Shown here one piece after another: positions 1 through 64,000 of a stretch of DNA of 64,000 bases. Positions within the stretch are counted from its first letter, which is position 1, and each line of letters opens with the position of its first letter. Where the stretch lies: the sequence record LC647030.1, one strand, 5' to 3'. Under the pieces are notes generated by a model. It saw nothing but the letters and a program-made list of their open reading frames with translations, was not told the origin of the DNA and ran no database searches. The position numbers and the translations under genes were made by a program. The DNA comes from Staphylococcus phage vB_SsapH-Golestan-100.

Positions 1-1
1 T

Positions 2-577
2 CTATTAATTACAGAGTATAGTAAAGATGTAGTTAATATCAGTGAGGAAGATACTTATGATGAAGACATGGCAGAGGGTATACCTATGGTTATATCCTTT
101 ACTAATTCATTACTAGAAGACAAACCTAATTTAACTAATCTATATTATGCTTATAGAGGAAGACCTTCTACAGACCCATTAGACTATATTAACGATAATC
201 CTGTAGGCGTGGACATGTATACTATAATTTACTGGATGATGAAACACCAAGAAATACCTAATGACTTTAATTATCCTTTGACATCAGAGGACTTTATAAG
301 TTATGATGGTATATATGAGGTATACTCTAAAGGGCATAAGTATAAGTATTATCTTGATGAGATGGAAAAAGGTGACTTTGTATTCTTTGATGATAATGAC
401 ACTACAGTAGGTATATACATTGGAGACAACAGATGCATCACCATTACAGGTAAACAGCCATATGACAGAAGTGGAGGTTTAGACTTTATTGTATTAGAGG
501 ATGAATGGTGGGATAGATTTAATGGTAGGATTATGAGATTTAAAGAGGAGGATGTAGTAAGATGGGAGCTAATGTAG
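2..577 (+). CDS. 5'-truncated tail-associated protein, C-terminal fragment; the GDFVFF...VGIYIG segment is weakly NlpC/P60-like
   Basis: The frame is open from window position 2 with no stop before the first ATG at 68, so the gene starts upstream of the window. In Twort-like phages a peptidoglycan hydrolase sits at this position in the tail module. No catalytic Cys/His could be confirmed. Confidence 0.4.
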   Translation, partial: LLITEYSKDVVNISEEDTYDEDMAEGIPMVISFTNSLLEDKPNLTNLYYAYRGRPSTDPLDYINDNPVGVDMYTIIYWMMKHQEIPNDFNYPLTSEDFISYDGIYEVYSKGHKYKYYLDEMEKGDFVFFDDNDTTVGIYIGDNRCITITGKQPYDRSGGLDFIVLEDEWWDRFNGRIMRFKEEDVVRWELM

Positions 578-3500
578 TAAGAAGACAATCAGGACTTGGA
601 ACTACCTTTTCAGAAACAACTTCTGAAGACAATAAAATGAAGAGCTTGATTTTAGCTAGAATCATAAAAGTATACTATAAGTATCAAACTGTTGAATTAG
701 AGGCACTATCAGGTAAGTTGTCATTAGGTAAAGGTAACAACACAGAAGGTAGATTTTCAGCTCCATATCCTAAGTCTTTCACAGGATTAACTCCTGAGAA
801 TGAAGTATATGGCTCTATACCTGTTATGTCTCCAGGCATGATAGTACTTGTTGGTTTTATTAATGATAACCCTAGTAACCCTATAATCGTTAATAGTTAT
901 GGACTAAATGAGCATAATAAGCAATTAGTTAGAACACCATTATTAAGTGGTGACATGAGAGATGGCAAGAACTATAAATTCAACTCAGCATCTTTTACAC
1001 TATCACCTAGTTTAACTTATCAGTTTAAAGATGGTGAAGGCAATGAAGTTAATACATGGAATGGTTATACATTTCAATCTATAACTTCTGATGCTAATAA
1101 TTTACCTGTAGCTACTGACTACATGGATGGTAGTTATTACATGGATTTATATACTAGTAAGTATGGTGACGGTTCTTTAATTGAACCTAGAACTAAGCAA
1201 GCTCCTGCAATATTTTTTAAACACCAAGGAGAATATACATCAGATGGTGAGTTAGATAATCATATATACATGGACTATATAGAGCCTGATGGTACACATA
1301 GAACTACTTCTATGAATAGAGAAGAGCAATGGAGAACATCTGTTGAGCAAGGACATAAAGGTGACTGGAGAGTAAGGTACCAAGCAGATAGCATTATATT
1401 AGACGATGCACTAGACTACATAGAATTTGGTTTAGATAGTGATAACCAAAGATTTTATGTAGAAAACCCAAATCATTCTTTTGAAGTCACAGATGAGGGT
1501 ATTATGGTTGATGGAAAGCCTCTATTAGCTAACATAGATGACAGTATTGAAGAAGCCTTTAAACATCTAGATGAGATAGAAAGTCAAATGGAAGAAGTTC
1601 AGAACATACTTGAAGGCTTAGGTGAGAGAAGTTTAAGAGAACTTATAAACGCTACTAATGAAGCTATAGCTAAAACTGAACAAAATGAAACTAAGATAAG
1701 TGCGCTTAATAAGGCTATAAATGAAAATACTAATAATATTGCAGGTATGATAGAGAAGTACGATAACTTTATGGATACTGTAAGAACCTATATTCAAGAT
1801 AATGATACTAATATTAACAGTATTAGAGACCGATTGAGAGCGGTTGAAAACTCATCTGATTTAGAACCACTCAAAAAAGATTTAGAAAAATATAAATATA
1901 AAACATACAAAGATGTTAGAGTGGAAGCTGATTTACCTAGATACTTTGCTGGTTATGATGCTATACTAACAGGCTCTCAAAATACAAAGTATAACTTGCA
2001 AGCATTTGCCATGGATAGTAAATACTACTTTTTATTATTTAAACCTGAAGGTTCAGGAGACAAAAGAAATATCTTGGTAGTTTATGATAAGTTTTTAAAA
2101 GAAATCAATAAGTATTTCTTTGGCCAAGGAGTAATTCAAACGATAGCTATTGACGTGCCTGCTAATACGACTAATCGTTATCTCTATACTAAGCTCGATG
2201 ACCAAACAATAGTTTCTTATGACTTAACAGCAATAGATAGTAAGGATGTCTTGACATTTAGTGACATTACTAGTAAAGAGCCTAGAGCATCATATTCAGT
2301 ACCTGTTCAGGACACTATACTAAAGGTTAGAGATAACTGGTTAGTTAAGACAGTAATTGACAGCTTTGGTTATGCTACTTACACGCTTTATGATAAGAAT
2401 TTCTCTAACCCATCTAAGTTATACAAATTACGTAATAATAGTAATGTTGTAGGCTCTATGATGGATGGTGGAAACTTAGCCCAAGTAATTCAAACCCAAA
2501 ATACAGCAGGAGTACAAATAGTTAATTCTGACAATAGTATTCAGGATTACACGTACAGTAACACAGAGTTAAACTCCTTTATCCAAAGTAAGATAGGAGT
2601 TTCTACTTCAACAGCTAAACAGGTAGGTGCTTTTAGTAGCTCTGATGTTTACTTATCTACTATAGTTTACAATGAGGATACAAGCTATGGAAAGACTAAG
2701 GGCATTGCGATTATAGAACATAAAGCATCTAATAGGGATTACAAGTTTAGAGAGTTCTCTTTACCTGTAGACCAAAGACTTACAGTGGCCTGTATAGGTA
2801 CAAAGCTATTTAACACAAATACAAACTCTGAGATTAATAGTATAGAGGATTTACTCACTACTATGACAGACTTGAAGATGAGTTCATTCTCACTATATAC
2901 AAGTAATACTAATATAATTGATTTTAATTCATCTACAAAAGTACCTACAGATGTTATTGTAACTATATCCATGTTAACGGATAAAACATTCTATGTTACC
3001 TATACATTTACTAAAAACAACCAAGAGAACAATTACATCATAAAGAACACAAGCTCAGGTTATGCTTACACAAGTATTGATAATGAACCTGTACTTAATA
3101 ACATAGATGTATATACACTTAAAAATGTAGGTAAATCGTACGTAGTAAATGGTACTAACCTACCTGAAGGAAGTACAGAAGGCTTTGTAGAATTCAGACA
3201 AACACCTAATGCAAGTTTGTTAGTATTTATTGATGCTACATCATTAAACCAATACGGTGCTATAAAAAAAGGCACACAATGGGGAGATTGGAAACTATTA
3301 TCAAAGGAGATTTTTAAACCAAAAGGAGGCGGGTCGGATAAGTATAAATCAATGACAGAGTTGATGAGTGTGGTTCCTGCTGGTACACAATGGGAGATAG
3401 TAACTAAAAACCTATATTCAGACACACTGGTATCAGCCATACATGGAGGAGGTATAGAGATAGGTACATCAGAGTTAGCAGAAGAAGTAGCAACAGAATC

Positions 3501-3960
3501 TAACAAGGATTACTTCTCCTTCTTAGGTAAGAAATCATCAAATAACTCTGAATTACATGTTACCTCTACTAATTATGATGAGCCTACATTGTTTACTATG
3601 CTTAGACGTTCTTTATATTCTGTAGCAATACACGGAGCTAGTGGAGATGACAAAGTTATCTATGTAGGAGGAGCAGACGCTACAAACAAGGCTATCATGA
3701 AAGCAGAACTGATTAATGCTGGATTTGACGCTCAAGATGCTCCTGATAACCTAGCGGGTCTAGAGCCAAATAATATATCTAATCAGACCAAAAGAAAAGG
3801 GTGTGTTCAGTTAGAGTTAACTACAGCACTTAGAAAATCATTCTTTTTAAATGATGACTGGTCTAAAGCTAACAGAAGTAATAGGGATAATTGGACACCT
3901 ACTCTATTTAACTTAACAACAGCTATAACAACTGCAATTAGTAAATTTGAAAATGACTAA
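562..3960 (+). CDS. large tail/baseplate structural protein (1132 aa) with a central coiled coil
   Basis: Long ORF that overlaps the upstream gene by 16 nt. A heptad-rich segment lies near residues 330-450. Position is upstream of the baseplate wedge and J genes. No enzymatic motif, such as the GDPD motif HRG, was seen. Confidence 0.55.
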   Translation: MGANVVRRQSGLGTTFSETTSEDNKMKSLILARIIKVYYKYQTVELEALSGKLSLGKGNNTEGRFSAPYPKSFTGLTPENEVYGSIPVMSPGMIVLVGFINDNPSNPIIVNSYGLNEHNKQLVRTPLLSGDMRDGKNYKFNSASFTLSPSLTYQFKDGEGNEVNTWNGYTFQSITSDANNLPVATDYMDGSYYMDLYTSKYGDGSLIEPRTKQAPAIFFKHQGEYTSDGELDNHIYMDYIEPDGTHRTTSMNREEQWRTSVEQGHKGDWRVRYQADSIILDDALDYIEFGLDSDNQRFYVENPNHSFEVTDEGIMVDGKPLLANIDDSIEEAFKHLDEIESQMEEVQNILEGLGERSLRELINATNEAIAKTEQNETKISALNKAINENTNNIAGMIEKYDNFMDTVRTYIQDNDTNINSIRDRLRAVENSSDLEPLKKDLEKYKYKTYKDVRVEADLPRYFAGYDAILTGSQNTKYNLQAFAMDSKYYFLLFKPEGSGDKRNILVVYDKFLKEINKYFFGQGVIQTIAIDVPANTTNRYLYTKLDDQTIVSYDLTAIDSKDVLTFSDITSKEPRASYSVPVQDTILKVRDNWLVKTVIDSFGYATYTLYDKNFSNPSKLYKLRNNSNVVGSMMDGGNLAQVIQTQNTAGVQIVNSDNSIQDYTYSNTELNSFIQSKIGVSTSTAKQVGAFSSSDVYLSTIVYNEDTSYGKTKGIAIIEHKASNRDYKFREFSLPVDQRLTVACIGTKLFNTNTNSEINSIEDLLTTMTDLKMSSFSLYTSNTNIIDFNSSTKVPTDVIVTISMLTDKTFYVTYTFTKNNQENNYIIKNTSSGYAYTSIDNEPVLNNIDVYTLKNVGKSYVVNGTNLPEGSTEGFVEFRQTPNASLLVFIDATSLNQYGAIKKGTQWGDWKLLSKEIFKPKGGGSDKYKSMTELMSVVPAGTQWEIVTKNLYSDTLVSAIHGGGIEIGTSELAEEVATESNKDYFSFLGKKSSNNSELHVTSTNYDEPTLFTMLRRSLYSVAIHGASGDDKVIYVGGADATNKAIMKAELINAGFDAQDAPDNLAGLEPNNISNQTKRKGCVQLELTTALRKSFFLNDDWSKANRSNRDNWTPTLFNLTTAITTAISKFEND

Positions 3961-3963
3961 GTA

Positions 3964-3992
3964 GAAGAGGATAACACCTCTTCTTTTTTATT
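3964..3992 (+). terminator. rho-independent terminator
   Basis: Stem gaagagg/cctcttc with a 6-nt loop, followed by a T-run. Confidence 0.6.
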
Positions 3993-4034
3993 GTATGTTA
4001 TATTAATTTTGAAGAAGACCACAAGATAAAATAC

Positions 4035-4062
4035 TTGCAATACCTTATAAGTATGGTATAAT
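4035..4062 (+). promoter_or_regulatory. sigma-A-type promoter: TTGCAA, 16-nt spacer, extended -10 TGgTATAAT
   Basis: Read directly from the sequence upstream of the 4094 gene. Confidence 0.55.
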
Positions 4063-4093
4063 AATTGCATAGACTATAGAAAGGAGTTATATT

Positions 4094-4888
4094 ATGCCTC
4101 AATCAGACGGTACAAATACACTAAAAAGAATTGCATTACACTTTTCTGATGACAATGGTAGTTTTACTAACTCTACTGAAGACATTTATAGATTTGCTGT
4201 AAACCCTGAAAATTATAGACATACAATGCCACAACGTTCTAATGTTTTAAAAACTAAGTCAAGTATAATAGTAGAAGACTATGGAAAAGACATTGAAACT
4301 ATTACCTTTTCAGGTACAACAGGCTTTAGAAAGATAAAACAAAATGGCAAGGTAATGAATGGTAAACAAAGAATGGATGAGTTAATATCTCTAGTAGACT
4401 ACTACGCTCAGTCAAGTGGAGGTAGCGGTAATAGACCTTCACATTTAAGATTTTATAATCGTACAGACGATGTTAACAAACTAGTGACATTAGCACCTGA
4501 AGGATTAACAGTTACAAGAGACAAAGAAAATCCATTGATGTACCAGTATGAAATAACATTAATAGTTTTAGGGTTTGCTTGGGAAGATGGAGACAATGCA
4601 AAAACAGACCCTGAGTTTGGTAACGTTAAACCTAGTCCTAGCCAAGATGCTACCAATAAGTTTTTAGACCAAAATGACTATGACTACGGGTATAGAGACC
4701 AAAATAATAATGCTATGAACAATGGTGACAACAGGTTTACTGACCATATCAAAGATACTGATAACAACATACAAGCTAATAATACTAGTAGTACAGTAGC
4801 TAACCCAAGAGTTAACCTCAGAGGTATGTCGAGTTCTGTATCAAATATGGCTCAAATTGTAGGCTATGGGAATGGTGGTGTAGGTTAA
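4094..4888 (+). CDS. baseplate/tail structural protein (264 aa)
   Basis: Upstream RBS aaggag. Sits in the structural module. Its size matches the Twort-like counterpart. Confidence 0.5.
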   Translation: MPQSDGTNTLKRIALHFSDDNGSFTNSTEDIYRFAVNPENYRHTMPQRSNVLKTKSSIIVEDYGKDIETITFSGTTGFRKIKQNGKVMNGKQRMDELISLVDYYAQSSGGSGNRPSHLRFYNRTDDVNKLVTLAPEGLTVTRDKENPLMYQYEITLIVLGFAWEDGDNAKTDPEFGNVKPSPSQDATNKFLDQNDYDYGYRDQNNNAMNNGDNRFTDHIKDTDNNIQANNTSSTVANPRVNLRGMSSSVSNMAQIVGYGNGGVG

Positions 4889-5421
4889 TGGATTATAGAA
4901 TAAGACAAACAAGTAGTTTACTAAGATTTTTAAAAACAATTGATGTCTCAGATGACACAAGAGTATTAGCTAATAGACTAGATGGTGAGCTAACTTTCAC
5001 TTCTAAGTACTATACTCCCAATTTAATACTAAGTGAGCTAGCAGTAAAAGCTTTACAAGACATAAAAAATAATGTAGTACCTTATACGGATACTGACATC
5101 AATAAGGAGAGTATAGTTAATAGCCTTAGAAAAACAGACTTAGCTATAAGAGAGCCTGGTGTTTACCAAATACTACAAACTATTGTATTAGAAGCGTTTG
5201 CATTAATAAACAGTGTTACTGAATCACCTACAGCCCTAAAGTATGTAACAAAGAAAGACATAGCTCTTACTAGAGATAACCTAAACTATGTATCTGATTA
5301 TTTAGGTGATTACCCTGATTACATTACTGTTTTAGATAAGCTAAGAGAACTAGACATCAGTTTTGGTTATATTGAGAACCAATTAGATTTAATGAAAGTA
5401 GGTGTTGTTGATGAGGTATAA
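4888..5421 (+). CDS. baseplate-associated protein (177 aa)
   Basis: ATGA stop/start overlap with the upstream gene, which suggests translational coupling. Position is in the baseplate cluster. Confidence 0.5.
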   Translation: MDYRIRQTSSLLRFLKTIDVSDDTRVLANRLDGELTFTSKYYTPNLILSELAVKALQDIKNNVVPYTDTDINKESIVNSLRKTDLAIREPGVYQILQTIVLEAFALINSVTESPTALKYVTKKDIALTRDNLNYVSDYLGDYPDYITVLDKLRELDISFGYIENQLDLMKVGVVDEV

Positions 5422-6118
5422 AAAGTATAGAATACAATACCAAGACACCGTACAAGGTATAGCACAAAGATTTTATGGAGATGTGAGTAGTTGGTTTGAA
5501 CTAGTAGAGTATAATAACTTAGAGTATCCTTATATAGTAGATACTAATGCAGAAAAACTTGAAAATTTAGAGCATTTAGTGACGATAGGTGATGAGCTTA
5601 TCATACCTATAGAGGATGATTTAGCTACATATGATGTAAGTAAAATAAACAAACATGACTCAAGTATTATGATGGATTGGTCTCTAGGCATGGATATAGA
5701 CATGCTTAGTGGTGAACAGACTTTTAAGAATCATGGTACAAGTGATGAGATTACAGAGTTAGACGCAGACCCTAGTACACATGACTTATCTTTAAGAAAA
5801 GGTGTATCTAATATGGTTCAGGCCTTAACTGCTAGACTCTTAACCGCTAGAGGTAGTTTATTATTACATCCTGATTATGGCTCAGAGTTACATAACCTAT
5901 TTGGTAAAGCTTTACCTGAGCAAGCATTGCTTATAGAAACAGAAATAACTAGATGTTTAATGAGTGATTCACGAGTAAAATCGGTAACACAAGATAACTA
6001 CACTATACAAGGAAATGAATACAAAGGAGCCTTTACGGTTGACTTAGAGTCTGTGGAGAAATCGTTAAGATTTGTATTAGAGGCAGACCCATCAGGAATT
6101 ATCGCTAGATTTGAATAG
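5411..6118 (+). CDS. baseplate wedge protein: N-terminal LysM-like domain fused to a gp25/GPW-like domain
   Basis: LysM-like segment YRIQYQDTVQGIAQRFYGDVSSW. GPW/gp25-like segment ALTARLLTARGSLLLHPDYGSELHNLFGK. The RBS AGGTG lies 7 nt before the ATG at 5411. Confidence 0.65.
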   Translation: MRYKKYRIQYQDTVQGIAQRFYGDVSSWFELVEYNNLEYPYIVDTNAEKLENLEHLVTIGDELIIPIEDDLATYDVSKINKHDSSIMMDWSLGMDIDMLSGEQTFKNHGTSDEITELDADPSTHDLSLRKGVSNMVQALTARLLTARGSLLLHPDYGSELHNLFGKALPEQALLIETEITRCLMSDSRVKSVTQDNYTIQGNEYKGAFTVDLESVEKSLRFVLEADPSGIIARFE

Positions 6119-6136
6119 GAAGGAAGGACAAACGAC

Positions 6137-7183
6137 ATGAAAACAAAAAAGCTATCAGAGATACTCTCTAGGCTTATAGATAAGACAATGATTTCTACAG
6201 GTAAAATAAATGATTTTACTCCAGGAAGTGTCATACGTTCTCTATATGAAGCTATAGCATTAGAGATAGAACAGTTCTACATGCTCACTAGACAAAACAT
6301 ACTATGGGGTATACAAGAAGGTGTATTACAGGCTTTTGACTTTAAGAAGAGAAAAGCTAAGAGAGCTTATGGTCAAGTGACTATAGAGTTTTATAATCCT
6401 TTGAAAGAGAGACTTACAATCTCTAGAGGTACAACATTCACATCTAGTAAGCAAGAAATTACACAACAGTTTGAAACATTAACTGAATATTATGTTGAAC
6501 CAGGAACAACATCGACAAGAGTAGAAGTCTATTGTACTTCTATAGGAGAAGTAGGTAATGTACCTGAAGAATCTATAAACATAATCAATACAAGCTCAAC
6601 TCTAATAAGTAGGGTGTATAATGAAACTTCATTTAGCACAGGAACAGATGAAGAGCCTATAGAAGATGTAAAAAGAAGATTTAATTTATTTGTAGAAACT
6701 AGAGGTAGAGCAACAAATAAATCAATACGTTACGGGGCAACTCAAGTCGATGAAGTAGCAGGTGTACATGTGTATGAGGAAGTAGGTCATGTTACCGTTT
6801 TTACTCATGATAGAAATGGGGAGTTAACACCTGAGTTAAAGAGTAGAGTAACACAAGCATTAGAGGATTATAGACCTAGTGGTATTATGCTTGAAGTAAA
6901 ACCTGTTATAAAAACAACACAAGACATTAATGTTACAGTAACACTATCAGATAAAAACCAAATAACAAATGACTATAAACTTCGCATTGAAAGTACTATT
7001 AGAAGCTACTTAAATAACTTTACCGTATCTAAAGATTTAATATTATCAGACTTAACACAAGTTATAATGAATATAGATGACTATATGATTTATGATTGTA
7101 GTTATAATAACATTACAGGAAATGTTATAACAAATCCTGAAGAAATATTGCGTGCAGGTAATATTAATGTTACACTAGTATAG
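6137..7183 (+). CDS. baseplate J-like protein (348 aa)
   Basis: Lies immediately after the gp25-like gene. The 348-aa size matches baseplate J of Twort-like phages. This call rests on synteny and size. Confidence 0.5.
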   Translation: MKTKKLSEILSRLIDKTMISTGKINDFTPGSVIRSLYEAIALEIEQFYMLTRQNILWGIQEGVLQAFDFKKRKAKRAYGQVTIEFYNPLKERLTISRGTTFTSSKQEITQQFETLTEYYVEPGTTSTRVEVYCTSIGEVGNVPEESINIINTSSTLISRVYNETSFSTGTDEEPIEDVKRRFNLFVETRGRATNKSIRYGATQVDEVAGVHVYEEVGHVTVFTHDRNGELTPELKSRVTQALEDYRPSGIMLEVKPVIKTTQDINVTVTLSDKNQITNDYKLRIESTIRSYLNNFTVSKDLILSDLTQVIMNIDDYMIYDCSYNNITGNVITNPEEILRAGNINVTLV

Positions 7184-7199
7184 AAAGGAGGGAATATTT

Positions 7200-10100
7200 T
7201 TGGGTAACTTTTTAAAATACATACATCCTCTACTGAAAAGAAAGAAAAGTGATAAGAATTATGAGGATGTAAACTACGCTATAATAAATGCTCTAGACAC
7301 TGAAATAAGTGATTTAGAAAAAGAGGCTATGGCAAGTAAAATACAGTCATCTCTAAAAACCGCAAAAGGAGAGTATTTAGACCTTTGGGGTGAGTGGTTT
7401 TATGTAACAAGAAGAGACAATGAGGAAGATGACTTGTACAGAGAACGTATTATAAAGTTCTTATTATTGAAAAGAGGAACTAATAATGCTATTATCGAAG
7501 CATTAAGAGACTTTTTAAATGACTATGATTCTTACATCAATATCTATGAACCGTTTACTAATATCTTCTATACTAATAAATCTAAACTTGATGGGGAAGA
7601 CCATCTTATGGGTGACTATTACCGTTTTGCTATTATCGACATCACATTAGGTCGTAAGTTCCCTGTAGAGATTATAGACGTTATTAATGAGTTTAAACCA
7701 GCAGGAGTTAAGTTTTACTTAACCTATGACCACTCAAGAGATGTAGAAGGTGATGGTATTATAGAGATGCCACCAGCTAATGTAGACATAACTGCTAGAA
7801 CACATATCAGAACTTTAGGAGGTTACGGAGGTTATATTAGAGGTCATGTTAATTTAGGAAATTTAACTTATAAATCCATTTTTGACTATGAAGATGATAG
7901 AGAGGGTAGCAATAATATCTTTAAAACTGATAATTCCCTAATTAATAGTTTAGATGTTCTAGGAGGGGAAGCAGGAGCAGGAAGCAAGTATGCTAATACC
8001 GCTATGTTAACATCCAAAGCTTACTACCCTACACCTCAAGATACAGCACATACTTTTAGTGAAACAAGTGGCGTTACATTGCTAGACTCAGAGTTTAATA
8101 GAGGTACCAATAAAATAGATAATCTAGTAGGCTCTTTAAAAACATTAGGAGGTAACAAGGAAAGTAATATTTACATAGGTCTTGATGTCTATCGTTACTT
8201 AAATCTAAATTACCCTAGTACGGTTAAGGACTATGCAGATACTTCAGAGCTAAAAAACAAAATTACGAAGGTTACAAAAGACCCTAAGATAGTTTTTAAA
8301 GCTAATGCTTTAGTGTCACCTTCAGAACCTGTATCAGCCCATATGTATATATTTAACTTTACTAACAACCAATGGGATTTTTTAGATACAGTAAATCTTG
8401 ACTTGAATGGTGTTCATAAGACCGCAGAGCTAGGTAACTTATATGACAACATATCAGATACTGGAACTGTATTCTTGAAGGGTGTGGTAGATGCTACTGA
8501 AGAGCAGATACAGATAAATGTAGACTATCTAGACCTATCATTTAAAGATTATGTAAAAGATTACTATACTATAATGCCTTATGAAGGTTCAGTAGTAGGC
8601 TACCATAATCTTATAAACCTAGCTGTAGAAGTTAACGCTTATAAGACGTATACAGGCTCTAACCCTGAAGTTATGTTAGATTCTTATTACAGACCCACGG
8701 GATTTTATAGGATTAAAGGTTTAGGCTCTACTAGAATATCTCATGTGTTGAAAGATGAAGATTATAATATGGGTATAGAATCTGAAGAGAATAGCTATCA
8801 CTATTTACCTACAGGGCTTCTTAGTAAAGAATATCTTAAACCCTTTACTATTACAGATGACAAAACTTATTTAACTTTAGATAATAATTTCAACTTTGCT
8901 GAATACTATACACTTAGCTTTATGCTAGACAATAGTGCGGACATTAACACTAGTGAGTATAAATTGCACTTTTATCAAGAAAGAAAGTCAACAAATACTC
9001 AAGAGCTTGTAGCTACTTTTAACTTATCCGATAGCTCTAAAAGCTCAGAAGAGGTGTTTAGTCAAACTAAGCAATTCCTTAAGTTCCCGTACAAAGAAGC
9101 TATTGGTGACGATGACATTAACTTTTATGTTAAAGCTGAATCTACTGGTCAGAATGCACAAGAACCTTTACAGGTTAAAGCATTTGTGTTAAAAAATTCT
9201 AGTATAGTTAAGGATGTTCCCTCAGATGCTAGCTCTATTTCTTATGGAGGTCAGAGTAACCTAAGAGATTACACAATAGAGGATACAGAAAATGGTGTGT
9301 ACTTAAAATCACCTACTGATGGGATTTTTGACTTTGCCTTAAGTTTCCCTGATGCTCCTAAGACGGACAAGGAGAAACCCTATTATTACAATGAACTTAT
9401 TGAAAAAGGACTTACACCATCGCTTTTAATTCCTTATAAAGTTACTGATGGTACTAAAGGCAGTGGAATGGTTAGAGCGTATATCAGAGACACTAAAACA
9501 AGTGCTATTATTTCTAGCTTTTATATAAGCAACAATAAAGATTCAAATTCTCCTTATGATTATATAACTATACCATTATCTAAGCTAAATTCTTCTAGTA
9601 GTCTTTACATATCTACGAGTAGCATCACTGGCATTAAGATTATAGGAAACATGAAAATAGCATTTTACACAGAAGACAATGCACTAACTTTATCATCAGG
9701 AATGTCTTACTTGCCTATAGTATCTAAAGAGTATATTGTTAAAGGTGAGATGACAGTTAAGTTTAAAATGAATAAGAAATATAGTTTACAAGAACTTCAA
9801 TTGTATTATGGTACAAGAAACACTCAAGGTATGGAAAATGTACCTTATTCATTAGAAAATGTCCAACAAGTTACTTCTACGGTTGTAGATGATACTACAA
9901 ATGAGTATTTATTTACGGTCAAAGTACCTACAGCACGCAGGGGTTATAACATAGAAGATGTTTATTCATTGTTAACTGACATGTCTAAACTCGAAGTAGA
10001 ATCCAAAGATGATACAACAGAAGTTTTTAATGATTACGATGACACGTATACAATAATTAATTATAGTAACCCTATAGACGTAACTATACCTATATATAAT

Positions 10101-11213
10101 AGTACTGTATTTAAAGAGTATCCTGTTGTTAATAGCTCTGTTGATACCTATCAGTTATATTTAAGTCTGATGAGTCCTGTAGCCACAACAGTTAAACTAT
10201 CTACTACTGTATCAGAAGAGCAAACGTATGAGTTAGAGGCTAATAAAGTATACCGACTACATATCCAAACCCCTATCTCAAATGGTCGTAATGCACCTAT
10301 AAACTTGAATATTAAATCAAGCAGTACTGAGTTGACTTATGGTTCATTTATTTATGTGAATGATGACCAAGACTTAGCTCGATTTATTAAAGAAGAAGAA
10401 CCTATAAAGATAGCAGTACCTATGCAAGAAGACTCTTTACAAGTTAGAGACTTAGAAGTTACAGTACCGCAGTCAGAAGATAGTGAAGATGGTGTTACTG
10501 ACTCTTATCTAACGGTTACTTCAACAGACGGTAGTGAGATACCTCTATATGAGTATCGTGCAGATTCTTTAAACAAGGAGCGTAAAAACTATAGCCTTCA
10601 TGGTAACTACACTAACATTAGTAAAGTTACTTACCACTCAGACGGAATCTTGAAGAATGTTGAGATTGAGCGTTCTATTGATGGTAAAAACTGGAAGCCG
10701 ATAGAAAGTATAAAACCTGACCTAGCTGAAGGTGAGACATTAGCTATTAATAATGAGTTGATTGGTAAATATGGTATTGATGTCTTTAGTTTAGACACTA
10801 TTAATGCAATGTCTAAAGTTCTTCTTAGAAGTATATGGGAGACAAAAATAGAAGAGTTTGAAAATGGTAGTAACACAGACGTTAGTAGTATATCTGACGA
10901 TTTCTTTAATACTACCTTTACTAACCTTGTACATCTAGCTGAATTAAAAGAGAACAAAATCACAGTTATTACTGATGTACGTGGCGGTAATATGGATAAC
11001 TCATCAGGAGAGGTAATTAGTATGAGTGGCTCAGACCCTATATCAAGAGCTGTACTCCATATGAATTCAGAGACCGCAACTAGATACAAGCTACCATTAT
11101 TAGCAGGTTCTTACGTAGCATTAGAAGAACTAGGTGACAAGACTTATAACGATACTGAGTATGAAGTTAATGAGGACTATAAAGCCTATTCTTACAGAAA
11201 AGAAAATAATTAA
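7200..11213 (+). CDS. large tail/baseplate structural protein (1337 aa), TTG start
   Basis: RBS aaaggaggg precedes the TTG start. Long beta-rich protein in the structural module. Confidence 0.55.
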   Translation: MGNFLKYIHPLLKRKKSDKNYEDVNYAIINALDTEISDLEKEAMASKIQSSLKTAKGEYLDLWGEWFYVTRRDNEEDDLYRERIIKFLLLKRGTNNAIIEALRDFLNDYDSYINIYEPFTNIFYTNKSKLDGEDHLMGDYYRFAIIDITLGRKFPVEIIDVINEFKPAGVKFYLTYDHSRDVEGDGIIEMPPANVDITARTHIRTLGGYGGYIRGHVNLGNLTYKSIFDYEDDREGSNNIFKTDNSLINSLDVLGGEAGAGSKYANTAMLTSKAYYPTPQDTAHTFSETSGVTLLDSEFNRGTNKIDNLVGSLKTLGGNKESNIYIGLDVYRYLNLNYPSTVKDYADTSELKNKITKVTKDPKIVFKANALVSPSEPVSAHMYIFNFTNNQWDFLDTVNLDLNGVHKTAELGNLYDNISDTGTVFLKGVVDATEEQIQINVDYLDLSFKDYVKDYYTIMPYEGSVVGYHNLINLAVEVNAYKTYTGSNPEVMLDSYYRPTGFYRIKGLGSTRISHVLKDEDYNMGIESEENSYHYLPTGLLSKEYLKPFTITDDKTYLTLDNNFNFAEYYTLSFMLDNSADINTSEYKLHFYQERKSTNTQELVATFNLSDSSKSSEEVFSQTKQFLKFPYKEAIGDDDINFYVKAESTGQNAQEPLQVKAFVLKNSSIVKDVPSDASSISYGGQSNLRDYTIEDTENGVYLKSPTDGIFDFALSFPDAPKTDKEKPYYYNELIEKGLTPSLLIPYKVTDGTKGSGMVRAYIRDTKTSAIISSFYISNNKDSNSPYDYITIPLSKLNSSSSLYISTSSITGIKIIGNMKIAFYTEDNALTLSSGMSYLPIVSKEYIVKGEMTVKFKMNKKYSLQELQLYYGTRNTQGMENVPYSLENVQQVTSTVVDDTTNEYLFTVKVPTARRGYNIEDVYSLLTDMSKLEVESKDDTTEVFNDYDDTYTIINYSNPIDVTIPIYNSTVFKEYPVVNSSVDTYQLYLSLMSPVATTVKLSTTVSEEQTYELEANKVYRLHIQTPISNGRNAPINLNIKSSSTELTYGSFIYVNDDQDLARFIKEEEPIKIAVPMQEDSLQVRDLEVTVPQSEDSEDGVTDSYLTVTSTDGSEIPLYEYRADSLNKERKNYSLHGNYTNISKVTYHSDGILKNVEIERSIDGKNWKPIESIKPDLAEGETLAINNELIGKYGIDVFSLDTINAMSKVLLRSIWETKIEEFENGSNTDVSSISDDFFNTTFTNLVHLAELKENKITVITDVRGGNMDNSSGEVISMSGSDPISRAVLHMNSETATRYKLPLLAGSYVALEELGDKTYNDTEYEVNEDYKAYSYRKENN

Positions 11214-11222
11214 AAATAATGC

Positions 11223-11251
11223 TTGCATACTACTTGTAGTTATGTTATACT
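11223..11251 (+). promoter_or_regulatory. promoter TTGCAT-17-TATACT, embedded in the loop of an 8-bp inverted repeat (11219-11268)
   Basis: Read directly from the sequence. Confidence 0.45.
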
Positions 11252-11325
11252 ATAGTAGTAGCAAGCATATACATGATTTATAGCTTTTGTATGTTATATT
11301 ACTAAAAAAGAGGAGAGATTCAAAG

Positions 11326-11847
11326 ATGGCAGTAGCTACTTATAACTCACATGTTGAGTCAGCAAAATACTTTTTAGACAAAAACGCATCAACATATTTA
11401 GCAATAGGAAAGACATCTACATGGTCTGATGAGGAAAACCCGCCTCAAGATGACCCTAATGCAACAAAATTAGAAGAAGTAATAGGTTATAAAAAAGCTG
11501 ATAAGGTTTCATTATGTAGACCTTTAGTTAGTGGAGAAGAGACTACATTTACAAAAATTGTTTATGGGAATAAAACTTGGGTCTTAGTACCTAAAGAACA
11601 AGCTACAGAAGAAGGAGCTAAGTGGCTATACGCACATGCTACTATTGAAGCTGATGACTTACCATTAGGTATGTACCGACAAGTTGGTATCCACGTAGAC
11701 TTAACACCTGGAAGTGGAATCTCTAAATTAAATCTTTTACCATCTGAAGTAAGCAATTTAGGTACTTTAATGGCTATTGATAATAGAGAGCCTCAAAACC
11801 GTATTGCTTCAAGTTCTGTAGAAGAAGCTTTTATCTTAGCATTTTAA
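11326..11847 (+). CDS. tail protein (173 aa)
   Basis: RBS gaggag precedes the ATG at 11326. The ATG at 11287 used by the ORF track lies inside the promoter hairpin. Confidence 0.5.
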   Translation: MAVATYNSHVESAKYFLDKNASTYLAIGKTSTWSDEENPPQDDPNATKLEEVIGYKKADKVSLCRPLVSGEETTFTKIVYGNKTWVLVPKEQATEEGAKWLYAHATIEADDLPLGMYRQVGIHVDLTPGSGISKLNLLPSEVSNLGTLMAIDNREPQNRIASSSVEEAFILAF

Positions 11848-11868
11848 TAAGGAAGGAGAACAACACTA

Positions 11869-14800
11869 ATGGCTTATGATTTTTCAAGCAGACCATATTA
11901 TGATAGATTTAACCAAAGCAAGAATATAACAAGAGTTCTATTTAAACCCGATGTTCCCTTACAAAACTCAGAATTGAATGAGATGGCATCAATCCAATCT
12001 AGTGCACTTCAATTATTAGGAGATTCTATCTTTAAAGATGGAGACATGCAGTCGGGACTGAACTATACGATAGATGGAAATAATGTATTAACAGTTAACC
12101 CTGGTTACTTATATATTCAAGGAAAAATGAGATACTATGATTCTAACGACAGCGTTAAGTTAACAGGAGTAGGTAAAGAACAAGTAGGTATTAAAGTCGT
12201 TGGTTCTATCGTAACTAGCGATGATGATAATAGTTTATTAGACCCTGCTACAGGAGCTCCAAGTTATTTCTCTGAAGGTGCAGACCGTTTTAAAGAGGAA
12301 TTAAAATTAACATTAAACGACCCAACATCTGCTACTATCTATACATTCCAAAATGGAGACTTATTTACCAAACCGAGTGACCCTCAATTTGATAAAGTAG
12401 TTAAAGTTATGGAACAACGTACTTTTGAGGAATCAGGTTCTTACAAAGTACAAGGCCTTACAATCTTCTCAGCGGAAGAGCAAGATGAAGAAAGTGGTTT
12501 TGTTAATATTGTAGTAGATACAGGAGTAGCTTATGTAAAAGGTAGACGTATTGAAAAACCTACTTCTACACATATTGCTCTAGACTCAGCTACTGATTTA
12601 GAGAATGCACAGAATGAGAGTACTATTTATAATAAATCTACTGATAGAATTAGATTAGCTAATACACCTGTCAAAGACATTAATCGTGTATCGGCATCTG
12701 TTGCAATCACTAAAGAACGTAAAACAAGAGATGCTATTGGAGACTCTCAAGATTATTTAGCTAATAACACAGCGTATAAAATAACTAGAGTTTGGACTGA
12801 GAACTCAAGTGGTGATGTAACTAAAGAATATAAACAAGGAGAAGACTACAACCTGATTGATGGTCAAGCAGTAGATTGGTCTCCTGGAGGTCAAGAACCT
12901 GCATCAGGAGCTTCTTACTATGTAGCATATGAGTACACTAAAAGATTAGAAAAGGGTGTAGACTTTGTTGTAGAAACTGAAGGTGAAGGACAATTTAAAC
13001 GTTGGTTCCTTAATTTCTCTAAAGCAACAGGTGTTAAGCCTATTGACCAATCATTAGTGCAAGTAGACTATACTTTCTACTTAGCTAGACAAGACTTACT
13101 TAGCTTGAATGTAAATGGTGAAGTAGTTGTACTTAAAGGTAAACCTAACTTAATGAGATTAGTTAACCCACCAATCCAGGAAGACCCTGAGACATTACAA
13201 TTAGGTTATGTTACGGTCTTACCTAACTCTACAGAAACAGACTGTGTTACTGATGCTATAACTAACTTATCTATGGAGCAATTACAAAAAGTTAAAACAC
13301 GAGTAGATAACTTAGAAATTAACCAAGCCATTAATGCATTAGATGATGGAGCTATGGAAGGTCAGAACCCGTTATACTTACGTTCAGTATTTAGTGAAGG
13401 CTTTATTAGTTTAGATAAAGCTGACATTTCACATCCTGACTTTGGTGTAGCATTTAGTTTTGATGATGCAGAGATTACACTTCAGTTTACAGAAGAAGTA
13501 CAATCACCGACTGTTTCTCAGATTACAACAAATGCTCATGTATGGGGACGTATCATATCAGCTCCATTTACAGAGGAACTTTCCATCTATCAACCATTAG
13601 CTTCGGAACCTTTAAACGTTAACCCTTATAATATCCCTAACAAACAAGGGGTTATGAAGTTAACACCATCTGAAGATAACTGGATTGATGAAGAACGTGT
13701 TACTATTACAGAACAGAAAACAAAAACAATTACTATGAACCGTTGGTGGAGACACCCTGGTCGTGATTTTGGTTCTAAACAAGATTACTACCAAAGTAAT
13801 ATTCAACTTGATAAAGGTCAAGTGTGGGAAGGTAAGTCATATGCTTATGATAAAGAGCATGGACGTACAGGTACATTACTAGAATCAGGTGGTCATAGAA
13901 CGTTAGAAGAAATGATTGAGTTTATTAGACAAAGACAGGTTAAGATTGATGTCAAAGGATTAAATCCTAATGATAATGACTTATACTTACTGTTTGATGG
14001 CATCCGTTGTGCCTTAACTCCTGAGTCAGGATTTAGAAAAGGTAGTGAGCCTGGTACAGTTATGTCTGATGAGAAGGGTAGAGTTAAAGCAACATTTGAG
14101 ATACCAGCAGGTGTACGTTGTGGTAACAGAGAGGTTACATTGAAAAATGCTAACTCTACAAGTGCAACGACTTACTCAGCTCACGGACGTAAGAAGATTA
14201 CACAAGACATTATCTTAAAAACACGTGTTACGATTAACTTAGTTGACCCATTGGCTCAGTCATTCCAATATGATGAGAACCGTATTATATCATCATTAGG
14301 TTTATACTTCGCATCGAAAGGTGACGCTAACTCTAATGTTACAGTACAGATTAGAGGAATGGGAGACCAAGGTTTCCCTAACAAAACTGTCTATGCAGAA
14401 ACTGTATTGAATGCTAGTGAGGTTAAAGTGTCTAAGAATGCTAGTGCAGAAACTAGAGTATACTTTGATGACCCTATGATGGCAGAAGCAGGAAGAGAGT
14501 ACGCTATTGTTATCATGACAGAAAATAGTGACTACACTATGTGGGTTGGTACTAGAACACAACCACGTATTGATAAACCTAGTGAGAACATCTCAGGTAA
14601 TCCATATGTACAAGGTGTATTATTCAGTTCATCAAACGCATCAACATGGACTCCACATCAAAACTCTGACCTTAAATTTGGTATCTATACACCAGTATTT
14701 GAGAAAGAGGCAGTAATAGAGTTTGACTCTATGAAGAATGTTAAAGCTGATAGACTTGTATTAATGTCTACATACTTAACACCTGAAAATACAGGCTGTG

Positions 14801-15330
14801 CTTGGGAAGCTAAGATTCTTAGAGAAGACATGGACTCTAGTGTAACGATTGACTCACTTCCATGGCAACCAATAGCTAACTACCAAGATTTAGAACTTAT
14901 TGAGATTGCTAAAGAAGTAAAATTAAGAGCAACTTTTGATTCTAATAAATACATTTCTCCACTATTATCTGTTAGTGATTTGACATTCACATCATTCTTA
15001 ACAGAATTATCAGGAAGTTATGTAGGTAGAGCTATAGACATGGCTGAAGCTCCTTACAATACGTTGAGATTTAGTTATGAAGGCTTCTTACCAAAAGGTA
15101 CAAAGATTGTCCCTAGATACTCTACTGACAATGGTGAGACGTGGAAGACGTTAAGTAGTTCTCCAAAAACACAAAAAGCCAATAATGAGTTTACACGTTA
15201 TGTATATGATGAAAAAGTTACTACTGGAGCTAAGTTTACAAAACTACAAGTTAGGCTAGACCTTTCTACTGAAAATAGTTTCTTAAGACCACGTTGTAGA
15301 AGATTGATGGTCACTACAAGAGATGAGTAA
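11869..15330 (+). CDS. adsorption-associated tail protein (1153 aa)
   Basis: RBS aaggaggag. Its size and position correspond to the ~1152-aa adsorption-associated tail protein of Kayvirus-like phages (from recollection). Confidence 0.55.
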   Translation: MAYDFSSRPYYDRFNQSKNITRVLFKPDVPLQNSELNEMASIQSSALQLLGDSIFKDGDMQSGLNYTIDGNNVLTVNPGYLYIQGKMRYYDSNDSVKLTGVGKEQVGIKVVGSIVTSDDDNSLLDPATGAPSYFSEGADRFKEELKLTLNDPTSATIYTFQNGDLFTKPSDPQFDKVVKVMEQRTFEESGSYKVQGLTIFSAEEQDEESGFVNIVVDTGVAYVKGRRIEKPTSTHIALDSATDLENAQNESTIYNKSTDRIRLANTPVKDINRVSASVAITKERKTRDAIGDSQDYLANNTAYKITRVWTENSSGDVTKEYKQGEDYNLIDGQAVDWSPGGQEPASGASYYVAYEYTKRLEKGVDFVVETEGEGQFKRWFLNFSKATGVKPIDQSLVQVDYTFYLARQDLLSLNVNGEVVVLKGKPNLMRLVNPPIQEDPETLQLGYVTVLPNSTETDCVTDAITNLSMEQLQKVKTRVDNLEINQAINALDDGAMEGQNPLYLRSVFSEGFISLDKADISHPDFGVAFSFDDAEITLQFTEEVQSPTVSQITTNAHVWGRIISAPFTEELSIYQPLASEPLNVNPYNIPNKQGVMKLTPSEDNWIDEERVTITEQKTKTITMNRWWRHPGRDFGSKQDYYQSNIQLDKGQVWEGKSYAYDKEHGRTGTLLESGGHRTLEEMIEFIRQRQVKIDVKGLNPNDNDLYLLFDGIRCALTPESGFRKGSEPGTVMSDEKGRVKATFEIPAGVRCGNREVTLKNANSTSATTYSAHGRKKITQDIILKTRVTINLVDPLAQSFQYDENRIISSLGLYFASKGDANSNVTVQIRGMGDQGFPNKTVYAETVLNASEVKVSKNASAETRVYFDDPMMAEAGREYAIVIMTENSDYTMWVGTRTQPRIDKPSENISGNPYVQGVLFSSSNASTWTPHQNSDLKFGIYTPVFEKEAVIEFDSMKNVKADRLVLMSTYLTPENTGCAWEAKILREDMDSSVTIDSLPWQPIANYQDLELIEIAKEVKLRATFDSNKYISPLLSVSDLTFTSFLTELSGSYVGRAIDMAEAPYNTLRFSYEGFLPKGTKIVPRYSTDNGETWKTLSSSPKTQKANNEFTRYVYDEKVTTGAKFTKLQVRLDLSTENSFLRPRCRRLMVTTRDE

Positions 15331-15342
15331 TAAGTAATTAGG

Positions 15343-15372
15343 GAGGCTAGGTTAATTCCTAGCCTTTTCTTA
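15343..15372 (+). terminator. rho-independent terminator
   Basis: Stem ggctagg/cctagcc, followed by ttttctt. Confidence 0.55.
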
Positions 15373-15385
15373 TATATAAAACCTA

Positions 15386-15414
15386 TTGACGTACTATATT
15401 AACTATGGTATACT
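15386..15414 (+). promoter_or_regulatory. promoter TTGACG-17-TGgTATACT
   Basis: Read directly from the sequence. Confidence 0.5.
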
Positions 15415-15441
15415 TGTTAAGTAACAAGGAGATGATACATT

Positions 15442-15627
15442 ATGGCTAGAGACTACAGAGACCCTTATTCTAAGGCTTTAGTTTTTATACCAACAAAAGA
15501 AGATAAAGACAGATTAGAAGAACAAAAAGAAATTCAAAGAAAGAGTAAATTACTTGATGACAAACTGAGTCAAGCTGATGAACTAATAGCTAAATTAAAT
15601 GCTCAATTAGAAAGGAAGGAACAATAG
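15442..15627 (+). CDS. small coiled-coil protein (61 aa), possibly a fibre assembly factor
   Basis: RBS aaggag. Lies just before the receptor-binding protein gene. Confidence 0.4.
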   Translation: MARDYRDPYSKALVFIPTKEDKDRLEEQKEIQRKSKLLDDKLSQADELIAKLNAQLERKEQ

Positions 15628-17583
15628 ATGGCTTTTAAGTACACTAAAGTTCAAGATACAGACTACGTAAGAGAAATATCTCATACATTAAATAGTGTAG
15701 GGGACTACCTCCAAACTATGTCTAATGAACGTGATACATTACCAACATATTCTAGGTTAGTAGTTACAGATTCTGCTAGTCTACTACAAACAAACGTAGT
15801 ATACTACTTAACAAACATACAAGGATTCCCAACACAATTTGGTGCTAGTTATAATGGTTATGGTATGCTATTGAAACGTAACCCATCAGTAAACTATCAC
15901 ACATTTGTATTTTTACCTTACAATAGCTCAGTAGTATACTATAGAGTTTACAACGGAGCGTGGCAAGATTGGCAGAGTACTTTAACTACAGAAAATACTA
16001 CTAATTATCAGAAGTACGCTTTTACAGATGAGAAAGGTCAAGTAAGTAATAATAAATCTATAGACATTAAGAATACTACAGGCTACAGTAAGAGTAAAGG
16101 TACTCTAGTTGATGCACCAACTGAAGACTCTAAAGGATGGATAGATTATTCTGATACACAGGGTGGGGAAGCGTCACAAACACTATTTAACCCTACAGAA
16201 AGTACATCGTTATTTACAAAACAGAAGAAACAAGCAATTGTAAAACAAAATCCAAATATTATTCAAGATTCCTTATTTACAAATCATGTACCTTATACTT
16301 ATATATTCCAAAATGATACAAACTATTGGGGAACAAGTAAAGGAGTAGGTAGGGTAATAAGAACAGATAAAAAATTTAAAGGGCAGAATATAGTAGAATT
16401 AAATGACACTAAAGGTTCCTATAGTACTTTTAGAGGGAAAGCACTTACTGTAGGTGAAGGCAAAGACTTACAAGTAGGTAAAACTTATACTCTCTCAGCC
16501 TATGTTATGACACCTGATGTAAGTAAACTAAAAGAAAATTACCCTTATATAGAAGTGTCTTATCCATCGTCACTAGATGCTCAATCAAACCCAACTATAG
16601 ATAGTCAGCTAAATATAACAGGACTAGAGAATAATCAATGGAAAAGAGTATCTGTAACTTTCACTGTACCTAGTAATGTTGTTTACGCTAGACCAAATTT
16701 ACGGTTTAACATTGTTAAATCAGGAACTAATAATGGAGGTCTTGTATACTATGCATTACCAAAATTAGAGGAAGGTTCTGAAGCTACACCTTTTATTACT
16801 AATTCTAACGATTCAAAACAGTTTGATGAACTTTGGTCTAACTGGAATGAATATATTTCTAAAGAAAAATTAGCAGAAACTGCTACTACAGACATTCTAG
16901 GTAAAGTAGGATACTTTAAGTACCCTCTAACTAAAGAGTTCTTAGATAACTTAGGTATGGACTTTTACACTTATGTTGGTGACTTACCACAAGGATTCCA
17001 TACTTTCTATATGCAAAATGGTGCACCAGGTAATGTCTTTAATGATTCTGTCAGAGGTACTATCATGCTTGATTACTCTCAAGGTGACGAGATGTCTACT
17101 AATAAACGGTATGCAATAGTAGAGTGTGTAAATAATAAAGGGGTTCATTATAGTGCTTTCTTTGATTGGGGTAATGAGCCTAGACAAATAGTTAGACAAT
17201 CTGAAATGCAAACACTTCTATGGGAAGACTCTAGTTCTTTTGACTTAGCAACAGGCGGAACGATAACTTTAAATGATGATTACACTAACTATAAAGCTCT
17301 AGACTTTGTGGTATACTTCAGGTTATCTGCTACCTATAGGACTATAAGAGTATATCCAGTTGCATCTTCTATAGTAGTTAGAGACCTTAACTTAGCTAAT
17401 AATAACACCAATGCTAATTTAGATACTTATGAAGGTAATATGAGTCTTGTAGATAGTAAAACAATAAAAGCAGACTCTGCTAAACAATTGACACTGAACA
17501 TAGGTTCAGGTACTGAAAACATAGTATGGAATCAAACAAATACAATTAACATATATAAAATAATAGGTGTACACACAGTATAA
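15628..17583 (+). CDS. receptor-binding / tail fibre protein (651 aa)
   Basis: Called from position and size, and from its beta-rich C-terminal region. Confidence 0.5.
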   Translation: MAFKYTKVQDTDYVREISHTLNSVGDYLQTMSNERDTLPTYSRLVVTDSASLLQTNVVYYLTNIQGFPTQFGASYNGYGMLLKRNPSVNYHTFVFLPYNSSVVYYRVYNGAWQDWQSTLTTENTTNYQKYAFTDEKGQVSNNKSIDIKNTTGYSKSKGTLVDAPTEDSKGWIDYSDTQGGEASQTLFNPTESTSLFTKQKKQAIVKQNPNIIQDSLFTNHVPYTYIFQNDTNYWGTSKGVGRVIRTDKKFKGQNIVELNDTKGSYSTFRGKALTVGEGKDLQVGKTYTLSAYVMTPDVSKLKENYPYIEVSYPSSLDAQSNPTIDSQLNITGLENNQWKRVSVTFTVPSNVVYARPNLRFNIVKSGTNNGGLVYYALPKLEEGSEATPFITNSNDSKQFDELWSNWNEYISKEKLAETATTDILGKVGYFKYPLTKEFLDNLGMDFYTYVGDLPQGFHTFYMQNGAPGNVFNDSVRGTIMLDYSQGDEMSTNKRYAIVECVNNKGVHYSAFFDWGNEPRQIVRQSEMQTLLWEDSSSFDLATGGTITLNDDYTNYKALDFVVYFRLSATYRTIRVYPVASSIVVRDLNLANNNTNANLDTYEGNMSLVDSKTIKADSAKQLTLNIGSGTENIVWNQTNTINIYKIIGVHTV

Positions 17584-17598
17584 TAGGAGGTAATATAA

Positions 17599-17922
17599 AT
17601 GGCATGGGTTTACAATAATGTAGAAGCATCAGGTATGTGTTTATTAACAATAGATGAGATAGACCACAAAACGCTAGTTATGGACTTTATGACAGAGGGT
17701 TGGTATGATAACACTGACCCTAACTTAGTTCTTAAACCAAAAAGAATATGCCCTTATGTTTGGTTTGAAGGATTTGAAACTGACTATTGGTTTTTTGCAC
17801 CAATGAGGTTCATGATTTTAAGTGCACGAGAAGAAATAATAGAAGATACAGATTGGAAATACTACTACACAGGTAAAGATTCTATACCAACGCCAGGAAG
17901 AGGTGAGCCATACCCATGGTAA
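17599..17922 (+). CDS. hypothetical protein (107 aa)
   Basis: RBS aggagg. Confidence 0.45.
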   Translation: MAWVYNNVEASGMCLLTIDEIDHKTLVMDFMTEGWYDNTDPNLVLKPKRICPYVWFEGFETDYWFFAPMRFMILSAREEIIEDTDWKYYYTGKDSIPTPGRGEPYPW

Positions 17923-19292
17923 TACAATTTTCACCATTAACAAAAGACAATAATGTAAAAGACCTTTCAGAAACAGTTAATAGTATTGGAGCTGAGCTAA
18001 CTAAGAGTAATAACATATTTACTCAAGTTGATTCTATGTCCAAGACTTTGCAAAATGTTCAACAATTTACATTAACTAATAAGGATGGCTATTCTAAAGT
18101 ACCAGGTTCTTTGAAAAGTATCAGAGAATTGAGAGAGGCAGGTTATTACTATATATCTGCTTCTACTCTTGCTACTTTATCAGATGCCCCACCCGTTAAC
18201 TCTGATGTTGTAATTACTGTAATGCCTTCTTCAACAAAAGATTATTGCATACAGTACTTACATACGCTAAGAGCATCTATTAATCCTAGGGCATTGTTTA
18301 GATACGCTACTCCTTCAATGTCTACAGAGTGGTTATCCGTAGTTACAACACCGTTAACTATGAATACTACCATAAGTGATAAAGACTTAAACAAAGACGT
18401 TATAGATGTTGGAACTTATTACTTTTATAACCTTAAAGGCGTCCCAACAGGTATAACACGAGGGTTTTTAGATGTAAGGAAAGGGCAAAATGACTTAACT
18501 ATATATGAGATTACTAATGCTTCTACAGCTTTGAAATATACATCAATATTTTCACCTGACACAGGACTTTCTAGTTGGGTAGAGGAGACTACATTAGATA
18601 ATATAAATGACTATACTTTAGCAGGTAAGGAAGATAACTATACGTACCCTAGATTTGGACTATATATTTATAAATCAGATAACATATCCTTTGGGGATGC
18701 TGTACAGAAGAAGTTAAAAGAAACTAACCAAGGGTCTTTCACTTTCTATTGCCAAGGAGGAGTACCCGATGCTCCTAGCCAGTATTCAACACGAGGGTTA
18801 TTCATTTCTGATACACCTAAAGACTCAGGCTCTGCAACTAATCATGGTGTATACTACGCTATTGAGACTAGTGGTAAGTTGGTAACAGGAGCTTTGGCTA
18901 GTGATAAATGGTCTACGCCAAAGAAAGCTCCCTCTATAGATACCTTATGGACAGGTAATAAGTTATTTACAGATACAAGTAAGACTGAAAAGTTATCAGC
19001 ACCTATTACAGACTATGATTATGTAGAGATTTTTATTAAGCCTAGAGTAACAACTAACTCCTCAGGAGACGTATGGGACGTAGTAAACAATGAAGGTCGT
19101 AGGTTCTATATAGGTAATGATACCTTCTTTATCGTTTCAGGAACGATTGTAGACTCTAAAGCTAAGACTATAGGTGTTGACCATTATAGAGTGGACATCA
19201 GATTCGATGGAGATACTTTTAAAGTAGATGGTTCTGCTACTATAAACAAAAAAGCACATTATGTAACTAGAATCGTTGGTCATAGAGTTTAG
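17916..19292 (+). CDS. tail fibre protein (458 aa)
   Basis: Last gene of the structural run. Size matches the 458-aa tail fibre of Kayvirus-like phages (from recollection). Confidence 0.5.
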   Translation: MVIQFSPLTKDNNVKDLSETVNSIGAELTKSNNIFTQVDSMSKTLQNVQQFTLTNKDGYSKVPGSLKSIRELREAGYYYISASTLATLSDAPPVNSDVVITVMPSSTKDYCIQYLHTLRASINPRALFRYATPSMSTEWLSVVTTPLTMNTTISDKDLNKDVIDVGTYYFYNLKGVPTGITRGFLDVRKGQNDLTIYEITNASTALKYTSIFSPDTGLSSWVEETTLDNINDYTLAGKEDNYTYPRFGLYIYKSDNISFGDAVQKKLKETNQGSFTFYCQGGVPDAPSQYSTRGLFISDTPKDSGSATNHGVYYAIETSGKLVTGALASDKWSTPKKAPSIDTLWTGNKLFTDTSKTEKLSAPITDYDYVEIFIKPRVTTNSSGDVWDVVNNEGRRFYIGNDTFFIVSGTIVDSKAKTIGVDHYRVDIRFDGDTFKVDGSATINKKAHYVTRIVGHRV

Positions 19293-19295
19293 ACT

Positions 19296-19976
19296 TTAAG
19301 TACAGGATATTTCCTGTGCTTTTTTTTTCTCATACCTTCCAAAGTTGAATAGTCGATTTTCATCATCCTTATCTAATTGTTTTAATCCTGCGTCTAACTT
19401 CTGGTGTGCTTGTGCAATTTCTTTTTGGGATATTTTATTGATGTTGGTAACGCCTAACCAACGCATTGTTTTTTCTAACGTGGCATCTCTACCTTTTTCT
19501 TGAGAGATAGTTACAAATTGATTAATCTTTTCTTCAAGCTCAGTTACGTCATTATCATTGGCACTTGGTAATTCTTCACCGTTATAGATGTACAACCCTA
19601 GTCCATGTAACGCTGCCGCTTTAACGAAGCATCTTTTCTGTGCTTTGTTGATGTCGAATGTAGTTGCGCTACCTTTAGCTAATGATTTATTTCTAAAATC
19701 TAGTACAGGCAACCATTCGGTTTCAGTTTGTCCTTTAACCGTTACTGATACTTGAACAAAATAACCTTCTGGTGCAGCTAAATATGGAACGAAATAATCA
19801 TCTCTTTCAACATCTGGATGTGGAAACTCATGTGTTTTAATAGTGAAATTTGGGTCAATCTTCTTTAATTCTTGGTGTGCATATGACCATGCAAGATAAG
19901 TAAGTCCATTCTTTTTCTCTACATGATCGTTTACATTTTTGGAATTAAGTTGATTAAATAGTGTTTGTTCAGTCAT
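19296..19976 (-). CDS. Rad52/Sak-like single-strand annealing protein
   Basis: Segments GLTYLAWSYAHQEL and KRCFVKAAALHGLGLYIY resemble conserved Rad52/Sak blocks. The RBS AAGAGGTGG precedes the ATG at 19976. The track's start at 19997 is a TTG. Confidence 0.45.
   Translation of the reverse strand: MTEQTLFNQLNSKNVNDHVEKKNGLTYLAWSYAHQELKKIDPNFTIKTHEFPHPDVERDDYFVPYLAAPEGYFVQVSVTVKGQTETEWLPVLDFRNKSLAKGSATTFDINKAQKRCFVKAAALHGLGLYIYNGEELPSANDNDVTELEEKINQFVTISQEKGRDATLEKTMRWLGVTNINKISQKEIAQAHQKLDAGLKQLDKDDENRLFNFGRYEKKKAQEISCT
19300..19329. terminator. terminator hairpin gtacagga/tcctgtgc followed by a T9 run
   Basis: Read directly from the sequence. The 3' end of the minus-strand gene 19296-19976 is encoded through this hairpin. 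Confidence 0.6.
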
Positions 19977-20196
19977 AATCCACCTCTTCATATTCAACTG
20001 TTTCAGTCAGTGTTTTTTTAATTGCTGTGTGCTTTGTCATATCTATACTAGTGTTATCTAGTCCGTTAAAATCTTTTGCATCTCTTTTGTTAGTTGAGTA
20101 TTTAACGTCAGGAAACGATTCTGAAGGTCTGTTCATAATGTAGAGATCATCGTAATCGTCTTTACGTTTAATTAGATACGTGACTGTCTGTTTCAT
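19969..20196 (-). CDS. hypothetical small protein
   Basis: ORF inside the reversed cassette. The start codon is uncertain and the RBS is weak. Confidence 0.3.
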   Translation of the reverse strand: MKQTVTYLIKRKDDYDDLYIMNRPSESFPDVKYSTNKRDAKDFNGLDNTSIDMTKHTAIKKTLTETVEYEEVDYD

Positions 20197-20446
20197 CGCT
20201 AACCAACCTTTCACCAGCCAAAACTTCTTTAATAGCTTCGAATGACTGTTTAGCATCTTCTAGTTCATGCCAGTCATATATGTGTATTGAGCCATAGCCT
20301 TTTTCGTAGTAGTCGCTGAAATGTGTAAATGCGATACCTAGTGTTCCTTCATCAAATTGCTTGAATATAACATGTGCTTCTATGTCTGAATAGGCGAGCT
20401 TGATGTTTAAGTCGTAGGACATGTTGAGTAAACGGTGTTTATTCAT
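20168..20446 (-). CDS. hypothetical protein (93 aa)
   Basis: Strong RBS AAGGAGGTG lies 7 nt before the ATG at 20446. Confidence 0.45.
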   Translation of the reverse strand: MNKHRLLNMSYDLNIKLAYSDIEAHVIFKQFDEGTLGIAFTHFSDYYEKGYGSIHIYDWHELEDAKQSFEAIKEVLAGERLVSDETDSHVSN

Positions 20447-20570
20447 AAGTTTCCACCTCCTTATATTTCGATTTGTGATGGGTACACATAAAGTGCGTAT
20501 CTCATGTGGTACTATCAAAGATAGTAACCTTATATTGTGAGGTGGTAGTTAGCCACCTCGTGTGGTATAA

Positions 20571-21296
20571 TTAAATAAATAACAACATTGTATCTAATTT
20601 GTTTTTGTTATGTTTTCTCTTGTTATAAATCTCTGCCAGTGCTAGTGGTAGGGATTCTTTTTTCGTTTTAAATCCCACTTGTTTTTTAGTTGCTTCTTGG
20701 ATAAAGCCTTCATAACCAATTTCTTTCAAACGATTAATCAAATGTGACACATCTATTTTATTTCCGTAAGTAGCAATGAATTGTGCAAATCCTTTTATTA
20801 TAAACGCTTGGTAAAATCTTCTTTCTAGTCCAAATGATGATTTAATTACTTGTAGAACTATTTCTAAAAATTCTTTACCATATTTTTTATGAACGCTTTG
20901 CAATGAAGCATACGCAGTAATGTAACCTTCTTTTGTTCCCTTTTTATCGTAGTCAATACTTAAACCAACATTCTGAACAGCTTCTTCAATTTCAATTGCG
21001 TTTTGATCTCCAAACTTTAGTGATGATTTACCTTTTGAATTTGGCGATTTAGCAGGTCTGTCGTTAATGCCATAGTACATTTCAGCTTCTTCTTCCACCG
21101 TTAATCCTTCATGAACAGTAGAGTCTATAGTCGGTATACCTAATTCTTTTAGAGCTTCAACTCTATGTTGTCCATCTATTACGAAAAATTGTCCATTTTC
21201 CCTTTTGTTAACTACTATTGTGTGTAACTTTTGTGGGTCGAAGTTTTTAACTATTTTTTTAACTTGCGAATCCTTTACTGGCGACTGATAACTCAT
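20571..21296 (-). CDS. ParB/Srx-fold (ParB N-terminal-like nuclease domain) protein with a DGQHR motif
   Basis: Segment KKIVKNFDPQKLHTIVVNKRENGQFFVIDGQHRVEAL matches the ParB N-terminal/DGQHR signature. Confidence 0.6.
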   Translation of the reverse strand: MSYQSPVKDSQVKKIVKNFDPQKLHTIVVNKRENGQFFVIDGQHRVEALKELGIPTIDSTVHEGLTVEEEAEMYYGINDRPAKSPNSKGKSSLKFGDQNAIEIEEAVQNVGLSIDYDKKGTKEGYITAYASLQSVHKKYGKEFLEIVLQVIKSSFGLERRFYQAFIIKGFAQFIATYGNKIDVSHLINRLKEIGYEGFIQEATKKQVGFKTKKESLPLALAEIYNKRKHNKNKLDTMLLFI

Positions 21297-21348
21297 ATCT
21301 GTTTTTAAACTCGTTAACCTTCATTGTTCTCACTCTTGTTTTTTTTTG

Positions 21349-21377
21349 TTGCAAAATAAGTGAAAGTGTGGTATACT
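21349..21377 (+). promoter_or_regulatory. promoter TTGCAA-17-TGgTATACT for the helicase gene
   Basis: Read directly from the sequence. The helicase begins with a GTG at 21409, preceded by the RBS ataggagga. Confidence 0.5.
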
Positions 21378-21408
21378 AGTAAAAGACCATAGAATAGGAG
21401 GATTTATA

Positions 21409-23967
21409 GTGAAGATTATTGTAGACATTATAGACAGCAAGATAGAGTTTGAACCTGAAGATGAGCATTTAAAACCCGCTATTATCAACAGAGCACATAC
21501 TGATTTAGGTGCTAGAGACCCGAACTTTTTGCATGACAGAAGGTATAAGTTAGGTATATGGGATGGGATGATAGACTTTTACGATGCAAAAAACCATTCA
21601 TTCCCTACAGGCCTTCTAGAAAAAGTTATGATTATGCTAGGGGACATGCAGTCGCAGTATGGATTTACATATTCTGTAGAGGACTTCAGACCTGATACGT
21701 TTTTAGATGTTGATGAGATGGATGAGGAAATAGTTTTAAAGGATGAAGATTTAGGCTCCATAACACTTAGAGACTATCAGCATGATGCAGTAAAAGGTAT
21801 TATAGAACACATGAATGGTATTGTTAACCTAAGTACTAATGCAGGTAAATGTATCAATAAGAATACAAGAATACTTACAGCGCAAGGTTATAAAACACTA
21901 GAGGACATCTTTACAGAGCAAGGTATAAGTTTAGATGGTGATGAGGAAGTTATACCATTACAGTATACGCTCATTAATCGTTATGGAAAGAGAGAACAAA
22001 CAAGTCATTTTACAAAGAATGGTATTAAGCCTACTAAAGTGATAACTACACATAGAGGAACAACATTGAATACAACTTACAACCATCCCTTATTAGTAGA
22101 TAGAGAGGGTACACCTGAGTGGGTTAAAGCAGAGGACTTAAAAGCAGGAGACAAGCTATATGCTAGAGCTGGTGATAACATATTTGGCACAGATAAAACA
22201 GTTAGGTCTGAGAGTGAAGCTTATAGAAGAGGTGCTATACAATCTGCAACAAAACCTCTACCAAAGTATATTCATCAAGCACCAAGAAAGATACAATTAG
22301 CATTTCTTACTGGGTTTTTAAATCTTAGAGAAGGTATTGACTTACTAAAAACATTACATACCTATAATGAACGTATTGTAATAGAAAGTCCATGTAAAGA
22401 GCTATTAGAGGACTTACAGCTAGTTCTATCTAACCTAGGTATTCTATCTTCCCTAAAGGATACAGAAAAATCTTCTTTTACATATTACGGTTTATTGGAT
22501 GTATATGAAGGGCAAGAAGAGTTGAATATAGAAACGCAAACCTATTTACAAGAAGTTGTTTCTATAGAAGAGGGAGAAGAGATTCCTACATTTGATGTTA
22601 GTATGCCTGAGACAAACTCATTCATAGGACAGGGGATTATAAACCATAATACAGAAGTAGCTAGTGGAATCATTCAGCAGTTACTCCCTCAGTTAGAAAG
22701 AGGAGAGCGTATTGCTTTCTTCACTAATAACTCATCTATCTTTTACCAGTCAGCTAAACGTATAGGAGATAGATTAGGTATTAAAGTAGGATTATATGGT
22801 GGAGGTAAAAAAGACATACAACAAGTTACATGCGTAATGTTACCTACGATACATGCTGGGTTGACAGACCCTGAAAAAAATGTTAAACTAACTGAGAAAG
22901 AAAGATTATTTAAACGTATAGCTAAAGAGGTACTACCTCAGTTTGAATCAGGAGTAAACCAACGTTATCTACTGAAGCTATTTATTGACCGTTTTGAACC
23001 TAAGACCAAAGTTGACTTAAAGTTTAAGCATGAGCTTGAAGAGGTCTTACATAGAAGTGGTTCTGATAGTGAAGTATTGATGAACTTAACAAAGTATGCT
23101 AAGCTATATAGAGAAACAATACAGAAGAAAAATAATAAAGTATATAAGAAGAATAAAGAAGTGGTAGACTTCTTAGAGAGTGTTTCTGTTATGATTTGTG
23201 ATGAAGCACACCATACGTCAGCAGATACTTGGTACTACTCACTCAGACGATGCATCAATGCTCAATACAGAGTAGCCCTAACAGGTTCAATAGAAGAGAG
23301 CAATGAACTACTCGTAATGAGGCTGAAATCAGTATTTGGAGAGATAGTAGCTAAAGTAAGAAACAAACAAATGATTGAAAGAGGATTTTCTGCTAAACCT
23401 ATCATAAAAGTTTTTCCTGTAACTCAACCTAAAGACATATCAGGATTAAAAGAGTTCCAAGAAATATACAGGAAAGGTATAGTTGAGAATGAGTATAGAA
23501 ACCTGTTGATGGCTAAACTAACTAAAACATTAAACACACAAGGTAAAACAACACTATTGATAGTAAACCATACAAAACATGGAGAGGCATTAGTAGAGTT
23601 ATTAGAGCAACTAGAGATAGACCATAGATTCATTCATGGTCAATTATCTACAGAGTATAGAGAAGAGTCATTACAATTAGTGAGAGATGGGAAACTAGAT
23701 GTTCTCATAGCCACATCTATTGTAGATGAAGGTGTAGACATCTCAGCTATTGACGCTTTAATACTTTGTGCAGGAGGTAAATCTTTACGACAAACCCTTC
23801 AGCGTATAGGTAGAACATTAAGAAAGAAAAAAGGTGACAATACCTGCCAAGTATTTGATTTCACCGATTACACACATGACATTTTACTTTCACACTCTAA
23901 GAAGAGAAGAAAAATATATGTAGAAGAAGAGTTTGAGATAGTTGACATACAGCCAAAAGCAAAATAA
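21409..23967 (+). CDS. SF2 DNA helicase (DEAH-box) interrupted by an intein
   Basis: Walker A reads STNAGK|T. Motif II is MICDEAHH and motif VI is QRIGRTLRK. The host protein is about 585 aa once the intein is removed. Confidence 0.7.
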   Translation: MKIIVDIIDSKIEFEPEDEHLKPAIINRAHTDLGARDPNFLHDRRYKLGIWDGMIDFYDAKNHSFPTGLLEKVMIMLGDMQSQYGFTYSVEDFRPDTFLDVDEMDEEIVLKDEDLGSITLRDYQHDAVKGIIEHMNGIVNLSTNAGKCINKNTRILTAQGYKTLEDIFTEQGISLDGDEEVIPLQYTLINRYGKREQTSHFTKNGIKPTKVITTHRGTTLNTTYNHPLLVDREGTPEWVKAEDLKAGDKLYARAGDNIFGTDKTVRSESEAYRRGAIQSATKPLPKYIHQAPRKIQLAFLTGFLNLREGIDLLKTLHTYNERIVIESPCKELLEDLQLVLSNLGILSSLKDTEKSSFTYYGLLDVYEGQEELNIETQTYLQEVVSIEEGEEIPTFDVSMPETNSFIGQGIINHNTEVASGIIQQLLPQLERGERIAFFTNNSSIFYQSAKRIGDRLGIKVGLYGGGKKDIQQVTCVMLPTIHAGLTDPEKNVKLTEKERLFKRIAKEVLPQFESGVNQRYLLKLFIDRFEPKTKVDLKFKHELEEVLHRSGSDSEVLMNLTKYAKLYRETIQKKNNKVYKKNKEVVDFLESVSVMICDEAHHTSADTWYYSLRRCINAQYRVALTGSIEESNELLVMRLKSVFGEIVAKVRNKQMIERGFSAKPIIKVFPVTQPKDISGLKEFQEIYRKGIVENEYRNLLMAKLTKTLNTQGKTTLLIVNHTKHGEALVELLEQLEIDHRFIHGQLSTEYREESLQLVRDGKLDVLIATSIVDEGVDISAIDALILCAGGKSLRQTLQRIGRTLRKKKGDNTCQVFDFTDYTHDILLSHSKKRRKIYVEEEFEIVDIQPKAK
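21850..22650 (+). mobile_element. intein (267 aa) inserted in the helicase P-loop between GK and T
   Basis: Begins CINKN (Cys1) and has block B TTH...NHPLL. It ends IINHN, and the +1 extein residue is Thr. A degenerate LAGLIDADG-like segment LAFLTGFLNLREG is present. Confidence 0.6.
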
Positions 23968-23992
23968 GAGTAATAAAAGGAGAGGAGAGCAT

Positions 23993-25636
23993 ATGCAACA
24001 GCTTAGAGAAGAAGGTAATCAAGTAGCATTAACTAAGTCTACTGAACATTTTTTAGACTTTCTAAAAGACCAAGTTAATGAAGATGGAACATATGCTATA
24101 GGTACTAGGAAACAGCTAGAAGAATCCTATGGCAAGTCCCGTTCTGTTATTGACCGTAAGTTAAAAGAACTAACAGAAAAAGAAATTATTACTTGTGTTA
24201 CAAAAAGAGGTAAGAATGGTGGTACTATCATTACTTTAAACTACTACAAACCTAGTGATTTTAATGCTTGGGTTAAGAAAGATGATAGTGTTATTACTTC
24301 TAATGAAAAGTATGCAAGAGATTTACGGAAAAAGGTATTTCCTAAATATAAAAGACCTTTAGGCCAAGGAAGACCTAGACGTACTAAAGAAGAAATGAGA
24401 GCTTATAAGCTAGCTAGAACTGAATTTGAAAAGTTAATGGTAACAATGAATCAGAGTACAAGTAACTTATACCCTTCTAAAGAAGTTTTTAATATGGCTC
24501 CTGACCCTGAAGGTTATTATAAAGCATACACTATGGCTAGACTGTATGATGTTATGTGTTATGAATACATGAAGCAAGCATGGATAGACCATAAGAATAT
24601 CAAGAATCCTACAGAAAAAGAAAAAAGTGCTGTAGACTTCTACTACACTAAGATGTTATACTATAGAAACAGTAACATATTAGGTAAAGACTTCTTTGGT
24701 ACTAAACTATTTAATACCTTCTATAATGCTTATCATAAACTAAAAGAGAGTAAGTTAATGATGAGTATAGAAGAGTACATGCATTCAGTATTCAAAAACT
24801 ATGTTACTCACTTTGAGTATTATAGAGGAACAAAGTATGGCTTAAAGAGTCCCGTACCTTACCCTAACTACTTACACAGTGAGACAGCATTCAAGAATTT
24901 CTACCAGCATAGAGACTATTTAAGAAAGAACAAATGTAACTTCGATAGTTACTTACCTATAGGTAACTATGTTAGTATAATAGGTATAGCAAACCCAGTA
25001 TACAAGGCTATATCACGACTATTCAATTCCGACTTCAACAACAAAGAAGAGTATAATATCATCGAGGATAAATTTAATGTAGTTATGAAGACACGAGGTT
25101 TATATAGCCCTATTACAGATTCCTTGTATACGTCTGATGAGCTATCGGAAGAGCCTGAGTTACAAGATACACTGAGCTACTTCAAGAAATATAGAGATAC
25201 AATTGATGAGGTCAAATCAGTTATAGAGGATGAGAAGGAGTATAAACTGATAGACCTATTCTTAAAACAACTATACATGATAAAAGTAGACCCTATGAAG
25301 TTAACTATATTTGATAGAATGACTATGTACCCTGTACAGCAACGTTACTACTTTGAAATGCTAGATTTCTCAGGAAGACTTAGAAAGGATAGAGAAGAGT
25401 CTTACGCTTGTATAGGAGCTGTAGGACAGCCTATAAAACAAGAACAGTTTGAGGATTTTGCTAGAGCAGGAGAAGAGTACTCTAATATCGCTAATGGAGG
25501 AGCTATGTACCAAATTATTAATATGTATATGGGTTACAATAGCACTGCCTTAAATGTACATGAAGTACATAATGTAATAAATAAATATAAATTAAATCAC
25601 ATTATAAAGCTTGACAAAAATGGTTTATTAGTATAA
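23993..25636 (+). CDS. putative replication (Rep-like) protein
   Basis: RBS aaaggagaggag precedes the ATG at 23993. It lies between two helicase genes. The call rests on size and position only. Confidence 0.4.
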   Translation: MQQLREEGNQVALTKSTEHFLDFLKDQVNEDGTYAIGTRKQLEESYGKSRSVIDRKLKELTEKEIITCVTKRGKNGGTIITLNYYKPSDFNAWVKKDDSVITSNEKYARDLRKKVFPKYKRPLGQGRPRRTKEEMRAYKLARTEFEKLMVTMNQSTSNLYPSKEVFNMAPDPEGYYKAYTMARLYDVMCYEYMKQAWIDHKNIKNPTEKEKSAVDFYYTKMLYYRNSNILGKDFFGTKLFNTFYNAYHKLKESKLMMSIEEYMHSVFKNYVTHFEYYRGTKYGLKSPVPYPNYLHSETAFKNFYQHRDYLRKNKCNFDSYLPIGNYVSIIGIANPVYKAISRLFNSDFNNKEEYNIIEDKFNVVMKTRGLYSPITDSLYTSDELSEEPELQDTLSYFKKYRDTIDEVKSVIEDEKEYKLIDLFLKQLYMIKVDPMKLTIFDRMTMYPVQQRYYFEMLDFSGRLRKDREESYACIGAVGQPIKQEQFEDFARAGEEYSNIANGGAMYQIINMYMGYNSTALNVHEVHNVINKYKLNHIIKLDKNGLLV

Positions 25637-25668
25637 GATGAATATATAATATTTTAGGAGGCACTTGT

Positions 25669-27108
25669 ATGAGTAGAAAAATGAAAGAGCTAGTAATTAC
25701 ACGTTCTTTAAAAGACTTAGAATTTGCAAGAGGGGCTTTATTAAAGCTCCCTGCAACAGTCTTTGAAGATGATAAGTCTTTACAAACTATTTACACAGTT
25801 TTAAAGAGACAGTTAATGAGCTCTCAAAATAGACCGAGCCAAGAAGTAATGACATTAAAAATTGAAGACCTTTTAACAAAACAAGGTAAAGATGATGAAG
25901 TTATAGATACTGCCATATCTACACTTAACTCTTTATATGAAGTAGAGAAGGATAAGAAGTTAGAAGATGAATCAATCAATACAGAAGTAGATAACTACGT
26001 TAAAGCTGAAATGACCAAGGATGCTATTATTAAAGCTGTTAGAAAAAATGAATTAGAAGATGTGGACAAAATAGGTAAACTTGGTGAAGAGATTACAAAG
26101 ATTGCAGTTCAGAATCTCTCAGGAGGTTCAGGAGACTTTTTAGACTTCTTCAATGACATAGACAAGAAAAAAGAATTGCTATCTAATATCTATTCTCATA
26201 AATACCCAACAGGATTTAAAACTTTAGATGGTATTATTGAAGGTGGATTATCTAGAGGAGAAGTTGGTGTCATCTCAGGTATTACAGGTGGTGGTAAATC
26301 ACTTACTATCACTAACCTTATTGCTAACTACGTCCGTAGTGGATTAAATGTATTACTTGTATCACTTGAGGAAAACATGGAACGTATTGTATTACGTTCT
26401 GAGCAACAGATGTTTGGTATTAAAAAGAGCAGTATCTTAAATACAGACTACACATTAAATGAAGCTTCATATGAAGCTATTCAAAAGCTATACCAACAAA
26501 AAGGTAAAACGTTTGGAAACTACTTTATTTCTAAACATAAACCTCAAGAGGTAAGTCCTTCAAAACTAGAACAAATAATCGTTAATACAACAGTGAGAGA
26601 AGATACAAATATTGATGTAGTCATTATTGACTATCCTGAGCTTATGATTAATCCATATAATAATGCTAGTGAGTCAGAAGCTGGTTCTTTAATCTATGAA
26701 CATATCCGTAAGCTATCACAAGAGTATGACTTCTTATGTTGGACTATATCTCAGGTAAACCGTAACGCATCTCAAAATAGTGAAGTTATAACTAAGTCTC
26801 ACATTGAAGGTTCTAAACGTAAACTTAACGCAGTAGAGCTTCACTTAACATTAAACCAAACATCAGAAGAGTTTGAAGCAGGTTACTTAAGATTTTATTT
26901 AGATAAAGTACGTAACAACTCAGGTAGAGTATCTAGTAAAATCATACCTATGAGAGTAGAGCCTGAGACTATGACAGTTAGAGATTGCTTGCCTGAAGAG
27001 CTACAAGAGCATTCAGAAGTGATGAACTCTAGAGATAGTCAAGTGTTTAACAAACCTAAACAAGAGTCACCTACTTCAAGAGCTAAAAGTTTTGATAATG
27101 GATTTTAG
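25669..27108 (+). CDS. DnaB-like replicative helicase
   Basis: RecA-fold Walker A GITGGGKSLTITNL within the DnaB-like C-terminal domain organisation. Confidence 0.6.
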   Translation: MSRKMKELVITRSLKDLEFARGALLKLPATVFEDDKSLQTIYTVLKRQLMSSQNRPSQEVMTLKIEDLLTKQGKDDEVIDTAISTLNSLYEVEKDKKLEDESINTEVDNYVKAEMTKDAIIKAVRKNELEDVDKIGKLGEEITKIAVQNLSGGSGDFLDFFNDIDKKKELLSNIYSHKYPTGFKTLDGIIEGGLSRGEVGVISGITGGGKSLTITNLIANYVRSGLNVLLVSLEENMERIVLRSEQQMFGIKKSSILNTDYTLNEASYEAIQKLYQQKGKTFGNYFISKHKPQEVSPSKLEQIIVNTTVREDTNIDVVIIDYPELMINPYNNASESEAGSLIYEHIRKLSQEYDFLCWTISQVNRNASQNSEVITKSHIEGSKRKLNAVELHLTLNQTSEEFEAGYLRFYLDKVRNNSGRVSSKIIPMRVEPETMTVRDCLPEELQEHSEVMNSRDSQVFNKPKQESPTSRAKSFDNGF

Positions 27109-27119
27109 GAGGAACTTTA

Positions 27120-28145
27120 ATGAAATTTATATTTTTTACAGACAGTCATTTTCACTTATTCACAGACTTTAGTAAACCTGACGAGTTTTATCGCAACGAC
27201 AGGTTTAAAGAACAAATGGAAGCCTTAAACTCTGTCTTTGAGATAGCAAGGGAAAAGGAAGCTACAATTATCTTTGGAGGAGACTTATTCCATAAACGTA
27301 ACGCTGTAGACACAGTAGTCTACAATGAAGTATTTAAAGTATTTGCTAGAAATAAAGATGTAGCTGTCTTATTACTCAGAGGTAATCATGATGCTACTAC
27401 CAATTCAGTATATACTGATTCAAGTATAGATACGTTTGAATACTTACCTAATGTAAGTGTATTTCAATCTTTTGGAACTATAGAGAAGGATAATGTAAAT
27501 ATAGTCTTTACAGCTTATGGTGATGAGACTGAAGAGATTAAAGAATACATCAAGGAGAATAATAAACTAGGTAAAGTAAACATTCTTGTAGGCCACTTAG
27601 GTGTAGAAGGGTCTTTAACAGGCAAGGGTTCTCATAGATTAGAAGGGGCGTTTGGGTACCAAGACCTATTACCTGATAAGTATGATTTTATTCTTTTAGG
27701 GCATTATCATAGAAGACAGTATTTCCAAAACCCAAATCACTTTTATGGTGGCTCTTTAATGCAACAATCATTCTCAGATGAGCAAGAAGCTAATGGTGTT
27801 CACTTAATAGATACTGATACTATTACAACAGAATTTATACCTCTAGATACACGTAGGTTTATTACAGTAAGAGGGGATGATGTCCCTGAAGACCTAGACC
27901 AACTTATAGAGTATGGTCACTTCATTAGATTTGTAGGTAGTACTAACCAAGCTAAAGCGATAGAGTTAGCATCTACAGATGAGACTAATAACATACGAGT
28001 AGAGTTACAGAAAGATTATACAGTAGAAAAACGTATAGATAGTGAAGTCACTGATTCACCGTTATCTATAGCATCAAGCTACTCAGATAAGTACTATCCT
28101 GAAGCTAAGAAAGAAATATTAGAATGTCTACAGGAGGTTTTATAG
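27120..28145 (+). CDS. sbcD: SbcD/Mre11-like recombination exonuclease
   Basis: Calcineurin-like phosphoesterase motifs DSHFH, GGDLFH and RGNHD. Confidence 0.75.
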   Translation: MKFIFFTDSHFHLFTDFSKPDEFYRNDRFKEQMEALNSVFEIAREKEATIIFGGDLFHKRNAVDTVVYNEVFKVFARNKDVAVLLLRGNHDATTNSVYTDSSIDTFEYLPNVSVFQSFGTIEKDNVNIVFTAYGDETEEIKEYIKENNKLGKVNILVGHLGVEGSLTGKGSHRLEGAFGYQDLLPDKYDFILLGHYHRRQYFQNPNHFYGGSLMQQSFSDEQEANGVHLIDTDTITTEFIPLDTRRFITVRGDDVPEDLDQLIEYGHFIRFVGSTNQAKAIELASTDETNNIRVELQKDYTVEKRIDSEVTDSPLSIASSYSDKYYPEAKKEILECLQEVL

Positions 28146-28525
28146 TGAGTGATTATATCAATAAGTTTAATGAGGTTAAACAAGGGAAGAAATCAGGAAA
28201 GAGTATAGCTGAATTTGTAGATGACTTTATGAAAGGTGTAGACCCTGACATTTTTAAACCTAAAATCACTTTCCTTGACATTTCTAGTGTAATAGACGAT
28301 AATGTAGTAGACACTAAACCAATATTACAATTTAGGGATTGGGATGGTGTTGAGGAGAACATATGTAATGTTATTGACTTAGATGATGGTTTAAATAAAG
28401 TTAGACAAATTTTAAAAGATAGTAATTATGAATTTCATTATATGAGAACTTATAAACCTAATAACATTTGGGTTATAGATTATGGCTCTCATAATACATC
28501 TTTTTTAGTTAAGGAGGCAAAATAG
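28145..28525 (+). CDS. hypothetical protein (about 126 aa); a GTG start overlaps the SbcD stop
   Basis: RBS AGGAGG lies 8 nt before the GTG at 28145. The sequence TAGTG couples the upstream stop to this start. Confidence 0.4.
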   Translation: MSDYINKFNEVKQGKKSGKSIAEFVDDFMKGVDPDIFKPKITFLDISSVIDDNVVDTKPILQFRDWDGVEENICNVIDLDDGLNKVRQILKDSNYEFHYMRTYKPNNIWVIDYGSHNTSFLVKEAK

Positions 28526-30403
28526 ATGGTTGTTTTTAAGAAGGTCATAATAAAAAACTTTATGGCAATAGAAGAAGCTGTGTTAGAATTAGATAATAGA
28601 GGTCTAGTTCTGATAGAAGGAGAAAATAAGTCTAATGAATCATATGTAAGTAATGGTTCATCAAAAACAACTTTATTATCTTCTATTACATACGCTTTAT
28701 ATGGTAAAACTGAAAAAGGTATTAAAGCTGATGATGTAGTAAACAACAAGCATAAAAAGAATACTAGTATTGTACTAGAGTTTATGATAGCAGAAGACTT
28801 ATATAGAATTGAACGTTATCGTAAAGATAAGGTAAACAAGAATAAGGTTAAATTATTCTGTAATGATAAAGAGATAACAGGCTCTACAAATGATGTAACT
28901 GACCAGCAGATACAAGACTTATTTAAGATAGATTATAACACATACTTAAATGCAATCATGTATGGTCAGGGAGACGTTCCTATGTTCTCTCAAGCTACAG
29001 ATAAAGGTAAAAAAGAGATACTTGAGTCTGTAACTGGAGTTGCTGTGTATCAGAAAGCACAGGAGGTAGCTAAAGAAAAGGTAAAGGAAGTAGCTTCTCA
29101 ACAGCAAGAGATAGAAAGAGACATTCAAACAAAAGAAATGGAAAAACAAAACATCAGAAATATATTTGATAGTAAGCTAGTAGACTATCAAAATACAATG
29201 GATGCTGTTAATCAAAAAACTGAGCAATTGAAATATGAGCAAGAGCAATACAATACACTTAGTCAGACCATAGATAGCCAGGTACAAGAGTTAGAATCTC
29301 AGAAACAAGAAGTACCTAGCAATGAGTTTACATACTCACAGGATTACTATAGTGCAAAGTCTAAGCTTGACCAAGTAGTTAAGATAGAGCAAGACCAATC
29401 ACAAAAGTATTATCAATGTTCTTCAGAGATAAAAATGTTAGAGCAAAATAAGAATAACTTAAATATAAATAAGAACTGCCCTGTTTGTGGGTCTGAATTA
29501 GATACCTCACACAAGGAGAAAGAGCTACAGTCTATAGAAGAACAACTAAGTTCATTAGCTGTCAATATAGGTACTATTAGCTCTCAAATGGATAAGATAA
29601 AACAAGCTAAAGAAAAGTTAGAAGGTATCATCCAAGATGAGGATAATAAAGCTTATCAAAATTCAAATAATGTATTGACAATAAAAGAAGCTAATGATAA
29701 GATAGACTCAGAGATAAGAAGAGTTAGGGAGCAGTTAACGCAAAAAGAGCATCAGCTATCTTTAATGCAAAATACGATAGACTCAATGTCTACCGTTCCA
29801 AAGCCTGTTTTAGATAATGAATCTATAGAGGAATTAGAAGCAGTTATTAAGTCTATGCAAAAAGACATTCTTGACTTAGAAGATAAGAAGACGTATTACT
29901 CACAAGCAGTAGATGCTTTTTCTAATAAAGGTATACGTTCTGTTATCTTAGATTTTGTAACACCATTCTTAAATGAAAAAGCTAATAAGTATTTAACTAT
30001 ACTTTCAGGCTCTGACATTGAAGTTAAGTTTCAAACTCAAGTAGAGAATAATAAAGGTGAATTAAAAGATAAGTTTGATGTTACTGTAGTAAACAAAAAC
30101 GGAGGTCAATCTTATAAAGCTAACTCAGCAGGAGAACAAAAGCGTATTGATTTAGCTATCAGCTTTGCTATACAAGACTTAATCATGGATAAGAATGACT
30201 TAGCTACTAATATCGCTCTATATGATGAGTGCTTTGATGGTTTGGACATTATCGGATGTGAAAATGTTATTACACTATTGAAAGATAGATTAAAAACTGT
30301 TCCAACTATCTTTGTTATCACGCATAATACCCATCTTGCTCCTTTATTTGAGAATTCAATAAAGGTTGTAAAAGAAAACGGAATAGCAAGACTAAAAAAT
30401 TAG
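28526..30403 (+). CDS. sbcC: SbcC/Rad50-like ATPase
   Basis: Walker A GENKSNESYVSNGSSKTT. Coiled coil with a CPVCG zinc hook. Signature SAGEQ. D-loop YDECFDGLD. Confidence 0.7.
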   Translation: MVVFKKVIIKNFMAIEEAVLELDNRGLVLIEGENKSNESYVSNGSSKTTLLSSITYALYGKTEKGIKADDVVNNKHKKNTSIVLEFMIAEDLYRIERYRKDKVNKNKVKLFCNDKEITGSTNDVTDQQIQDLFKIDYNTYLNAIMYGQGDVPMFSQATDKGKKEILESVTGVAVYQKAQEVAKEKVKEVASQQQEIERDIQTKEMEKQNIRNIFDSKLVDYQNTMDAVNQKTEQLKYEQEQYNTLSQTIDSQVQELESQKQEVPSNEFTYSQDYYSAKSKLDQVVKIEQDQSQKYYQCSSEIKMLEQNKNNLNINKNCPVCGSELDTSHKEKELQSIEEQLSSLAVNIGTISSQMDKIKQAKEKLEGIIQDEDNKAYQNSNNVLTIKEANDKIDSEIRRVREQLTQKEHQLSLMQNTIDSMSTVPKPVLDNESIEELEAVIKSMQKDILDLEDKKTYYSQAVDAFSNKGIRSVILDFVTPFLNEKANKYLTILSGSDIEVKFQTQVENNKGELKDKFDVTVVNKNGGQSYKANSAGEQKRIDLAISFAIQDLIMDKNDLATNIALYDECFDGLDIIGCENVITLLKDRLKTVPTIFVITHNTHLAPLFENSIKVVKENGIARLKN

Positions 30404-30414
30404 GAGGATTTAAG

Positions 30415-31017
30415 TTGAAACTACAACCTATAGATAAAGATTACTCTATGCTAGTTGTAAGGCATAAGAGATGTAATAAAGAAATTAAAGTGCATAATTC
30501 AGATTTAGTAAAGTTTTTCCCTTTCAATAACTTATACCAATACTATGTAAATGAGGAAGGAGATAGACTTATTTTTAGAAGATACGCAGGGGTATCTAAT
30601 ACCTCTTATGGTGTGGATGATACGTCAGCTGATGTTATTGAGGATAATAAAACATGTCGATTAGAGAATATGACTAATCCAGTTGTAGAGCAAGAGAACT
30701 TAGCTCTCATAGCACAAGCTAAAGAATGGGGTATACCAACCTTAGTAGATGAGGACTTCACAGAGAAGGACATACAGCAGGGATTCTACAAGCTAGGAGA
30801 CATTTTAGACATGTACTCTTCTATAATTACAGAACGTTATAAGGAGACAGTTAAAAACCCATTCTTTGATGAGAAGCAACGCATTCAGCAGACACGTATT
30901 GCTTTACATAAAGATAACAATAAGAGTTTTGAAGATGAATATAAGTTCATAGGAAGCTTATATACGATGTTAAACTATATGAGAAAAATGGTACGTAAAA
31001 AACAGTACGCAAGGTAG
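30415..31017 (+). CDS. hypothetical protein (200 aa), TTG start
   Basis: RBS taggagga. Confidence 0.45.
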   Translation: MKLQPIDKDYSMLVVRHKRCNKEIKVHNSDLVKFFPFNNLYQYYVNEEGDRLIFRRYAGVSNTSYGVDDTSADVIEDNKTCRLENMTNPVVEQENLALIAQAKEWGIPTLVDEDFTEKDIQQGFYKLGDILDMYSSIITERYKETVKNPFFDEKQRIQQTRIALHKDNNKSFEDEYKFIGSLYTMLNYMRKMVRKKQYAR

Positions 31018-31028
31018 GTGGATAGTTT

Positions 31029-32102
31029 ATGAAGTTTGAAGATTTCTTACCCTCTATTGCAGGGGAGTATAGAGAAGATGCTGTAGGAGAGTATAGATTT
31101 TGTTGCCCTTTCTGTGGAGAGACAAAGTATAAGTTCTATTTAAAGGTTTCTTTAGATAGTGATAATGGACTTTACCAGTGTAAGAAGTGTGGAGAATCAG
31201 GAAACCCTATCACCTTCATGAAAACCTACTTTGGAGCTAAGGACTATAAAGAAGCTAAAGACTTATTAGAGTCTAATGGTGTAGAAATAGAAGATACAGA
31301 CTTCAGAGGGGATTATAAAGACAAGTCATTGAGTGACCATGAGAAATTCATGCTATTCTTAAGTGGAGTGAAAGATACTCCTGAAGTTAAAAGTGATAAG
31401 TCCCCTGTGCCATTACCTACTAATCTCAAGTACATTAGACATAATGCTAATACACAAGAGGCACAACCTTTTATAAAGTATCTTCTTGGAAGAGGTATAA
31501 CAATGCAACAAATGATGAGCTTATCTATTGGTTACGTAGTCAATGGAGGTTATTATAAATCTGATGGCTCATATGCAACTCTAAGAAATTCAGTTGTATT
31601 CTTTACTTATGATTTAGACGGTAACTATGTTTACTGGAATACTAGAAGTATTGATGCCAATGCAGGAATTAAATCTATAAATGCTCCAGGTAAAAAGACT
31701 GAGTATACACGTAAAGATGTTGTTTTTAACTTGGATAAAGCACAGCACGCACCTTATATAGTATTACATGAAGGGGTTTTTGATGCTTTAACATTCTATA
31801 ATACAGGTATAGCCACTTTTGGTAAGCAGGTTACAGATACCCAAGTAGAGTTAATATTGTCAGTACTTAAAGGAACTGAAAAACCTTTATACTTATTTCT
31901 TGATAAGGATGCATTAACAGAAACCATGAATAGCGCAGAGAAGTTTTATAGGGAACACCCGTATACTTATGTAGTACCTCATGGAGATGAAGATGCTAAC
32001 GACTTAGGATTAAAAGAATCAATTAAGATGATAAAAGAAAATGCTATTAAGGCTACACCTGAAAACCTAGCAAACTTTTTTATTTTAGAAAAGTTAGGAT
32101 AA
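31029..32102 (+). CDS. DNA primase (zinc-finger plus TOPRIM)
   Basis: Zinc-binding cysteines in CCPFCGE...CKKCGESG. TOPRIM residues in LHEGVFDALTF and LFLDKDALTE. Confidence 0.7.
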   Translation: MKFEDFLPSIAGEYREDAVGEYRFCCPFCGETKYKFYLKVSLDSDNGLYQCKKCGESGNPITFMKTYFGAKDYKEAKDLLESNGVEIEDTDFRGDYKDKSLSDHEKFMLFLSGVKDTPEVKSDKSPVPLPTNLKYIRHNANTQEAQPFIKYLLGRGITMQQMMSLSIGYVVNGGYYKSDGSYATLRNSVVFFTYDLDGNYVYWNTRSIDANAGIKSINAPGKKTEYTRKDVVFNLDKAQHAPYIVLHEGVFDALTFYNTGIATFGKQVTDTQVELILSVLKGTEKPLYLFLDKDALTETMNSAEKFYREHPYTYVVPHGDEDANDLGLKESIKMIKENAIKATPENLANFFILEKLG

Positions 32103-32106
32103 GGGG

Positions 32107-32135
32107 TTGCATAAGTTTTAAATGTGTGCTATACT
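32107..32135 (+). promoter_or_regulatory. promoter TTGCAT-17-TATACT
   Basis: Read directly from the sequence. It overlaps the track's ATG at 32124, which argues for a start at 32163. Confidence 0.5.
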
Positions 32136-32162
32136 AAAGTAGTAATAAATAAGGAGGTTGTC

Positions 32163-32483
32163 ATGGAGAGTATAAATGATTATATATCAGAAGTACTAAG
32201 GGCTGTAGACACTGATGACACTGAGCAACTTGAAAAGCTTAAGGCACAGGGTAACAGGCTGAATACTACTTACAGTGAAGTAGCAGAGGTAATGCTAAAC
32301 TTCATTAGTACATCTAACTTGCAATTAGACTTTATACAGCATACAATGGAGAAGAAACTAGAAATATTGATAAAGTCCTTGTATGATAGTAAAGTAGTAA
32401 CTAAAGAGCAAGTTATAGAAATGAATACAGCAATGGACAAGTTAGAGCAATACTTAGAATCAGAAATGTATAAAAACTTATAA
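32163..32483 (+). CDS. hypothetical protein (106 aa)
   Basis: RBS aaggagg precedes the ATG at 32163. Confidence 0.45.
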   Translation: MESINDYISEVLRAVDTDDTEQLEKLKAQGNRLNTTYSEVAEVMLNFISTSNLQLDFIQHTMEKKLEILIKSLYDSKVVTKEQVIEMNTAMDKLEQYLESEMYKNL

Positions 32484-32509
32484 AAAAAACTAAAGGAGAT
32501 TTTCAAATT

Positions 32510-32950
32510 ATGGCTAAAAACAATCAACAAAACACAACAGTATCAACAGAGGACTTAAAAACTTGGTTAACTTACTTAGCAACAAAATCAGTAGAAGGTA
32601 AAGAAGAACCAACAGAGATGGACTTAAAACGTTTAGAACGTATTTCTAAAAAATCTATTACTTTAAATAATGCAACAACAGTAGCTAAACTAATGAGTGA
32701 CTTAGAAACACAAGACTTACGTAGTCAATTAGACTTACTACAACAATCATTCTCTGTGTTAGCTTATGTAGTACAACACAAATTAGAAATTACTGACTCA
32801 GAGTTCCAACAATATGTAAGTGACTATGAGAAAGACTTAGAGAAGTATAAAGAAGACATGGTAGAACAAGCTAAGAAAGAACAAGAAGCCAAAGCTAAGG
32901 ATGACAAAGTAGTTTCTATGGACGCTGGTGTTGAAGATGGTAAACAGTAA
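32510..32950 (+). CDS. hypothetical coiled-coil protein (146 aa)
   Basis: RBS aaaggag. Confidence 0.45.
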   Translation: MAKNNQQNTTVSTEDLKTWLTYLATKSVEGKEEPTEMDLKRLERISKKSITLNNATTVAKLMSDLETQDLRSQLDLLQQSFSVLAYVVQHKLEITDSEFQQYVSDYEKDLEKYKEDMVEQAKKEQEAKAKDDKVVSMDAGVEDGKQ

Positions 32951-33542
32951 GAATAAAGGAAATACCTTTGAACGTAAGACAGCAGAGATACTAGGAAACT
33001 GGTGGAAAGCTAAGTTCAACAGAAGCCCCCAATCAGGGGGCGCAAGTTGGGCTTCTGAAAATAATGCAGTAGGAGACATAATCACAAGTGCAGAAGCTAG
33101 ATTTCCTCTTGTTGTAGAGTGTAAAGATAGAGAGAACTGGACTTTAGATAATGTGCTACTCAATAATAAGGAACCTCATACATGGTGGCAACAAGTTGTC
33201 GGTGATGCCGAAGCTGTAGATAAGTCTCCATGTTTAATATTTAAAAGAAAGTATTCTCAGATTTATGTAGCATTGCCTTATGTAGAAGATGTTTACATGA
33301 AGCTAAGAGAAAACACTGAACCTATTATGCGTACAGATTTTATTATTAATAACACAGTGAAAGATGAGCTTTATTATGATGTTTTGATTACGACAATAGA
33401 ATCGTTGACTTCTTTAAAACCATCTTATATTAGGTCTCACTATGACAATTTAGACTGGTCAGCATATCGTATAGAAAAAAGTGAAGTAAACAAAGCAACA
33501 CAAGATACTTCATCTATAGACGATATGCTATCTAATATTTAA
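32928..33542 (+). CDS. PD-(D/E)XK nuclease, Holliday-junction-resolvase-like
   Basis: Segments GNTFERKTAEIL, GDIITSA and VVECKD are arranged like Hjc-type resolvases. Confidence 0.4.
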   Translation: MLKMVNSKNKGNTFERKTAEILGNWWKAKFNRSPQSGGASWASENNAVGDIITSAEARFPLVVECKDRENWTLDNVLLNNKEPHTWWQQVVGDAEAVDKSPCLIFKRKYSQIYVALPYVEDVYMKLRENTEPIMRTDFIINNTVKDELYYDVLITTIESLTSLKPSYIRSHYDNLDWSAYRIEKSEVNKATQDTSSIDDMLSNI

Positions 33543-33558
33543 AAGGATGGTAATATAG

Positions 33559-33960
33559 ATGACACATAAAGAAAGACCTTTACTTGTATACTTTTCAGCT
33601 TCAGGGCAAACTGAAAGATTAATAAATAAAATTAACCCTAGTAATAGCTTTTCTACGCAAAGAATAAAAACAGGCACAGAAAAGATTGATAAGGAATATA
33701 TACTTATCACACCTACTTATTTTAAGGGTCAGATACCTAAACAAGTTCAAAATCTTATTACAAATAACCATCCTCCTAAAGAAGTTATTGGAACTGGTAA
33801 TAGACAATGGGGACAAAACTTCTGTGGAGCAGGTAAAAAGATAGCTAGCATGTTTGGTATTAGGCTCATTGAAAAAGTAGAACAATCAGGACACTTTAAG
33901 GAAGTAGATAATATACTAGAATACTTCACAAGACACTATCACATAGAGAAAGCAGGTTAA
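33559..33960 (+). CDS. nrdI: NrdI flavodoxin-like protein
   Basis: Segment LLVYFSASGQTERL. It lies directly upstream of nrdE. Confidence 0.6.
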   Translation: MTHKERPLLVYFSASGQTERLINKINPSNSFSTQRIKTGTEKIDKEYILITPTYFKGQIPKQVQNLITNNHPPKEVIGTGNRQWGQNFCGAGKKIASMFGIRLIEKVEQSGHFKEVDNILEYFTRHYHIEKAG

Positions 33961-33962
33961 TT

Positions 33963-36077
33963 ATGGTAAAAGCTATTGGAGATTGGATAGATTTAAACAA
34001 TGAAATAATGCAAGTTGATGACAAAGGTAAAAACAAATTGTATAAAGATAAGGAAGCTTTACAGTCTTATCAGAATTATGTTAAAGAGAATACGTTGCAA
34101 TTTGACAATGAAGTAGAGAGAGTTAGGTACTTAACTAAAGAAGGCTTATATGATTCTTTCTTTGATTCTGTACCCGATACTATCATTAAGGAATTAACAG
34201 AGTTTGCTTATAGCTTCAATTTTGAGTTCCAAAGTTTTATGGCTTGTCAAAAGTTTTATGAGGGTTATGTTGTATTAAAACATAATAAAGATAAGTCTTT
34301 TAATTTTGTAGAGAACTATGAACAACACAATGTGCGTGTAGCGTTATATATGTTCCAAGATGACTACGCAAAAGCTAGAGCTTTTGTAGAAGAGCTTATG
34401 ACTCAAAGAGTACAACCAGCAACACCTACTTATACTAATGCAGGTAAAGGAAACAGAGGAGAGTTAAGTTCTTGTTACTTATTTAATGTAGATGATACTT
34501 TAGATTCTATGAACTTTGTTGAAAACAACACTAAGAATGCTAGTAGAGTAGGTGGAGGAGTTGCTATAGACTTCACTCGTATTAGACCTGCTGGAGCTAC
34601 AGTAATGGGTAATCCTGGAGCTAGTAAAGGTGTAGTTCCTTATGCTAAAGAGATTGAGCAAGGATTAAGTCGTATAGACCAAGGTGGTAACAGACCAGGA
34701 GCTGGGGCAGGGTATTTAAACATCTTCCATATGGACATCTTCAACTTTTTAGATGCTAAGAAGATAAATGCTTCAGAATCTTTACGTCTATCTACATTGT
34801 CTATAGGTGTTATTATACCTGACAAATTTATGGAACTTGTTAAATCAGGTGAAGACTTCTACACATTCGACACTTACGACATCTTCTTAGAATATGGTAA
34901 GTACATGGATGAGGTTGACTTTAACACAGAATATGATAAACTAGTATCTAATGAGAATATTAGAAAGGAAAAGCACTCAGCAGAAGACTTAGTAACTAAC
35001 ATTGCTAAAACACAGCTAGAGTCAGGCTATCCTTATGTATTTTTCATTGATACAGCTAATGAGAATCACCCTCTAAAACAGTTAGGTAGAGTTAAGATGA
35101 GTAATCTATGTACAGAAATCAGCCAACTACAAGAAATCTCAATCATTAAACCTTACTCATTGCATGATGATACTATCAAGAGAGATGTAGTGTGTACATT
35201 AGCTTCACTAAACTTAGTGAATGTTGTAGAGTCAGGAAAGCTACCATCAGCTGTAGACTTAGGTATGCGTTCTTTATCTAATGTAACTGCTATGATGGAC
35301 TTACCACAATTACCTTCTGTACAAAAGGCTAATGATGAATTAAGAGCTGTAGGTATTGGGGCAATGAACTTGCACGGATTACTAGCTAAGAATAGCGTAA
35401 GTTATGGCTCACGTAATGCTTTAGACATCGTTAATAGCCTATTCAGTGCAATTAACTATTATTCAATTAAAGCATCTATGGAATTAGCTAAAGAGACAGG
35501 TGAAAAATTCCTAGGCTTTGAGCAATCAGAGTATGCTAATGGAGAGTACTTTACTAAGTATAAAGCTAAATCATTCTTACCTATCACTAAAAAAGGTCAG
35601 AAAGTATTATCTAAGACTTATATTCCATCACAATCTGACTGGGAACAATTAGAGAAAGATGTTAAAGAGTTTGGATTATACAATGCTTATAGAGAAGCTA
35701 TCGCACCTACACAATCTATCTCTTACGTACAAAACTCTACAAGCTCTATTATGCCTGTACCTACAGCTATAGAGAAAAGAAAGTACTCAGACAGTGAGAC
35801 ATACTACCCTATGCCTTACTTAGATGAGAAAACACATTACTTTTATGAGTTTGAGTCAGCATATAGACTTGACAACAAAAAAATTATTAATACAAGTGCT
35901 GTAATACAACAGCATATAGACCAAGCAATTTCTACAATTCTATATTTACCTACAACAATACCTACAAATGAAGTAGTAAGCCTATTCTATTATGCATGGG
36001 AGAAAGGTTTAAAATCTATTTATTACGTACGTTCAGGTAAAGAGAGTGCGATTGAGTGTGAGTCTTGTTCAGTGTAA
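33963..36077 (+). CDS. nrdE: ribonucleotide reductase class Ib large subunit
   Basis: Catalytic motif SNLCTEI and C-terminal ECESCS, in a 704-aa protein. Confidence 0.85.
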   Translation: MVKAIGDWIDLNNEIMQVDDKGKNKLYKDKEALQSYQNYVKENTLQFDNEVERVRYLTKEGLYDSFFDSVPDTIIKELTEFAYSFNFEFQSFMACQKFYEGYVVLKHNKDKSFNFVENYEQHNVRVALYMFQDDYAKARAFVEELMTQRVQPATPTYTNAGKGNRGELSSCYLFNVDDTLDSMNFVENNTKNASRVGGGVAIDFTRIRPAGATVMGNPGASKGVVPYAKEIEQGLSRIDQGGNRPGAGAGYLNIFHMDIFNFLDAKKINASESLRLSTLSIGVIIPDKFMELVKSGEDFYTFDTYDIFLEYGKYMDEVDFNTEYDKLVSNENIRKEKHSAEDLVTNIAKTQLESGYPYVFFIDTANENHPLKQLGRVKMSNLCTEISQLQEISIIKPYSLHDDTIKRDVVCTLASLNLVNVVESGKLPSAVDLGMRSLSNVTAMMDLPQLPSVQKANDELRAVGIGAMNLHGLLAKNSVSYGSRNALDIVNSLFSAINYYSIKASMELAKETGEKFLGFEQSEYANGEYFTKYKAKSFLPITKKGQKVLSKTYIPSQSDWEQLEKDVKEFGLYNAYREAIAPTQSISYVQNSTSSIMPVPTAIEKRKYSDSETYYPMPYLDEKTHYFYEFESAYRLDNKKIINTSAVIQQHIDQAISTILYLPTTIPTNEVVSLFYYAWEKGLKSIYYVRSGKESAIECESCSV

Positions 36078-36104
36078 AACAACTAAGAAAGGAAGGTAAG
36101 ATGA

Positions 36105-37109
36105 GTGGTAACAATTAATGATAAAGTAAATAACTATTATAAAGCTCAGGGAATGCAAGATTCCCTTAGAGCTACAAATTGGAATAAAGAAGATGAGATG
36201 CTTGCTAATATGTATTGGAAGCAAGGTCTAGAACAAATGTGGGTTCCTGAGGAGTTTGACATTAGTAAAGACCTAAGTTCTTGGAGTAGCTTAACGGAAG
36301 AACAAAAAAGTTTAATAGCATATCATGAGCCTAGACCACTATTCCAATCTACTTATATGTTTATGGGAATGATGGAAGAAATTCATGCCAAGTCTTATTC
36401 ATATATCTTTACTACGTTATTAAGCAAGAAACAAACCAATTATTTATTAGATACTTGGGTGGAAGAGAATGAGTACTTAACAACTAAAGCTAAGTACATC
36501 GGTTATTACTATAAGCAACTTCTACAACCAAAACCAACTGTCTATGACAGATACATGGCTAAAGTAGCTAGTGCTTTCTTAGAGTCTGCTCTATTCTACT
36601 CAGGATTTTATTATCCTTTATACTTAGCTGGTAAAGGTATTATGGTAGAGTCAGGTTCTATCATTAGAAAAATTACAGAAGATGAAGCTTACCATGGTGT
36701 TGCTGTAGGTATTACTGCTCAGTATGACTATGAGCTATTATCAGAGTCAGAACAAAAGCAAGCTGATAAAGAAGTATATGAATTACTTGACATCTTATAT
36801 AAAAATGAGGTAGAATATACTCATACCTTATATGATAAGTTAGAGCTTTCAGATGATGTTATCAACTATGTAGAGTATAACTTTAACAGAGCACTTCAAA
36901 ACTTAGGTAGAGATGATTATTTCAACCCTGAACCATTTAACGCTATTGTTGAGAATCAAACTAACTTAGAAGCTATTAATAACACAGACTTCTTTAGTGT
37001 GAAGGTTACAGATTATGGAATGTCATTAAACATTGAAGCTTTGAGAGCATCAGATTTTGAGTTCGAGAACAGTAAGCAAAGTAAGATAGTAGATGAATTT
37101 TTAAATTAA
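36105..37109 (+). CDS. nrdF: ribonucleotide reductase class Ib small subunit
   Basis: N-terminal NWNKEDE and WVPEEF, typical of R2 proteins. The RBS aaggaagg precedes the GTG at 36105. The in-frame ATG at 36153 is an alternative start. Confidence 0.65.
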   Translation: MVTINDKVNNYYKAQGMQDSLRATNWNKEDEMLANMYWKQGLEQMWVPEEFDISKDLSSWSSLTEEQKSLIAYHEPRPLFQSTYMFMGMMEEIHAKSYSYIFTTLLSKKQTNYLLDTWVEENEYLTTKAKYIGYYYKQLLQPKPTVYDRYMAKVASAFLESALFYSGFYYPLYLAGKGIMVESGSIIRKITEDEAYHGVAVGITAQYDYELLSESEQKQADKEVYELLDILYKNEVEYTHTLYDKLELSDDVINYVEYNFNRALQNLGRDDYFNPEPFNAIVENQTNLEAINNTDFFSVKVTDYGMSLNIEALRASDFEFENSKQSKIVDEFLN

Positions 37110-37122
37110 AGGAGAATGCAAA

Positions 37123-37449
37123 TTGGAACAAGCAAAAACATTAGTAGACTTAGGAACATCAATCAAAACAAGAAAAGACTTATCAGTTATCTTTACAAAG
37201 AATAACTGCCCTATGTGTCAAATGCTATTCATTAGAGTAGGTAGTATGGAAGATGAAGGAGAGATTGAAACTCCTATCATGATTCATAACATTGAGGATG
37301 ATGACTATGAGAAAGCATCTGAACTATATGACTTATCTTCTACACCTACAATGGTAAGATTTAAAGATGGGAAAGAGATTGGAAGAGCATCATCAATCGG
37401 ATTAAGCCCTGAAAAGTTTGAAGAATTAGATACAGGAAATATTGAATAA
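37123..37449 (+). CDS. glutaredoxin/thioredoxin-like protein (NrdH-like)
   Basis: CPMC redox motif. It lies downstream of nrdEF. TTG start preceded by the RBS aaggaga. Confidence 0.5.
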   Translation: MEQAKTLVDLGTSIKTRKDLSVIFTKNNCPMCQMLFIRVGSMEDEGEIETPIMIHNIEDDDYEKASELYDLSSTPTMVRFKDGKEIGRASSIGLSPEKFEELDTGNIE

Positions 37450-37458
37450 AAATAACAC

Positions 37459-37487
37459 TTGACTGTAGCTCCCTTTTATGGTATACT
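37459..37487 (+). promoter_or_regulatory. promoter TTGACT-17-TGgTATACT
   Basis: Read directly from the sequence. The -10 element ends 13 nt before the ATG at 37501. Confidence 0.5.
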
Positions 37488-37500
37488 CTAAATATACTAT

Positions 37501-38256
37501 ATGAAGGGAGATTTTTTGTTGAGTGGAGCTAAAAAGAAATCATTAACAATAGGAAACACAGACCGTTATTTCAACTTACATGTTATTCACAGGGAAGACA
37601 TAGATAGCATGGTTAAGGTAACGGAACAGACTGAAGATAAGGTTTTACAAGAGTTAGAAAAGCTAGAACAAGCATCTAGAAGGTATACACTAAAAGATGA
37701 CCAAAGGTATCTATACTTTAATAGAGGGTTTAACAACGATAGGCTATTGGACTTGTTAACATCACATGGGGGAGAGGTTCATTTCTATACAACAACAACT
37801 GTACCCTACTATGTGTTAAAACAGTTAGCTAAAAATAAGAACTCTAGTGTAATATATGGGTTATCAAACACATATACACATAATCAAATTGACAACATAG
37901 GATTGTCATATATGGCTACGCATGTTACTATGGACATACCAGTTGTTATACCTGACATTAATCCTTACAAGATTTTAGATAATCTTAGTAACCTAAAGAC
38001 AAATGTCGATGAGGTTCAACTATCTTTTCCTAGGTTGAAGGAGATAAGAGACAATCAAAAACCATATTATTCTTTTGATGGGGAAATGTATGATGTTAAA
38101 CCTGAAGAAAAAATAAAGTATGCTGAATACCTAAGAAATAGTCTATCTATATGGAAGATGTACTTGTATATCATAGCTAATACAGATAAAGATTATAAAG
38201 CCTTAGATAAATCAATAAAAGCAACAAAAAATAAACGTAGTGGTAAAAGAAAGTAG
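37501..38256 (+). CDS. hypothetical protein (251 aa)
   Basis: The ORF begins at an ATG with essentially no leader. An in-frame TTG at 37519 has the RBS AAGGGAGA 8 nt upstream. Confidence 0.45.
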   Translation: MKGDFLLSGAKKKSLTIGNTDRYFNLHVIHREDIDSMVKVTEQTEDKVLQELEKLEQASRRYTLKDDQRYLYFNRGFNNDRLLDLLTSHGGEVHFYTTTTVPYYVLKQLAKNKNSSVIYGLSNTYTHNQIDNIGLSYMATHVTMDIPVVIPDINPYKILDNLSNLKTNVDEVQLSFPRLKEIRDNQKPYYSFDGEMYDVKPEEKIKYAEYLRNSLSIWKMYLYIIANTDKDYKALDKSIKATKNKRSGKRK

Positions 38257-38265
38257 GTAGCTAAA

Positions 38266-38586
38266 ATGGCAAAAAAGGAAAATAAAACAGCTTCTAGAAA
38301 GGATTTAGCTAGGTATATATCAAAGAGTACAGGTATCTACGTAGAGGATGCTGAATATGTACTACAGCATTTAGAGGATGCTATATCAAAAGCTGTAGAA
38401 GATGGTTACAATAAGATAAATATTGGTACATCAGTAGGTATAAGAATAAAACACAGAGAAGAAAGAGAAATTTGGGATGGTATTAGAGAACAGTATACTA
38501 TTACACCTCCTAAGCATTTAATAAAGCTAACACCATTGTATAAGTTAAAAAAAGCTGTAGAAAAGCTTGACTATGTAGATAAATAG
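38266..38586 (+). CDS. HU/IHF-like DNA-binding protein
   Basis: The N-terminal pattern SRKDLARYISKSTGIYVEDAEYVL...AISKAV resembles HU-family proteins. Confidence 0.45.
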   Translation: MAKKENKTASRKDLARYISKSTGIYVEDAEYVLQHLEDAISKAVEDGYNKINIGTSVGIRIKHREEREIWDGIREQYTITPPKHLIKLTPLYKLKKAVEKLDYVDK

Positions 38587-38624
38587 AGTTATACTTAGTT
38601 TATGTTTAGAAGGAGAGGATAGAT

Positions 38625-41600
38625 TTGACAGAACAAGCCAACAAAAAGGTACTTATTTTAGGAGAGTACCCAAGATTAGACCATTATAAAAATAATGTGT
38701 ATGATTACTTCAATACTCAAATGGGACGTACACTTAAAGCTGTAGTCAAAGAGTATGCAGGAATTACCGCAAAGGACTTTACATATCTTAACACTTGTAA
38801 GTTTGTTCCTGATGTATTACAGGAGCGTAGAGGTAAGGTTATAAAGTATAAGGAACCTACTATTACAGAGATGCAAAAAGGTAGAGCTGTATTAGATGAA
38901 GAAGGTAATATACAAAAAGATGAAAATGGTGAAGAGGTAAGAAAAGGCTCTTCATATATACAAACAACTAAAGAAATTCTTGAATTAAAGCCTGACATCG
39001 TTATGCCTACGGGTAAGTTAGGGGTTAAATTACTTCTAGACATTTCTAGTATAACAAAAGCAAGAGGGGTGCCTGTTAAGACAACGATAGAGTATGAAGG
39101 AGATAGCCATACATTTTGGGTACTACCTACACTCTCTATTGAGTATGTTACAGTAAGACCTAACTTAGAAAGACAAGTAGCTAGTGACTTTATGACATTA
39201 TCTAAGTATCTTAAGCAAGGAGATAAAGCTTTTGAGGCTGGAGATGTTAAATATGAATTAGTTACCAATATAGAACGTGTTAGAGAAATATTCAATAATG
39301 ACATAAAACAGCAATATGATGATTATAAAATTGTAGCATGGGATACAGAGACTAATACATTACAACCTGATAAAGAAGGTTCTAAAATATTAGTACTTAC
39401 TATGACATGGAAGTTTGGTCAAGGTGTTACAATACCTATTCATAAAGCTGACTTTGAGTGGCCTAATGGAGAACAAGACGTTCAAGAGATTATGCAACTA
39501 TGGAAAGAATGGTTAGCAGACAAGAGCCAACAAAAAGTAGCTCATAACTGTAACTATGATGAAAATGTACTACGACATGTTGCAGGTTTTACAGACATAG
39601 AAAGTGTCCAAGATACAAAGGTTGGGTGGTACTTAGCTGTATCACAAGAATCAGCAGAGTCTTTGAGATTATCTGACTTAGCTTATGAGGTAACAGACAT
39701 GGGCGGTTATGATACACCTTTAGAGAGCTTTAAGAAGTGGTATAAAGGAGACCTTCTGAAGTATCTAGAAAAAGAGATAAAAGAAAAAGTTAAAGAAAAC
39801 AAGAAGCTTGCTAAAAAGGTACATGGTATTAAAGCTACTGAGTATAAACAATGGTTAGAGGACAATATTGATACAACTAAGTCTTATACAGATGTTAGTA
39901 ATCAGTTTATTGCTCTAGATTTATTACCTGAGACCGTAACAAAAACATCTCTTATCAATAGTGAGTCATTCAAAGCGATAGTAGAAAAGTCACCTGAATA
40001 TATGGGTCTTTCTGACGATAGTAAAGCCTATGTGTTAGATAATGCATTAGAGCAAATTAATACAAACAAAGAAGCATCTAAGGTTCGTAACCAAGTAGAT
40101 GATAGTACATTTGACTATGACTGGATTCCGCTAGAGTTAATGCATCCTTATGCTTCAGGAGACACAGATTGCTGTAGACGTATATACACTAACGTCAGAG
40201 AACGACTAAAAGATAAGCCTAAGCTAGAATACCTTTTAACTACTAGCTACCCTAGACTTGAAAGAACACTAACTAAGATGCAATATAATGGTCTTCATTT
40301 AGATGTTGATTATGCTGTAGAGAATGATAAAGTCTATGAGGAGAAGTTAAAAGAAGTAGAGGAGAATATTACAAACCACTGGTCAGCTCAGGAAGTTATT
40401 TCTGAGAAATCTTACCTATATCAATTAGGTGTAGAAGAGTTTGCTAAACCACCTGCTGAAAGAGATAAGGTGTTAGCTAACTACAAGACTAAGTATAAAC
40501 CTGAGAAGCAAATATTTAACCCTGGCTCAATAGATGATAAAGCTAAGTTACTCTTTGAGGTTTTAGGTATGGAATTACCTTATAATAGAGAGTTTATTAA
40601 AAAGTCAGCTCTAGATGCAAATAAACCTGAAGATAAAATAACAACTAAAGACTACAAGACGGATAAAAAGGTTATTGCTCACCTAGCTAAGAGCTATCCT
40701 GAGCATAAAGACATTATGGACTTACTGTTAGCCTATTCAGACTATTCAACAGTACGTTCTACCTTTACATCAGGATTCTTAGAGCGTTATAATAAAAATA
40801 CCAGCAAGTTACATGGTACTTATAATAGCGCAGGTACAGAGACAGGTCGTTTATCTTCTCGTGCTCCAAACCTACAAAACTTACCTCGTAAGTCAACAAA
40901 TGTAAAAGAGTTTGGGTATAAACATCCTGTTAAAAGAACTTTTACTTCATCATTTGAGAATGGAGCTTTAATACAAGCCGACTATAGTGCCTTAGAGATG
41001 AGAATTATTGCCCTATTTACTAAAGATGAAGGACTAACTCAAGCCTTTTTAGATGGTGAAGATGTCCATAAGGCTACAGCCTCTATAGTGTTTGGTAAAC
41101 CTATGGATGAAGTAACAGATGAAGAAAGAACTAAGTCTAAAGCAGTAAACTTCGGATTGGCTTATGGTGAAACTCCGCAGTCATTCTCTGCTAAAAATGA
41201 CATGACTGTAGAAGAGGCAGAGAGTATATTTGAGCAATACTATAGAACTAAACCACAAGTAAAACAAGCTATTGACGATGTACATCAGCAAGCTATTAGA
41301 GTAGGTTATGTAGAGACTATGCACGGTCATAGACGTATCCTTAAAGGAGCGCAAAGTAGAGATAATCAAATAAAGAATAGAGCCTTAAGACAATCTTTTA
41401 ATGCTATTATTCAAGGTACAGGTGCTTATTTAACTAATATGGCCTTAACTTTTATTGATGACTTCTTGACAAAACACAATTATAAGTCTAAACTTATACT
41501 AACAGTACATGACAGTATTGTTGTAGATTCTCCTGAAGATGAGGTACTAGAGGTTTCTAAAGCTGTTAAATACATTATGGAAAACTTACCGTATGACTTC

Positions 41601-41858
41601 TTATTCATTGAACGTAATGGTGAGCGTATGAGATTCCCTGTAACAGCAGATGCTGAAATCGGTGCTAGTTATAATGACATGGTTGATTTACATCCTGAAG
41701 ATTATAACACATTTAATTCAGTAAAAGGGTACCTTAAGTTTTATGGAGACTTAGCTAAGCTTAAGTATACTAAAGATTCAAAAGTTATTACTAAAGAGCA
41801 GTACGATACTTTAGTAGAAAAAGTAGAGTCACAAAAAGACCTATATAGAAATATTTAA
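38625..41858 (+). CDS. family A DNA polymerase with 3'-5' exonuclease domain
   Basis: ExoI motif VAWDTETN. Motif A DYSALEMRI. Motif B RTKSKAVNFGLAYG. Motif C TVHDSIVV. TTG start preceded by the RBS gaaggagagg. The ORF is a single uninterrupted 1077 codons. Confidence 0.85.
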   Translation: MTEQANKKVLILGEYPRLDHYKNNVYDYFNTQMGRTLKAVVKEYAGITAKDFTYLNTCKFVPDVLQERRGKVIKYKEPTITEMQKGRAVLDEEGNIQKDENGEEVRKGSSYIQTTKEILELKPDIVMPTGKLGVKLLLDISSITKARGVPVKTTIEYEGDSHTFWVLPTLSIEYVTVRPNLERQVASDFMTLSKYLKQGDKAFEAGDVKYELVTNIERVREIFNNDIKQQYDDYKIVAWDTETNTLQPDKEGSKILVLTMTWKFGQGVTIPIHKADFEWPNGEQDVQEIMQLWKEWLADKSQQKVAHNCNYDENVLRHVAGFTDIESVQDTKVGWYLAVSQESAESLRLSDLAYEVTDMGGYDTPLESFKKWYKGDLLKYLEKEIKEKVKENKKLAKKVHGIKATEYKQWLEDNIDTTKSYTDVSNQFIALDLLPETVTKTSLINSESFKAIVEKSPEYMGLSDDSKAYVLDNALEQINTNKEASKVRNQVDDSTFDYDWIPLELMHPYASGDTDCCRRIYTNVRERLKDKPKLEYLLTTSYPRLERTLTKMQYNGLHLDVDYAVENDKVYEEKLKEVEENITNHWSAQEVISEKSYLYQLGVEEFAKPPAERDKVLANYKTKYKPEKQIFNPGSIDDKAKLLFEVLGMELPYNREFIKKSALDANKPEDKITTKDYKTDKKVIAHLAKSYPEHKDIMDLLLAYSDYSTVRSTFTSGFLERYNKNTSKLHGTYNSAGTETGRLSSRAPNLQNLPRKSTNVKEFGYKHPVKRTFTSSFENGALIQADYSALEMRIIALFTKDEGLTQAFLDGEDVHKATASIVFGKPMDEVTDEERTKSKAVNFGLAYGETPQSFSAKNDMTVEEAESIFEQYYRTKPQVKQAIDDVHQQAIRVGYVETMHGHRRILKGAQSRDNQIKNRALRQSFNAIIQGTGAYLTNMALTFIDDFLTKHNYKSKLILTVHDSIVVDSPEDEVLEVSKAVKYIMENLPYDFLFIERNGERMRFPVTADAEIGASYNDMVDLHPEDYNTFNSVKGYLKFYGDLAKLKYTKDSKVITKEQYDTLVEKVESQKDLYRNI

Positions 41859-41866
41859 AATAGGTC

Positions 41867-41895
41867 TTGACTTCTATTAACTCATATGGTATAGT
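41867..41895 (+). promoter_or_regulatory. promoter TTGACT-17-TGgTATAGT
   Basis: Read directly from the sequence. Confidence 0.5.
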
Positions 41896-41924
41896 TATTA
41901 CAGTAAGAAGAAAGGAGTGTTGTT

Positions 41925-42419
41925 GTGAACAATCTGTTAGAGATTAGAGTAGACGCAATAAACCATGATGTTATTAGGGTAGTAGATAATCAAGGACAGT
42001 ACATAGATTACGATGTCTTACAAGACTTGTCCGTAAATGATTATAATGCTAACTCAGAGTTAAAGGAACAGCACGTAAAGTATAGACGCTATGCAGATGT
42101 TTTTAACCGTATTAGCTTTTACTTAGAGGAAGCTGAAACAAAGCTTTCTATGATAGGAAGTGAGCTTAACTTAGCTATTAGACAGGAGTATAAAGCTAGA
42201 GGAGATAAGCCACCTACTAAAGACGTTATTGAGGCAGAGATTATGACTAGACAAAAGTATACTGACCAACAACGTAATGTTAATACATTAACTTATCAAA
42301 AAGAGCAACTTAAGACAATTCTTAAAGCGTTTGAGCAACGTAAAGACATGTTAGTTCAATACACAGCTCATTTACGTAAAGACATTGAGCACGGAACAAG
42401 AGATTGGAAAATAAATTAA
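41925..42419 (+). CDS. hypothetical protein (164 aa), GTG start
   Basis: RBS aaaggag. Confidence 0.45.
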   Translation: MNNLLEIRVDAINHDVIRVVDNQGQYIDYDVLQDLSVNDYNANSELKEQHVKYRRYADVFNRISFYLEEAETKLSMIGSELNLAIRQEYKARGDKPPTKDVIEAEIMTRQKYTDQQRNVNTLTYQKEQLKTILKAFEQRKDMLVQYTAHLRKDIEHGTRDWKIN

Positions 42420-42427
42420 AATAAGGG

Positions 42428-42456
42428 TTGACATGCTTAAACAGCTATGTTATACT
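42428..42456 (+). promoter_or_regulatory. promoter TTGACA-17-TATACT
   Basis: Read directly from the sequence. Confidence 0.55.
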
Positions 42457-42501
42457 AAATAAGTAATAAATAATAAAACAAATTAGAGGAGGACATTTAA
42501 T

Positions 42502-43680
42502 ATGTCATTTGCAGACTTAGTACAATCAGAAATCAATAAATTCGATAACAACGGTGGTAACAACGGAGAAGGTAATCAGGATAGATACAAACAACCTCAT
42601 CCACACATTCAAATGGGTAAAGGAAAAGCTGACGGGTATGAAATTTATGTACGTGTTGTACCTGTTGTACAACCTGACGGTCATTTTGGAGTTATGACTC
42701 GTAAAGCGTTAGTATCTTTCCCTAAAGAAGGTCAAACAAAGTATCAATCAATTCAAGTACCTCTTGATGACAACTCAACTTATGCAGAAGCTAAATTAAA
42801 TGAATGGTTACAAAAAGGATACCCATTAGGTAGATTCACACCTTCATTAAAACCTACATTTATGTTTAACATAATTAAAGTGTTTGAAACAAACCAAGGA
42901 TTCCAATACAATGTAGATGCACAAGGAAATCCAATTGTTCAACCTATGGAGATTCCAAATGGGGCTTATGTTGATTTGATGAAATTAATTGGTGATGCTA
43001 AACTACGTCCAGCAGGTTGTACATCAGACTACAGCTTTGTATCAGAAGACTTTGGTACATTAGTTAAGTTTGAGAAACCAAAACAGTCAGACCAAGTTAA
43101 GAAATGGACAATTCAACCATACACTAACGTTGTGTTACCTCCATTACCTCAAGGATGGAAAGAGAACTCAGCAGACTTACAAGAGTTATCTAAAACAACA
43201 TCAGATACAGTAATTGATAAGTTTGTAGCACCTTTTGTAGAAGCACAACAACCAATGATGGGTGAAGATAGTGGTCAAGGAGCTACTCCTGATTATAACT
43301 CACCATTTAAATCACAAGCTACACCACAACAATCTAATCAACAAGCACAGGCTAATGTACCACCTCAACAACCAGTACAACAGCCAGTACAGCAACAACC
43401 ACAACAGTCTTACAACCAACAACAGCAAGGTCAGGCTGGACAATATAACCAACCAGGAGTAAATCAATACCAAAGTACTCCAGTAAGTCAACAACCTAGT
43501 AACACAGGAGGAGTTAACTGGGACTCATTAGCACAACAACAAGCGCAACCTGAAGTGGCTCAACCTCAACAGACTCAGCCACAACAACCTAATACAAATG
43601 TAGAACCTCCACAACAACCAACTCAGGATAACATGCCTGATGATGTACAATCACTATTAGATGATGTATTAAAAGGTTAA
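42502..43680 (+). CDS. putative ssDNA-binding protein with a long Q/P-rich disordered tail and an acidic C-terminal tip
   Basis: RBS agaggagg. The C-terminus carries a Q/P/N low-complexity stretch of about 120 aa and ends DDVQSLLDDVLKG, which resembles SSB acidic tips. Confidence 0.35.
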   Translation: MSFADLVQSEINKFDNNGGNNGEGNQDRYKQPHPHIQMGKGKADGYEIYVRVVPVVQPDGHFGVMTRKALVSFPKEGQTKYQSIQVPLDDNSTYAEAKLNEWLQKGYPLGRFTPSLKPTFMFNIIKVFETNQGFQYNVDAQGNPIVQPMEIPNGAYVDLMKLIGDAKLRPAGCTSDYSFVSEDFGTLVKFEKPKQSDQVKKWTIQPYTNVVLPPLPQGWKENSADLQELSKTTSDTVIDKFVAPFVEAQQPMMGEDSGQGATPDYNSPFKSQATPQQSNQQAQANVPPQQPVQQPVQQQPQQSYNQQQQGQAGQYNQPGVNQYQSTPVSQQPSNTGGVNWDSLAQQQAQPEVAQPQQTQPQQPNTNVEPPQQPTQDNMPDDVQSLLDDVLKG

Positions 43681-43692
43681 TAGTAACTTTAT

Positions 43693-43721
43693 AAGCTAGG
43701 TTATCACCTAGCTTTCATTTT
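43693..43721 (+). terminator. hairpin aagctaggt/acctagctt followed by a weak T tract
   Basis: Read directly from the sequence. Confidence 0.4.
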
Positions 43722-43755
43722 GAATAAATTATATAAAAAAAGGAGTTTTATATAC

Positions 43756-45048
43756 ATGTCACGTAAAAAACAAAGTGAAAACACGAACACAACACAGGTG
43801 GCAGGAGAACCACTAGATGCCTTATCAGTATTGAAACTAGGTAAAGATGTAGGTTTGACACTAATGAGAGATAATACTTACGCTAATGTATCTAATTGGC
43901 TACCTACAGGTATCCCTCAATATGATAGGATTTTAGGAGGCGGTATTCCTTTTGGTCGTGTAACTGAGATTTTTGGTAAGAAGGCATCAGGTAAGAGTAC
44001 ATTTGCTTTAGCCTTATCAAAACAAGCTAGTGACCTTGATGTAGTAACTGTATGGATTGACGTAGAAGGAACTAGTGACATAAACCGTTTAACTCAGTTA
44101 GGGATTGACACTGAAAAGGTTTTTGCTATTCAGCCTGAATTTAACCCTAAAACTAACATGGTAGACCCACTTACAGTAGAGATTATTGGTGAGAAGATTG
44201 AGAACCTATTAAAGGTATTTAGAGATAACAGTCCCAATACACCTCTCTTAATCATATGGGACTCAATCGCAGCCACTTCATCTAAGGTAGAGATGGAAAG
44301 TGACTATGACTCAGAAAGACCTGGTTTAAAAGCTAAATCTCTAGCTAAGTTCTTTAACAAAGTAACACCATTAGTAAATGGTTATAACGTAGCTTTAGTT
44401 TGTATTAACCAAGCTCGTGATGTCATGGGTGGTAGCTTTGGTCATGGAGACAACATTGATTCTCCAGGAGGTAAAGCTCTTGAACACGTTGTATCACTTC
44501 AATTACTAGTTAACCAAGTAGATGCTAGTAAGTTTAATCAGAAAAAACCGACTTCTGCTAGTCAATATGGTGACTATGTAGGACATAACATGCAAGTAAC
44601 GACTAAAAAATCTAAAGTATCTAGACCTAACCAAAAAGCTAAAGCTTTCATTGCTAGTGAATATGAGTTAGATGATGGTACAGAGATTAATGGTTTTGAC
44701 CCTATGGTTAACTTTGCTATGTCAGCAGACAACAATAAGATTTTAGATTCTAGAGGTTCTTGGAAAGTGTTTGTAGATAAGCATGGTCAAGAACATAAGA
44801 AATACATGAAAGACTGGACAATGTTCTTTTACTATAATGAAGACCCTGAACTAATTGAAGAGATTGTAGGTAGAACTTACTTCAAGATGTTCCAAAAAGG
44901 ATACCCTGCATTTAATAATCAGATAATTGATGTTTCTAATAAGCTAGGTATGAAAGAACTAAAACGTTTGTTTGAAGAGAAAGAAGCTACAGAGAACTCA
45001 CAAGCAGAAGAAAGTGAGGTAAGTACAGATGGAAGCACAGAAGACTAA
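43756..45048 (+). CDS. RecA/UvsX-like recombinase
   Basis: Walker A GRVTEIFGKKASGKSTFALAL. The RBS aaaaaggag precedes the ATG at 43756. Confidence 0.7.
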   Translation: MSRKKQSENTNTTQVAGEPLDALSVLKLGKDVGLTLMRDNTYANVSNWLPTGIPQYDRILGGGIPFGRVTEIFGKKASGKSTFALALSKQASDLDVVTVWIDVEGTSDINRLTQLGIDTEKVFAIQPEFNPKTNMVDPLTVEIIGEKIENLLKVFRDNSPNTPLLIIWDSIAATSSKVEMESDYDSERPGLKAKSLAKFFNKVTPLVNGYNVALVCINQARDVMGGSFGHGDNIDSPGGKALEHVVSLQLLVNQVDASKFNQKKPTSASQYGDYVGHNMQVTTKKSKVSRPNQKAKAFIASEYELDDGTEINGFDPMVNFAMSADNNKILDSRGSWKVFVDKHGQEHKKYMKDWTMFFYYNEDPELIEEIVGRTYFKMFQKGYPAFNNQIIDVSNKLGMKELKRLFEEKEATENSQAEESEVSTDGSTED

Positions 45049-45376
45049 GTTTGAGCAAGCTGTAGAAGAGTACTTAAAGCAAGAAGGGGTCAACAAGACC
45101 CCTATTCCTTATATAGACATTAAACGTAGAATGCAAGAATGGTTTGAATCAGGAGAACCAATCTTAGTTGAAGATAGTAGTTTCCCTAGTTCTAGCTCCA
45201 CTAAGATTTATATTAATTATGTAGGAGATAGATGGGTTGGAGGATACTCTGAAGTATGGTATTTAGGTGAGGTAGTTAAAGTACCTGAAACTATTCATTA
45301 CTCAGACCTATATATCACGAACCCTACAATTAAAAAACGTATCGTACCTGTAAAGGAAAACCCATATGAAGTCTAA
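45029..45376 (+). CDS. hypothetical protein (115 aa)
   Basis: Overlaps both neighbouring genes. Confidence 0.4.
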   Translation: MEAQKTKFEQAVEEYLKQEGVNKTPIPYIDIKRRMQEWFESGEPILVEDSSFPSSSSTKIYINYVGDRWVGGYSEVWYLGEVVKVPETIHYSDLYITNPTIKKRIVPVKENPYEV

Positions 45377-46019
45377 TGGTAATAGATACATTACTGATAC
45401 AGATGGACTTAATGTTACATTCCAAAGAGACTTAGATAAACTATATCTTCAGTATGCTAACCTAAGACACGCTATCTATCAACAACACGCTTGGAGATTT
45501 GATAACCATGTCAAGAAAGAAGAACTGAGAGAGTATATAGATGAGCAGTTTATCTTGTTGACTAAGGAATACAATGTTGGTTCTTCTGTAGATTTTCCTG
45601 GTTATATAAAAACCAAACTAAGTCTACGTGTAAAAGAAAGCTATGTAAAGAATAGAGTTAAAAAAGAGCACAATGAATTCTTAGGTAGTAATGATGATTC
45701 TATTGAGATGCTAGCAGAAGCTACAGATGACTCATTAGAAGATGCAGAGCTCTTTAGTTATGTTATTGAAGAAGGAGAGTTTACTGACCTTCAAAAGTTA
45801 CTGCTCTCTTATTTAGTTAGTAACAAATACAAATTAGAACACCCTAGAATCATATCTATAATTTCTAAGTCAGAAAACATAAATCGTAAAGAAGTTGTAG
45901 AGGCTTATAATAGTCTTTATACTTACATTAAAGACCGTTGTAAAGAGTTTGAAGCTTTATCTCCAAACCTAGGGATAAATGAAAAGGGTCACGTTAATAC
46001 TAAGGTAGATAACTTGTAA
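45366..46019 (+). CDS. putative sigma-factor-like transcription regulator (217 aa)
   Basis: Its size and position correspond to the late sigma factor of Twort-like phages (from recollection). No sigma region could be confirmed by eye. Confidence 0.3.
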   Translation: MKSNGNRYITDTDGLNVTFQRDLDKLYLQYANLRHAIYQQHAWRFDNHVKKEELREYIDEQFILLTKEYNVGSSVDFPGYIKTKLSLRVKESYVKNRVKKEHNEFLGSNDDSIEMLAEATDDSLEDAELFSYVIEEGEFTDLQKLLLSYLVSNKYKLEHPRIISIISKSENINRKEVVEAYNSLYTYIKDRCKEFEALSPNLGINEKGHVNTKVDNL

Positions 46020-46110
46020 CTACCTTACCCTTTCTGCTATATTGTCTATAAGCCTTACTACAGTAGTGCTATATTAATTTTGAAAACAAATACAGAAAGG
46101 GGAATTTTTC

Positions 46111-46455
46111 GTGGGAACTCCTATTGATAAAGACCAAGCAACAGCAAAATTAGATACAGTTGAGGTTTATGTACCAGGCGCTAAAGAGACTAGAATTAAC
46201 TTTCTACAATTTACACCATTAGTAGTAGCTATTATTACATTACTAAACATGGTTTATACATCTATTACTGGTAATTCACTATTAGGTATTTCAGATGATG
46301 AATTAGCTTCATATGTAAACTTAATTATCTCAACTATTGCAATTGCTGTTACAGCATATAAAAACCTTAACATCACTAAAGGCGGACGTGCTAGAGCAGA
46401 AGTTGCTAAGCAGGCTATACCCGATAAAAAAAAGTACAAACAGCAAAATAAATAA
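46111..46455 (+). CDS. membrane protein (114 aa), GTG start
   Basis: Two hydrophobic helices. RBS gaaagggg. Confidence 0.45.
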   Translation: MGTPIDKDQATAKLDTVEVYVPGAKETRINFLQFTPLVVAIITLLNMVYTSITGNSLLGISDDELASYVNLIISTIAIAVTAYKNLNITKGGRARAEVAKQAIPDKKKYKQQNK

Positions 46456-46485
46456 AATATATACATAAGAGAGGATTGAAAGTCT

Positions 46486-47331
46486 ATGGCAGTTGAATCA
46501 AAAGACATTCTTGAAATCATCAAAGAGAAAGCCCCAGCTATTGATAACACATATTTACAAGTAAAGACAACACCTGATGGTTACACAGGAACTTATGAAG
46601 GGTTCTATTCTTACCTAGTTCAAAAAGATGGAGAAGAGTATGGTGTTTACCCTATTGAAACTACAGGAGCTAATGAGCTTAAAGTGTTTAAGAAATCTCC
46701 AATTATCATGACAGATGGAGAGGAAGTACACTTTGTAGTTAGTACTATGGATGACCCATTCCAACATCCTATCATTAAACAAGAGAGTGTTGGCAAGCAA
46801 ACAAAAGAACATGCTGTACTTCAAGCATTCTTAGCTTTTGCTAGCTCACGTTTCTCTATGACAGTTTACCACATTATGATTGCTGACGGTGAAGGTAGCT
46901 TCTCTTCAGTAGCTAATGCAGATGCTTTTGGTAACTTAGTAGAAACTAACGCTCAAGCTTCAGAAGAAATTGTTAAAGGTAAATTCGATAAGAACGCACA
47001 CGTGCAAGAAGTAGCATTTGATAAAGAGTCTGTTGAATTAAATATTGGTGAGACAGAACAAATCTTAACGCTTATTACACCTACTTATGCTTCTAATAAA
47101 GATGTTGTACTAACATCTTCTAGAGAGACAGTAGCTAAGATTAACAGTACAGGTCTTATTACAGCTGTAGCAGAAGGTGAAGCAACTATCACTGTTACAA
47201 CAGCTGATGGTAAATTACGTGCTAAAGCTACAGTAACAGTAAAGCCTAGCACAGGTAGTCAAGAGCCTGAAGCACCTACAAATGTGAAAGTAGACGCACA
47301 AGAAACAAGCGCTAACGTATCAGCAGAATAG
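46486..47331 (+). CDS. Ig-like (Big_2) domain virion protein
   Basis: C-terminal segment GEATITVTTADGKLRAKATVTVKP is Big_2-like. Confidence 0.55.
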   Translation: MAVESKDILEIIKEKAPAIDNTYLQVKTTPDGYTGTYEGFYSYLVQKDGEEYGVYPIETTGANELKVFKKSPIIMTDGEEVHFVVSTMDDPFQHPIIKQESVGKQTKEHAVLQAFLAFASSRFSMTVYHIMIADGEGSFSSVANADAFGNLVETNAQASEEIVKGKFDKNAHVQEVAFDKESVELNIGETEQILTLITPTYASNKDVVLTSSRETVAKINSTGLITAVAEGEATITVTTADGKLRAKATVTVKPSTGSQEPEAPTNVKVDAQETSANVSAE

Positions 47332-47399
47332 GTAGCATATAACAGCAGGGGCAACTCTGCTGATTATAAATATTTTAAAACAACTGGAGAGATGTACAA

Positions 47400-47921
47400 A
47401 TGGCAAACAAACTAAACTTGTATAAGGGAACCGAACTAGTAAAATCTGTAGATGCAAACCAAGAAGGTGCTACTGAAGTGCTTATCGAAGGGTTAAAGTC
47501 TAATACAAACTTTGCTAAAGGTGACTATAAGGTTTCTTTCAGCAATGATAGTGGTGAGTCTAATAAAGTAGATGTCCCAAGCTTCAAGACTTTAGCTATT
47601 TTAGTATCAGCTATTCAAGTAACTAATGCAACGGAAGCCTTAGAAGTCGGGGGCACAGCAACAATTAGTGCTTCAGTAACTCCTGAGAATGCTTCTGATA
47701 AGACTTTAGTATTTGTCTCAAACAATGAAGAGGTAGCAACAGTTGATGGCAGTGGTAAGATTACTGCTGTAGGTGAAGGTAGTACAAAAATTTCAGTAGC
47801 ATCTAATGATGGTAATGCTTCTTCAGAAGTAACAGTAAATGTAACTGTACCAGCACCATCAGAACCTGCTAATGTAACTGTAACACCAGCAGAAGAGTCA
47901 GCTACAATTTCAGTAGACTAA
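47400..47921 (+). CDS. Ig-like domain protein (173 aa): N-terminal ~65-aa domain plus a Big_2-like domain
   Basis: Segment GSTKISVASNDGNASSEVTVNVTV. Its N-terminal domain is shared with the 74-aa ORF and with the 561-aa beta-helix protein. Confidence 0.5.
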   Translation: MANKLNLYKGTELVKSVDANQEGATEVLIEGLKSNTNFAKGDYKVSFSNDSGESNKVDVPSFKTLAILVSAIQVTNATEALEVGGTATISASVTPENASDKTLVFVSNNEEVATVDGSGKITAVGEGSTKISVASNDGNASSEVTVNVTVPAPSEPANVTVTPAEESATISVD

Positions 47922-47940
47922 TAGGAAGGATGATTAACTA

Positions 47941-48165
47941 ATGGCTAAAACATTAAAAGTATACAAGAAATCAGGAGAGGAAGTTGCTCAACAAGAAGTT
48001 AGTGGCACAGGAGCTACCACAGTAGAGATTACTGGGCTTACAGCAGGCACTGACTATGCAGAAGGTGATTTCCAAGTATCCTTCACAGATGGTTCTAAGG
48101 AATCTAAAAAAGTAGATGTACCTGCATTTACAACAAATGCTTCAGAACCAACAGAAGGAGCTTAG
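47941..48165 (+). CDS. stand-alone copy of the ~65-aa N-terminal domain (74 aa)
   Basis: Aligns with residues 1-64 of the 173-aa protein, for example at VDVPAFTT versus VDVPSFKT. Confidence 0.4.
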   Translation: MAKTLKVYKKSGEEVAQQEVSGTGATTVEITGLTAGTDYAEGDFQVSFTDGSKESKKVDVPAFTTNASEPTEGA

Positions 48166-48170
48166 TAGAT

Positions 48171-48204
48171 AGACTAGGATTAATTTCCTAGTCTTTTTTT
48201 TTTT
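48171..48204. terminator. bidirectional rho-independent terminator
   Basis: 9-bp stem agactagga/tcctagtct, then a T11 run followed immediately by an A8 run. Confidence 0.6.
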
Positions 48205-48227
48205 AAAAAAAATATCCGCTTCTATGC

Positions 48228-48257
48228 TTGACAGCTATGAAGCGGTTATGATATACT
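48228..48257 (+). promoter_or_regulatory. promoter TTGACA-18-TGaTATACT, with the -35 element in the loop of the hairpin ccgcttc/gaagcgg (48216-48245)
   Basis: Read directly from the sequence. Confidence 0.55.
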
Positions 48258-48285
48258 AAGTATATACCAATTAGGAGGAGATATT

Positions 48286-48531
48286 ATGAGTAACGTATTT
48301 GCACAAGAACAATTTATTGACCGTTTAGAACAAGAAGGATTAGAAGTAGTAGAAGAGGATAGCTATTACACAGTAGAAGATGTAGAAGGTCATATTGCTA
48401 TTGTAGACTTTGTAGGTGACATAGTAAACGTTTCTGATAATGAAGGGGTTAGAGTATCACATAACGTTGACCAAATCTACTTAGCGTTCTATGCAGTGAT
48501 GGACGCACTGGATTATGAATTTGATGAATAA
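48286..48531 (+). CDS. small acidic protein (81 aa)
   Basis: RBS aggagg. Confidence 0.5.
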   Translation: MSNVFAQEQFIDRLEQEGLEVVEEDSYYTVEDVEGHIAIVDFVGDIVNVSDNEGVRVSHNVDQIYLAFYAVMDALDYEFDE

Positions 48532-48536
48532 AGTTC

Positions 48537-48565
48537 TTGACACCACTCAAGGACTTTAGTATAAT
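48537..48565 (+). promoter_or_regulatory. consensus promoter TTGACA-17-TATAAT
   Basis: Read directly from the sequence. Confidence 0.6.
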
Positions 48566-48595
48566 AGTATTATAATCAATTAGGAGGAATTAGTT

Positions 48596-49018
48596 ATGAA
48601 ATTACTAAAACAGATTATTAAGGTATTAGATGAGAGAGGTATTCAAGTAAATAACTTAAACATAGACGATGTGGTTAATGGAGAGTACGGAATTGAAATC
48701 AACAAAGAAATCACTATTGTCCATAGAGAAGGTTTGTATTATGCACTATATACGGAAGATGCTAGCTTAGAGGAGACATATTACAGTTCTCTAACAGAAG
48801 CATTAGAAAAGGTAGCTGACTATTTAAGTAGAGTAAAGGAAGGCTCTATCGTAAAATCTTTTCTTGGTGTATTCACATATAAAGTTATCAAACACAACAG
48901 TAAAGATTTGTATAACTTACTAAATGTAGATGACAACACCCTATTATATACAGAGTGTGAAAGTATGGACTCTATTCAAGACAAGATTAACAGAGGTCAG
49001 TTTTATGCAGAACAATAA
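48596..49018 (+). CDS. hypothetical protein (140 aa)
   Basis: RBS aggagg. Confidence 0.5.
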   Translation: MKLLKQIIKVLDERGIQVNNLNIDDVVNGEYGIEINKEITIVHREGLYYALYTEDASLEETYYSSLTEALEKVADYLSRVKEGSIVKSFLGVFTYKVIKHNSKDLYNLLNVDDNTLLYTECESMDSIQDKINRGQFYAEQ

Positions 49019-49337
49019 ATGGTACGCACTATGTGAATATAAAGGTAAAGGGAAGAATAAAAAGCCTTATCAAGTCCAAGCCTCTACAAGTAAAGAAAAG
49101 CTTTTAGATAGAAAGGATAGTTTAGAGTTAGAGTATCCTGATAGAGAATATGCAATAAAGTTAACAACAACCTTTGACAAAGAAAGAAAGTGGAGCGGGC
49201 TTAATCCGCTTCTCTTACTTAGAGTATATAAGCAATTGTATATTGTAAGTAGGAGTGATGACCCTACTAGATTAAATGTTGCATATAGCCTTCTGTTCAC
49301 ACAGAGGGTTTTTTATTTAAATGTTGACAGGATTTAA
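49005..49337 (+). CDS. hypothetical protein (about 110 aa)
   Basis: RBS agagg precedes the ATG at 49005. It overlaps the upstream gene by 14 nt. A terminator overlaps its 3' end. Confidence 0.3.
   Translation: MQNNKWYALCEYKGKGKNKKPYQVQASTSKEKLLDRKDSLELEYPDREYAIKLTTTFDKERKWSGLNPLLLLRVYKQLYIVSRSDDPTRLNVAYSLLFTQRVFYLNVDRI
49289..49318 (+). terminator. rho-independent terminator
   Basis: Stem ccttctg/cagaggg with one G-U pair, followed by TTTTTTATTT. Confidence 0.45.
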
Positions 49338-49352
49338 GTAGTGTGATATAGT
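49324..49352 (+). promoter_or_regulatory. promoter TTGACA-17-TGaTATAGT
   Basis: Read directly from the sequence. Confidence 0.55.
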
Positions 49353-49382
49353 TAGTATATAAATTAATTAGGAGGAAAAGTA

Positions 49383-49568
49383 ATGGAGAATAGAGACATT
49401 ATCAGTAACATATTAACAGAGTTAGAGTACATTGATACTAGTGAACTAAACCATAAACAACAAATGATGGTAGCTAGAGTAGAATCATTGTTAGATGACT
49501 TAGCATGGGAATTACAAGAAGAGGAAGCGGTTGAGTTTATGAAACAAATCAATGAGGAGGAAAAGTAA
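49383..49568 (+). CDS. small acidic protein (61 aa)
   Basis: RBS aggagg. Confidence 0.45.
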   Translation: MENRDIISNILTELEYIDTSELNHKQQMMVARVESLLDDLAWELQEEEAVEFMKQINEEEK

Positions 49569-50971
49569 TGAAACTATATTTAAACAGTAATATCGCAGAA
49601 GGAACACCTGAAGAGTTAGTAACTTATAAAGAACTATTAAAGGAGAGAGGCCTAGACTCTGAGAAGTCATTGTTCCACTTTGGACATATGCATCAACCAA
49701 CTGAAGAGGAAGCGGATGAACAAGAAGTAGATAATTCTGTATATGATAAAGGAGCTTTCTATACAGTAACTGAGGAGGCTGAGGACTCACCATTACCTGT
49801 AGGGGCTATTCTCCAACATCTACACGGTAGAATATTCAGTGACTCTAAAGGACAACAATGTATCATCTCTAGACCATCTTTTGTAGATAGAGGTAATACA
49901 CATTGGTTTGATGATAGTATTAACCAAGACCGTTTTGAACTAGCTAAACAATTAGGTATCCAACTAACGGACACTACAGACCTAGCACAAGCAACTGAAG
50001 GTAAGTACTTCAAAGTAACAGAAGAGCACTCAGACTTAAGTGTAGGAGACCTTGTTACGATTGCTGAGGATGATAGAGATAACCTACCTCAGTGTAAGGA
50101 TAAGCATGGTAACTTCTATTATGTATACCTAGGTGACCTAGAGCTAGTAGAAGATAACTCAGAATCAACTCTAAGCTCTACAGATGAAGCGGAAACCCCT
50201 TCTACAGAACTTAAAGTAGGAGATAGAGTAAAAGTATTAAAGAGTGAAGGAGGAGCTGTAGGAGAGGCTACTGTAACTGCTGTACTAGAAGATGGTGATG
50301 TAAGATTAGAAGGCAAGAGTGATAGTGGTGTGTACTCATATAGATGGAGTAACAATATTTCAAACTTAGAGAAGGTTAAAGAAAAACCTGCATCCTTTGG
50401 GGCAATACAAGCTAAAGCCTACTTAGAGGATAAGTCAATAGACCAAGTAATTGAAGAAGTACAAAGCAAACACAAGCAAGAGTCTGATAATGCAAGAGTA
50501 GAGGAAGAAATCTATGCCTATTATGAAGTTGTAGACCCTGATGTATTTGCTAGTAGTGTAGAGAAAGGGACTGTATTCAAGGTGATAGGAAATACTTATA
50601 CTCTACTAAACCAAGAAGGTAAGGACAGAGAATATATTAACGTAGTTACTTCTACAGGATTGACTCAAACAAGCCCTCTGAGAGATAGTGTGATTAAACC
50701 TATCATTAATGATTCATTCATTGCAGAACGCTTCAAGTTTGCTAAAGAAGTAGGCATTGTGCTTGCAGTAGATACAGACTTTGAGGAAGAGTGTAAAGAC
50801 CACCACTTTAAGGTTACAGAGGAGGAACCACTCTCTAACTTTACCCCTACAGACATTCTAACTGTCCGTAGAGACGATAACACTAATGCTATTGCTTTCC
50901 AAGACCGTAATGGCAAGACACAGTATACACTACTGGTAGATGTAAGAGAGATTGCTAGACCAAGTAAATAA
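49568..50971 (+). CDS. acidic protein (467 aa) with an internal tandem duplication of about 75 aa
   Basis: Segments FELAKQLGIQL...KYFKVTEEHSDLS and FKFAKEVGIVL...HHFKVTEEEPLS align as two copies of one domain. Confidence 0.5.
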   Translation: MKLYLNSNIAEGTPEELVTYKELLKERGLDSEKSLFHFGHMHQPTEEEADEQEVDNSVYDKGAFYTVTEEAEDSPLPVGAILQHLHGRIFSDSKGQQCIISRPSFVDRGNTHWFDDSINQDRFELAKQLGIQLTDTTDLAQATEGKYFKVTEEHSDLSVGDLVTIAEDDRDNLPQCKDKHGNFYYVYLGDLELVEDNSESTLSSTDEAETPSTELKVGDRVKVLKSEGGAVGEATVTAVLEDGDVRLEGKSDSGVYSYRWSNNISNLEKVKEKPASFGAIQAKAYLEDKSIDQVIEEVQSKHKQESDNARVEEEIYAYYEVVDPDVFASSVEKGTVFKVIGNTYTLLNQEGKDREYINVVTSTGLTQTSPLRDSVIKPIINDSFIAERFKFAKEVGIVLAVDTDFEEECKDHHFKVTEEEPLSNFTPTDILTVRRDDNTNAIAFQDRNGKTQYTLLVDVREIARPSK

Positions 50972-50981
50972 ATAACCATCG

Positions 50982-51016
50982 ACCGCTTCTAGATAGATAA
51001 AGAAGCGGTTCTTTTA
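50982..51016 (+). terminator. rho-independent terminator
   Basis: Stem accgcttct/agaagcggt followed by tcttttatgttt. Confidence 0.55.
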
Positions 51017-51018
51017 TG

Positions 51019-51120
51019 TTTGAGTAACATAATTTAAGATGCTGTCATACCAAGGTTTAAGTAAGGTTATTACAAGGCTTAAGTAAGAAAAAATAGAGTA
51101 AATCCTATATTTGAGTAACA
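51019..51120. repeat. two pairs of direct repeats in an intergenic region
   Basis: tttgagtaaca occurs at 51019 and 51110. aagg(t/c)ttaagtaag occurs at 51052 and 51075. Confidence 0.5.
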
Positions 51121-51126
51121 AAGTGT

Positions 51127-51155
51127 TTGACAGCCCCTCTATTATATGTTATCAT
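51127..51155 (+). promoter_or_regulatory. promoter TTGACA-17-TATCAT
   Basis: Read directly from the sequence. Confidence 0.55.
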
Positions 51156-51185
51156 TAGGTATAGTCAATTAGAGGAGGAATTAAT

Positions 51186-51524
51186 ATGAGAATGGTTAGT
51201 ATATATGAGTATTTCAAAGACAAGGAAGGACAACGGTTGAGTGTAGGAGATAATAAAGAGGTACTGTTCAACTCAGTACGTTACCACGGTTCTGAAGAGG
51301 AGTTGGCTTTATACTTTAAGTATAAGGAGTACCCAATAGCAATAAGAGTAGATAAACCTCAAGCAGATTTAAGATTACGATTAAACAAGAAGATAACAGG
51401 GCTACAAAAGGATACCTTTACCCCTGTAGAGAACCTAGACTCAACCTTATTAACCTATCTAGGTAAGTTTGCAGAAGAGATGGAAGAAAAAGTAGAGTAT
51501 AAACTATTTGATTGGAGGAATTAA
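51186..51524 (+). CDS. hypothetical protein (112 aa); paralog of the minus-strand 129-aa ORF at 53367-53756
   Basis: RBS agaggagg. Segment YEYFKDKEGQRLSVGDNKEVLFNSVRYHGSEEELALYFKYK aligns with the 129-aa protein. Confidence 0.5.
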   Translation: MRMVSIYEYFKDKEGQRLSVGDNKEVLFNSVRYHGSEEELALYFKYKEYPIAIRVDKPQADLRLRLNKKITGLQKDTFTPVENLDSTLLTYLGKFAEEMEEKVEYKLFDWRN

Positions 51525-51525
51525 T

Positions 51526-51627
51526 ATGGTTACAGTAGGAGCGTTATTTACAGGATTCTTTGTAGTCCTTGTAATAGGTATAATGATAGCAGGACTCGTT
51601 ACACTAGTAATAGATAACAAGAAGTAA
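51526..51627 (+). CDS. 33-aa hydrophobic peptide with a single TM helix
   Basis: RBS GGAGGA lies 7 nt upstream. The ATG is 1 nt after the upstream stop. The peptide is MVTVGALFTGFFVVLVIGIMIAGLVTLVIDNKK. Confidence 0.35.
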   Translation: MVTVGALFTGFFVVLVIGIMIAGLVTLVIDNKK

Positions 51628-51650
51628 ATAAGAGAAGCGGAGGAGATATA

Positions 51651-51878
51651 ATGAGTTTAGTAACAGTAATAGTATTAACTGTAGTCATAGCCATGTTGTT
51701 AGGCTTAATAGCAAGTAAACTAATATTGTGGTTTGTAGATGCTTGTCAAAGGGATGAGAACAATATAACAGAGATTAGAGTAGTATTAACCCTATTAATA
51801 GTCAGCTTAGGAGTAGACCTAGCCTTTGCTGTTGATGGAGCAGTAAGAATACAAAATAGAATCCTATACTTTTTGTAG
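51651..51878 (+). CDS. small membrane protein (75 aa)
   Basis: RBS ggaggag. Two hydrophobic helices. Confidence 0.45.
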   Translation: MSLVTVIVLTVVIAMLLGLIASKLILWFVDACQRDENNITEIRVVLTLLIVSLGVDLAFAVDGAVRIQNRILYFL

Positions 51879-51885
51879 ATAGAAG

Positions 51886-51912
51886 CGGAGACCTTTACGG
51901 TCTCTTTTTTTT
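51886..51912 (+). terminator. rho-independent terminator
   Basis: Stem gagacc/ggtctc followed by a T8 run. Confidence 0.6.
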
Positions 51913-51960
51913 GTCTATAATAGCTTGACAAATAGGGTGAAGTATGCTTTATTGACAAAG

Positions 51961-52250
51961 GCGTAATAGTGTGGTAGTGGAGGGTAGAGGTTGAATAGTA
52001 GTGACATGGAGGCTGATAGATAGAGTCGAAGTCGGTTAGCGTGCTTGGGGCTTCCTCTATTCTTTTACCATTTGTTTATTTCCTTCCTCTACTATTCCTC
52101 CCTTTGATTGGCTGATTAATTGTTTGGTTGTTTCTCTATTACTCTTCCCTTCCTTACTCCCTATGCTATTGTCCCTCTATTGTTTTCCTACTCCTCCATT
52201 ACTCTACTCCTATATAATAAAAGGCAATAGAGCTATTACCCTACTGCCTT
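51961..52250. other. non-coding strand-asymmetric region, a candidate structured RNA or cis-acting site
   Basis: No ORF of 60 codons or more. Plus strand is C-poor (G/A/T) over 51961-52040 and almost pure C/T over 52050-52215, with degenerate CCTCTAyT repeats. Confidence 0.3.
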
Positions 52251-52283
52251 TATACTTACTATTGTTATTACTATTATTATACT

Positions 52284-53276
52284 CTACATGTTAAGTAACT
52301 TACGAGCCCAATCAGGAGAATTATCACAAAACGCTTTAACTTCTTCTATGTTATTTATAACCCCTTTTTGAATCTTGTAGATATACACAAAGTATTTAGT
52401 TATGAAAGCTTGGAAAGGTTCATACCTATTACCCTCTATAAACTCATACTGCATCTCTTCTGATAATAAATTTATCTCTGTAAAGAATGTATTATACATA
52501 GTATCAAATAAGCAAGGTATATCCTTACTATACTCACTTAGTAATAGTATTCTTTCCTCATGACTTAGCGATACATCAAAATCAATAATACTTTTAATAG
52601 TTTTAGGTAATGAGTCGTAGTCTAGTAGTATAGATAATAGTTCTTTCTTATTAAATATAAGGTTGAGTTTCTTGTATGCGACTATAAAGTCTTCTTTGAC
52701 TACCTTTTTATCTACTAAGTCTTGTAATTTACTGTAATAGTTTTTAATTTGTTTATTCATATTAACCTTAGTAAATGCTGTCTCTAGATTATAAAATTCT
52801 TGTATAGAACTACTCTCTATATTAACACCTAACTTATGTTTAAGCCATTTTGATTCTAGCTCAGATAGTCTACGTTCATAGATAGATTCATCTTTTGTTT
52901 CTATATGGTCTCCATGTATAGAGTCATAGTATACAGCATCAATTATATAAGTATCAGCATTATCAAATCCGTATTTATCTAAGGCTTTTTTAAGTAGTTT
53001 ACCACTACCCTTATACTTTGAATCGGGCTTTCCTTTATGTTTCCCTATATATGCTCTACCTGATTGTTTAAACACTGTTATATAGACATAACCATACATA
53101 TGTTCTGAAAGTTTTTCAGACTGACCTCTTACGCTATGACCAAAAGTAAAAACATAGCTATAATGTTTTAATCTTCCTTTTCTACATTCTGATTGTACAA
53201 TGTTATTTCTAACGTCTCTTACTTGAATTTCACCTAAACCTTCTTGGTATACAAAATTATTTATTTTTTCTGTCAT
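52284..53276 (-). CDS. free-standing GIY-YIG homing endonuclease
   Basis: Segment YGYVYITVFKQSGRAYIGKHKG, then KYGFDNAD and ESKWL, follows an I-TevI-like arrangement. The RBS AGGAG lies 9 nt before the ATG at 53276. Confidence 0.65.
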   Translation of the reverse strand: MTEKINNFVYQEGLGEIQVRDVRNNIVQSECRKGRLKHYSYVFTFGHSVRGQSEKLSEHMYGYVYITVFKQSGRAYIGKHKGKPDSKYKGSGKLLKKALDKYGFDNADTYIIDAVYYDSIHGDHIETKDESIYERRLSELESKWLKHKLGVNIESSSIQEFYNLETAFTKVNMNKQIKNYYSKLQDLVDKKVVKEDFIVAYKKLNLIFNKKELLSILLDYDSLPKTIKSIIDFDVSLSHEERILLLSEYSKDIPCLFDTMYNTFFTEINLLSEEMQYEFIEGNRYEPFQAFITKYFVYIYKIQKGVINNIEEVKAFCDNSPDWARKLLNM

Positions 53277-53306
53277 ATCTTTCATCTCCTTATTTGATAT
53301 ACTACT

Positions 53307-53335
53307 AGTATATAATAAAACTCTATCCAAGTCAA
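53307..53335 (-). promoter_or_regulatory. minus-strand promoter TTGACT-17-TATACT, with the -35 element in the loop of hairpin 53319-53346
   Basis: Read directly from the sequence. Confidence 0.5.
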
Positions 53336-53366
53336 TAGATAGAGTTAAAATAGTTATTTTGTTTTC

Positions 53367-53756
53367 TTACTTGTTATCCCACTCAAAGTCTAGTTCTAAG
53401 TCATTTATCTCTCCTGAGTTAACTTTCTCTATAAACCCTTCTAACTGGTGTTTAATAGCTGTACTGAAAGTAGATATAGGTACTACAATAACCATAGAGG
53501 CCTGAACTTTTTTATCTATTAAGAATTTTAAACAATTATCATCTTCAGTACCTTTTATAGTTATTCTTAAATCCATGCCTTTATAGCTGAACACTAAGTA
53601 TAAGCTCTCATCACTACTTAAATTTCTATGGCTTACATAGGATAGATATACCTCATAACTACCTACTTTTAATCTCATGTTTTCTCTTTCTTGAAAATAG
53701 TCACTGAGCTTACTTATGTTATAATTATCCATATTCTCCTCCTTATTATTTACCAT
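53367..53756 (-). CDS. hypothetical protein (129 aa); paralog of the plus-strand gene 51186-51524
   Basis: RBS ggagga. Confidence 0.5.
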   Translation of the reverse strand: MVNNKEENMDNYNISKLSDYFQERENMRLKVGSYEVYLSYVSHRNLSSDESLYLVFSYKGMDLRITIKGTEDDNCLKFLIDKKVQASMVIVVPISTFSTAIKHQLEGFIEKVNSGEINDLELDFEWDNK

Positions 53757-53944
53757 CGTTCAATAGATACAATATGTTTGGTGTCAATAATAACCTTTTT
53801 ATCTTTACCCCATTTAGTTACTTCTATATAATCATTACCCATAACATCTCTGTATACAGAACCTAACGCTTTGTAACTATTATAATAGGTGTATTTTCTA
53901 TCATCAACAGTTCTTACTGTGTAGTTATATTTTCTACTTATCAT
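53750..53944 (-). CDS. hypothetical small protein (64 aa)
   Basis: ORF in the early-gene block. Confidence 0.35.
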   Translation of the reverse strand: MISRKYNYTVRTVDDRKYTYYNSYKALGSVYRDVMGNDYIEVTKWGKDKKVIIDTKHIVSIERW

Positions 53945-54144
53945 TATAGTTCCTCCTCATCAAACCACATTTCTAATACAGTGTCTGTTTCTGTATCTAT
54001 ATATAAATTTAACTCCCCGTGCATATAATGACTAATTACATCAGAGTCTGAGAACCCTACTTCATGACCGTCCCAATCTGACAACCAATGTAATCTATGA
54101 TAATCTAAATTTTCTAGTGTTATTCCTTGTTCAGTATTTAACAT
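53944..54144 (-). CDS. hypothetical small acidic protein (66 aa)
   Basis: RBS ggaagga. Confidence 0.4.
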   Translation of the reverse strand: MLNTEQGITLENLDYHRLHWLSDWDGHEVGFSDSDVISHYMHGELNLYIDTETDTVLEMWFDEEEL

Positions 54145-54190
54145 TCTTTGACTCTCCTTCCAAGTTAAAAGTTAGTTTCAATTTCTACTA

Positions 54191-54544
54191 TTACCAACTA
54201 ATATGAATAATAGGAACTAAAGTACTATCTGTATAGCCACAGTTAAAGTAATCCTTAGCTATACCCTTCTCTGACCATCTAGGTTTCCTAACTTGTGTCT
54301 GTACTTTAAATCCTAACCTCTTATAGTGAAGCCCAATCTCTTTTAAGTACTCTAGCTTAGATAAAGAAAACTCCGTAGGATAATCTGTTCTTAGGTTCAC
54401 AACAATATAGTCCTTACCTAAGCTACTACTGTTATTAATTAAGTAGTCTATCTTGTTATAGATATATGTTAAATGTTGTTCCTTAGTTATTACTTTAGAA
54501 TCCTTATGCTGTTTTACTTGTTTACGTGCTTTCTTAGCGTTCAT
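54191..54544 (-). CDS. hypothetical protein (117 aa) with a basic N-terminus
   Basis: N-terminus MNAKKARKQVKQHK resembles the N-terminus of the ORF at 59274-59627. Confidence 0.45.
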   Translation of the reverse strand: MNAKKARKQVKQHKDSKVITKEQHLTYIYNKIDYLINNSSSLGKDYIVVNLRTDYPTEFSLSKLEYLKEIGLHYKRLGFKVQTQVRKPRWSEKGIAKDYFNCGYTDSTLVPIIHISW

Positions 54545-54546
54545 CC

Positions 54547-54774
54547 TTATTCCTCCTTATAAATTTTATTTTTAAAAAAGCCTACTACATCCTCAACATC
54601 GAGTACAGATAGAAATGATTTATTTCCTGTAATTCTAAAGCCACTGTCTACGATTCTATTTGCAATGTAATAACCCTCAACCTTTAGTGATGCATATTTA
54701 TTATCTATGTCTCCTAAAAATTCTACTTGAAATCCTAACTGATTTAATTGAACATAAATGTCTGACAAGCTCAT
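54547..54774 (-). CDS. hypothetical protein (75 aa from the internal ATG); possible paralog of the plus-strand 81-aa ORF at 48286
   Basis: RBS GGAGG lies 7 nt before the ATG at 54774. TAATG links its start to the stop of the upstream ORF. Confidence 0.4.
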   Translation of the reverse strand: MSLSDIYVQLNQLGFQVEFLGDIDNKYASLKVEGYYIANRIVDSGFRITGNKSFLSVLDVEDVVGFFKNKIYKEE

Positions 54775-54980
54775 TATAATTCCTCCTTCTCTTTCCTGAT
54801 TGCACTTAGTAGCCAATCAAGATACTTCTCACGTTGAATCTCTTCTATCTTGCTTTCAAACTTATCACGTTCTAGTCCTTGGTTTATTATTCTAGAAGCT
54901 ACTGCTAATCTCTTTGACTCTTCACTTAGATTATCCTTGTAACTGTAAGTAACTAGTGCTTTATCTAAATCTAGTTCCAT
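54774..54980 (-). CDS. hypothetical small protein (68 aa)
   Basis: RBS ggaggag. Confidence 0.4.
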   Translation of the reverse strand: MELDLDKALVTYSYKDNLSEESKRLAVASRIINQGLERDKFESKIEEIQREKYLDWLLSAIRKEKEEL

Positions 54981-54998
54981 ACTATCTCCTCCTTAGTC

Positions 54999-55436
54999 CT
55001 ATTTTAATCTACCTTGCTCTAAACTTACATTAGTATAGTTATTTTTTAAATCTTCGAGAGTCATTCTTTTAGATAAACTATAATTCTCATCTAGTAGTCT
55101 ATAAACTTGATATTCATTTCTTTCTGCATAGTAACTACTCTCTTCTACTACTAAAGTAAACCATTCTCCATATGCTTCGATGTCATCTCCAGGTAGCCAA
55201 TCATTTTCTGTGAGTAGTTCTAAAACTTTAATTAGCATGTCATTATCCGACCAATGCCTTCTACCACCTGTTTCATTTTCTTGACGAGTGATATAACTAT
55301 CATAACCTATGCAAACCTTAACCTTATTGTTAATACCTACTGCTTCTTCATATAAATCTACGTGATTTAGTTCGATACCTTTTTCACTCATAGCTTTTAC
55401 AATTAAACTTAATAATTCTGTTGTGTTATCTACCAT
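54999..55436 (-). CDS. hypothetical protein (145 aa); weak similarity to the plus-strand 140-aa ORF at 48596
   Basis: RBS aggagg. Confidence 0.45.
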   Translation of the reverse strand: MVDNTTELLSLIVKAMSEKGIELNHVDLYEEAVGINNKVKVCIGYDSYITRQENETGGRRHWSDNDMLIKVLELLTENDWLPGDDIEAYGEWFTLVVEESSYYAERNEYQVYRLLDENYSLSKRMTLEDLKNNYTNVSLEQGRLK

Positions 55437-55448
55437 TATAGTTCCTCC

Positions 55449-55646
55449 TTATTTATCTGCTACATATTCATAGAACCCGACTTCTTCTCTGAGCTTAGCT
55501 TCTGATAGTGATTTAGTATGCTCTCTAGAAACATCTTCTCCTTCTACCCATTTTACAAGCTCAATAAGTGCTTCTTCTAAATACGCTCTAGGACAATCTT
55601 CATTCTCCCAGTAGTTAACTCCTTCTTTTTCCCAACTATTACTCAT
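55449..55646 (-). CDS. hypothetical small protein (65 aa)
   Basis: RBS ggaggag. Confidence 0.4.
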   Translation of the reverse strand: MSNSWEKEGVNYWENEDCPRAYLEEALIELVKWVEGEDVSREHTKSLSEAKLREEVGFYEYVADK

Positions 55647-55909
55647 TATAGCTCCTCCTCTATTAGTTCGTAAGTTTTATGAAAAATGTCATAATCACAA
55701 GCATAAAATTCTCCTTCAACACCCTTTATGACATAGCTGTCTTTAGGTACTACCATAGTACCTTCTAGTGTATTTACAACAAGTATATAAGTATCACTTG
55801 ATTCATAAGCTAAGTGTACTGTACCACCACTCCAATCATATAACTCTTGTTTATTATCTCCTTTATATTGCATAACCTCTACTTCTACTGGTTTCTTTCT
55901 AGCTAACAT
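55646..55909 (-). CDS. hypothetical protein (87 aa)
   Basis: RBS gaggagg. Confidence 0.45.
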   Translation of the reverse strand: MLARKKPVEVEVMQYKGDNKQELYDWSGGTVHLAYESSDTYILVVNTLEGTMVVPKDSYVIKGVEGEFYACDYDIFHKTYELIEEEL

Positions 55910-55939
55910 TATAAACCTCCTCTATTAGTTGTTAATATG

Positions 55940-55977
55940 ATTATATAATAAAAAACTACCTATGTCAATAGGTAGTT
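55940..55977 (-). promoter_or_regulatory. composite minus-strand terminator and promoter
   Basis: 10-bp hairpin 55954-55977 followed by a T-run. TTGACA spans the loop and stem (55963-55968). A 17-nt spacer leads to TATAAT at 55940-55945. Confidence 0.55.
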
Positions 55978-55985
55978 TTAGCTTA

Positions 55986-57671
55986 CTAATACTGTATTTC
56001 TTTCCCAGCAATAAGTTTATTTTGATATTGTCCTTGACGGATGTAGATAGTGCTTTCAGGTGCTCCTGAACTTATACTGAATTCACTACCAAACCCTGCG
56101 CAATTGTCTAACCACATATTACTTCCTGAAGATGTTTGGAAATCTTTTCCTTGGTAGCTCTCAAAGCCTATACATCCTAGATTCCAAGAGTTAGTACCCT
56201 GATTAACATCAGCTATATTTCCTCCATCATTTCTACCGTAAGTACCGTTAACCCGTATGACAGTTAATCCATCATGAACAGTAGAGCCATTATTAGATTT
56301 AGCACCTGCTGTACCTTTTTCAAATCCATTATCTAAACCTATACAATCTATCTCAGTTATAATAGGTTTAGAAGAATCCGCACCTATATGATAGTTAAAC
56401 CCGTCCATATAGTTATTAGATGCTGTTGATTTACTTACTACTACTTCTTTACCTCCAATAACCTCAAGACCATTACCATTAGTTTGAGAAGAGAAGTTTA
56501 AAATACAATTATTAACATATAGATTATTGTTTTTGTTTAGCTCAAATCTAGCTGGTCTAGCTCCCCCATATATGTTTAGTTTTTCTATATAGAAATTATT
56601 TGGTACATTAGTAGCTAACAAGTTCTGAGAAGCTAACAATGGTATAACCATATTATTAGGAGTTTTAGAATTAAAGTTAACAAAAACTTTTGTTCCGTCA
56701 GAAAACCAAGAAAAAGGAGTCTCCTCTACCATAGCTAAGGAGCTAACATTTACAAATTCATTATAGATGTTGTTACTTGCCTCACTAAAGTCTACGACTC
56801 TCTTAACTGCTGACCTTGTAAACTCATAAGTGTTATTCTTACCATAGGACTTAACCCATGTCGGCTCATCTGCCATGAATAGATTAACATTAGAGCCTAG
56901 GCCTATTATGTTTATACTCATATTGTTTATTGGTAATAAAAGAACACCGTTAGTTCTAAAGTAGTTACCCTCGTTAATATAAAGAGTATCACCAGTACTT
57001 AATACTGATTGAGCTTTTTTTAATGTTTTAAAAGAGCTATTTTGAGTTGAGCCATCGTTACTATCATTACCATTAGTACCATCTACATAAACCTCTTTAC
57101 CGCCTGTAACTTTATTATCTTCTATGTTGTATTTCACACCAAAGGTACCTCTAGCATCAGTCATTATTCTACCTTTTAAAGGGTATTCTTTTACAGGAAA
57201 ATCTAAAGGAGTGTTTACAGTAATAGGTAACTTAGGAGCAAAGTTACCATCAAGCCCTGGTATACCTTGAGCACCTTGTTCCCCTTTTAACTCTTGTTTG
57301 TCAGCCTCTGTTAAATCATTAAAAGTTAACTTATCACCTTTAGCACCTCCTATAGACTCTAACCACTCTTCAGGTGTACCAGTAAACCCATTATCTACTG
57401 CTATATCATAAGCAGATTTAGGCTTAACTAGTAAGTGGTCTTTGAAGTAGAAAGAAATCTCTTTATAAGAAGATTCTAGTGTTGTAAACTCAGGTACTAC
57501 GACCTTCTCTGATTCATAGTTGTCTCCCATCCAAGCTATATAAAACTCCCCTTGAGGGTATGTAGTATTTGGAGCCAGGTTAGCTATAATAACGGAGCCT
57601 TGGTCACCTTCTATATTATAGCCTTTTGCTAATAAATTACCTTCCTTATCATAAGCTTCTAAATGTGGCAT
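55986..57671 (-). CDS. right-handed parallel beta-helix (pectin-lyase-fold) protein with an N-terminal ~65-aa domain shared with the virion Ig-like proteins
   Basis: The C-terminal half has repetitive N/G-rich beta-helix-like rungs (NNCILNFSSQTNGNGLEVIGG...). The N-terminus, including VVVPEFTT, aligns with ORFs 47400 and 47941. Confidence 0.55.
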   Translation of the reverse strand: MPHLEAYDKEGNLLAKGYNIEGDQGSVIIANLAPNTTYPQGEFYIAWMGDNYESEKVVVPEFTTLESSYKEISFYFKDHLLVKPKSAYDIAVDNGFTGTPEEWLESIGGAKGDKLTFNDLTEADKQELKGEQGAQGIPGLDGNFAPKLPITVNTPLDFPVKEYPLKGRIMTDARGTFGVKYNIEDNKVTGGKEVYVDGTNGNDSNDGSTQNSSFKTLKKAQSVLSTGDTLYINEGNYFRTNGVLLLPINNMSINIIGLGSNVNLFMADEPTWVKSYGKNNTYEFTRSAVKRVVDFSEASNNIYNEFVNVSSLAMVEETPFSWFSDGTKVFVNFNSKTPNNMVIPLLASQNLLATNVPNNFYIEKLNIYGGARPARFELNKNNNLYVNNCILNFSSQTNGNGLEVIGGKEVVVSKSTASNNYMDGFNYHIGADSSKPIITEIDCIGLDNGFEKGTAGAKSNNGSTVHDGLTVIRVNGTYGRNDGGNIADVNQGTNSWNLGCIGFESYQGKDFQTSSGSNMWLDNCAGFGSEFSISSGAPESTIYIRQGQYQNKLIAGKEIQY

Positions 57672-57732
57672 ATTATAGTCTCCTATCTATTTGTGTATTA
57701 TATGAGTAATATAACATCTTATTCACATTAGG

Positions 57733-57963
57733 TTAGACACAATCTACCATCCACTCCCAATCCCAAAAGTCTCTTATCTTATAACCATCTAACTCATGTT
57801 TATTGCCTTTTAGTATACCTGTAATAATATACCTATCATGGCCTTCTCTTACGTATTCTTCACCCAGCTCTTCTAAGAGGTCTTTTGTATGATTTTGAGT
57901 ACCTGCATATATTGCTGTTTTACTATCCTCCTCAATTACATATAGAGAATAAATCTCATACAT
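57733..57963 (-). CDS. hypothetical protein (76 aa)
   Basis: ORF in the early-gene block. Confidence 0.4.
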   Translation of the reverse strand: MYEIYSLYVIEEDSKTAIYAGTQNHTKDLLEELGEEYVREGHDRYIITGILKGNKHELDGYKIRDFWDWEWMVDCV

Positions 57964-58742
57964 TATACATCCCCTCCGATAGTTAAAGGGTAGCCATCTT
58001 GTCTAGTCAATTGCTTTTTATAGTTCTCTACTGTGTCATCTAAGTGCATAATAACTACTTCTGTATTGAATCTTTTTAAATCTTCATCTAACATGTCACA
58101 TGTCCCCATAATGTTTTTATAATAGTTAGCATGTACTGGGCTTTTATTTAAAGAAACATCTAAATATAGTCCTGTTAGTCTCAACTCAGGGAATCTATCC
58201 ATAAACCAAGTATAGTGACGGAACAAACTGTCATTACCGCTTTGAAATTTTTCTGTAGTATCTCCTGAGTAAATAATCATGTCGGTATTATCTTTTATTA
58301 GAGTAATACTATACGTTTTAACTTGAGGAACATGCTTTACTTCTTCAAAGATGACTTCTACATTACCTTTATAAATATATTGTTTACCATAAGGGACTAC
58401 TTCTAAATTGAACATAGATTCTTCAATACCTGAGATTAGTAGATAGTCCAATAAATCTCTTCTCAAGGTATTATAAATCAGTATATTAACCTTAACATCT
58501 TTTGCATAATACATCCACTCAATTAACGTTCCTAAACTTCCTACATGGTCTGTATGCATGTGTGTAAGGATGATATTAACTTCTTTATACTTATCTAACC
58601 CTTTTTCTCTAAACGTGTTGAAGACTGTTGAACCACAATCAATCATAAACACTTTATCATCCTCTATAAAATACCAACTATTATTTCCATACTCCTGTGA
58701 ATTAAATGCTGACCCAAAACCTAATGATTTTAATTTAAACAT
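57963..58742 (-). CDS. metallo-beta-lactamase-fold hydrolase
   Basis: HxHxDH motif in ILTHMHTDHVGSL. Confidence 0.7.
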   Translation of the reverse strand: MFKLKSLGFGSAFNSQEYGNNSWYFIEDDKVFMIDCGSTVFNTFREKGLDKYKEVNIILTHMHTDHVGSLGTLIEWMYYAKDVKVNILIYNTLRRDLLDYLLISGIEESMFNLEVVPYGKQYIYKGNVEVIFEEVKHVPQVKTYSITLIKDNTDMIIYSGDTTEKFQSGNDSLFRHYTWFMDRFPELRLTGLYLDVSLNKSPVHANYYKNIMGTCDMLDEDLKRFNTEVVIMHLDDTVENYKKQLTRQDGYPLTIGGDV

Positions 58743-58747
58743 ATTTC

Positions 58748-59305
58748 CTACACCCTTTCCATTCTCTTATTCATATATTTTAAGCTATTATAAAACTCTC
58801 TAGCGTGGTGCTTGTAATAGAAATTCTTTTTGTGAGACTTACCATTGTCATCAATCCATAAAACGTTCCATGTATTTGTATCTAGTGTGTCTGTTATGTC
58901 TTGAATAATACTTCTTATCATAATTAAGCACTCTCCACTTAGTCCTTCATTTAATGCTTCTTCTAATGCATCCATCTCTATGTCCTCATTAGCATAGCCT
59001 CTACCACCATAAAACAAGTAGTTTTCATAAGCATCTCTAAAATCATAGAATCTAGTTTTAGAGCTTATATTAGGGTTAGCTAAAATGTCTTCACTCTTCT
59101 CCAACCAGTATTCCCTCAATTCATATATAGAAGGTTGTTCTACTTTGTCACTTCTTTTTACTACGTCTTTCTCTACCTTTAAGTCCTCTTTACTATAGTT
59201 ACGTTCTTGTATCATAAACTCAACCCACTTTTTAACATCTTCTATATCTTCATAGATTTTGTCAACGTGGGATTTAACTGAACATAGGTATACTGCATAA
59301 TGCAT
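58748..59305 (-). CDS. hypothetical protein (185 aa)
   Basis: RBS aggaggag. Confidence 0.45.
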   Translation of the reverse strand: MHYAVYLCSVKSHVDKIYEDIEDVKKWVEFMIQERNYSKEDLKVEKDVVKRSDKVEQPSIYELREYWLEKSEDILANPNISSKTRFYDFRDAYENYLFYGGRGYANEDIEMDALEEALNEGLSGECLIMIRSIIQDITDTLDTNTWNVLWIDDNGKSHKKNFYYKHHAREFYNSLKYMNKRMERV

Positions 59306-59627
59306 CTTGATTCTCCTCCTCTTCTTCTTCTTTCCATCCTATAGTAATGTAACCTATATAAGTTTCTTGGTCATTACTATAACTACTTACAGTATAACCT
59401 TTATCTAACAATTTGTCAATTATCCATTCTTTTGTAGCTTCATTTATGCTGTAATTAAAGAAGTCTGCTTTAGTACTAAAAAGCCCTTTATGTGTTGCTA
59501 CGTGAATTTTATAGTTAACTTCACACCACATTACGTAGTATCCTCCTAGTTTGCTTACCTTCTCTCTATCCTTTTTAAACCGTTTCTTTTGTTTTTCTGA
59601 TTTTCTTCTAGCTTTGTTGCTATTCAT
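59274..59627 (-). CDS. hypothetical protein (117 aa) with a basic N-terminus and a poly-Glu C-terminus
   Basis: RBS aggagggg. Contains KEEEEEEN. Confidence 0.45.
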   Translation of the reverse strand: MNSNKARRKSEKQKKRFKKDREKVSKLGGYYVMWCEVNYKIHVATHKGLFSTKADFFNYSINEATKEWIIDKLLDKGYTVSSYSNDQETYIGYITIGWKEEEEEENQDALCSIPMFS

Positions 59628-59670
59628 TACTACCCCTCCTTAATTAACCCTTCCTATTTAATGTACCTTT

Positions 59671-59708
59671 ATTGTATAATAAAAAAGAACCTAAGTCAAT
59701 AGGTTCTT
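59671..59708 (-). promoter_or_regulatory. composite minus-strand terminator and promoter
   Basis: 8-bp hairpin 59685-59708. TTGACT lies in the loop. A 17-nt spacer leads to TACAAT at 59671-59676. A T-run follows the hairpin. Confidence 0.5.
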
Positions 59709-59720
59709 TAATAATAAATG

Positions 59721-60233
59721 TTAACTTTTATAGAATACTTCGATAGAAACAATTTGATTACCATTTACCACTATTTGATGATTGTTTCTTTCTACTACTA
59801 GACACTTATGCTCCCCACTTATACACTTCATAGCATTCTGTGCTAACTCTCCTAAGCTAACGTGTGGAGCAAGGTCTTCCTTATCAAAGTGCTCTCTAAA
59901 CCCTTCAGTCTTGAAAATTACAATACCACTAATTTCTTTTTCAGGTTCCTCTTTACCCTCTGCAATCCTTCCCGCTAAGTCAATTTGATTGTTAAAGAAC
60001 TCTAGGTCATCAACATCTGTACCTTTTAGTTTGACTCCATTAGTTCCTGGTAGTTCTTTACCAACAATAAACCGATTAAGAAAAGAAGTATAGTGTAATA
60101 ACTTAAGAATTTTATCATCCTTTAGGTTTTCAACCTTACTCAATCTAGCTCTAAGTTCTTTTTGTATTTTAGCATCCACTATAACTATTACAGTTAAACC
60201 AATAACTAAAAGACATAATACTGCGTATACCAT
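59721..60233 (-). CDS. membrane-anchored protein (170 aa) with an N-terminal TM helix
   Basis: N-terminal segment MVYAVLCLLVIGLTVIVIV. Confidence 0.45.
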   Translation of the reverse strand: MVYAVLCLLVIGLTVIVIVDAKIQKELRARLSKVENLKDDKILKLLHYTSFLNRFIVGKELPGTNGVKLKGTDVDDLEFFNNQIDLAGRIAEGKEEPEKEISGIVIFKTEGFREHFDKEDLAPHVSLGELAQNAMKCISGEHKCLVVERNNHQIVVNGNQIVSIEVFYKS

Positions 60234-60253
60234 CTCTAATTCCTCCTTTTAAT

Positions 60254-60436
60254 TTACAATTCATTCATATGTTCAAGCATGTTATCATAGATAGCAAAAA
60301 TTATGCTACCTGCAATTGGTAAGAAAAAGTCTATAGGCTCATCGTACCAAATATTTGTACCTAACCAACCAAACAAAAAGTTAAAAAATAGTATACCACT
60401 AAAATAACCGATAAACTTCTCTAGTATACGCAGCAT
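60254..60436 (-). CDS. small membrane protein (60 aa)
   Basis: Two hydrophobic segments. Confidence 0.4.
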   Translation of the reverse strand: MLRILEKFIGYFSGILFFNFLFGWLGTNIWYDEPIDFFLPIAGSIIFAIYDNMLEHMNEL

Positions 60437-60915
60437 TCCTGCTCCTCCTTAGTTACCCACGTAGCACATAATACCCCATCTCTATCTCTATAAATAAAAG
60501 GCTCTACATTGTTAATGTCATATTGTCTTTGATACTTAGAGTTTGTTCTTCTTTTTTCCATTTCATTAAACTCTAGTATGTGACCTTTTAAAATCGTAAG
60601 TAACCTTTTATTTAGTTTCTCATTATCTTCTAACCTTAGTTTATTTCTAGGAATCCAACAGTAACCAGCAGAACCTACAAGAAGTGTAACTTTCTCATTA
60701 GATACATAACCTTTCATGTCTAGTGACAGTACTAAATGAGTAAAACTAGGTCTAAACTCTCTATCTGAGTCTAAAAACATTCTATGCAACTTGTTTTCCA
60801 TAGTATCTAATTTCTCTTTACGTTCATTGTTTCCCAGCATCATGTATCTGTCTGTGTATGGGCTATCTGTTAGTAGCTCCCTTTTATAAACTTTTAGTTC
60901 ACTAAAAGCAATCAT
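60421..60915 (-). CDS. hypothetical protein (about 164 aa)
   Basis: RBS AAGGAGGAG lies 8 nt before the ATG at 60915. Confidence 0.45.
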   Translation of the reverse strand: MIAFSELKVYKRELLTDSPYTDRYMMLGNNERKEKLDTMENKLHRMFLDSDREFRPSFTHLVLSLDMKGYVSNEKVTLLVGSAGYCWIPRNKLRLEDNEKLNKRLLTILKGHILEFNEMEKRRTNSKYQRQYDINNVEPFIYRDRDGVLCATWVTKEEQECCVY

Positions 60916-61060
60916 TAGTATACTCCTCCTTATCCTTTTCAGGAGAGCCACCCTCATTTTCAAATCTTTCCAACTGCGCTCTTAGTTCTTTGTTTTCTCT
61001 TCTAAGTTCCTCATTTTCCTTTATTAAAGCTTCTTGGTAATCGTAGTCATATTTATTCAT
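60902..61060 (-). CDS. 52-aa coiled-coil peptide missing from the ORF track
   Basis: RBS AGGAGG lies 8 nt before the ATG. The peptide is MNKYDYDYQEALIKENEELRRENKELRAQLERFENEGGSPEKDKEEYTNDCF. It fills an otherwise empty 117-nt gap. Confidence 0.35.
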   Translation of the reverse strand: MNKYDYDYQEALIKENEELRRENKELRAQLERFENEGGSPEKDKEEYTNDCF

Positions 61061-61080
61061 ATAAATAACCTCCTAGAATT

Positions 61081-61416
61081 TTAATCCCAATTTATTCCTA
61101 AATCTAAAACCTCAGATGTTAAGTCTTCCTCATACTTCATCATAGACTCAATTAAACCTCCTAGCTTTTTATGGCTTCTGTAGGCATGGGAGTCCCTTAG
61201 AATGAATTCACCACAAGGATTCTCTTCCATACTTACTACCTCTCTATCAACATAAGTACTTGTTACAAATAACTTAATAGCAATGTCCTTTTTTGTGAAG
61301 AATAAGAAGAAAGAAGTACTCCCTAAATGAACATCGTCTAGTTCATACCCTTTAATAGATTTTCCTTTATTGAGTAAAAAGTAGTTATAAACTTTGATAA
61401 TATTATTCTTTTTCAT
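61081..61416 (-). CDS. hypothetical protein (111 aa)
   Basis: RBS aggagga. Confidence 0.45.
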   Translation of the reverse strand: MKKNNIIKVYNYFLLNKGKSIKGYELDDVHLGSTSFFLFFTKKDIAIKLFVTSTYVDREVVSMEENPCGEFILRDSHAYRSHKKLGGLIESMMKYEEDLTSEVLDLGINWD

Positions 61417-61427
61417 TCTGTATCCTC

Positions 61428-61997
61428 CTATTCAAATGACTCTAGATAATCATCTAGCTCTCTTTGTTTAGCTTCCATCTCACTTTGCAAACCTGCATTG
61501 TCAATCTCACTTTGTAACTTATCTACAACTTTTGAATCAGGGTAAAGCTCTCCTTGACTGTTATCCCCTTCTACACCTTCATTACTTAGCTTGAAGTCTA
61601 TGCCATCAATCTCCCCTGTATAGTTTAAGCTAGCAATGTACTCTTCACCTTTAGGATTCACATAGCTAACAGCTTTTCCAGGGTTCATTGTCCAAGTATT
61701 ACCTTCTTGGTCAACGATTCCATTAACATCTTTACCTTCATCAATCATATTCAATACGTCTACCATTTCAGGTGTTGTGTTTTCTTCTGTAGTGTTGTTT
61801 TGTTCAGAACTTTGTTGATTATCATCACCCTTTGGTGTTGACTGTTCTGTTGAACTCTCTCCTTTCTTGTTTTGCTGTGATACTTTGTTACTGCTTAATT
61901 CCTTAACGTTGTCTCTAGTGTCAAAGTAGGCAAATACTCCAAAACCTAATGCTCCTATAAGTGCTACTGCTATAATTGTTAATAATACATTTTTCAT
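61428..61997 (-). CDS. membrane-anchored or secreted protein (189 aa) with an N-terminal hydrophobic anchor
   Basis: N-terminal segment MKNVLLTIIAVALIGALGFGVFAYF. RBS ggaggta. Confidence 0.5.
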   Translation of the reverse strand: MKNVLLTIIAVALIGALGFGVFAYFDTRDNVKELSSNKVSQQNKKGESSTEQSTPKGDDNQQSSEQNNTTEENTTPEMVDVLNMIDEGKDVNGIVDQEGNTWTMNPGKAVSYVNPKGEEYIASLNYTGEIDGIDFKLSNEGVEGDNSQGELYPDSKVVDKLQSEIDNAGLQSEMEAKQRELDDYLESFE

Positions 61998-62027
61998 AAT
62001 TAATACCTCCTTGTTTTATATAATACT

Positions 62028-62056
62028 ACTATAGCATGTTACTTTTGCTATGTCAA
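62028..62056 (-). promoter_or_regulatory. minus-strand promoter TTGACA-17-TATAGT
   Basis: Read directly from the sequence. Confidence 0.55.
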
Positions 62057-62065
62057 CAACTTTCT

Positions 62066-62365
62066 TTAAATTCTGTTATACATTTCTTTACACATGTATC
62101 TGATGAAGATTGCCATTGCATAGTTCATATTAACATCTTCATTTTTAAGATAAAAATCATATATAAAATCCCATGCGATAAAAGATATATAAGAGTCTAC
62201 TACTGTACTACCTTTTCTAACTTCAAAACTTAGAACTCCATCCTTATAACTTTTGACTTTAAATTCTGAATCAGTATTTAGTTTCTTAGGGAAGTGCAAC
62301 CATCCTTTTTCATAAAGGTATTCTACTGAGTTATCAAATGCTCTTTTTGCTATATCTTGTTTCAT
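62066..62365 (-). CDS. hypothetical protein (about 99 aa from the internal ATG)
   Basis: RBS AGGAGGT lies 8 nt before the ATG at 62365. The upstream ATG at 62404 lies inside the promoter and has no RBS. Confidence 0.45.
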   Translation of the reverse strand: MKQDIAKRAFDNSVEYLYEKGWLHFPKKLNTDSEFKVKSYKDGVLSFEVRKGSTVVDSYISFIAWDFIYDFYLKNEDVNMNYAMAIFIRYMCKEMYNRI

Positions 62366-62395
62366 AAATAAAACCTCCTTAATGTTTATACTATA

Positions 62396-62424
62396 AGTAT
62401 ACACTAAGGAGATTAGTAAGTCAA
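62396..62424 (-). promoter_or_regulatory. minus-strand promoter TTGACT-17-TATACT
   Basis: Read directly from the sequence. Confidence 0.5.
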
Positions 62425-62433
62425 CTATTTTAT

Positions 62434-63201
62434 TTAATTTATAACACCATATTGTTTATTATATTCTGCGATAGTACCTCTGTTCTCTAGTTCTTCAAAA
62501 CGCTCATCCATTTCATGGTTACGTAGAATACTTTCTACTACTTCTACCACAGGATGTCTTTGAACTTCCGTTAAGTTAAGGTGGTCAAAGAACTTCTTGT
62601 CTTTATCCTTCTTATATAGACCATCTAGTAACTGATACAAACCATTGCTCTCAGGTTTTCTTAGTGTCTTATCATCACACTGAGCAAAGTTACCTAAGAA
62701 AATAAATTTACTATTATTACCAGCTCTAGTAGCAATTGCACTGATTGTGTTTATGTCTAAGTTTTGAGCTTCATCAATAATAAAGTATACATCATTCAGT
62801 GAACGTCCACGTATAGACTGGATAGAGTCGAAGAAGACTTTTTTACGTGATTCATCTTTACCTTCCATTAATATATAGTCTTTAATGTTACTCTTCTTAT
62901 CCATGACTTCTAGGTTATCCATAAAAGGAGCTACAAATGGGAAAATCTTGTCTTGAGAGTCACCTGGTAAGAACCCTTGAGCCATTCCTATCTCTACTTG
63001 TAGTCTAGTGTAAATAAGCTTACGGTAATCTTTCTGCTCAATAACCTGCTCTAGTCCTACTGCTTGAGAGATTAATGATTTACCACAACCACTTTGTCCT
63101 GAAATAAAAGTAAAAGGTTTGTTGTTTGTTAAATATTGAAAAGCTAACTCTTGTTCCTCATTTTGAGCACTAATTCCAAAATATGACATATAATGTACCA
63201 T
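62434..63201 (-). CDS. phoH: PhoH-like ATPase
   Basis: Walker A GQSGCGKSL. Segment IRGRSL. Walker B IIDEAQN. Confidence 0.75.
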   Translation of the reverse strand: MVHYMSYFGISAQNEEQELAFQYLTNNKPFTFISGQSGCGKSLISQAVGLEQVIEQKDYRKLIYTRLQVEIGMAQGFLPGDSQDKIFPFVAPFMDNLEVMDKKSNIKDYILMEGKDESRKKVFFDSIQSIRGRSLNDVYFIIDEAQNLDINTISAIATRAGNNSKFIFLGNFAQCDDKTLRKPESNGLYQLLDGLYKKDKDKKFFDHLNLTEVQRHPVVEVVESILRNHEMDERFEELENRGTIAEYNKQYGVIN

Positions 63202-63231
63202 CCTCTTTAGTTTATTTAACTTCAGTTCTTC

Positions 63232-63411
63232 CTATAATATAATACTTATGATAAATGCTGAGGTGTATAGAGTTACTACCACACCAGCTAGTATAGCATC
63301 AATCTTATCATTCTTCTTTATGCTATGGATAATAATGAAAATATTAGCACCTATAAATGCAATCATTATTAATGCCATGAATACCACAGCCATAATCATT
63401 CCTACACTCAT
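63232..63411 (-). CDS. 59-aa protein with two TM helices, missing from the ORF track
   Basis: Open frame MSVGMIMAVVFMALIMIAFIGANIFIIIHSIKKNDKIDAILAGVVVTLYTSAFIISIIL. It starts immediately after the upstream stop. Its RBS is weak (GGTGAG). Confidence 0.3.
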   Translation of the reverse strand: MSVGMIMAVVFMALIMIAFIGANIFIIIHSIKKNDKIDAILAGVVVTLYTSAFIISIIL

Positions 63412-63819
63412 CTACTCACCGCAAATCCATAAGTAACCAAAAATCATTTTAAGGTCATCAAAGATAAGCTTTTTATAGTACTCATCTTGTTTATCATTAT
63501 CTGTATCTAGCCACTTACTGATGTTTTTTCTGATAAATTTAATTACATTCTCTTCAGTTCTGTTAATACCATCACTGCAATTGAATATTCTATAGTCCAA
63601 ATCTACCCTAACCCCAGCTTCCTGTAAGAATAATCCTAATTGTGCGTATAACTGAACCATAAAGTATCTATCAAAGTTTACCATTGCACTACTTGTAAAA
63701 CCATAGTGAGCAAATTGTGCTTCCTCTTTAGGTGTTTTAGGTGCAGGGCTGATATTGTGTAGTTCTTTGTCCGTGTCCGATAAGTTCAATCCTTCATACA
63801 AAGTTCCTTTAAAGTTCAT
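63412..63819 (-). CDS. hypothetical protein (135 aa)
   Basis: RBS aggagga. Confidence 0.45.
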   Translation of the reverse strand: MNFKGTLYEGLNLSDTDKELHNISPAPKTPKEEAQFAHYGFTSSAMVNFDRYFMVQLYAQLGLFLQEAGVRVDLDYRIFNCSDGINRTEENVIKFIRKNISKWLDTDNDKQDEYYKKLIFDDLKMIFGYLWICGE

Positions 63820-63894
63820 ATAATTCCTCCTATTTAGCTTTTTTAGCTTGAATTTTTCTTTGGTACTCTTTTAAGTCTTGTCTTTAACTAGGTG

Positions 63895-64000
63895 TTAACA
63901 TTCAAATTCCTCCTTTATCTCATCAACTGTATCCCCAAACTCATTTACAATGTCCAAAGCTAAGTCGTTAAGGTTAATTTTAGGGTCTTGCTTAATTAAA
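63895..64000 (-). CDS. 3' end of a minus-strand gene whose start lies beyond the window
   Basis: Open frame ending ...DLALDIVNEFGDTVDEIKEEFEC, with its stop at 63895-63897. Confidence 0.35.
   Translation of the reverse strand, partial: LIKQDPKINLNDLALDIVNEFGDTVDEIKEEFEC

Follow-up and report, generated by a model that had tools for sequence, protein, structure and literature searches.

Why should a long block of genes read in one direction be broken by a small group of genes read in the other? The question is raised by Staphylococcus phage vB_SsapH-Golestan-100 (LC647030.1), of which a stretch of 64,000 nucleotides (the window) was analysed. Between the tail-fibre and helicase genes, the first-pass annotation had described four minus-strand open reading frames (ORFs) as an acquired accessory island, and had suggested that they could constitute a recombination-dependent repair, anti-defence or DNA-targeting nuclease system. 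The questions are where these four genes came from and what, if anything, they would do in their present host.

The reversed cassette and its four proteins

An ORF scan confirmed the four minus-strand frames at 19296-21296, which lie at 19296-19997, 19969-20256, 20168-20518 and 20571-21296. The likely true starts of the first three are at 19976 for sak (M8, with a good SD), 20196 for a DUF2483 gene and 20446 for an ORF of 92 aa. Apart from the cassette and a few shadow ORFs, the ORFs of at least 90 aa from 68 to ~51,524 lie on the plus strand, and the co-directional block that is broken here measures ~51 kb, somewhat more than the about 45 kb first estimated. Immediately upstream of the insertion site, the gene at 17916..19292 (plus strand) encodes a tail-fibre or receptor-binding protein with an ORF68_C domain (PF23624, E=8.6e-31), whose homologue in phage S2G3 is annotated as a tail fiber protein. 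It is followed by an intrinsic terminator, detected in a terminator scan (19298..19328, plus strand), which consists of a 10-bp hairpin and the left copy of a T9 run (19320-19328). The hairpin (19298-21; dG -16 kcal/mol, z -4.5, then U9) is intact and is also present in S2G3, where it precedes a T10 run. On the other side of the cassette lie the right T9 copy (21339..21347, plus strand), a duplicate of the target T-run, and the intact helicase promoter TTGCAA-17-(TG)TATACT (21349..21377, plus strand), which differs from that of S2G3 by one base in the -10 element (TGGTATACT here, TGATATACT in S2G3); the helicase gene, which contains an intein, begins at 21409. The head-to-head arrangement described for the cassette and this promoter holds, with the first cassette ATG (21296) lying 53 nt from the -35 element and facing away from it. 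Likewise, the last ORF, sak, does extend across the tail-fibre terminator in reverse complement, its stop codon (19296-98) being placed three bases from that of the tail-fibre gene. The RecA-like recombinase that had been noted elsewhere in the genome is encoded at 43720-45048 (PF00154, E=6e-28).

The product of sak (226 aa; 19296..19976, minus strand) had been proposed to be a Rad52-like single-strand annealing protein (SSAP), an assignment (Sak/DUF1071) that is borne out by matches to PF06378 (E=1.6e-38, 132 bits, cutoff 22.3, residues 13-149), phrog_659 (E=4e-82) and PDB entry 8qe9 (E=2.7e-121, residues 2-205). Both 8qe9 and 8pq8 are structures of Sak80α (PMC11846896), the Sak of phage 80α (ORF16; Sak/Sak3/DUF1071), with which the window protein shares 84.5% identity over residues 1-206. 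The 80α protein is an annealase required for phage replication (PMC5499656, PMC11846896), and it needs SSB for its function in vivo and for the annealing of SSB-coated DNA (PMC5499656; PMC11846896). By analogy with this homologue, Sak is the only one of the four proteins to which a demonstrated activity may be attached.

The first gene of the cassette (20571..21296, minus strand) encodes a DUF6551 protein of 241 aa, for which a ParB/Srx fold with a DGQHR motif had been suggested. It matches PF20188 (E=1.7e-19, 70.7 bits, cutoff 26.8) and phrog_1033, 'ParB-like' (E=7e-35). The motif, located within VIDGQHRVEAL (D41-G42-Q43-H44-R45), is invariant across 33 homologues and occupies the place where ParB has GxxR, as in other DUF6551 proteins of the ParB-CTPase fold. 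The top 50 Foldseek matches of an AF2 model (pLDDT 90.5) in the PDB were mostly Noc, ParB/Spo0J, KorB, PadC, sulfiredoxin and SbnI (plus Atu1540), with modest statistics (best E 3e-3, probability 1.0), and weak sequence matches to SbnI and Srx were also present. The model and its matches confirm the predicted ParB/Noc/KorB/Srx-like fold. PF02195 appears only as a 'faint' precomputed match, and the DndB/DGQHR models score below their cutoffs (TIGR03187, 20.7 bits vs 58.85; TIGR04172, 14.6 vs 450; PF14072, 12.4 vs 29.1). Binding of CTP or ATP in vitro has been reported for phage proteins in which a ParB fold is fused to DUF6551 (bioRxiv 10.1101/2025.10.10.680097).

The two small proteins remain, as first described, without assigned function. 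One of them (75 aa; 19969..20196, minus strand) belongs to DUF2483 (PF10656, E=3e-34) and its gene overlaps the start of sak by 8 nt. The five AF2 models of this protein were partly consistent (best pLDDT 84, three below 50), and Foldseek found nothing in the PDB better than E=0.17. The position of DUF2483 genes upstream of SSAPs is conserved, and their linkage to SSAPs of several families is consistent, both in the neighbourhoods inspected here and in previous work (PMC8093625). The other protein is the product of the 92-aa ORF (20168..20446, minus strand), which belongs to PHROG 3119 (phrog_3119, E=2e-25). With family matches well above what chance would give, all four proteins fall in described families, and no new biochemistry is implied.

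An empty site in relatives and a match in temperate phages

The foreign segment spans 2,010 bp (19329..21338, minus strand). It is missing from the two closest relatives, the S. capitis phages S2G3 and Fi4S2, which match its flanks at 93-99% identity. When the insert was removed in silico, the resulting empty-site construct aligned in a single piece to S2G3 and to Fi4S2, in each case over 100% of its length. Base by base, the S2G3 site reads hairpin-T10-promoter, with the tail-fibre terminator hairpin, the T-run and the helicase promoter contiguous, vs hairpin-T9-insert-T9-promoter in Golestan-100. Over 33 kb of sequence collinear with S2G3, the cassette is the sole insertion specific to the window. 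Furthermore, in the outgroups Twillingate (Sepunavirus) and Mammaliicoccus phage PMS3, the receptor-binding gene is followed by an intergenic gap of ~90 nt and then by the helicase gene, with no cassette in between; the Twillingate gap carries an annotated terminator.

The insert matches contigs of temperate staphylococcal siphoviruses (~40 kb) at 99.9% identity. Contigs of ~40 kb, recovered in at least eight independent sequencing runs, encode a DUF6551 protein with 98% identity (P0001) and a Sak that shows no difference over 207 aa. The gene order on the donor contigs is integrase, CI, Cro, ParB_N, DUF6551, DUF771, 57-aa ORF, 92-aa ORF, DUF2483, Sak, SSB, HNHc_6 and DnaB_2, with the genes of the insert in the early lytic operon of phiRS7-like phages. 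The same genes are found in the same order on the Logan contigs L026, L028, L029, L030 and L032, with the identity of 99.9% referring to L026-type contigs, and the cultured relatives phiRS7, EW, 85 and IMEP5 show 66-76% nucleotide identity to the insert. Unlike this operon, the window holds only a slice, which is devoid of ParB_N, DUF771, the 57-aa ORF, SSB and all genes further downstream, and whose orientation and context are foreign. With a precise empty site in S2G3 and Fi4S2, cassette-free outgroups and a near-identical counterpart in temperate phages, the claim of an acquired island is strongly supported by sequence comparison. The transfer would have gone from temperate phage to myovirus, given that the temperate phages have these genes whole and within their operon, whereas the window has them truncated and patched.

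The direct T9 repeats that flank the segment would also be expected if the cassette were ancestral and had been lost from S2G3 and Fi4S2 by recombination between them. This reading is effectively refuted by the identity of the insert to temperate phages (99.9%), compared with 93-97% between its flanks and S2G3, and by the outgroups described above. The distribution of the genes also speaks against it: in the phage collection, DUF6551 homologues are confined to staphylococcal siphoviruses of 42-46 kb and to non-staphylococcal phages, and a spread of 60 of the 521 Sak-bearing records contained none above 61 kb. A scan of IMG/VR with the DUF6551 protein gave only relatives of at most 70% identity, all on contigs of at most 46 kb, and a scan of GTDB genomes guided by the same protein found nothing.

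Junctions and the proposed route of capture

The match of the window to L026 falls into three blastn segments, of 874 bp (no mismatches, one indel), 1,092 bp (one mismatch) and, within the DnaB_2 gene, 34 bp. Accordingly, the 2,010-bp insert is made up of three co-linear donor pieces in the same orientation and a 22-nt filler, with microhomologies of 0-5 nt at the joins between pieces. Piece 1 extends from codon 9 of the DUF6551 gene to the following intergenic region. The donor form of this protein is 255 aa long and its gene is translationally coupled to the upstream ParB_N gene; the cut has removed the first 14 codons, the ribosome-binding site (RBS), the promoter and the ParB_N partner. 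Unlike other DUF6551 proteins of the ParB-CTPase fold, the window copy is therefore 14 residues short at its N-terminus and stands without a ParB_N partner, and a ParA-like gene, as expected of a canonical ParABS system, is found neither in the cassette nor in the donor operon. Lacking RBS, N-terminus and partner, the truncated gene is probably a passenger.

Piece 2 comprises the 92-aa ORF, the DUF2483 gene and sak. It is joined to piece 1 at an internal deletion junction (20443..20447, minus strand), where a TATGA microhomology surrounds two start codons, with one extra T, and where 529 bp of the donor (4988-5516), containing the DUF771 gene and the 57-aa ORF, have been deleted. As a consequence, the strong RBS that formerly served the DUF771 gene (AAGGAGGTG) is joined precisely to the next ATG and now precedes the 92-aa ORF. 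Piece 3 (19329..19358, minus strand) consists of 30 nt from within the replication-initiator gene DnaB_2 (L026 8015-8044, extending into an A-run to 8048), a scrap that in the donor lies 1.4 kb downstream. A 3-nt microhomology (AAT) joins it to the end of sak and, read out of frame, it encodes part of a new Sak C-terminus. Residues 1-207 of Sak are identical to the donor protein P0041, and the last two residues and the stop codon have been swapped for a tail of 19 aa (RLFNFGRYEKKKAQEISCT), which reads through the DnaB_2 fragment, an A9 run and the reverse-complemented terminator hairpin. In the donor, the SSB gene overlaps the 3' end of sak; in the window, the junction coincides with the start codon of SSB, and the gene is missing. 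The sak-ssb linkage, a staphylococcal functional unit, is thus lost here, which is a feature of the context and not of membership in the Sak family.

The 22-nt filler (CAAGAGTGAGAACAATGAAGGT in cassette sense; 21317..21338, minus strand) fills the gap from the right T9 copy to the base at which donor homology begins. No second copy of it was found in the window and none in the donor stretches fetched; exact-match searches of IMG/VR and of GTDB genomes were also negative, and a blastn search of the phage collection returned chance-level matches only. The right-junction 44-mer likewise had no match in IMG/VR. A second apparent filler, of 27 nt at the 3' end and without a visible source, was rejected once it had been traced to the donor DnaB_2 gene. 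The whole insert is inverted and interrupts the T-run that separates the tail-fibre terminator hairpin from the helicase promoter. As the T-run is duplicated, the terminator retains its U-tract and the promoter its upstream T-tract. This duplication is the only feature that resembles a target-site duplication. A transposon, insertion sequence or homing-endonuclease cassette was discarded as an origin, given that the four proteins contain no transposase or endonuclease domain and the insert ends carry no inverted repeats.

Both outer junctions lie in a homopolymer, and a temperate donor could contaminate a lysate, so that induced-prophage reads might have been mis-joined to the myovirus contig at the T/A run. 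The insertion is known from one genome assembly; the exact DUF6551, Sak and tail-fibre proteins of the window had no record in the public contig index, and no sister genome with the same insertion was found. Nonetheless, an assembly chimera appears extremely improbable. Mis-joined reads would seldom give an insertion that is clean and rejoins the genome at the point of departure, and seldom one that also has a 22-nt filler, two junctions left by internal deletions and a 30-nt scrap taken from 1.4 kb further downstream; moreover, every ORF is open and a strong RBS is fused exactly to the next start codon.

Together, these observations make it probable that a Twortvirinae-type, strictly lytic staphylococcal myovirus has very recently captured a portion of the early lytic operon, which serves recombination and replication, from a phiRS7-like temperate siphovirus. 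The likeliest setting would be growth in a lysogen. The capture may have occurred by microhomology-mediated illegitimate recombination, by serial template switching once the replisome had stalled at the hairpin and the homopolymer, or by a capture with deletions afterwards. The multi-junction structure could also predate the capture, in which case it would have formed in a degraded prophage, independently of template switching in the myovirus. Prophages that have decayed through internal deletions are common, and a remnant in the propagation host might already have contained the 22-nt filler and have lost DUF771, the 57-aa ORF, SSB, HNHc_6 and the 5' portion of DnaB_2; a simple two-junction capture would then suffice, with neither template switching nor later deletion in the myovirus. 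The co-linearity and common orientation of the internal pieces fit such a source, as does the absence of the filler from every intact donor stretch fetched. However, the deletions were seen in none of the eight places read, among 11 contigs with an identical Sak, and the fusion of Sak to the RLFNFGRYE tail did not occur in a collection of 5.8 billion protein sequences, where the top matches were all of 206-209 aa. A degraded remnant as the immediate source is rather doubtful.

Expression, possible function and significance

There is no sigma-70-like site at 21297-21338, between the cassette and the helicase promoter, and no minus-strand terminator past sak, where the reverse hairpin is weak and without a U-tract. 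A candidate cassette promoter, TTAACA-17-TATAAT (21799..21827, minus strand), is found ~500 nt upstream of the cassette, within the helicase gene and antisense to it. Only six minus-strand sites in the 64 kb reach 11 or more of 12 matches, and the other five are located in the genuine minus-strand gene block. S2G3 has TATGAT at the -10 element, vs TATAAT here, a change that is synonymous in the helicase gene. If the cassette is transcribed, this sigma-70-like site (21827-21799) would be the candidate driver, and the 92-aa protein, DUF2483 and Sak, whose three genes have usable ribosome-binding sites, would be made.

By analogy with the 80α protein, Sak would form Rad52-like rings that anneal complementary single-stranded DNA, and would add a RecA-independent single-strand-annealing route beside the RecA/UvsX-type pathway of the phage itself. 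It may also carry a cost, since the recombinases of staphylococcal phages are sensed by SaPI2-type satellites. The cognate SSB has been left behind and the extreme C-terminus altered (2 aa replaced by 19), both of which weigh against Sak function. An adaptive version of the capture would hold that a functional Rad52-type module for annealing (the 92-aa protein, DUF2483 and Sak) was gained from a resident prophage by replicative template switching and is driven by the sharpened antisense promoter (TATGAT to TATAAT), serving RecA-independent recombination-dependent replication or the bypass of a defence that targets the RecA/UvsX-type recombinase. We consider this unlikely.

Still less can be said for the first suggestion on function, a coherent system in which four genes are selected together for anti-defence or repair, or as a ParB-like nuclease with an annealase. 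All four ORFs are intact, the recurrent DUF2483-SSAP association (PMC8093625) would be in keeping with joint function, and a role of DUF6551-fused ParB-fold proteins in phage-host conflict has been speculated (bioRxiv 10.1101/2025.10.10.680097). In the donors, however, the four genes are not one adjacent unit, since two other genes lie between them, and the ParB_N partner was not captured. What the myovirus holds is a ragged operon slice with a decapitated ParB-like gene, no SSB and neither a promoter nor a terminator of its own. PADLOC matched the DUF6551 protein to PD-Lambda-5_A only, weakly (5e-5, 46 residues, N-domain) and without partners, and left the other three proteins unmatched; the NCBIfam and DndB scores are far under their cutoffs. 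Additionally, the insert differs from its donor by one substitution and one indel in 2 kb, which leaves no time for selection as a unit. A selected accessory system is thus very unlikely, and the insert appears, from the same divergence, to be too young to reveal whether selection maintains it.

Comparison with known systems places the preferred reading, a very recent capture from a temperate phage, in context. As in 80α, and as in the donor, the window sak is preceded by a DUF2483 gene with an 8-nt overlap. Unlike its 80α counterpart, it resides in a lytic Herelleviridae-type genome that already holds RecA, lacks the downstream SSB and HNHc_6 genes and the native promoter, and carries the 19-aa read-through tail. 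The segment resembles phage morons in that it is extra DNA which separates two conserved genes and whose presence varies among close relatives. Morons have their own promoter, gene and terminator, whereas this is an operon fragment without promoter or terminator, and it does not qualify as one. Labrie & Moineau 2007 and De Paepe et al. 2014 are said to have described how prophage DNA, including sak regions, entered virulent lactococcal ul36/P335 phages under AbiK pressure, with mosaicism driven by Rad52-like recombinases. There, as here, a virulent phage takes up DNA of the recombinase region that belonged to a resident prophage. In the lactococcal case, a homologous module is replaced by homologous or homeologous recombination, while here the gain is additive, intergenic and inverted, with microhomologies of 0-5 nt and no homologous module. 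SSAPs tolerate short or diverged homology (PMC5499656, PMC8093625). A literature search for documented capture of prophage genes by kayviruses found a study of host-range mutants of phage 812, which reports internal rearrangements only (PMC6445280) and no such capture.

The value of the locus lies in the event itself, whose junctions are resolved to the base and whose donor is identified at 99.9% identity. Strictly lytic Herelleviridae-type phages are a class favoured for therapy and assumed not to exchange genes with prophages; here, one of them took 2 kb from a temperate phage. If the adaptive reading were true, this would be a natural example of 'non-transducing, non-lysogenic' therapeutic myoviruses gaining prophage functions. 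The finding also raises the question of whether a Rad52-type annealase in a RecA-type phage alters recombination, fitness or sensitivity to recombinase-sensing satellites (SaPI2). The four junctions, with their 0-5-nt microhomologies, templated scrap and duplicated homopolymer, constitute a rare natural record of illegitimate or template-switch capture, which shows how phage mosaicism starts, before selection tidies it.

A reversed cassette at an otherwise empty site

Genes are carried on the plus strand from position 68 to ~51.5 kb of the window, and the ORF listing reveals a sole interruption by four minus-strand ORFs, with the AT skew changing sign across precisely their interval. These encode Sak, a Rad52-like annealase (19296-19997; PF06378, E=1.6e-38; phrog_659, E=4e-82), a DUF2483 protein (19969-20256; PF10656, E=3e-34), a 92-aa protein of PHROG 3119, labelled 'unknown function' (20168-20518; E=2e-25), and a ParB-like DUF6551 protein (20571-21296; PF20188, E=1.7e-19; phrog_1033, E=7e-35). 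Going by domain limits and ribosome-binding sites, Sak, DUF2483 and the 92-aa ORF probably begin at 19976, 20196 and 20446, respectively. The ParB-like protein contains VIDGQHRVEAL, in which D-G-Q-H-R is invariant among 33 homologues. The sak ORF crosses the tail-fibre terminator in reverse complement and stops at 19296; that terminator is a hairpin at 19298-19321 (dG -16 kcal/mol, z -4.5) with U9 directly after it. The first ATG of the cassette lies 53 nt from the -35 element of the helicase promoter, TTGCAA-17-TATACT (21349-21377). The rest of the window holds the standard Twortvirinae replication set, namely an intein-containing helicase, a DnaB-like helicase, a Mre11/Rad50-like nuclease, a primase, PolA and RecA. 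The first-pass annotation had described a minus-strand four-ORF cassette amid co-directional plus-strand genes, composed of a DGQHR ParB-like protein, a Sak-type annealase and two small proteins, reading through the terminator hairpin at its end, facing the helicase promoter at its start and lying beside a canonical replication set that already includes RecA. The ORF listing, the AT-skew flip, the Pfam and PHROG searches and the terminator and promoter positions all agree with this description, which was accurate. The helicase gene (21409-23967, plus strand) encodes an Intein_splicing domain (aa 156-414) and a LAGLIDADG-like segment, and inteins are also found in its S2G3 and Twillingate homologues.

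A megablast search with 17500-23000 found only two close relatives, the S. capitis phages S2G3 and Fi4S2 (~153 kb), in both of which the two flanks match and the cassette does not. In S2G3 the order is unbroken, with the tail-fibre stop, the same hairpin, T10 and the same promoter, and 98 nt separate the tail-fibre stop from the helicase start; the window reads hairpin-T9-[2,010 bp]-T9-promoter, the insertion spanning 19329-21338. A synthetic empty-site construct aligned in one piece and at full length to both relatives. In the outgroups, Sepunavirus Twillingate and Mammaliicoccus phage PMS3, a receptor-binding gene is followed by a ~90-nt intergenic gap, where a terminator is annotated in Twillingate, and then by the helicase. 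Since the relatives and both outgroups run from the receptor-binding or tail-fibre gene to the helicase without the cassette, the ancestral state is, judging from gene order, the empty site. In a 33-kb collinear stretch that is 93-97% identical to S2G3, the cassette is the sole window-specific insertion. S2G3 itself carries three mobile-element insertions absent from the window, where the corresponding genes are uninterrupted: a transposase-bearing one of 1,881 bp that splits an SbcD-like gene (window ~27700), one of 933 bp in the gene for the large subunit of ribonucleotide reductase (~35112), which brings a homing endonuclease, and one of 1,088 bp inside the DNA polymerase gene (~41170), which brings an HNH endonuclease.

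A temperate-phage donor

The cassette genes are found in the early lytic operon of cultured temperate staphylococcal siphoviruses (80α, 85, EW, IMEP5, phiRS7, PH15 and others compared), at only 66-79% nucleotide identity. Protein searches of a large collection retrieved closer matches, a 98% identical DUF6551 and a Sak identical across 207 residues, both on ~40-kb contigs from at least 8 independent sequencing runs. The nearest cultured relative of these contigs is the S. saprophyticus phage phiRS7 (85.6% identical, with 46% of the query aligned), and their gene order is integrase, CI, Cro, ParB_N (295 aa), DUF6551 (255 aa), DUF771, a 57-aa ORF, the 92-aa ORF, DUF2483, Sak (209 aa), SSB, HNHc_6, DnaB_2 and DnaB helicase. 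Comparison by blastn of the window with one such contig, L026, gave three co-linear pieces. The first (window 21316-20443, L026 4115-4987; 874 bp, 0 mismatches, 1 indel) runs from DUF6551 codon 9 to the DUF771 start, the second (20447-19356, L026 5517-6608; 1,092 bp, 1 mismatch) covers the 92-aa ORF, DUF2483 and sak, and the third (19358-19325, L026 8015-8048; 34 bp) lies within the DnaB_2 replication-initiator gene.

From these alignments it is clear that transfer ran from temperate phage to myovirus, since the temperate phages have the complete genes in their operon setting and those of the window are truncated and patched. The donor identity of 99.9%, against 93-97% between the flanks and S2G3, dates the capture to after the split from S2G3 and, with the empty site given by synteny with S2G3, Fi4S2, Twillingate and PMS3, upholds the earlier proposal of an acquired accessory island. 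A Twortvirinae-type phage with these genes appears unusual, because DUF6551 homologues among the staphylococcal phages of the phage collection are confined to 42-46-kb siphoviruses and a spread of 60 of the 521 Sak-bearing records included no genome >61 kb.

Among closely related temperate phages, ParB_N and DUF6551 are shared at 95% nucleotide identity and the annealase in the same slot differs, being ERF in the contig L024 and in EW, and Sak in L026 and phage 85 (loci compared: L024 11674-12568 with L026 5768-6617; L005 8285-8726). DUF2483 precedes the annealase in every case, linked here to both ERF and Sak; in staphylococcal phages it is known to precede SSAPs of the Erf, Sak4 and Sak3 types, in the slot taken elsewhere by Mu Gam-like genes (PMC8093625). 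SSB and an HNHc_6/DUF968 gene follow in L024, L026 and phage 85, the EW locus stopping inside the ERF gene. By this comparison the slot is an apparent hotspot of SSAP swapping.

Junctions and route of acquisition

At Junction A, in cassette sense, the myovirus sequence ...TTGCAAC-A9 is followed by a 22-nt filler (CAAGAGTGAGAACAATGAAGGT) and by donor sequence from DUF6551 codon 9. There DUF6551 has lost 14 codons, its ribosome-binding site and the overlapping upstream ParB_N partner, and its first in-frame start is a conserved internal Met with no Shine-Dalgarno ahead. A short out-of-frame upstream ORF (MKVNEFKNRYELSVASKGFAS, then a stop; 21262-21327, minus strand) begins in the filler and overlaps this start codon; it could affect translation of the RBS-less gene or have no meaning. 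Junction B is a 529-bp deletion that took out DUF771 and the 57-aa ORF; its two sides meet at the microhomology TATGA, where a single T has been added, and it puts the strong DUF771 ribosome-binding site (AAGGAGGTG) before the ATG of the 92-aa ORF. Junction C links sak, through a shared AAT, to a scrap that lay 1,406 bp farther downstream, so that SSB with its start codon, HNHc_6 and the 5' part of DnaB_2 are missing, and Junction D joins the scrap to the myovirus A-run with 0-1 nt of homology. Because of Junctions C and D, Sak keeps residues 1-207, loses its last two residues and stop codon, and gains the tail RLFNFGRYE-KKK-AQEISCT, which is read from the scrap (out of frame), the A9 run and the hairpin in reverse.

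A transposon was rejected, as terminal inverted repeats are absent from the insert, and transposase and endonuclease domains from its four proteins. Four junctions of 0-5-nt microhomology, co-linear forward jumps on one donor molecule, short fillers of both templated and untemplated kinds, and re-entry into the same T-run, which was duplicated, seem to be hallmarks of microhomology-mediated illegitimate recombination or of serial template switching at a stalled fork, for which the hairpin and T-run would plausibly be the place of stalling. A bigger first capture later trimmed by deletions is equally possible. A third route would be capture, through two junctions, from a prophage remnant in which the internal deletions had already been made, although no such remnant occurs among the contigs bearing the identical Sak, nor any Sak with the window's tail in the protein collection. 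With the T-run duplicated, the terminator U-tract and the upstream T-tract of the promoter are both intact, which may be why this insertion is viable. Overall, we hold the proposed origin and structure of the cassette with high confidence.

Expression, function and significance

Promoter, ribosome-binding-site and terminator analysis found no promoter or terminator of the insert's own. Only one strong candidate for a driver emerged, TTAACA-17-TATAAT (21827-21799, minus strand), which is close to the sigma-70 consensus and lies antisense within the helicase coding region; S2G3 has TATGAT at the -10, a synonymous difference in the helicase codon. Six minus-strand sites in the 64 kb have at least 11/12 matches, the other five lying in the genuine 51-62-kb minus-strand block. 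Gene orientation switches from plus to minus near 52 kb (~51,500-52,300), and those five strong sites (51168-62056) would fit an early or host-takeover block. Were the candidate site to fire, the 92-aa ORF, DUF2483 and sak would have usable ribosome-binding sites and the truncated DUF6551 none. Plus-strand terminator-like hairpin/T-run sites within the cassette, at 19442-19463 (antisense to sak) and 20628-20656 (antisense to DUF6551), might block read-through from the tail-fibre operon or might equally be due to chance.

Sak is 84.5% identical to 80α Sak and matches the solved Sak80α chains (8PQ8, 8QE9) with E=2.7e-121. The 80α protein assembles into rings resembling those of Rad52, anneals complementary ssDNA and is needed for phage replication, its C-terminal domain working with its cognate SSB through the acidic tail of the latter (PMC5499656; PMC11846896). 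Our best guess is that Sak, if expressed, would add RecA-independent single-strand annealing, probably at lower efficiency since its cognate SSB is missing. Staphylococcal phage recombinases also induce, and are targeted by, the SaPI2 repressor Stl2, whose sensing is escaped by a Sak-Ssb fusion with an altered C-terminus (PMC5779228). With regard to the ParB-like gene, in vitro binding of CTP or ATP is known for phage proteins in which a ParB-CTPase fold is fused to DUF6551 (bioRxiv 10.1101/2025.10.10.680097), and the window protein, modelled with AF2 at pLDDT 90.5, matches mostly ParB, Noc, KorB, PadC, sulfiredoxin and SbnI structures. The gene is most likely a passenger. Any functional role for the cassette seems possible but doubtful.

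The cassette proteins are members of described families. Membership tests rejected a ParABS system, a DndB/DGQHR system, a PADLOC defence system and a moron in the strict sense; the suggested anti-defence or nuclease system was not borne out. Virulent lactococcal phages likewise gain prophage sak-region DNA. There, the gain is by homologous replacement, whereas the insertion in the window is additive, intergenic, inverted and microhomology-mediated. The event, in which a virulent phage captured prophage DNA horizontally, is of a kind already known, with unusually clear forensic detail, and it bears on how mosaicism starts and on the assumption that therapeutic lytic myoviruses acquire no prophage genes.

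Follow-up and report, generated by a model that had tools for sequence, protein, structure and literature searches.

On the plus strand of the window, as we call the whole 64,000-nucleotide stretch that was analysed, an open reading frame with a GTG start (21409..23967) encodes an 852-aa precursor of a UvsW-like SF2 DNA helicase that contains an intein; all of the features described below lie on this strand. The start codon is preceded, 7 nt upstream, by the ribosome-binding site AGGAGG (21396-21401) and, farther upstream, by the promoter-like site TTGCAA-17-TG-n-TATACT (21349-21377), both assigned by consensus match only and together spanning 21349..21401; the record of phage ISP has a promoter annotation at the position equivalent to 21349-21377. 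Profile HMMs identified Helicase_C (6.9e-19) and ResIII (9.9e-9) domains in the ORF, which matches phrog_16 'DNA helicase' at 4e-116 and UvsW_N weakly, below the cut-off (E 0.0084), and is 95.8% identical in nucleotide sequence to the 'DNA helicase' CDS of the S. capitis phages S2G3 and Fi4S2. The host protein possesses SF2 motifs I, II (DEAH) and VI, is orthologous to the 'DNA helicase' of Herelleviridae, and is the UvsW-like SF2 helicase of a Herelleviridae-like Staphylococcus phage.

An insertion within the helicase P-loop

The first-pass annotation had described, within this reading frame, a 267-aa insertion that begins with CINKN, ends with IINHN and is followed by Thr. These boundaries proved correct to the base: the insertion comprises aa 148-414 of the precursor (21850..22650), and HMMs, an AF2 model and Foldseek identify it as a class 1 intein that runs from Cys1 to His266-Asn267. 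It splits the P-loop between GK and T, as had been claimed, at the junction STNAGK|C...HN|TEVAS, with STNAGK and TEVASG as its flanks. The last residues of the N-extein (21409..21849, aa 1-147) are STNAGK (21832-21849), the beginning of Walker A; the missing Thr of GK-T is supplied by the first codon of the C-extein, Thr+1 (22651-22653). The C-extein (22651..23967, aa 415-852 and the stop codon) also contains motif II, DEAH (23200-23211), and motif VI, QRIGRTLR (23800-23823). Removal of the insertion leaves 585 aa with STNAGK-T, DEAH and QRIGRTLR all present, the length of restored helicase that had been anticipated. Insertion between Lys and Thr is the 'classic' site of P-loop inteins; those of RecA/RadA, DnaB-b, MCM-a, RFC and TerL1-a likewise lie after the Walker A Lys and before a nucleophilic Thr/Ser, while differing from the window intein in host protein (PMC5050341, PMC4760082).

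Intein-free homologues, which are 580-590 aa long and up to 57-63% identical, align across the junction. In the helicases of Alsa_1, AG20, EF24C, ISP, SEP1 and PMS2 the sequence GGK|TE is uninterrupted and a clean gap covers all 267 residues, confirming that the excision boundaries are clean at this point; the PMS2 helicase, without an intein, is 584 aa long and is 63% identical to that of the window in the C-extein region. Most of the 770 phage homologues match as one uninterrupted piece, and because the majority of orthologues are intein-free, the idea that the 267 aa are a conserved structural domain of the helicase was ruled out. A group I intron or other RNA element was also ruled out, because Rfam returned no such match in the whole window and the ORF is continuous. 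In some actinophage inteins a non-canonical endonuclease is read from the opposite strand or from another frame (bioRxiv 10.1101/2025.01.02.630785); within the window intein the other five frames have no open stretch >52 aa, and this arrangement was rejected. A search of the rest of the window for inteins of this family found none.

Splicing residues and predicted fold

The N-terminal splicing (HINT) region occupies intein aa 1-112 (21850..22185), with TIGR01445 matching residues 1-83 and beta strands extending over 1-106 in the AF2 model, and the C-terminal splicing region, matched by TIGR01443, occupies aa 227-267 (22528..22650). The N- and C-terminal intein profiles and Intein_splicing all scored above their curated thresholds, at 29.5 against a cut-off of 24.5 for TIGR01445, 16.3 against 15.6 for TIGR01443, and 53.0 bits against a gathering threshold of 35.8 for Pfam PF14890. 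Block A reads CINKNTRILT (21850-21879), and blocks F and G form PTFDVSMPETNSFIGQGIINHN (22585-22650), which includes D249, H266 and N267. Block B is present in GTTLNTTYNHPLL (22057-22095), with T76 and H79 in T76-Y-N-H79, as the first-pass annotation had stated, but the TTH that it quoted (intein residues 66-68) lies outside the TxxH motif.

We extracted 151 related inteins, nearly all of them located in P-loops and hosted by UvsW-type helicases, RecA and large terminases. C1, T76, H79, D249, H266, N267 and T+1 of the window intein all agree with the consensus of this family: D249 and H266 are found in every member (151/151), N267 in 149/151, H79 in 147/151, T76 in 130/151 and Thr at +1 in 125/151. 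At position 13 of block F the window intein has Asn, which occurs in 20/151 members, His being commoner (114/151), and Asn at this position might slow Asn cyclisation. The His to Asn change was considered as a sign of a dead intein and dismissed, given its presence in those 20 relatives. The RecA and TerL inteins of this sequence family were recovered by profile and exhaustive representative searches, which superseded a single-sequence, word-indexed protein search that yielded 3 fragmentary matches only.

According to the AF2 model (pLDDT 89.4, pTM 0.87; underlying alignment of 19 rows only), the product of 21850-22650 has the HINT fold, together with one alpha/beta LAGLIDADG half-domain. Searching the PDB by sequence alone gave marginal matches (E ~1e-3); Foldseek with the AF2 model found solved intein structures (E 1e-13 to 1e-5), the best of them TliVMA, PhoVMA, PI-PfuI and PI-SceI. 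TMt to mini-inteins was 0.7-0.86, and TMq was 0.64-0.72 for endonuclease-bearing inteins versus 0.4-0.49 for mini-inteins. A mini-intein consists of the HINT domain only, without an endonuclease-derived insert, and is typically ~130-200 aa long; the 267-aa window intein, whose blocks B and F are separated by a folded insert of ~115 aa, is not one. With the HMM thresholds passed, the HINT fold predicted and all catalytic splicing residues present, the original identification of the insertion as an intein is upheld.

Judged from these residues, the intein would be competent for splicing by the Cys1/Thr+1/Asn267 scheme, which is standard class 1 chemistry. The 852-aa precursor, once translated, would be unable to bind ATP because of its split P-loop. 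An N-S acyl shift at Cys1 would be followed by attack of Thr+1 on the thioester and by cyclisation of Asn267, helped by His266 and Asp249; the exteins would then be ligated into the active 585-aa helicase and the 267-aa intein freed.

A reduced LAGLIDADG endonuclease

The region between the splicing blocks had been described as a degenerate LAGLIDADG-like segment of a reduced endonuclease, and indeed it has undergone two internal deletions, and both of its catalytic acids have been substituted. The deletions were mapped by aligning the window intein to same-site inteins of 418-432 aa, and their positions are given for P0024, the nearest full-length relative. The motif-1 helix survives as the remnant EAYRRGAIQS (intein aa 123-132, 22216..22245; AF2 helix 121-130). 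Just beyond it, between intein aa 134 and 135 (nt 22251|22252), deletion 1 has removed ~70 aa that form the core of half-domain 1 (positions 135-204 of P0024); an HMM of this half-domain (H1) found no match in the intein. Half-domain 2 is retained (aa 136-222, 22255..22515) according to the alignment, the AF2 model (H146-156, E176-180, H183-195, E199-206, E212-219) and a borderline match to LAGLIDADG_3 (PF14528) that scores 22.6-24.0 bits against 22.5 over intein 174-213 and covers profile positions 22-64 of 82 only. It contains the motif-2 helix IQLAFLTGFLNLREG (22291-22335), with NLR in place of the ECE of relatives, and the alpha2 helix CKELLEDLQLVLSNLGI (22393-22443). Deletion 2, after intein aa 214 (nt 22491|22492), has removed ~80 aa that constitute the C-terminal accessory domain (positions 281-360 of P0024).

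Of the two pseudo-symmetric alpha/beta half-domains that make up the DNA-binding saddle of such an endonuclease one is left, and the two LAGLIDADG helices end in A and R rather than in catalytic Asp/Glu. In motif 1 the change is D to A (AYRRGAIQSAT aligned with AYVLGCMIADS; relatives have ..IADS) and in motif 2 it is E to R (FLTGFLNLREG aligned with FLSGYLECESS). With both acids substituted, homing activity has almost certainly been lost. An intein that is still mobile would have to use its single half-domain as a homodimeric endonuclease, like I-CreI, to cut intein-less helicase alleles. Such an enzyme could draw on a half-domain that is confidently folded in the AF2 model and under purifying selection (see below); residual metal binding is conceivable at E160, one residue after the substituted motif-2 position, and the truncated relatives P0014 (YLDCEAH) and P0104 (GLCWGDG) keep motif-2 acidic residues. 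We nevertheless consider mobility very unlikely, because neither canonical catalytic position is acidic, the accessory domain for DNA recognition is deleted, and an intein with a single-motif endonuclease was not found in the literature searched. Moreover, in the collections searched, the intein occurs in only three closely related phages, all of them carriers, and in one metagenomic representative cluster (98% identity), a confinement to close relatives that fits vertical inheritance rather than spread.

Inteins of this kind are well known, and annotations of them already exist for the same position in related phages. Inteins of 418-432 aa are inserted at the identical GK|T site in Twort, S25-3/-4, Twillingate, Quidividi and Listeria and Bacillus phages, and are annotated as such in Twillingate, Quidividi, S25-3/-4 and PSU6; the Twort helicase is known to have a Hint domain (PMC5526547). 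Twort ORF006, the 'putative helicase with intein' of S25-3/S25-4 and the 'intein-containing DNA helicase precursor' of Twillingate/Quidividi are the same host protein as that of the window, and their inteins share with it the insertion point TNxGK|C...HN|TE, blocks A, B, F and G, and homologous splicing regions and half-domain 2 (44-51% identity). These 418-420-aa inteins have two LAGLIDADG half-domains with intact acids (IADS/LECE) and a C-terminal accessory domain of ~90 aa, whereas in the window intein neither the half-domain 1 core nor the accessory domain is left and the catalytic acids are replaced by A and R. The inteins of S2G3 (PV037055) and Fi4S2 (PV037056), which are also 267 aa long and at the same site, are 97.4% identical to that of the window in amino acid sequence, with 7 differences, and have both deletions too; the gene is annotated in these records as 'DNA helicase' only, without an intein feature. 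The gene should instead be annotated as an intein-containing precursor in which the mature helicase (585 aa) and the intein (267 aa) are distinguished. The literature searched contained nothing on phages Fi4S2 and S2G3 or on half-domain deletions in inteins.

Other comparisons place the window intein within a series of forms. The same-site mini-inteins P0017, P0020 and P0021 (155-183 aa) have a homologous HINT domain without any endonuclease remnant, and the window intein falls between them and the full-length forms. PhoVMA (PDB 7qst) and the MjaTFIIB intein resemble it in having a HINT domain with a nested LAGLIDADG domain that has lost its catalytic aspartates, but they differ in host protein and lineage, and PhoVMA keeps both half-domains with a truncation of one turn only, whereas the window intein lacks a whole half-domain core. 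Mutualism between HINT and endonuclease and degeneration after fixation apply to inteins of the PhoVMA type and to the present one (PMC8966425, PMC6801210).

Taken together, we hold it very probable that the insertion is a class 1 intein with a degenerate endonuclease in a helicase P-loop, most likely immobile and descended from a homing intein of ~420 aa. The ancestor would have had a two-motif LAGLIDADG endonuclease, as does the full-length form that persists at the same site in helicases of Twort-, Sepunavirus-, Kayvirus-, Listeria- and Bacillus-phages. In the window lineage, two internal deletions have eliminated the half-domain 1 core and the C-terminal accessory (DNA-recognition) domain, and both catalytic acids have been replaced, leaving an endonuclease remainder in which the motif-1 helix is packed on half-domain 2. 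Given these deletions and replacements, the intein is most likely immobile and vertically inherited. Endonuclease degeneration is known to follow fixation (PMC8966425, PMC1654191), and the window intein, a clean natural intermediate between the ~420-aa homing intein and the ~160-aa mini-inteins at the same site, illustrates the homing cycle in its degeneration phase; it leaves the current understanding of inteins unchanged.

Selection on the remnant and recurrent shortening

A comparison of the window with Fi4S2 put dN/dS at 0.018 in the exteins, 0.048 in the intein and 0.081 in the endonuclease remnant, where 16 changes are synonymous and 5 non-synonymous (p=4e-7 against neutrality); this is a single pairwise comparison, Fi4S2 and S2G3 being identical in the helicase gene. 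The remnant is under purifying selection and thus is constrained rather than freely decaying. Hence, of the earlier description of a partially decayed homing intein, the reduction stands, while free decay is contradicted by the confident fold of the half-domain and by its dN/dS. The low extein value, which implies a working ATPase, also argues against a dead intein that does not splice and is retained in the mature helicase. Such a protein would have the Lys and Thr of its Walker A motif separated by the insertion, and the residues for all four splicing steps are conserved; we regard this explanation as extremely improbable.

Probably, the folded remnant supports the HINT domain, and thereby the splicing of an essential helicase, and is kept for this reason. 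The passage of PMC6801210 that cites Iwai 2017 states that splicing can depend on an endonuclease domain even when it is degenerate. Compatible with this explanation, the intein might in addition serve, by co-option, as a conditional post-translational switch: splicing, and with it activation of the helicase, would be cued during infection by, for example, redox state, metal ions, ssDNA or temperature. Its location in the ATP-binding loop makes the precursor necessarily inactive, purifying selection despite lost mobility fits a benefit to the host, and conditional splicing is documented for the P-loop inteins of DnaB and RadA (PMC6195587, PMC7360933, discussion in PMC4760082). Yet the need to splice at all explains purifying selection equally well, most related phages function without any intein, and no specific sensor feature is present: apart from Cys1, the only Cys is C182, within the endonuclease remnant, and the junction has no neighbouring Cys with which a disulfide trap could form. 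Overall, such a role seems unlikely.

Shortened inteins are found elsewhere in the family. About 20 of the 151 related inteins are 240-340 aa long, the nearest relatives of their splicing domains are usually full-length inteins of the same host family, and an NJ/Fitch estimate gives ~22 independent size reductions among the related inteins. The first deletion has near-identical boundaries each time, from just past the motif-1 helix to just before 'K-x-I/V-P..I...IQ.AFL.GY', and of the two halves it is always half-domain 2 that remains. These recurrent features suggest either a structural mutualism, in which a two-helix bundle and half-domain 2 are needed for HINT folding and splicing, or a new function of the remnant. 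It is possible, if somewhat doubtful, that HINT with a motif-1 helix and a single LAGLIDADG half-domain represents a recurrent, selectively maintained end-state and not a passing stage of decay. Purifying selection on the remnant and the recurrence of one deletion in unrelated host proteins are hints that splicing depends structurally on a portion of the endonuclease scaffold, a dependence that would bear on the origin of natural mini-inteins and on the engineering of compact inteins.

The same deletion in half-domain 1 has arisen repeatedly and independently: it is seen in many P-loop inteins, whether hosted by helicases, RecA or terminases. Movement of the truncated form, as one clade, between RecA and helicase was considered and rejected: the splicing domain of the window intein is closest to those of full-length helicase inteins, being 57% identical to that of P0024, versus 48% to that of P0014, from RecA.

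The P-loop intein of the helicase precursor

The helicase precursor is encoded on the plus strand by an ORF of 852 aa with a GTG start (21409..23967), which has AGGAGG 7 bases upstream and a promoter-like TTGCAA-17-TATACT sequence with an extended -10 TG ahead of it. The translated junctions, IVNLSTNAGK/CINKNTRILT and FIGQGIINHN/TEVASGIIQQ, delimit an intein that runs from Cys to Asn over residues 148-414 (nt 21850-22650, plus strand; 267 aa), exactly the coordinates, length and boundaries of the first-pass annotation. Also as proposed there, its removal leaves a helicase, of 585 aa, in which motifs I, II and VI can all be located: Walker A STNAGK-T (nt 21832-21849 plus 22651-22653), DEAH (nt 23200-23211) and QRIGRTLR (nt 23800-23823). 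The extein matches Helicase_C and ResIII, and it matches PHROG 16 'DNA helicase' at 4e-116.

Curated profiles, the predicted HINT fold and a complete set of splicing residues agree in identifying the insert as an intein. In keeping with the initial reading, the curated intein HMMs all scored over their cut-offs (Pfam Intein_splicing, 53.0 bits against a gathering threshold of 35.8; TIGR01445, intein N-terminal region, 29.5 against 24.5; TIGR01443, intein C-terminal region, 16.3 against 15.6), and LAGLIDADG_3 was barely over (22.6-24.0 against 22.5). An AlphaFold2 model built from a 19-row alignment was confident (mean pLDDT 89.4, pTM 0.87); it forms the beta strands of the HINT horseshoe from residues 1-106 and 231-267, and places between these halves helices 121-130 and 146-156 and an alpha/beta unit (E176-180, H183-195, E199-206, E212-219). 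In a Foldseek search of the PDB, endonuclease-bearing inteins ranked first, led by TliVMA (7qsu; E 1e-13, TMq 0.72) and including PhoVMA (7qst), PI-PfuI, PI-TkoII and PI-SceI, and mini-inteins ranked after them (TMt 0.7-0.86).

The full residue set for the four class 1 splicing steps is present, comprising Cys1, Thr76 and His79 of block B inside GTTLNTTYNHPLL, Asp249 of block F, His266-Asn267 of block G, and Thr+1. Block B had at first been assigned to TTH at residues 66-68, which is not a TxxH motif; the real motif is T76-Y-N-H79. These residues match the consensus of 151 extracted homologous inteins, the sole deviation being Asn at F-block position 13, where 114/151 relatives have His and 20/151 have Asn. 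We propose that the precursor, its P-loop being split, is made in an inactive state, and that the intein would excise itself by the class 1 route, i.e. a Cys1 acyl shift, transesterification to Thr+1, Asn267 cyclisation and an O-N shift, restoring GK-T and yielding the active 585-aa helicase. With this residue set, it is extremely improbable that the insert does not splice. Co-option of the intein as a conditional switch, which would be compatible with the proposed self-excision, is unlikely.

Presence and absence among phage helicases

S2G3 and Fi4S2, two phages of Staphylococcus capitis, have a 'DNA helicase' gene that is 95.8% DNA-identical to the window gene and shares its 267-aa insert (97.4% aa identity). 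The spliced sequence as query recovered 770 records from phages of Staphylococcus, Bacillus, Enterococcus, Listeria and Lactobacillus, the majority as one unbroken match of ~1.7 kb. In a MAFFT alignment with fetched genes, the five intein-free proteins (Alsa_1, AG20, EF24C, ISP and SEP1; 580-590 aa) read TNGGK/TE with a clean gap across the entire insert, and the eight intein-bearing ones (Twillingate, Quidividi, Twort, S25-4, JDF86, PSU6, LMTA-148 and BSP15) hold 418-432 aa at the identical point, PSU6 excepted. The nearest extein relatives beyond the S. capitis clade, those of Mammaliicoccus phages (C-extein region 63% identical; 584 aa), are intein-free. Because intein-free homologues span the junction with a clean gap, we rejected the possibility, raised beforehand, that homologues have the insert as a conserved structural domain.

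Other arrangements were seen in relatives. PSU6 and two further proteins (P0031, P0042) carry a homologous intein 3 residues upstream, ATN/C...HN/SGKTE, which by its sequence is a shifted site in the same P-loop and uses Ser as +1 nucleophile, the others being at GK/T. The helicase of Bacillus phage BSP15, like P0033, has a second intein in motif II (DE/C...HN/CHH) besides that in the P-loop. In the Silviavirus phages Remus, StAP1 and EW20 (search rows H85 and H87-H89), the helicase match begins only at query residue 137, so that this gene appears to be interrupted at the P-loop region by something other than the window's intein. Introns in the Romulus/Remus helicase are mentioned in PMC5526547, and introns and inteins may target one conserved helicase site.

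An intein of this kind is well known, and its discovery is not new in kind. In GenBank, Twillingate and Quidividi already have an intein mat_peptide in a gene named 'intein-containing DNA helicase precursor', S25-3/-4 have a 'putative helicase with intein' and PSU6 a 'helicase with intein'; PMC5526547 cites the Twort helicase Hint domain. A position between the Lys of Walker A and the nucleophilic Thr has been termed the 'classic' P-loop intein insertion (PMC5050341) and is treated at length in PMC4760082. The window's intein is slightly unusual as a natural intermediate between full-length and mini forms, and the practical outcome is an annotation correction for this phage clade.

The endonuclease remnant

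Relative to the nearest full-length form (P0024, Twillingate-type; 50% identity), the window's intein has two internal deletions. The first, positions 135-204 of the full-length form, removes the whole interval between the LAGLIDADG motif-1 helix and KKVPKCILKSPKDIQLSFLSGY, a stretch that runs into motif 2; this interval is equivalent to the alpha/beta core of half-domain 1. The second, positions 281-360, removes the C-terminal helical accessory region; regions of this type help other endonuclease-bearing inteins to recognise DNA (PMC8966425). In addition, both catalytic positions are substituted, Asp to Ala in motif 1 (AYVLGCMIADS to AYRRGAIQSAT) and Glu to Arg in motif 2 (FLSGYLECESS to FLTGFLNLREG). 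An active two-motif LAGLIDADG enzyme was ruled out by two tested features. In agreement with the AlphaFold2 model, a single half-domain survives together with the helices of motifs 1 and 2. This sequence makes a homodimeric enzyme with one motif very improbable, and there is only a slim chance that the intein is still mobile by such means. Non-canonical antisense or out-of-frame endonucleases have been described for some actinophage inteins (bioRxiv 10.1101/2025.01.02.630785); one nested here was excluded, since open stretches in the other frames of the intein do not exceed 52 codons. An Rfam search of the window gave no match.

Between the window and Fi4S2 (identical to S2G3 in this gene) there are 106 differences in 2556 aligned sites and no indels. 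In this one pairwise comparison, Nei-Gojobori dN/dS was 0.018 for the extein, 0.048 for the whole intein, 0.041 for the N-splicing region, 0 for the C-splicing region and 0.081 for the endonuclease remnant (intein aa 113-226), in which 16 changes are synonymous and 5 non-synonymous. This remnant is far from neutrality (binomial p=4e-7), and its constraint is just marginally looser than that of the extein (Fisher p=0.05). The earlier description of the intein as partially decayed therefore holds for its architecture, with its deletions and substitutions, and not for the surviving piece, which is constrained. In other inteins a degenerate endonuclease domain can be required for correct HINT geometry and efficient splicing, as PMC6801210 summarises for MjaTFIIB, and the simplest explanation, based on a single pairwise comparison, is that the remnant is retained for a similar need.

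We propose that the element, which formerly spread by means of a LAGLIDADG endonuclease of its own, went to fixation in this lineage of phages, that endonuclease activity was later lost by deletion and substitution, that inheritance is now vertical, and that splicing and a foldable remnant would be kept by selection. The intein is in 3/3 known lineage members, and close alleles without it are not known. This explanation as a whole, including splicing, is highly probable.

Recurrent deletion in the wider family and neighbouring differences

Endonuclease loss producing mini-inteins is a textbook idea. An exhaustive HMMER search over 1.84 billion representatives gave 1496 matches at E<=1e-3, and the 151 inteins were delimited with N- and C-splicing HMMs from the best 150 proteins of these together with earlier matches. 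GK precedes the intein in 129/151 and Thr or Ser follows in 148/151; flanking sequence places UvsW-type helicases, RecA and large-terminase-like proteins among the hosts. Seven are mini-inteins (155-183 aa), ~27 are intermediate (238-342 aa) and the remainder span 358-535 aa and peak near 420-430. A half-domain-1 HMM matched none of those shorter than 345 aa, and a half-domain-2 HMM matched at least 14 of them. For most intermediates, the closest splicing-domain relative is a full-length intein of the same host family, and Fitch parsimony on a rough NJ tree (~150 columns, no bootstrap) suggested ~22 independent reductions in 138 P-loop inteins. In pairwise alignments the first deletion recurs at near-identical limits: it covers 133-204 in a RecA intein, 127-225 in terminase inteins and 135-204 in P0052 (340 aa), another helicase intein, which retains the accessory domain. 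No description of convergent half-domain-1 deletion, which might deserve dedicated analysis, was found in the literature searched, whose coverage is incomplete. The RecA hosts and those judged terminase-like by their flanks (P0005-P0016, P0041, P0047, P0093, P0134, P0163 and others) hold full-length, truncated and mini versions of this family at Walker A GK/T, the truncated ones repeatedly lacking half-domain 1 and having half-domain 2.

Other features of the window were also noted. An ORF mechanically listed at 23942-25636 (TTG start, 564 aa) overlaps the 3' end of the helicase gene; judging from Fi4S2_142 (547 aa), translation probably begins at ATG 23993 (MQQLREEG...). Its product, without a Pfam match, is the relatives' 'HTH DNA binding protein / transcriptional regulator'. 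A ~2 kb module (19296-21338) separates the tail-fibre gene, which ends at 19292, from the helicase promoter. Its four minus-strand genes are one for which the nearest temperate-phage matches at the DNA level are labelled Sak/SAK3-like ssDNA-annealing protein (19296-19997), a DUF2483 gene (19969-20256), a 116-aa ORF of no family (20168-20518) and a DUF6551 gene with a weak GmrSD_N/ParB-like match (20571-21296). Fi4S2 and S2G3 lack the module and have an intergenic gap of ~100 bp. The module shares 72-79% DNA identity with temperate siphoviruses of staphylococci (80alpha, phage 53, IMEP5, vB_SepS_459), and it looks as though a lytic-type myovirus acquired it in mosaic fashion. Fi4S2 has ~1.9 kb extra (6352-8229 of its record, L015), including a 'transposase' CDS, splitting a recombination exonuclease / SbcD-like gene whose flanks are joined directly in the window at ~27697-27701. 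Collinearity with the Fi4S2 record stops in the ribonucleotide reductase large-subunit gene, from window position 35104 onward, past which Fi4S2 has a 'homing endonuclease' CDS and then structural genes on the opposite strand; this break may reflect an intron/endonuclease polymorphism or a different genome arrangement.

Follow-up and report, generated by a model that had tools for sequence, protein, structure and literature searches.

Can a hairpin that carries the −35 element of a promoter in its loop also end the transcription of the gene before it? The question is raised by positions 48171–48257 of a 64,000-nucleotide stretch of the genome of Staphylococcus phage vB_SsapH-Golestan-100 (LC647030.1; this stretch is hereafter called the window), where a gene end is followed by an inverted repeat around TTGACA and by a −10 hexamer. 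An earlier note on this DNA had listed at least five such hairpins on both strands and had proposed that they couple termination to re-initiation. We consider it probable that the three elements of this kind on the minus strand are composite cassettes in which a promoter is nested within a terminator, and that the plus-strand repeat at 48216–48245 is an opposed pair of host Chi sequences.

A 7-kb part of the window (47000–54000) matches Staphylococcus and Mammaliicoccus myophages only, with the S. capitis phages S2G3 and Fi4S2 as the best matches (patchy, ~88% identity), and the window phage is thus Twort-like (Herelleviridae, Twortvirinae). Late and replication genes fill the plus strand up to ~48.1 kb. 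They are followed on the same strand by a block of small early genes 3.7 kb in length (48.2–51.9 kb), which aligns with 6.8–12.5 kb of S2G3, and, from 52.3 kb onward, by a cluster of small genes on the minus strand. The 300-nt spacer at 51920–52220, which is purine-rich and then pyrimidine-rich, folds no better than its shuffles (z −0.32), and a search of the whole window against Rfam at gathering thresholds returned no matches.

Anatomy of the minus-strand cassettes

The three minus-strand sites of the earlier note were confirmed in the sequence, and a consensus scan called each of them independently as terminator-like and as promoter-like. The first cassette (59671–59709) lies between the stop codon of a 170-aa ORF (59721) and the ATG of a 117-aa ORF (59627). 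Its hairpin (59709–59684) consists of a 10 bp stem and a loop formed by the −35 hexamer TTGACT (59699–59694); the 17-nt spacer holds the T-run, and the −10 element is TACAAT (59676–59671). The sequence of this cassette reads AAAGAACCTA-TTGACT-TAGGTTCTTT, then TTTATTA-TACAAT, and an identical copy is present at 18706 in S2G3. The second cassette (55940–55979) is preceded by a 561-aa tail-fiber/hydrolase-like gene and followed by an 87-aa ORF. It has a 12 bp stem (hairpin 55979–55952), the −35 element TTGACA at 55968–55963, a 17-nt spacer and the −10 element TATAAT at 55945–55940 (AAAACTACCTAT-TGAC-ATAGGTAGTTTT, then TTATTA-TATAAT). The third (53307–53346) has an 11 bp stem that includes one G·U pair (hairpin 53346–53319), the −35 element TTGACT at 53335–53330, again a 17-nt spacer, and the −10 element TATACT at 53312–53307 (AACTCTATCTA-TTGACT-TGGATAGAGTT, then TTATTA-TATACT). 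The U-run of this last cassette is short and interrupted (UUUUAUUAU), and its predicted promoter would drive a 330-aa homing-endonuclease-like gene that begins with the ATG at 53276.

All three cassettes follow one plan, in which the loop is the −35 hexamer TTGACW and the 17-nt spacer is made up of the 3′ arm of the stem and the T-run. As RNA, the hairpins have folding energies of −12.8 to −15.1 kcal/mol (z −3.7 to −4.9) and begin 6–20 nt past the stop codons of the same-strand ORFs that end at 59721, 55986 and 53367. With 10–12 pairs, three of them G-C, and a T-run of at least five T in eight nucleotides, which was the threshold of the terminator scan, all three have the features of intrinsic terminators. 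As DNA, the same sites agree at 10–12 of 12 positions, with a 17-nt spacer, with the σA early promoter consensus of the Twortvirinae, TTGACW-17-TATANT (Kornienko et al. 2020, PMC7698491). The extended −10 motif TRTGN is absent from all three, the spacers of which end in TTATTA, because the T-run fills those positions; most of the non-nested promoters of the window do carry the TGn. This motif is not obligatory for the early promoter class of the Twortvirinae, and the Kayvirus promoters p195, p205 and p208 are likewise without it.

On the minus strand between 52.3 and 64 kb, the consensus scan found only two other terminator matches, the final terminator at 52251 and a weak 7-pair hairpin at 52529, which lies within a coding region. 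Every internal intergenic terminator of the minus-strand cluster thus bears a promoter. In the RNA of the upstream gene, the 10–12 bp stem and the U-run would act as an intrinsic terminator, and at the DNA level the same 40 bp would be a strong host σA promoter that presents its −35 element as the hairpin loop. Such a cassette would close one early transcription unit and open the next with zero extra space, and it would shield a strong promoter from read-through. Twort-like phages as a rule place a terminator ahead of a promoter, and the cassette would be the most compact form of this arrangement.

The coupling proposed earlier can also be read more literally, with the polymerase that releases in the T-run being reused at the nested −10 element and start site. 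How much the downstream unit yields would in that case be set by transcription upstream of it, and the early units would be kinetically chained while their RNAs remained separate. The geometry speaks for such a hand-over, as release is expected 7–9 nt past the stem, which corresponds to the spacer/−10 region of the next promoter, and the lack in nested promoters of the TG-extended −10 that is common elsewhere in the window was counted in its favor as well. However, the same type of promoter works in a tandem layout with a separate terminator, and the missing TG has a simple explanation in the T-run that occupies its place. We therefore regard the reuse of polymerase as unlikely; if true, it would make the cassettes a compact natural model in which to study how bacterial RNA polymerase is recycled after termination. 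The nested terminator and promoter remains the reading that we prefer.

Pairing in the stems and the same layout in other phages

The genome of the window phage has a G+C content of 33%, and weak promoter-like matches are no commoner in the window than in shuffled sequence; both facts would suit a chance overlap of AT-rich terminators with promoter-like hexamers. Against this stands the scan for promoter stem-loops that the earlier note had suggested. A stem of at least 10 bp surrounds a random hexamer with P=0.004, and the window contains five promoter-like sites with such a stem, compared to 0.08 on average and never more than 2 across 200 shuffles that preserved dinucleotides (the five include 48529–48558 and a repeat at 49324 that was later dropped). 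This excess, which is far above chance, and the conservation of the architecture across genera, even in T4-like pelagiphages, refute the explanation by chance, to which we assign a negligible probability.

For an unbiased view of the stem, viral contigs were scanned with the pattern CTATTGACW-N10-TTTATTATA, which leaves the upstream arm and ten bases free. The −35 element was enclosed by a stem of at least 8 bp in 25 of 79 matches, compared to a background of 0.028. The other matches are ordinary promoters that have no hairpin, and the pattern itself thus imposes no stem. The stems found in this way are diverse (ctctatcta, gaaaccta, aactaccta, aaggcggga, gacccc, agtcccaa). In an alignment of 11 cassettes, 95.9% of cells are paired in the common register compared to 25–54% when the partners are slid, and compensatory, two-sided changes are found at 6 of 11 pairs. 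This alignment is partly circular, as its members were selected for having a stem, and it is the contig scan that provides the unbiased test.

The cassette at 53346 differs from its S2G3 copy (at 13730) by two one-sided A/G changes, after which pairing is kept via G·U only, and three further cassettes have U·G at one stem position. A G·U wobble is tolerated in the sense-strand RNA, and its counterpart on the opposite strand is a C·A mismatch. Covariation and wobble pairs together thus point to an RNA hairpin, that is, a terminator, and not to a cruciform or a symmetric protein-binding site. Judging from these patterns of substitution, the RNA hairpin appears to be under selection across the relatives of the window phage.

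The same observations bear on the earlier proposal that the hairpin in DNA, or a protein bound to it, gates access to the promoter. A cruciform or a dimeric regulator positioned over the −35 element would provide a timed shut-off of early promoters. The inner core CCTA-TTGACW-TAGG is nearly invariant in staphylococcal cassettes, as gating would have it, and a factor that binds the −35 region has been speculated on (Finstrlova et al. 2022, PMC9241854). However, the conserved arms of a palindromic operator are not seen in the cassettes, the outer arms of which differ and covary between sites. T·G wobbles, each of which is C·A on the opposite strand, occur at differing positions in different copies. 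The CTA found 5′ of the −35 element is also common in Kayvirus promoters that have no hairpin, and in the versions from pelagiphages and other phages the inner stem is quite unlike this core. On the strength of the covariation and the wobble pairs, the operator or cruciform reading of these stems was rejected, and we hold promoter gating in general to be very improbable. Neither is the proposed role as a temporal control device borne out, as Kayvirus promoters of the nested type belong to the ordinary early or middle classes, which also counts against gating.

The nested terminator/promoter reading finds its closest parallel in Kayvirus vB_SauM-515A1, for which terminators and early promoters have been tabulated from steps in RNA-seq coverage (Kornienko et al. 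2020, PMC7698491). Four elements of this phage, t69/p68, t194/p195, t198/p199 and t204/p205, are tabulated both as a termination site and as an early promoter that starts a transcription unit (PMC7698491). The sequence of t69/p68, for example, reads AACCACCTA-TTGACA-TAGGTGGTT-TTTTATGC-TATAGT. The promoters p68, p166, p175, p195 and p205 are among the 36 that were curated on the basis of coverage up-steps, and each of them heads a transcription unit; t69, t194, t198, t204, t165 and t174 are in the terminator list, which was derived by a similar coverage-step approach (PMC7698491). Variants of the layout are present in the same genome: p208 has a hairpin with a broken T-run, t165/p166 and t174/p175 have the −35 element within the 3′ arm, and the large terminator loops of t75/pL74, t109/pL110 and t157/pL158 contain late promoters. 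These sites were picked out again when we scanned the genome of 515A1. By homology with these Kayvirus elements, we infer that termination and initiation both take place at the three sites in the window, with the qualification that the coverage steps are of limited resolution and that the cassettes of the same design occupy non-orthologous positions. The claim that the minus-strand hairpins end the upstream gene and carry the next promoter is thus supported by anatomy, by covariation and by the 515A1 RNA-seq tables.

Among the 58 published early promoters of 515A1, 7 are nested, 12 are in tandem with a terminator (5–19 nt from stem to −35), and 39 have no adjacent terminator, which makes nesting the compact end of a continuum. 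Of the nested Kayvirus copies, p68 belongs to the left arm and the others to the small-ORF region of the right arm at 119–138 kb. In the supplement on phage K, a machine-read table with errors, the equivalent of p68 drives a ‘middle’ unit. The window cassettes and the pairs in 515A1 and phage K share the subfamily, the TTGACW-17-TATANT promoter and the nested layout (PMC7698491, PMC9241854, PMC11598898), whereas the window cassettes are in the left arm at other positions and the Kayvirus pairs are mainly in the right arm. These three papers present terminators and promoters in separate tables and do not remark on the nesting, and our literature search found no description of the design with the −35 element in the loop in Twort-like phages. 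The 561-aa gene has a homologue in phage St14.GH, behind which stand an ordinary terminator and, 14 nt further on, CTATTGACA-17-TATACT; this tandem layout would do the same job as the nested cassette.

Five hits of the contig scan have in common the stem of a nested hairpin, AAAGGCGGGA-CTATTGACA-TCCCGCCTTT-TTTATTA-TATAAT, and one of the five contigs (L002) is related by blast to T4-like Pelagibacter myophages. As far as can be judged from this match, the identical nested design recurs in an unrelated phage lineage, the T4-like pelagiphages. A blast search with the nested cassette region of another contig, L013, returned no named phage.

Plus-strand hairpins and host Chi sequences

The plus-strand site has a different composition. 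The upstream 74-aa ORF is ended by an ordinary intrinsic terminator at 48171–48204, comprising a 9 bp stem (48171–48194) and a run of ten T, which is separate from the promoter that follows. This promoter (48216–48257) is the first of the terminal-repeat-like block and is a homologue of the Kayvirus terminal-repeat promoter p1; it consists of the −35 element TTGACA (48228–48233), an 18-nt spacer and a TG-extended −10 element TATACT (48252–48257), and the stretch 48228–48257 is conserved in 76 records. The inverted repeat is real (7 bp arms, 16-nt loop, −15.9 kcal/mol, z −4.0), and its arms are opposed copies of one 7-mer, CCGCTTC at 48216–48222 and GAAGCGG at 48239–48245, which bracket the −35 element. 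The repeat has no T-run, and the idea that 48216–48257 is itself a terminator was rejected, given that the upstream gene has its own terminator in the 48171–48194 hairpin with its T10. What stands of the earlier description of this site is therefore the inverted repeat and the promoter. The CCGCTTC...GAAGCGG repeat is conserved in sequence in 515A1, S2G3, Stab22 and MCE-2014, with a loop of 13–26 nt and again no T-run. In a collection-wide scan with TTGACA-N4-5-GAAGCGG-N3-TG, the matches were mostly due to chance and only three of the loci were Twort-like.

The 7-mer GAAGCGG is the S. aureus Chi sequence, recognized by AddAB/RexAB (Halpern et al. 2007, as cited in PMC8022716, PMC11442139 and bioRxiv 10.1101/2021.07.08.451572), and the arms at 48216–48245 are exact copies of it in both orientations. 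The window contains 10 copies compared to an expected 0.73, all of them within 48216–51888, seven on the plus strand and three on the minus strand. In an unbiased enrichment test, GAAGCGG was the most region-specific 7-mer (10 inside, 0 outside, p about 2e-22), and the same test on 515A1 gave 18 copies inside and 0 outside. The 515A1 genome has 36 copies, every one of them in one of its two 7.65-kb terminal repeats, and the intervening 132 kb are free of the motif. Stab22 has 33 copies in its first 14 kb, all within the annotated repeat (1–12225), the sequence read having extended 1.8 kb beyond it, and the 19 copies in the first 22 kb of S2G3 are all at 2.1–12.3 kb. Inverted GAAGCGG pairs can double as hairpins, as in the terminator-like 50983/51002 pair of the window and in the published 515A1 terminator t11.

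According to this literature, Chi sites of the host are distributed along the chromosome in co-orientation with replication, with a density of ~1 per 8 kb. In contrast, those of the window phage occur at ~1 per 0.4 kb, in both orientations and often as inverted hairpin pairs. Within the sequence read, the motif is found solely in the repeats at the genome ends and, in the window, in the terminal-repeat-like block. From what is known of Chi, an enzyme that comes in at the right end would respond to GAAGCGG on the top strand, and an enzyme that comes in at the left end to CCGCTTC. The first left-active Chi of 515A1 is at 403, 12 nt upstream of the −35 element of p1 (415).

From the known effect of Chi on AddAB/RexAB, the most likely role of the cluster would be to protect the ends of the linear genome or to promote recombination between them. 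The plus-strand hairpin of the original question may belong to a shield, so far unremarked, of host Chi sequences in Twort-like terminal repeats, for the clustering of which our literature search found no description. If true, such a shield could blunt the attack of RexAB on injected DNA ends and also the capture of CRISPR spacers from them. Terminal repeats packed with Chi would explain, in a way open to testing, how these linear genomes withstand RexAB when they enter the cell, and this may matter more than the cassettes.

Other hairpins near plus-strand promoter-like sites were compared with the minus-strand cassettes. A promoter at 48529–48565 (TTGACA-17-TATAAT) overlaps a 12 bp hairpin (48529–48558) that begins at the upstream stop codon, holds the −35 element in its 5′ arm and has no T-run; it is a genuine case that the earlier note did not contain. 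The repeat at 49324, considered as a sixth case with a 10 bp stem allowing G·T, was dropped for its weak A/T stem (z −0.28 versus shuffles). The 15 bp hairpin at 11219–11268 on the plus strand (one bulge, −24.7 kcal/mol), which had been listed as a related case, is a separate kind of hairpin. It encloses the whole of a weak promoter-like sequence, TTGCAT-17-TATACT, of which TTGCAT belongs to the stem and TATACT/TGTTATACTA to the loop. A search for the late motif found an exact late promoter motif, TGTTATATTA, at 11292–11301, 40 nt downstream of it. The hairpin is flanked by a tail morphogenetic gene and a baseplate gene, between which Kayvirus has p121 at the same place, and in the phage collection it is conserved in S2G3 and Fi4S2 only. 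None of the hairpins at 48216–48257, 48529–48558 and 11219–11268 qualifies as an intrinsic terminator, as all lack a T-run. The recurrence of hairpins around a −35 element on both strands, as first described, is thus upheld for the three minus-strand sites, whereas 48216 and 11219 differ from them.

Gene boundaries and known elements

The cassette at 53346 is widely dispersed. Its 68–115 nt of hairpin, promoter, leader and ribosome-binding site (53349–53282) are found at 174 non-orthologous places in 110 Twortvirinae records with 80–93% identity, and the flanking coding sequence is alignable in S2G3 only; the Kayvirus hits are at 131–140 kb in the right arm. One contig, L053, contains two copies of a cassette that share the stem ctctatcta. 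Homology with S2G3 across the 53346 cassette ends exactly at the downstream start codon, below which the window has the homing-endonuclease-like gene and S2G3 has three other genes.

The cassette at 55940–55979 is not present in S2G3. It forms the 3′ end of a minus-strand insertion relative to that phage (55918–57753), which was delineated by alignment and which contains, in this order, the late motif TGTTATATTA (57716–57707), the 561-aa gene (57671–55986) and the nested cassette. The encoded protein has an Ig-like N-terminal region and a tail-fiber/hydrolase-like region, and the insertion is located between two genes that overlap by TAATG in S2G3. The cassette is predicted to restart early transcription for the gene that follows the insertion. 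Two of the three nested cassettes are thus exactly at a boundary of insertion or replacement relative to S2G3. Furthermore, in the plus-strand block of S2G3, a hairpin promoter of the 48537 type is duplicated and its copies flank an extra small ORF.

These arrangements suggest that the cassettes take part in recombination, and the cassettes appear to act as module boundaries, in that genes are inserted or replaced together with them. In a stronger form of this reading, akin to what has been shown for the promoter-early stem-loops (PeSLs) of T4-like phages (PMC2839356), the main selected role of the cassettes would be to provide ~70–100 bp of conserved homology at gene boundaries, at which accessory genes could be exchanged along with the signals that stop and start their transcription. 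The 174 dispersed places, the paired copies in L053, the two S2G3 boundaries and the duplication around the extra ORF all argue for it, and it is compatible with the terminator/promoter explanation. On the other hand, function alone dictates about 40 of the ~70 bases that are shared (−35, T-run, −10, start region and ribosome-binding site), and the similarity could be convergent; moreover, most indels between the window and S2G3 in this region are plain gene gain or loss and involve no cassette. We regard homology for recombination as a possible main role, but a rather doubtful one, and the composite terminator/promoter remains our preferred explanation of what is selected.

The kind of element described here is already known, both from the PeSL concept and from the tabulated Kayvirus elements. 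PeSLs are strong early promoters of the σ70 type fused to a terminating stem-loop in T4-like phages, and they are divided by the position of the stem-loop into five subclasses, including one in which it overlaps the −35 element and one in which it lies between −35 and −10 (Arbiol et al. 2010, PMC2839356; Comeau et al. 2014, PMC4122927). They are repeated in hyperplastic regions, both terminate and initiate in reporter assays, and have been implicated in modular shuffling (PMC2839356, PMC4122927). The three minus-strand sites fall within the defining description of a PeSL (PMC2839356): as in PeSLs, a host early promoter and a terminating stem-loop are placed between the upstream stop codon and the downstream ribosome-binding site. 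Other shared properties are the repetition of the motif (three nested copies in a 12 kb stretch of the left arm as well as the hairpin promoters of the repeat block) and the association with accessory genes of unknown function. The location at indel boundaries, which PeSLs show, may be a further resemblance, as two of the three nested cassettes and one duplicated hairpin promoter lie at such boundaries relative to S2G3, although most other indels of the region have no cassette.

The differences are equally clear. PeSLs were defined in T4-like phages, whereas the window phage belongs to the Herelleviridae and has a Gram-positive host. PeSL stems are polyG/polyC, whereas the stems in the window are A/U-rich with three G-C pairs, and the cassettes in the window differ from PeSLs in having a loop that is precisely the −35 hexamer and a U-run within the spacer. 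Recombination and mini-circles are part of what is known of PeSLs, whereas the window cassettes are known from sequence alone. Our literature search found no application of the PeSL concept to Twort-like or staphylococcal phages. The window cassettes work like PeSLs, and we do not claim that they descend from those of T4.

The insertion at 55918–57753 also resembles a moron, in that it is a self-contained inserted gene with a promoter upstream and a terminator downstream. Morons, a term associated with Hendrix and colleagues, are reportedly insertions of a promoter, a gene and a terminator into phage genomes. Unlike morons, the insertion has a phage late promoter and not a host-type promoter active in lysogens, and its terminator also bears a promoter that would restart the interrupted operon.

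For the annotation of Twort-like phages, which are in wide therapeutic use, the cassettes mean that a predicted terminator can double as a strong promoter, and transcription-unit maps and engineered insertions must allow for such dual parts. A stop-and-restart part of 40 bp would be a useful insulator for synthetic constructs in staphylococci, and the cassettes appear to mark points at which accessory genes enter and leave the genome. The PeSL idea, which comes from T4-like phages and thus from Gram-negative hosts, is thereby extended to an unrelated family whose hosts are Gram-positive, and this suggests that large lytic phages dependent on the polymerase of the host have converged on one solution.

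Chi motifs in the terminal repeats

The 7-mer GAAGCGG, which is the S. aureus Chi sequence recognised by AddAB/RexAB, is found in 10 copies in the terminal-repeat-like early block of the window (48216-51888) and is absent from the remainder of the 64 kb. Kayvirus vB_SauM-515A1 carries 18 copies in each terminal repeat (L080 1-7653; L082) and none in the rest of its genome. The annotated repeat of the related phage Stab22 holds 33 copies (L204 1-12000, a sequence that was read just 1.8 kb past the repeat), and the GAAGCGG-bearing region of S2G3, a close relative from S. capitis, spans L001 2113-12296 within the first 22 kb of that sequence. Intragenic copies are read in the frame GAA-GCG-G. Among all copies, several form inverted pairs that also serve as hairpins. 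We found no description of such packing of the Chi 7-mer in Twort-like terminal repeats in the searchable literature.

A Chi pair constitutes the stem of a terminator-like hairpin on the plus strand (50983-51008, CCGCTTC-N12-GAAGCGG followed by TTCTTTTATG), located directly past the stop codon of a 467-aa ORF. The terminator scan missed this hairpin because its loop is 12 nt long. Terminator t11 of the Kayvirus has the same build, but the order of its arms is reversed.

Late-promoter motifs

The Kayvirus late-promoter motif TGTTATATTA has four matches in the window, three of which are exact (plus-strand 3996 and 11292-11301, minus-strand 57716-57707), while the fourth contains one mismatch (TGCTATATTA, 46067-46076, plus strand). 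The match at 3996 lies 12 nt past a terminator, and the resulting tandem pair (3963-4005) resembles Kayvirus t33/pL32, in which a terminator and a late promoter are likewise arranged in tandem.

The cluster junction and other hairpins with promoter-like elements

The plus-strand block ends in a terminator (51887-51921, GGAGACC-TTTAC-GGTCTCT plus T8) that also holds a promoter-like TTTACG-16-TATAAT, the first hexamer of which lies within the loop. This element could be a degenerate nested cassette, i.e. a terminator hairpin with a −35 hexamer as its loop, or it could drive a small RNA. The only ORF past it on the plus strand encodes 56 amino acids from a TTG start (52124-52294). Where the plus- and minus-strand clusters converge, they are separated by about 300 nt of non-coding sequence (51920-52220), which changes from purine-rich to pyrimidine-rich, has no match in Rfam and folds no better than its shuffles. 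On the minus strand, a 330-aa homing-endonuclease-like gene (phrog_314, 52284-53276), situated directly below a nested cassette, replaces three genes of S2G3.

The palindrome AGGGGTC-AACAA-GACCCCT (45085-45103), flagged as terminator-like on each strand, appears to lie within coding sequence; its minus-strand version contains TTGAC. The published 515A1 terminator t13 (L080 5128, minus strand, repeated in L082; AAAGAAAAGG-GTTGA-CCTTTTCTTT) has TTGACC-17-TATACT nested inside, which is absent from the published promoter list. No gene lies downstream of t13 on the minus strand. The terminator could be a nested cassette that is silent or antisense.
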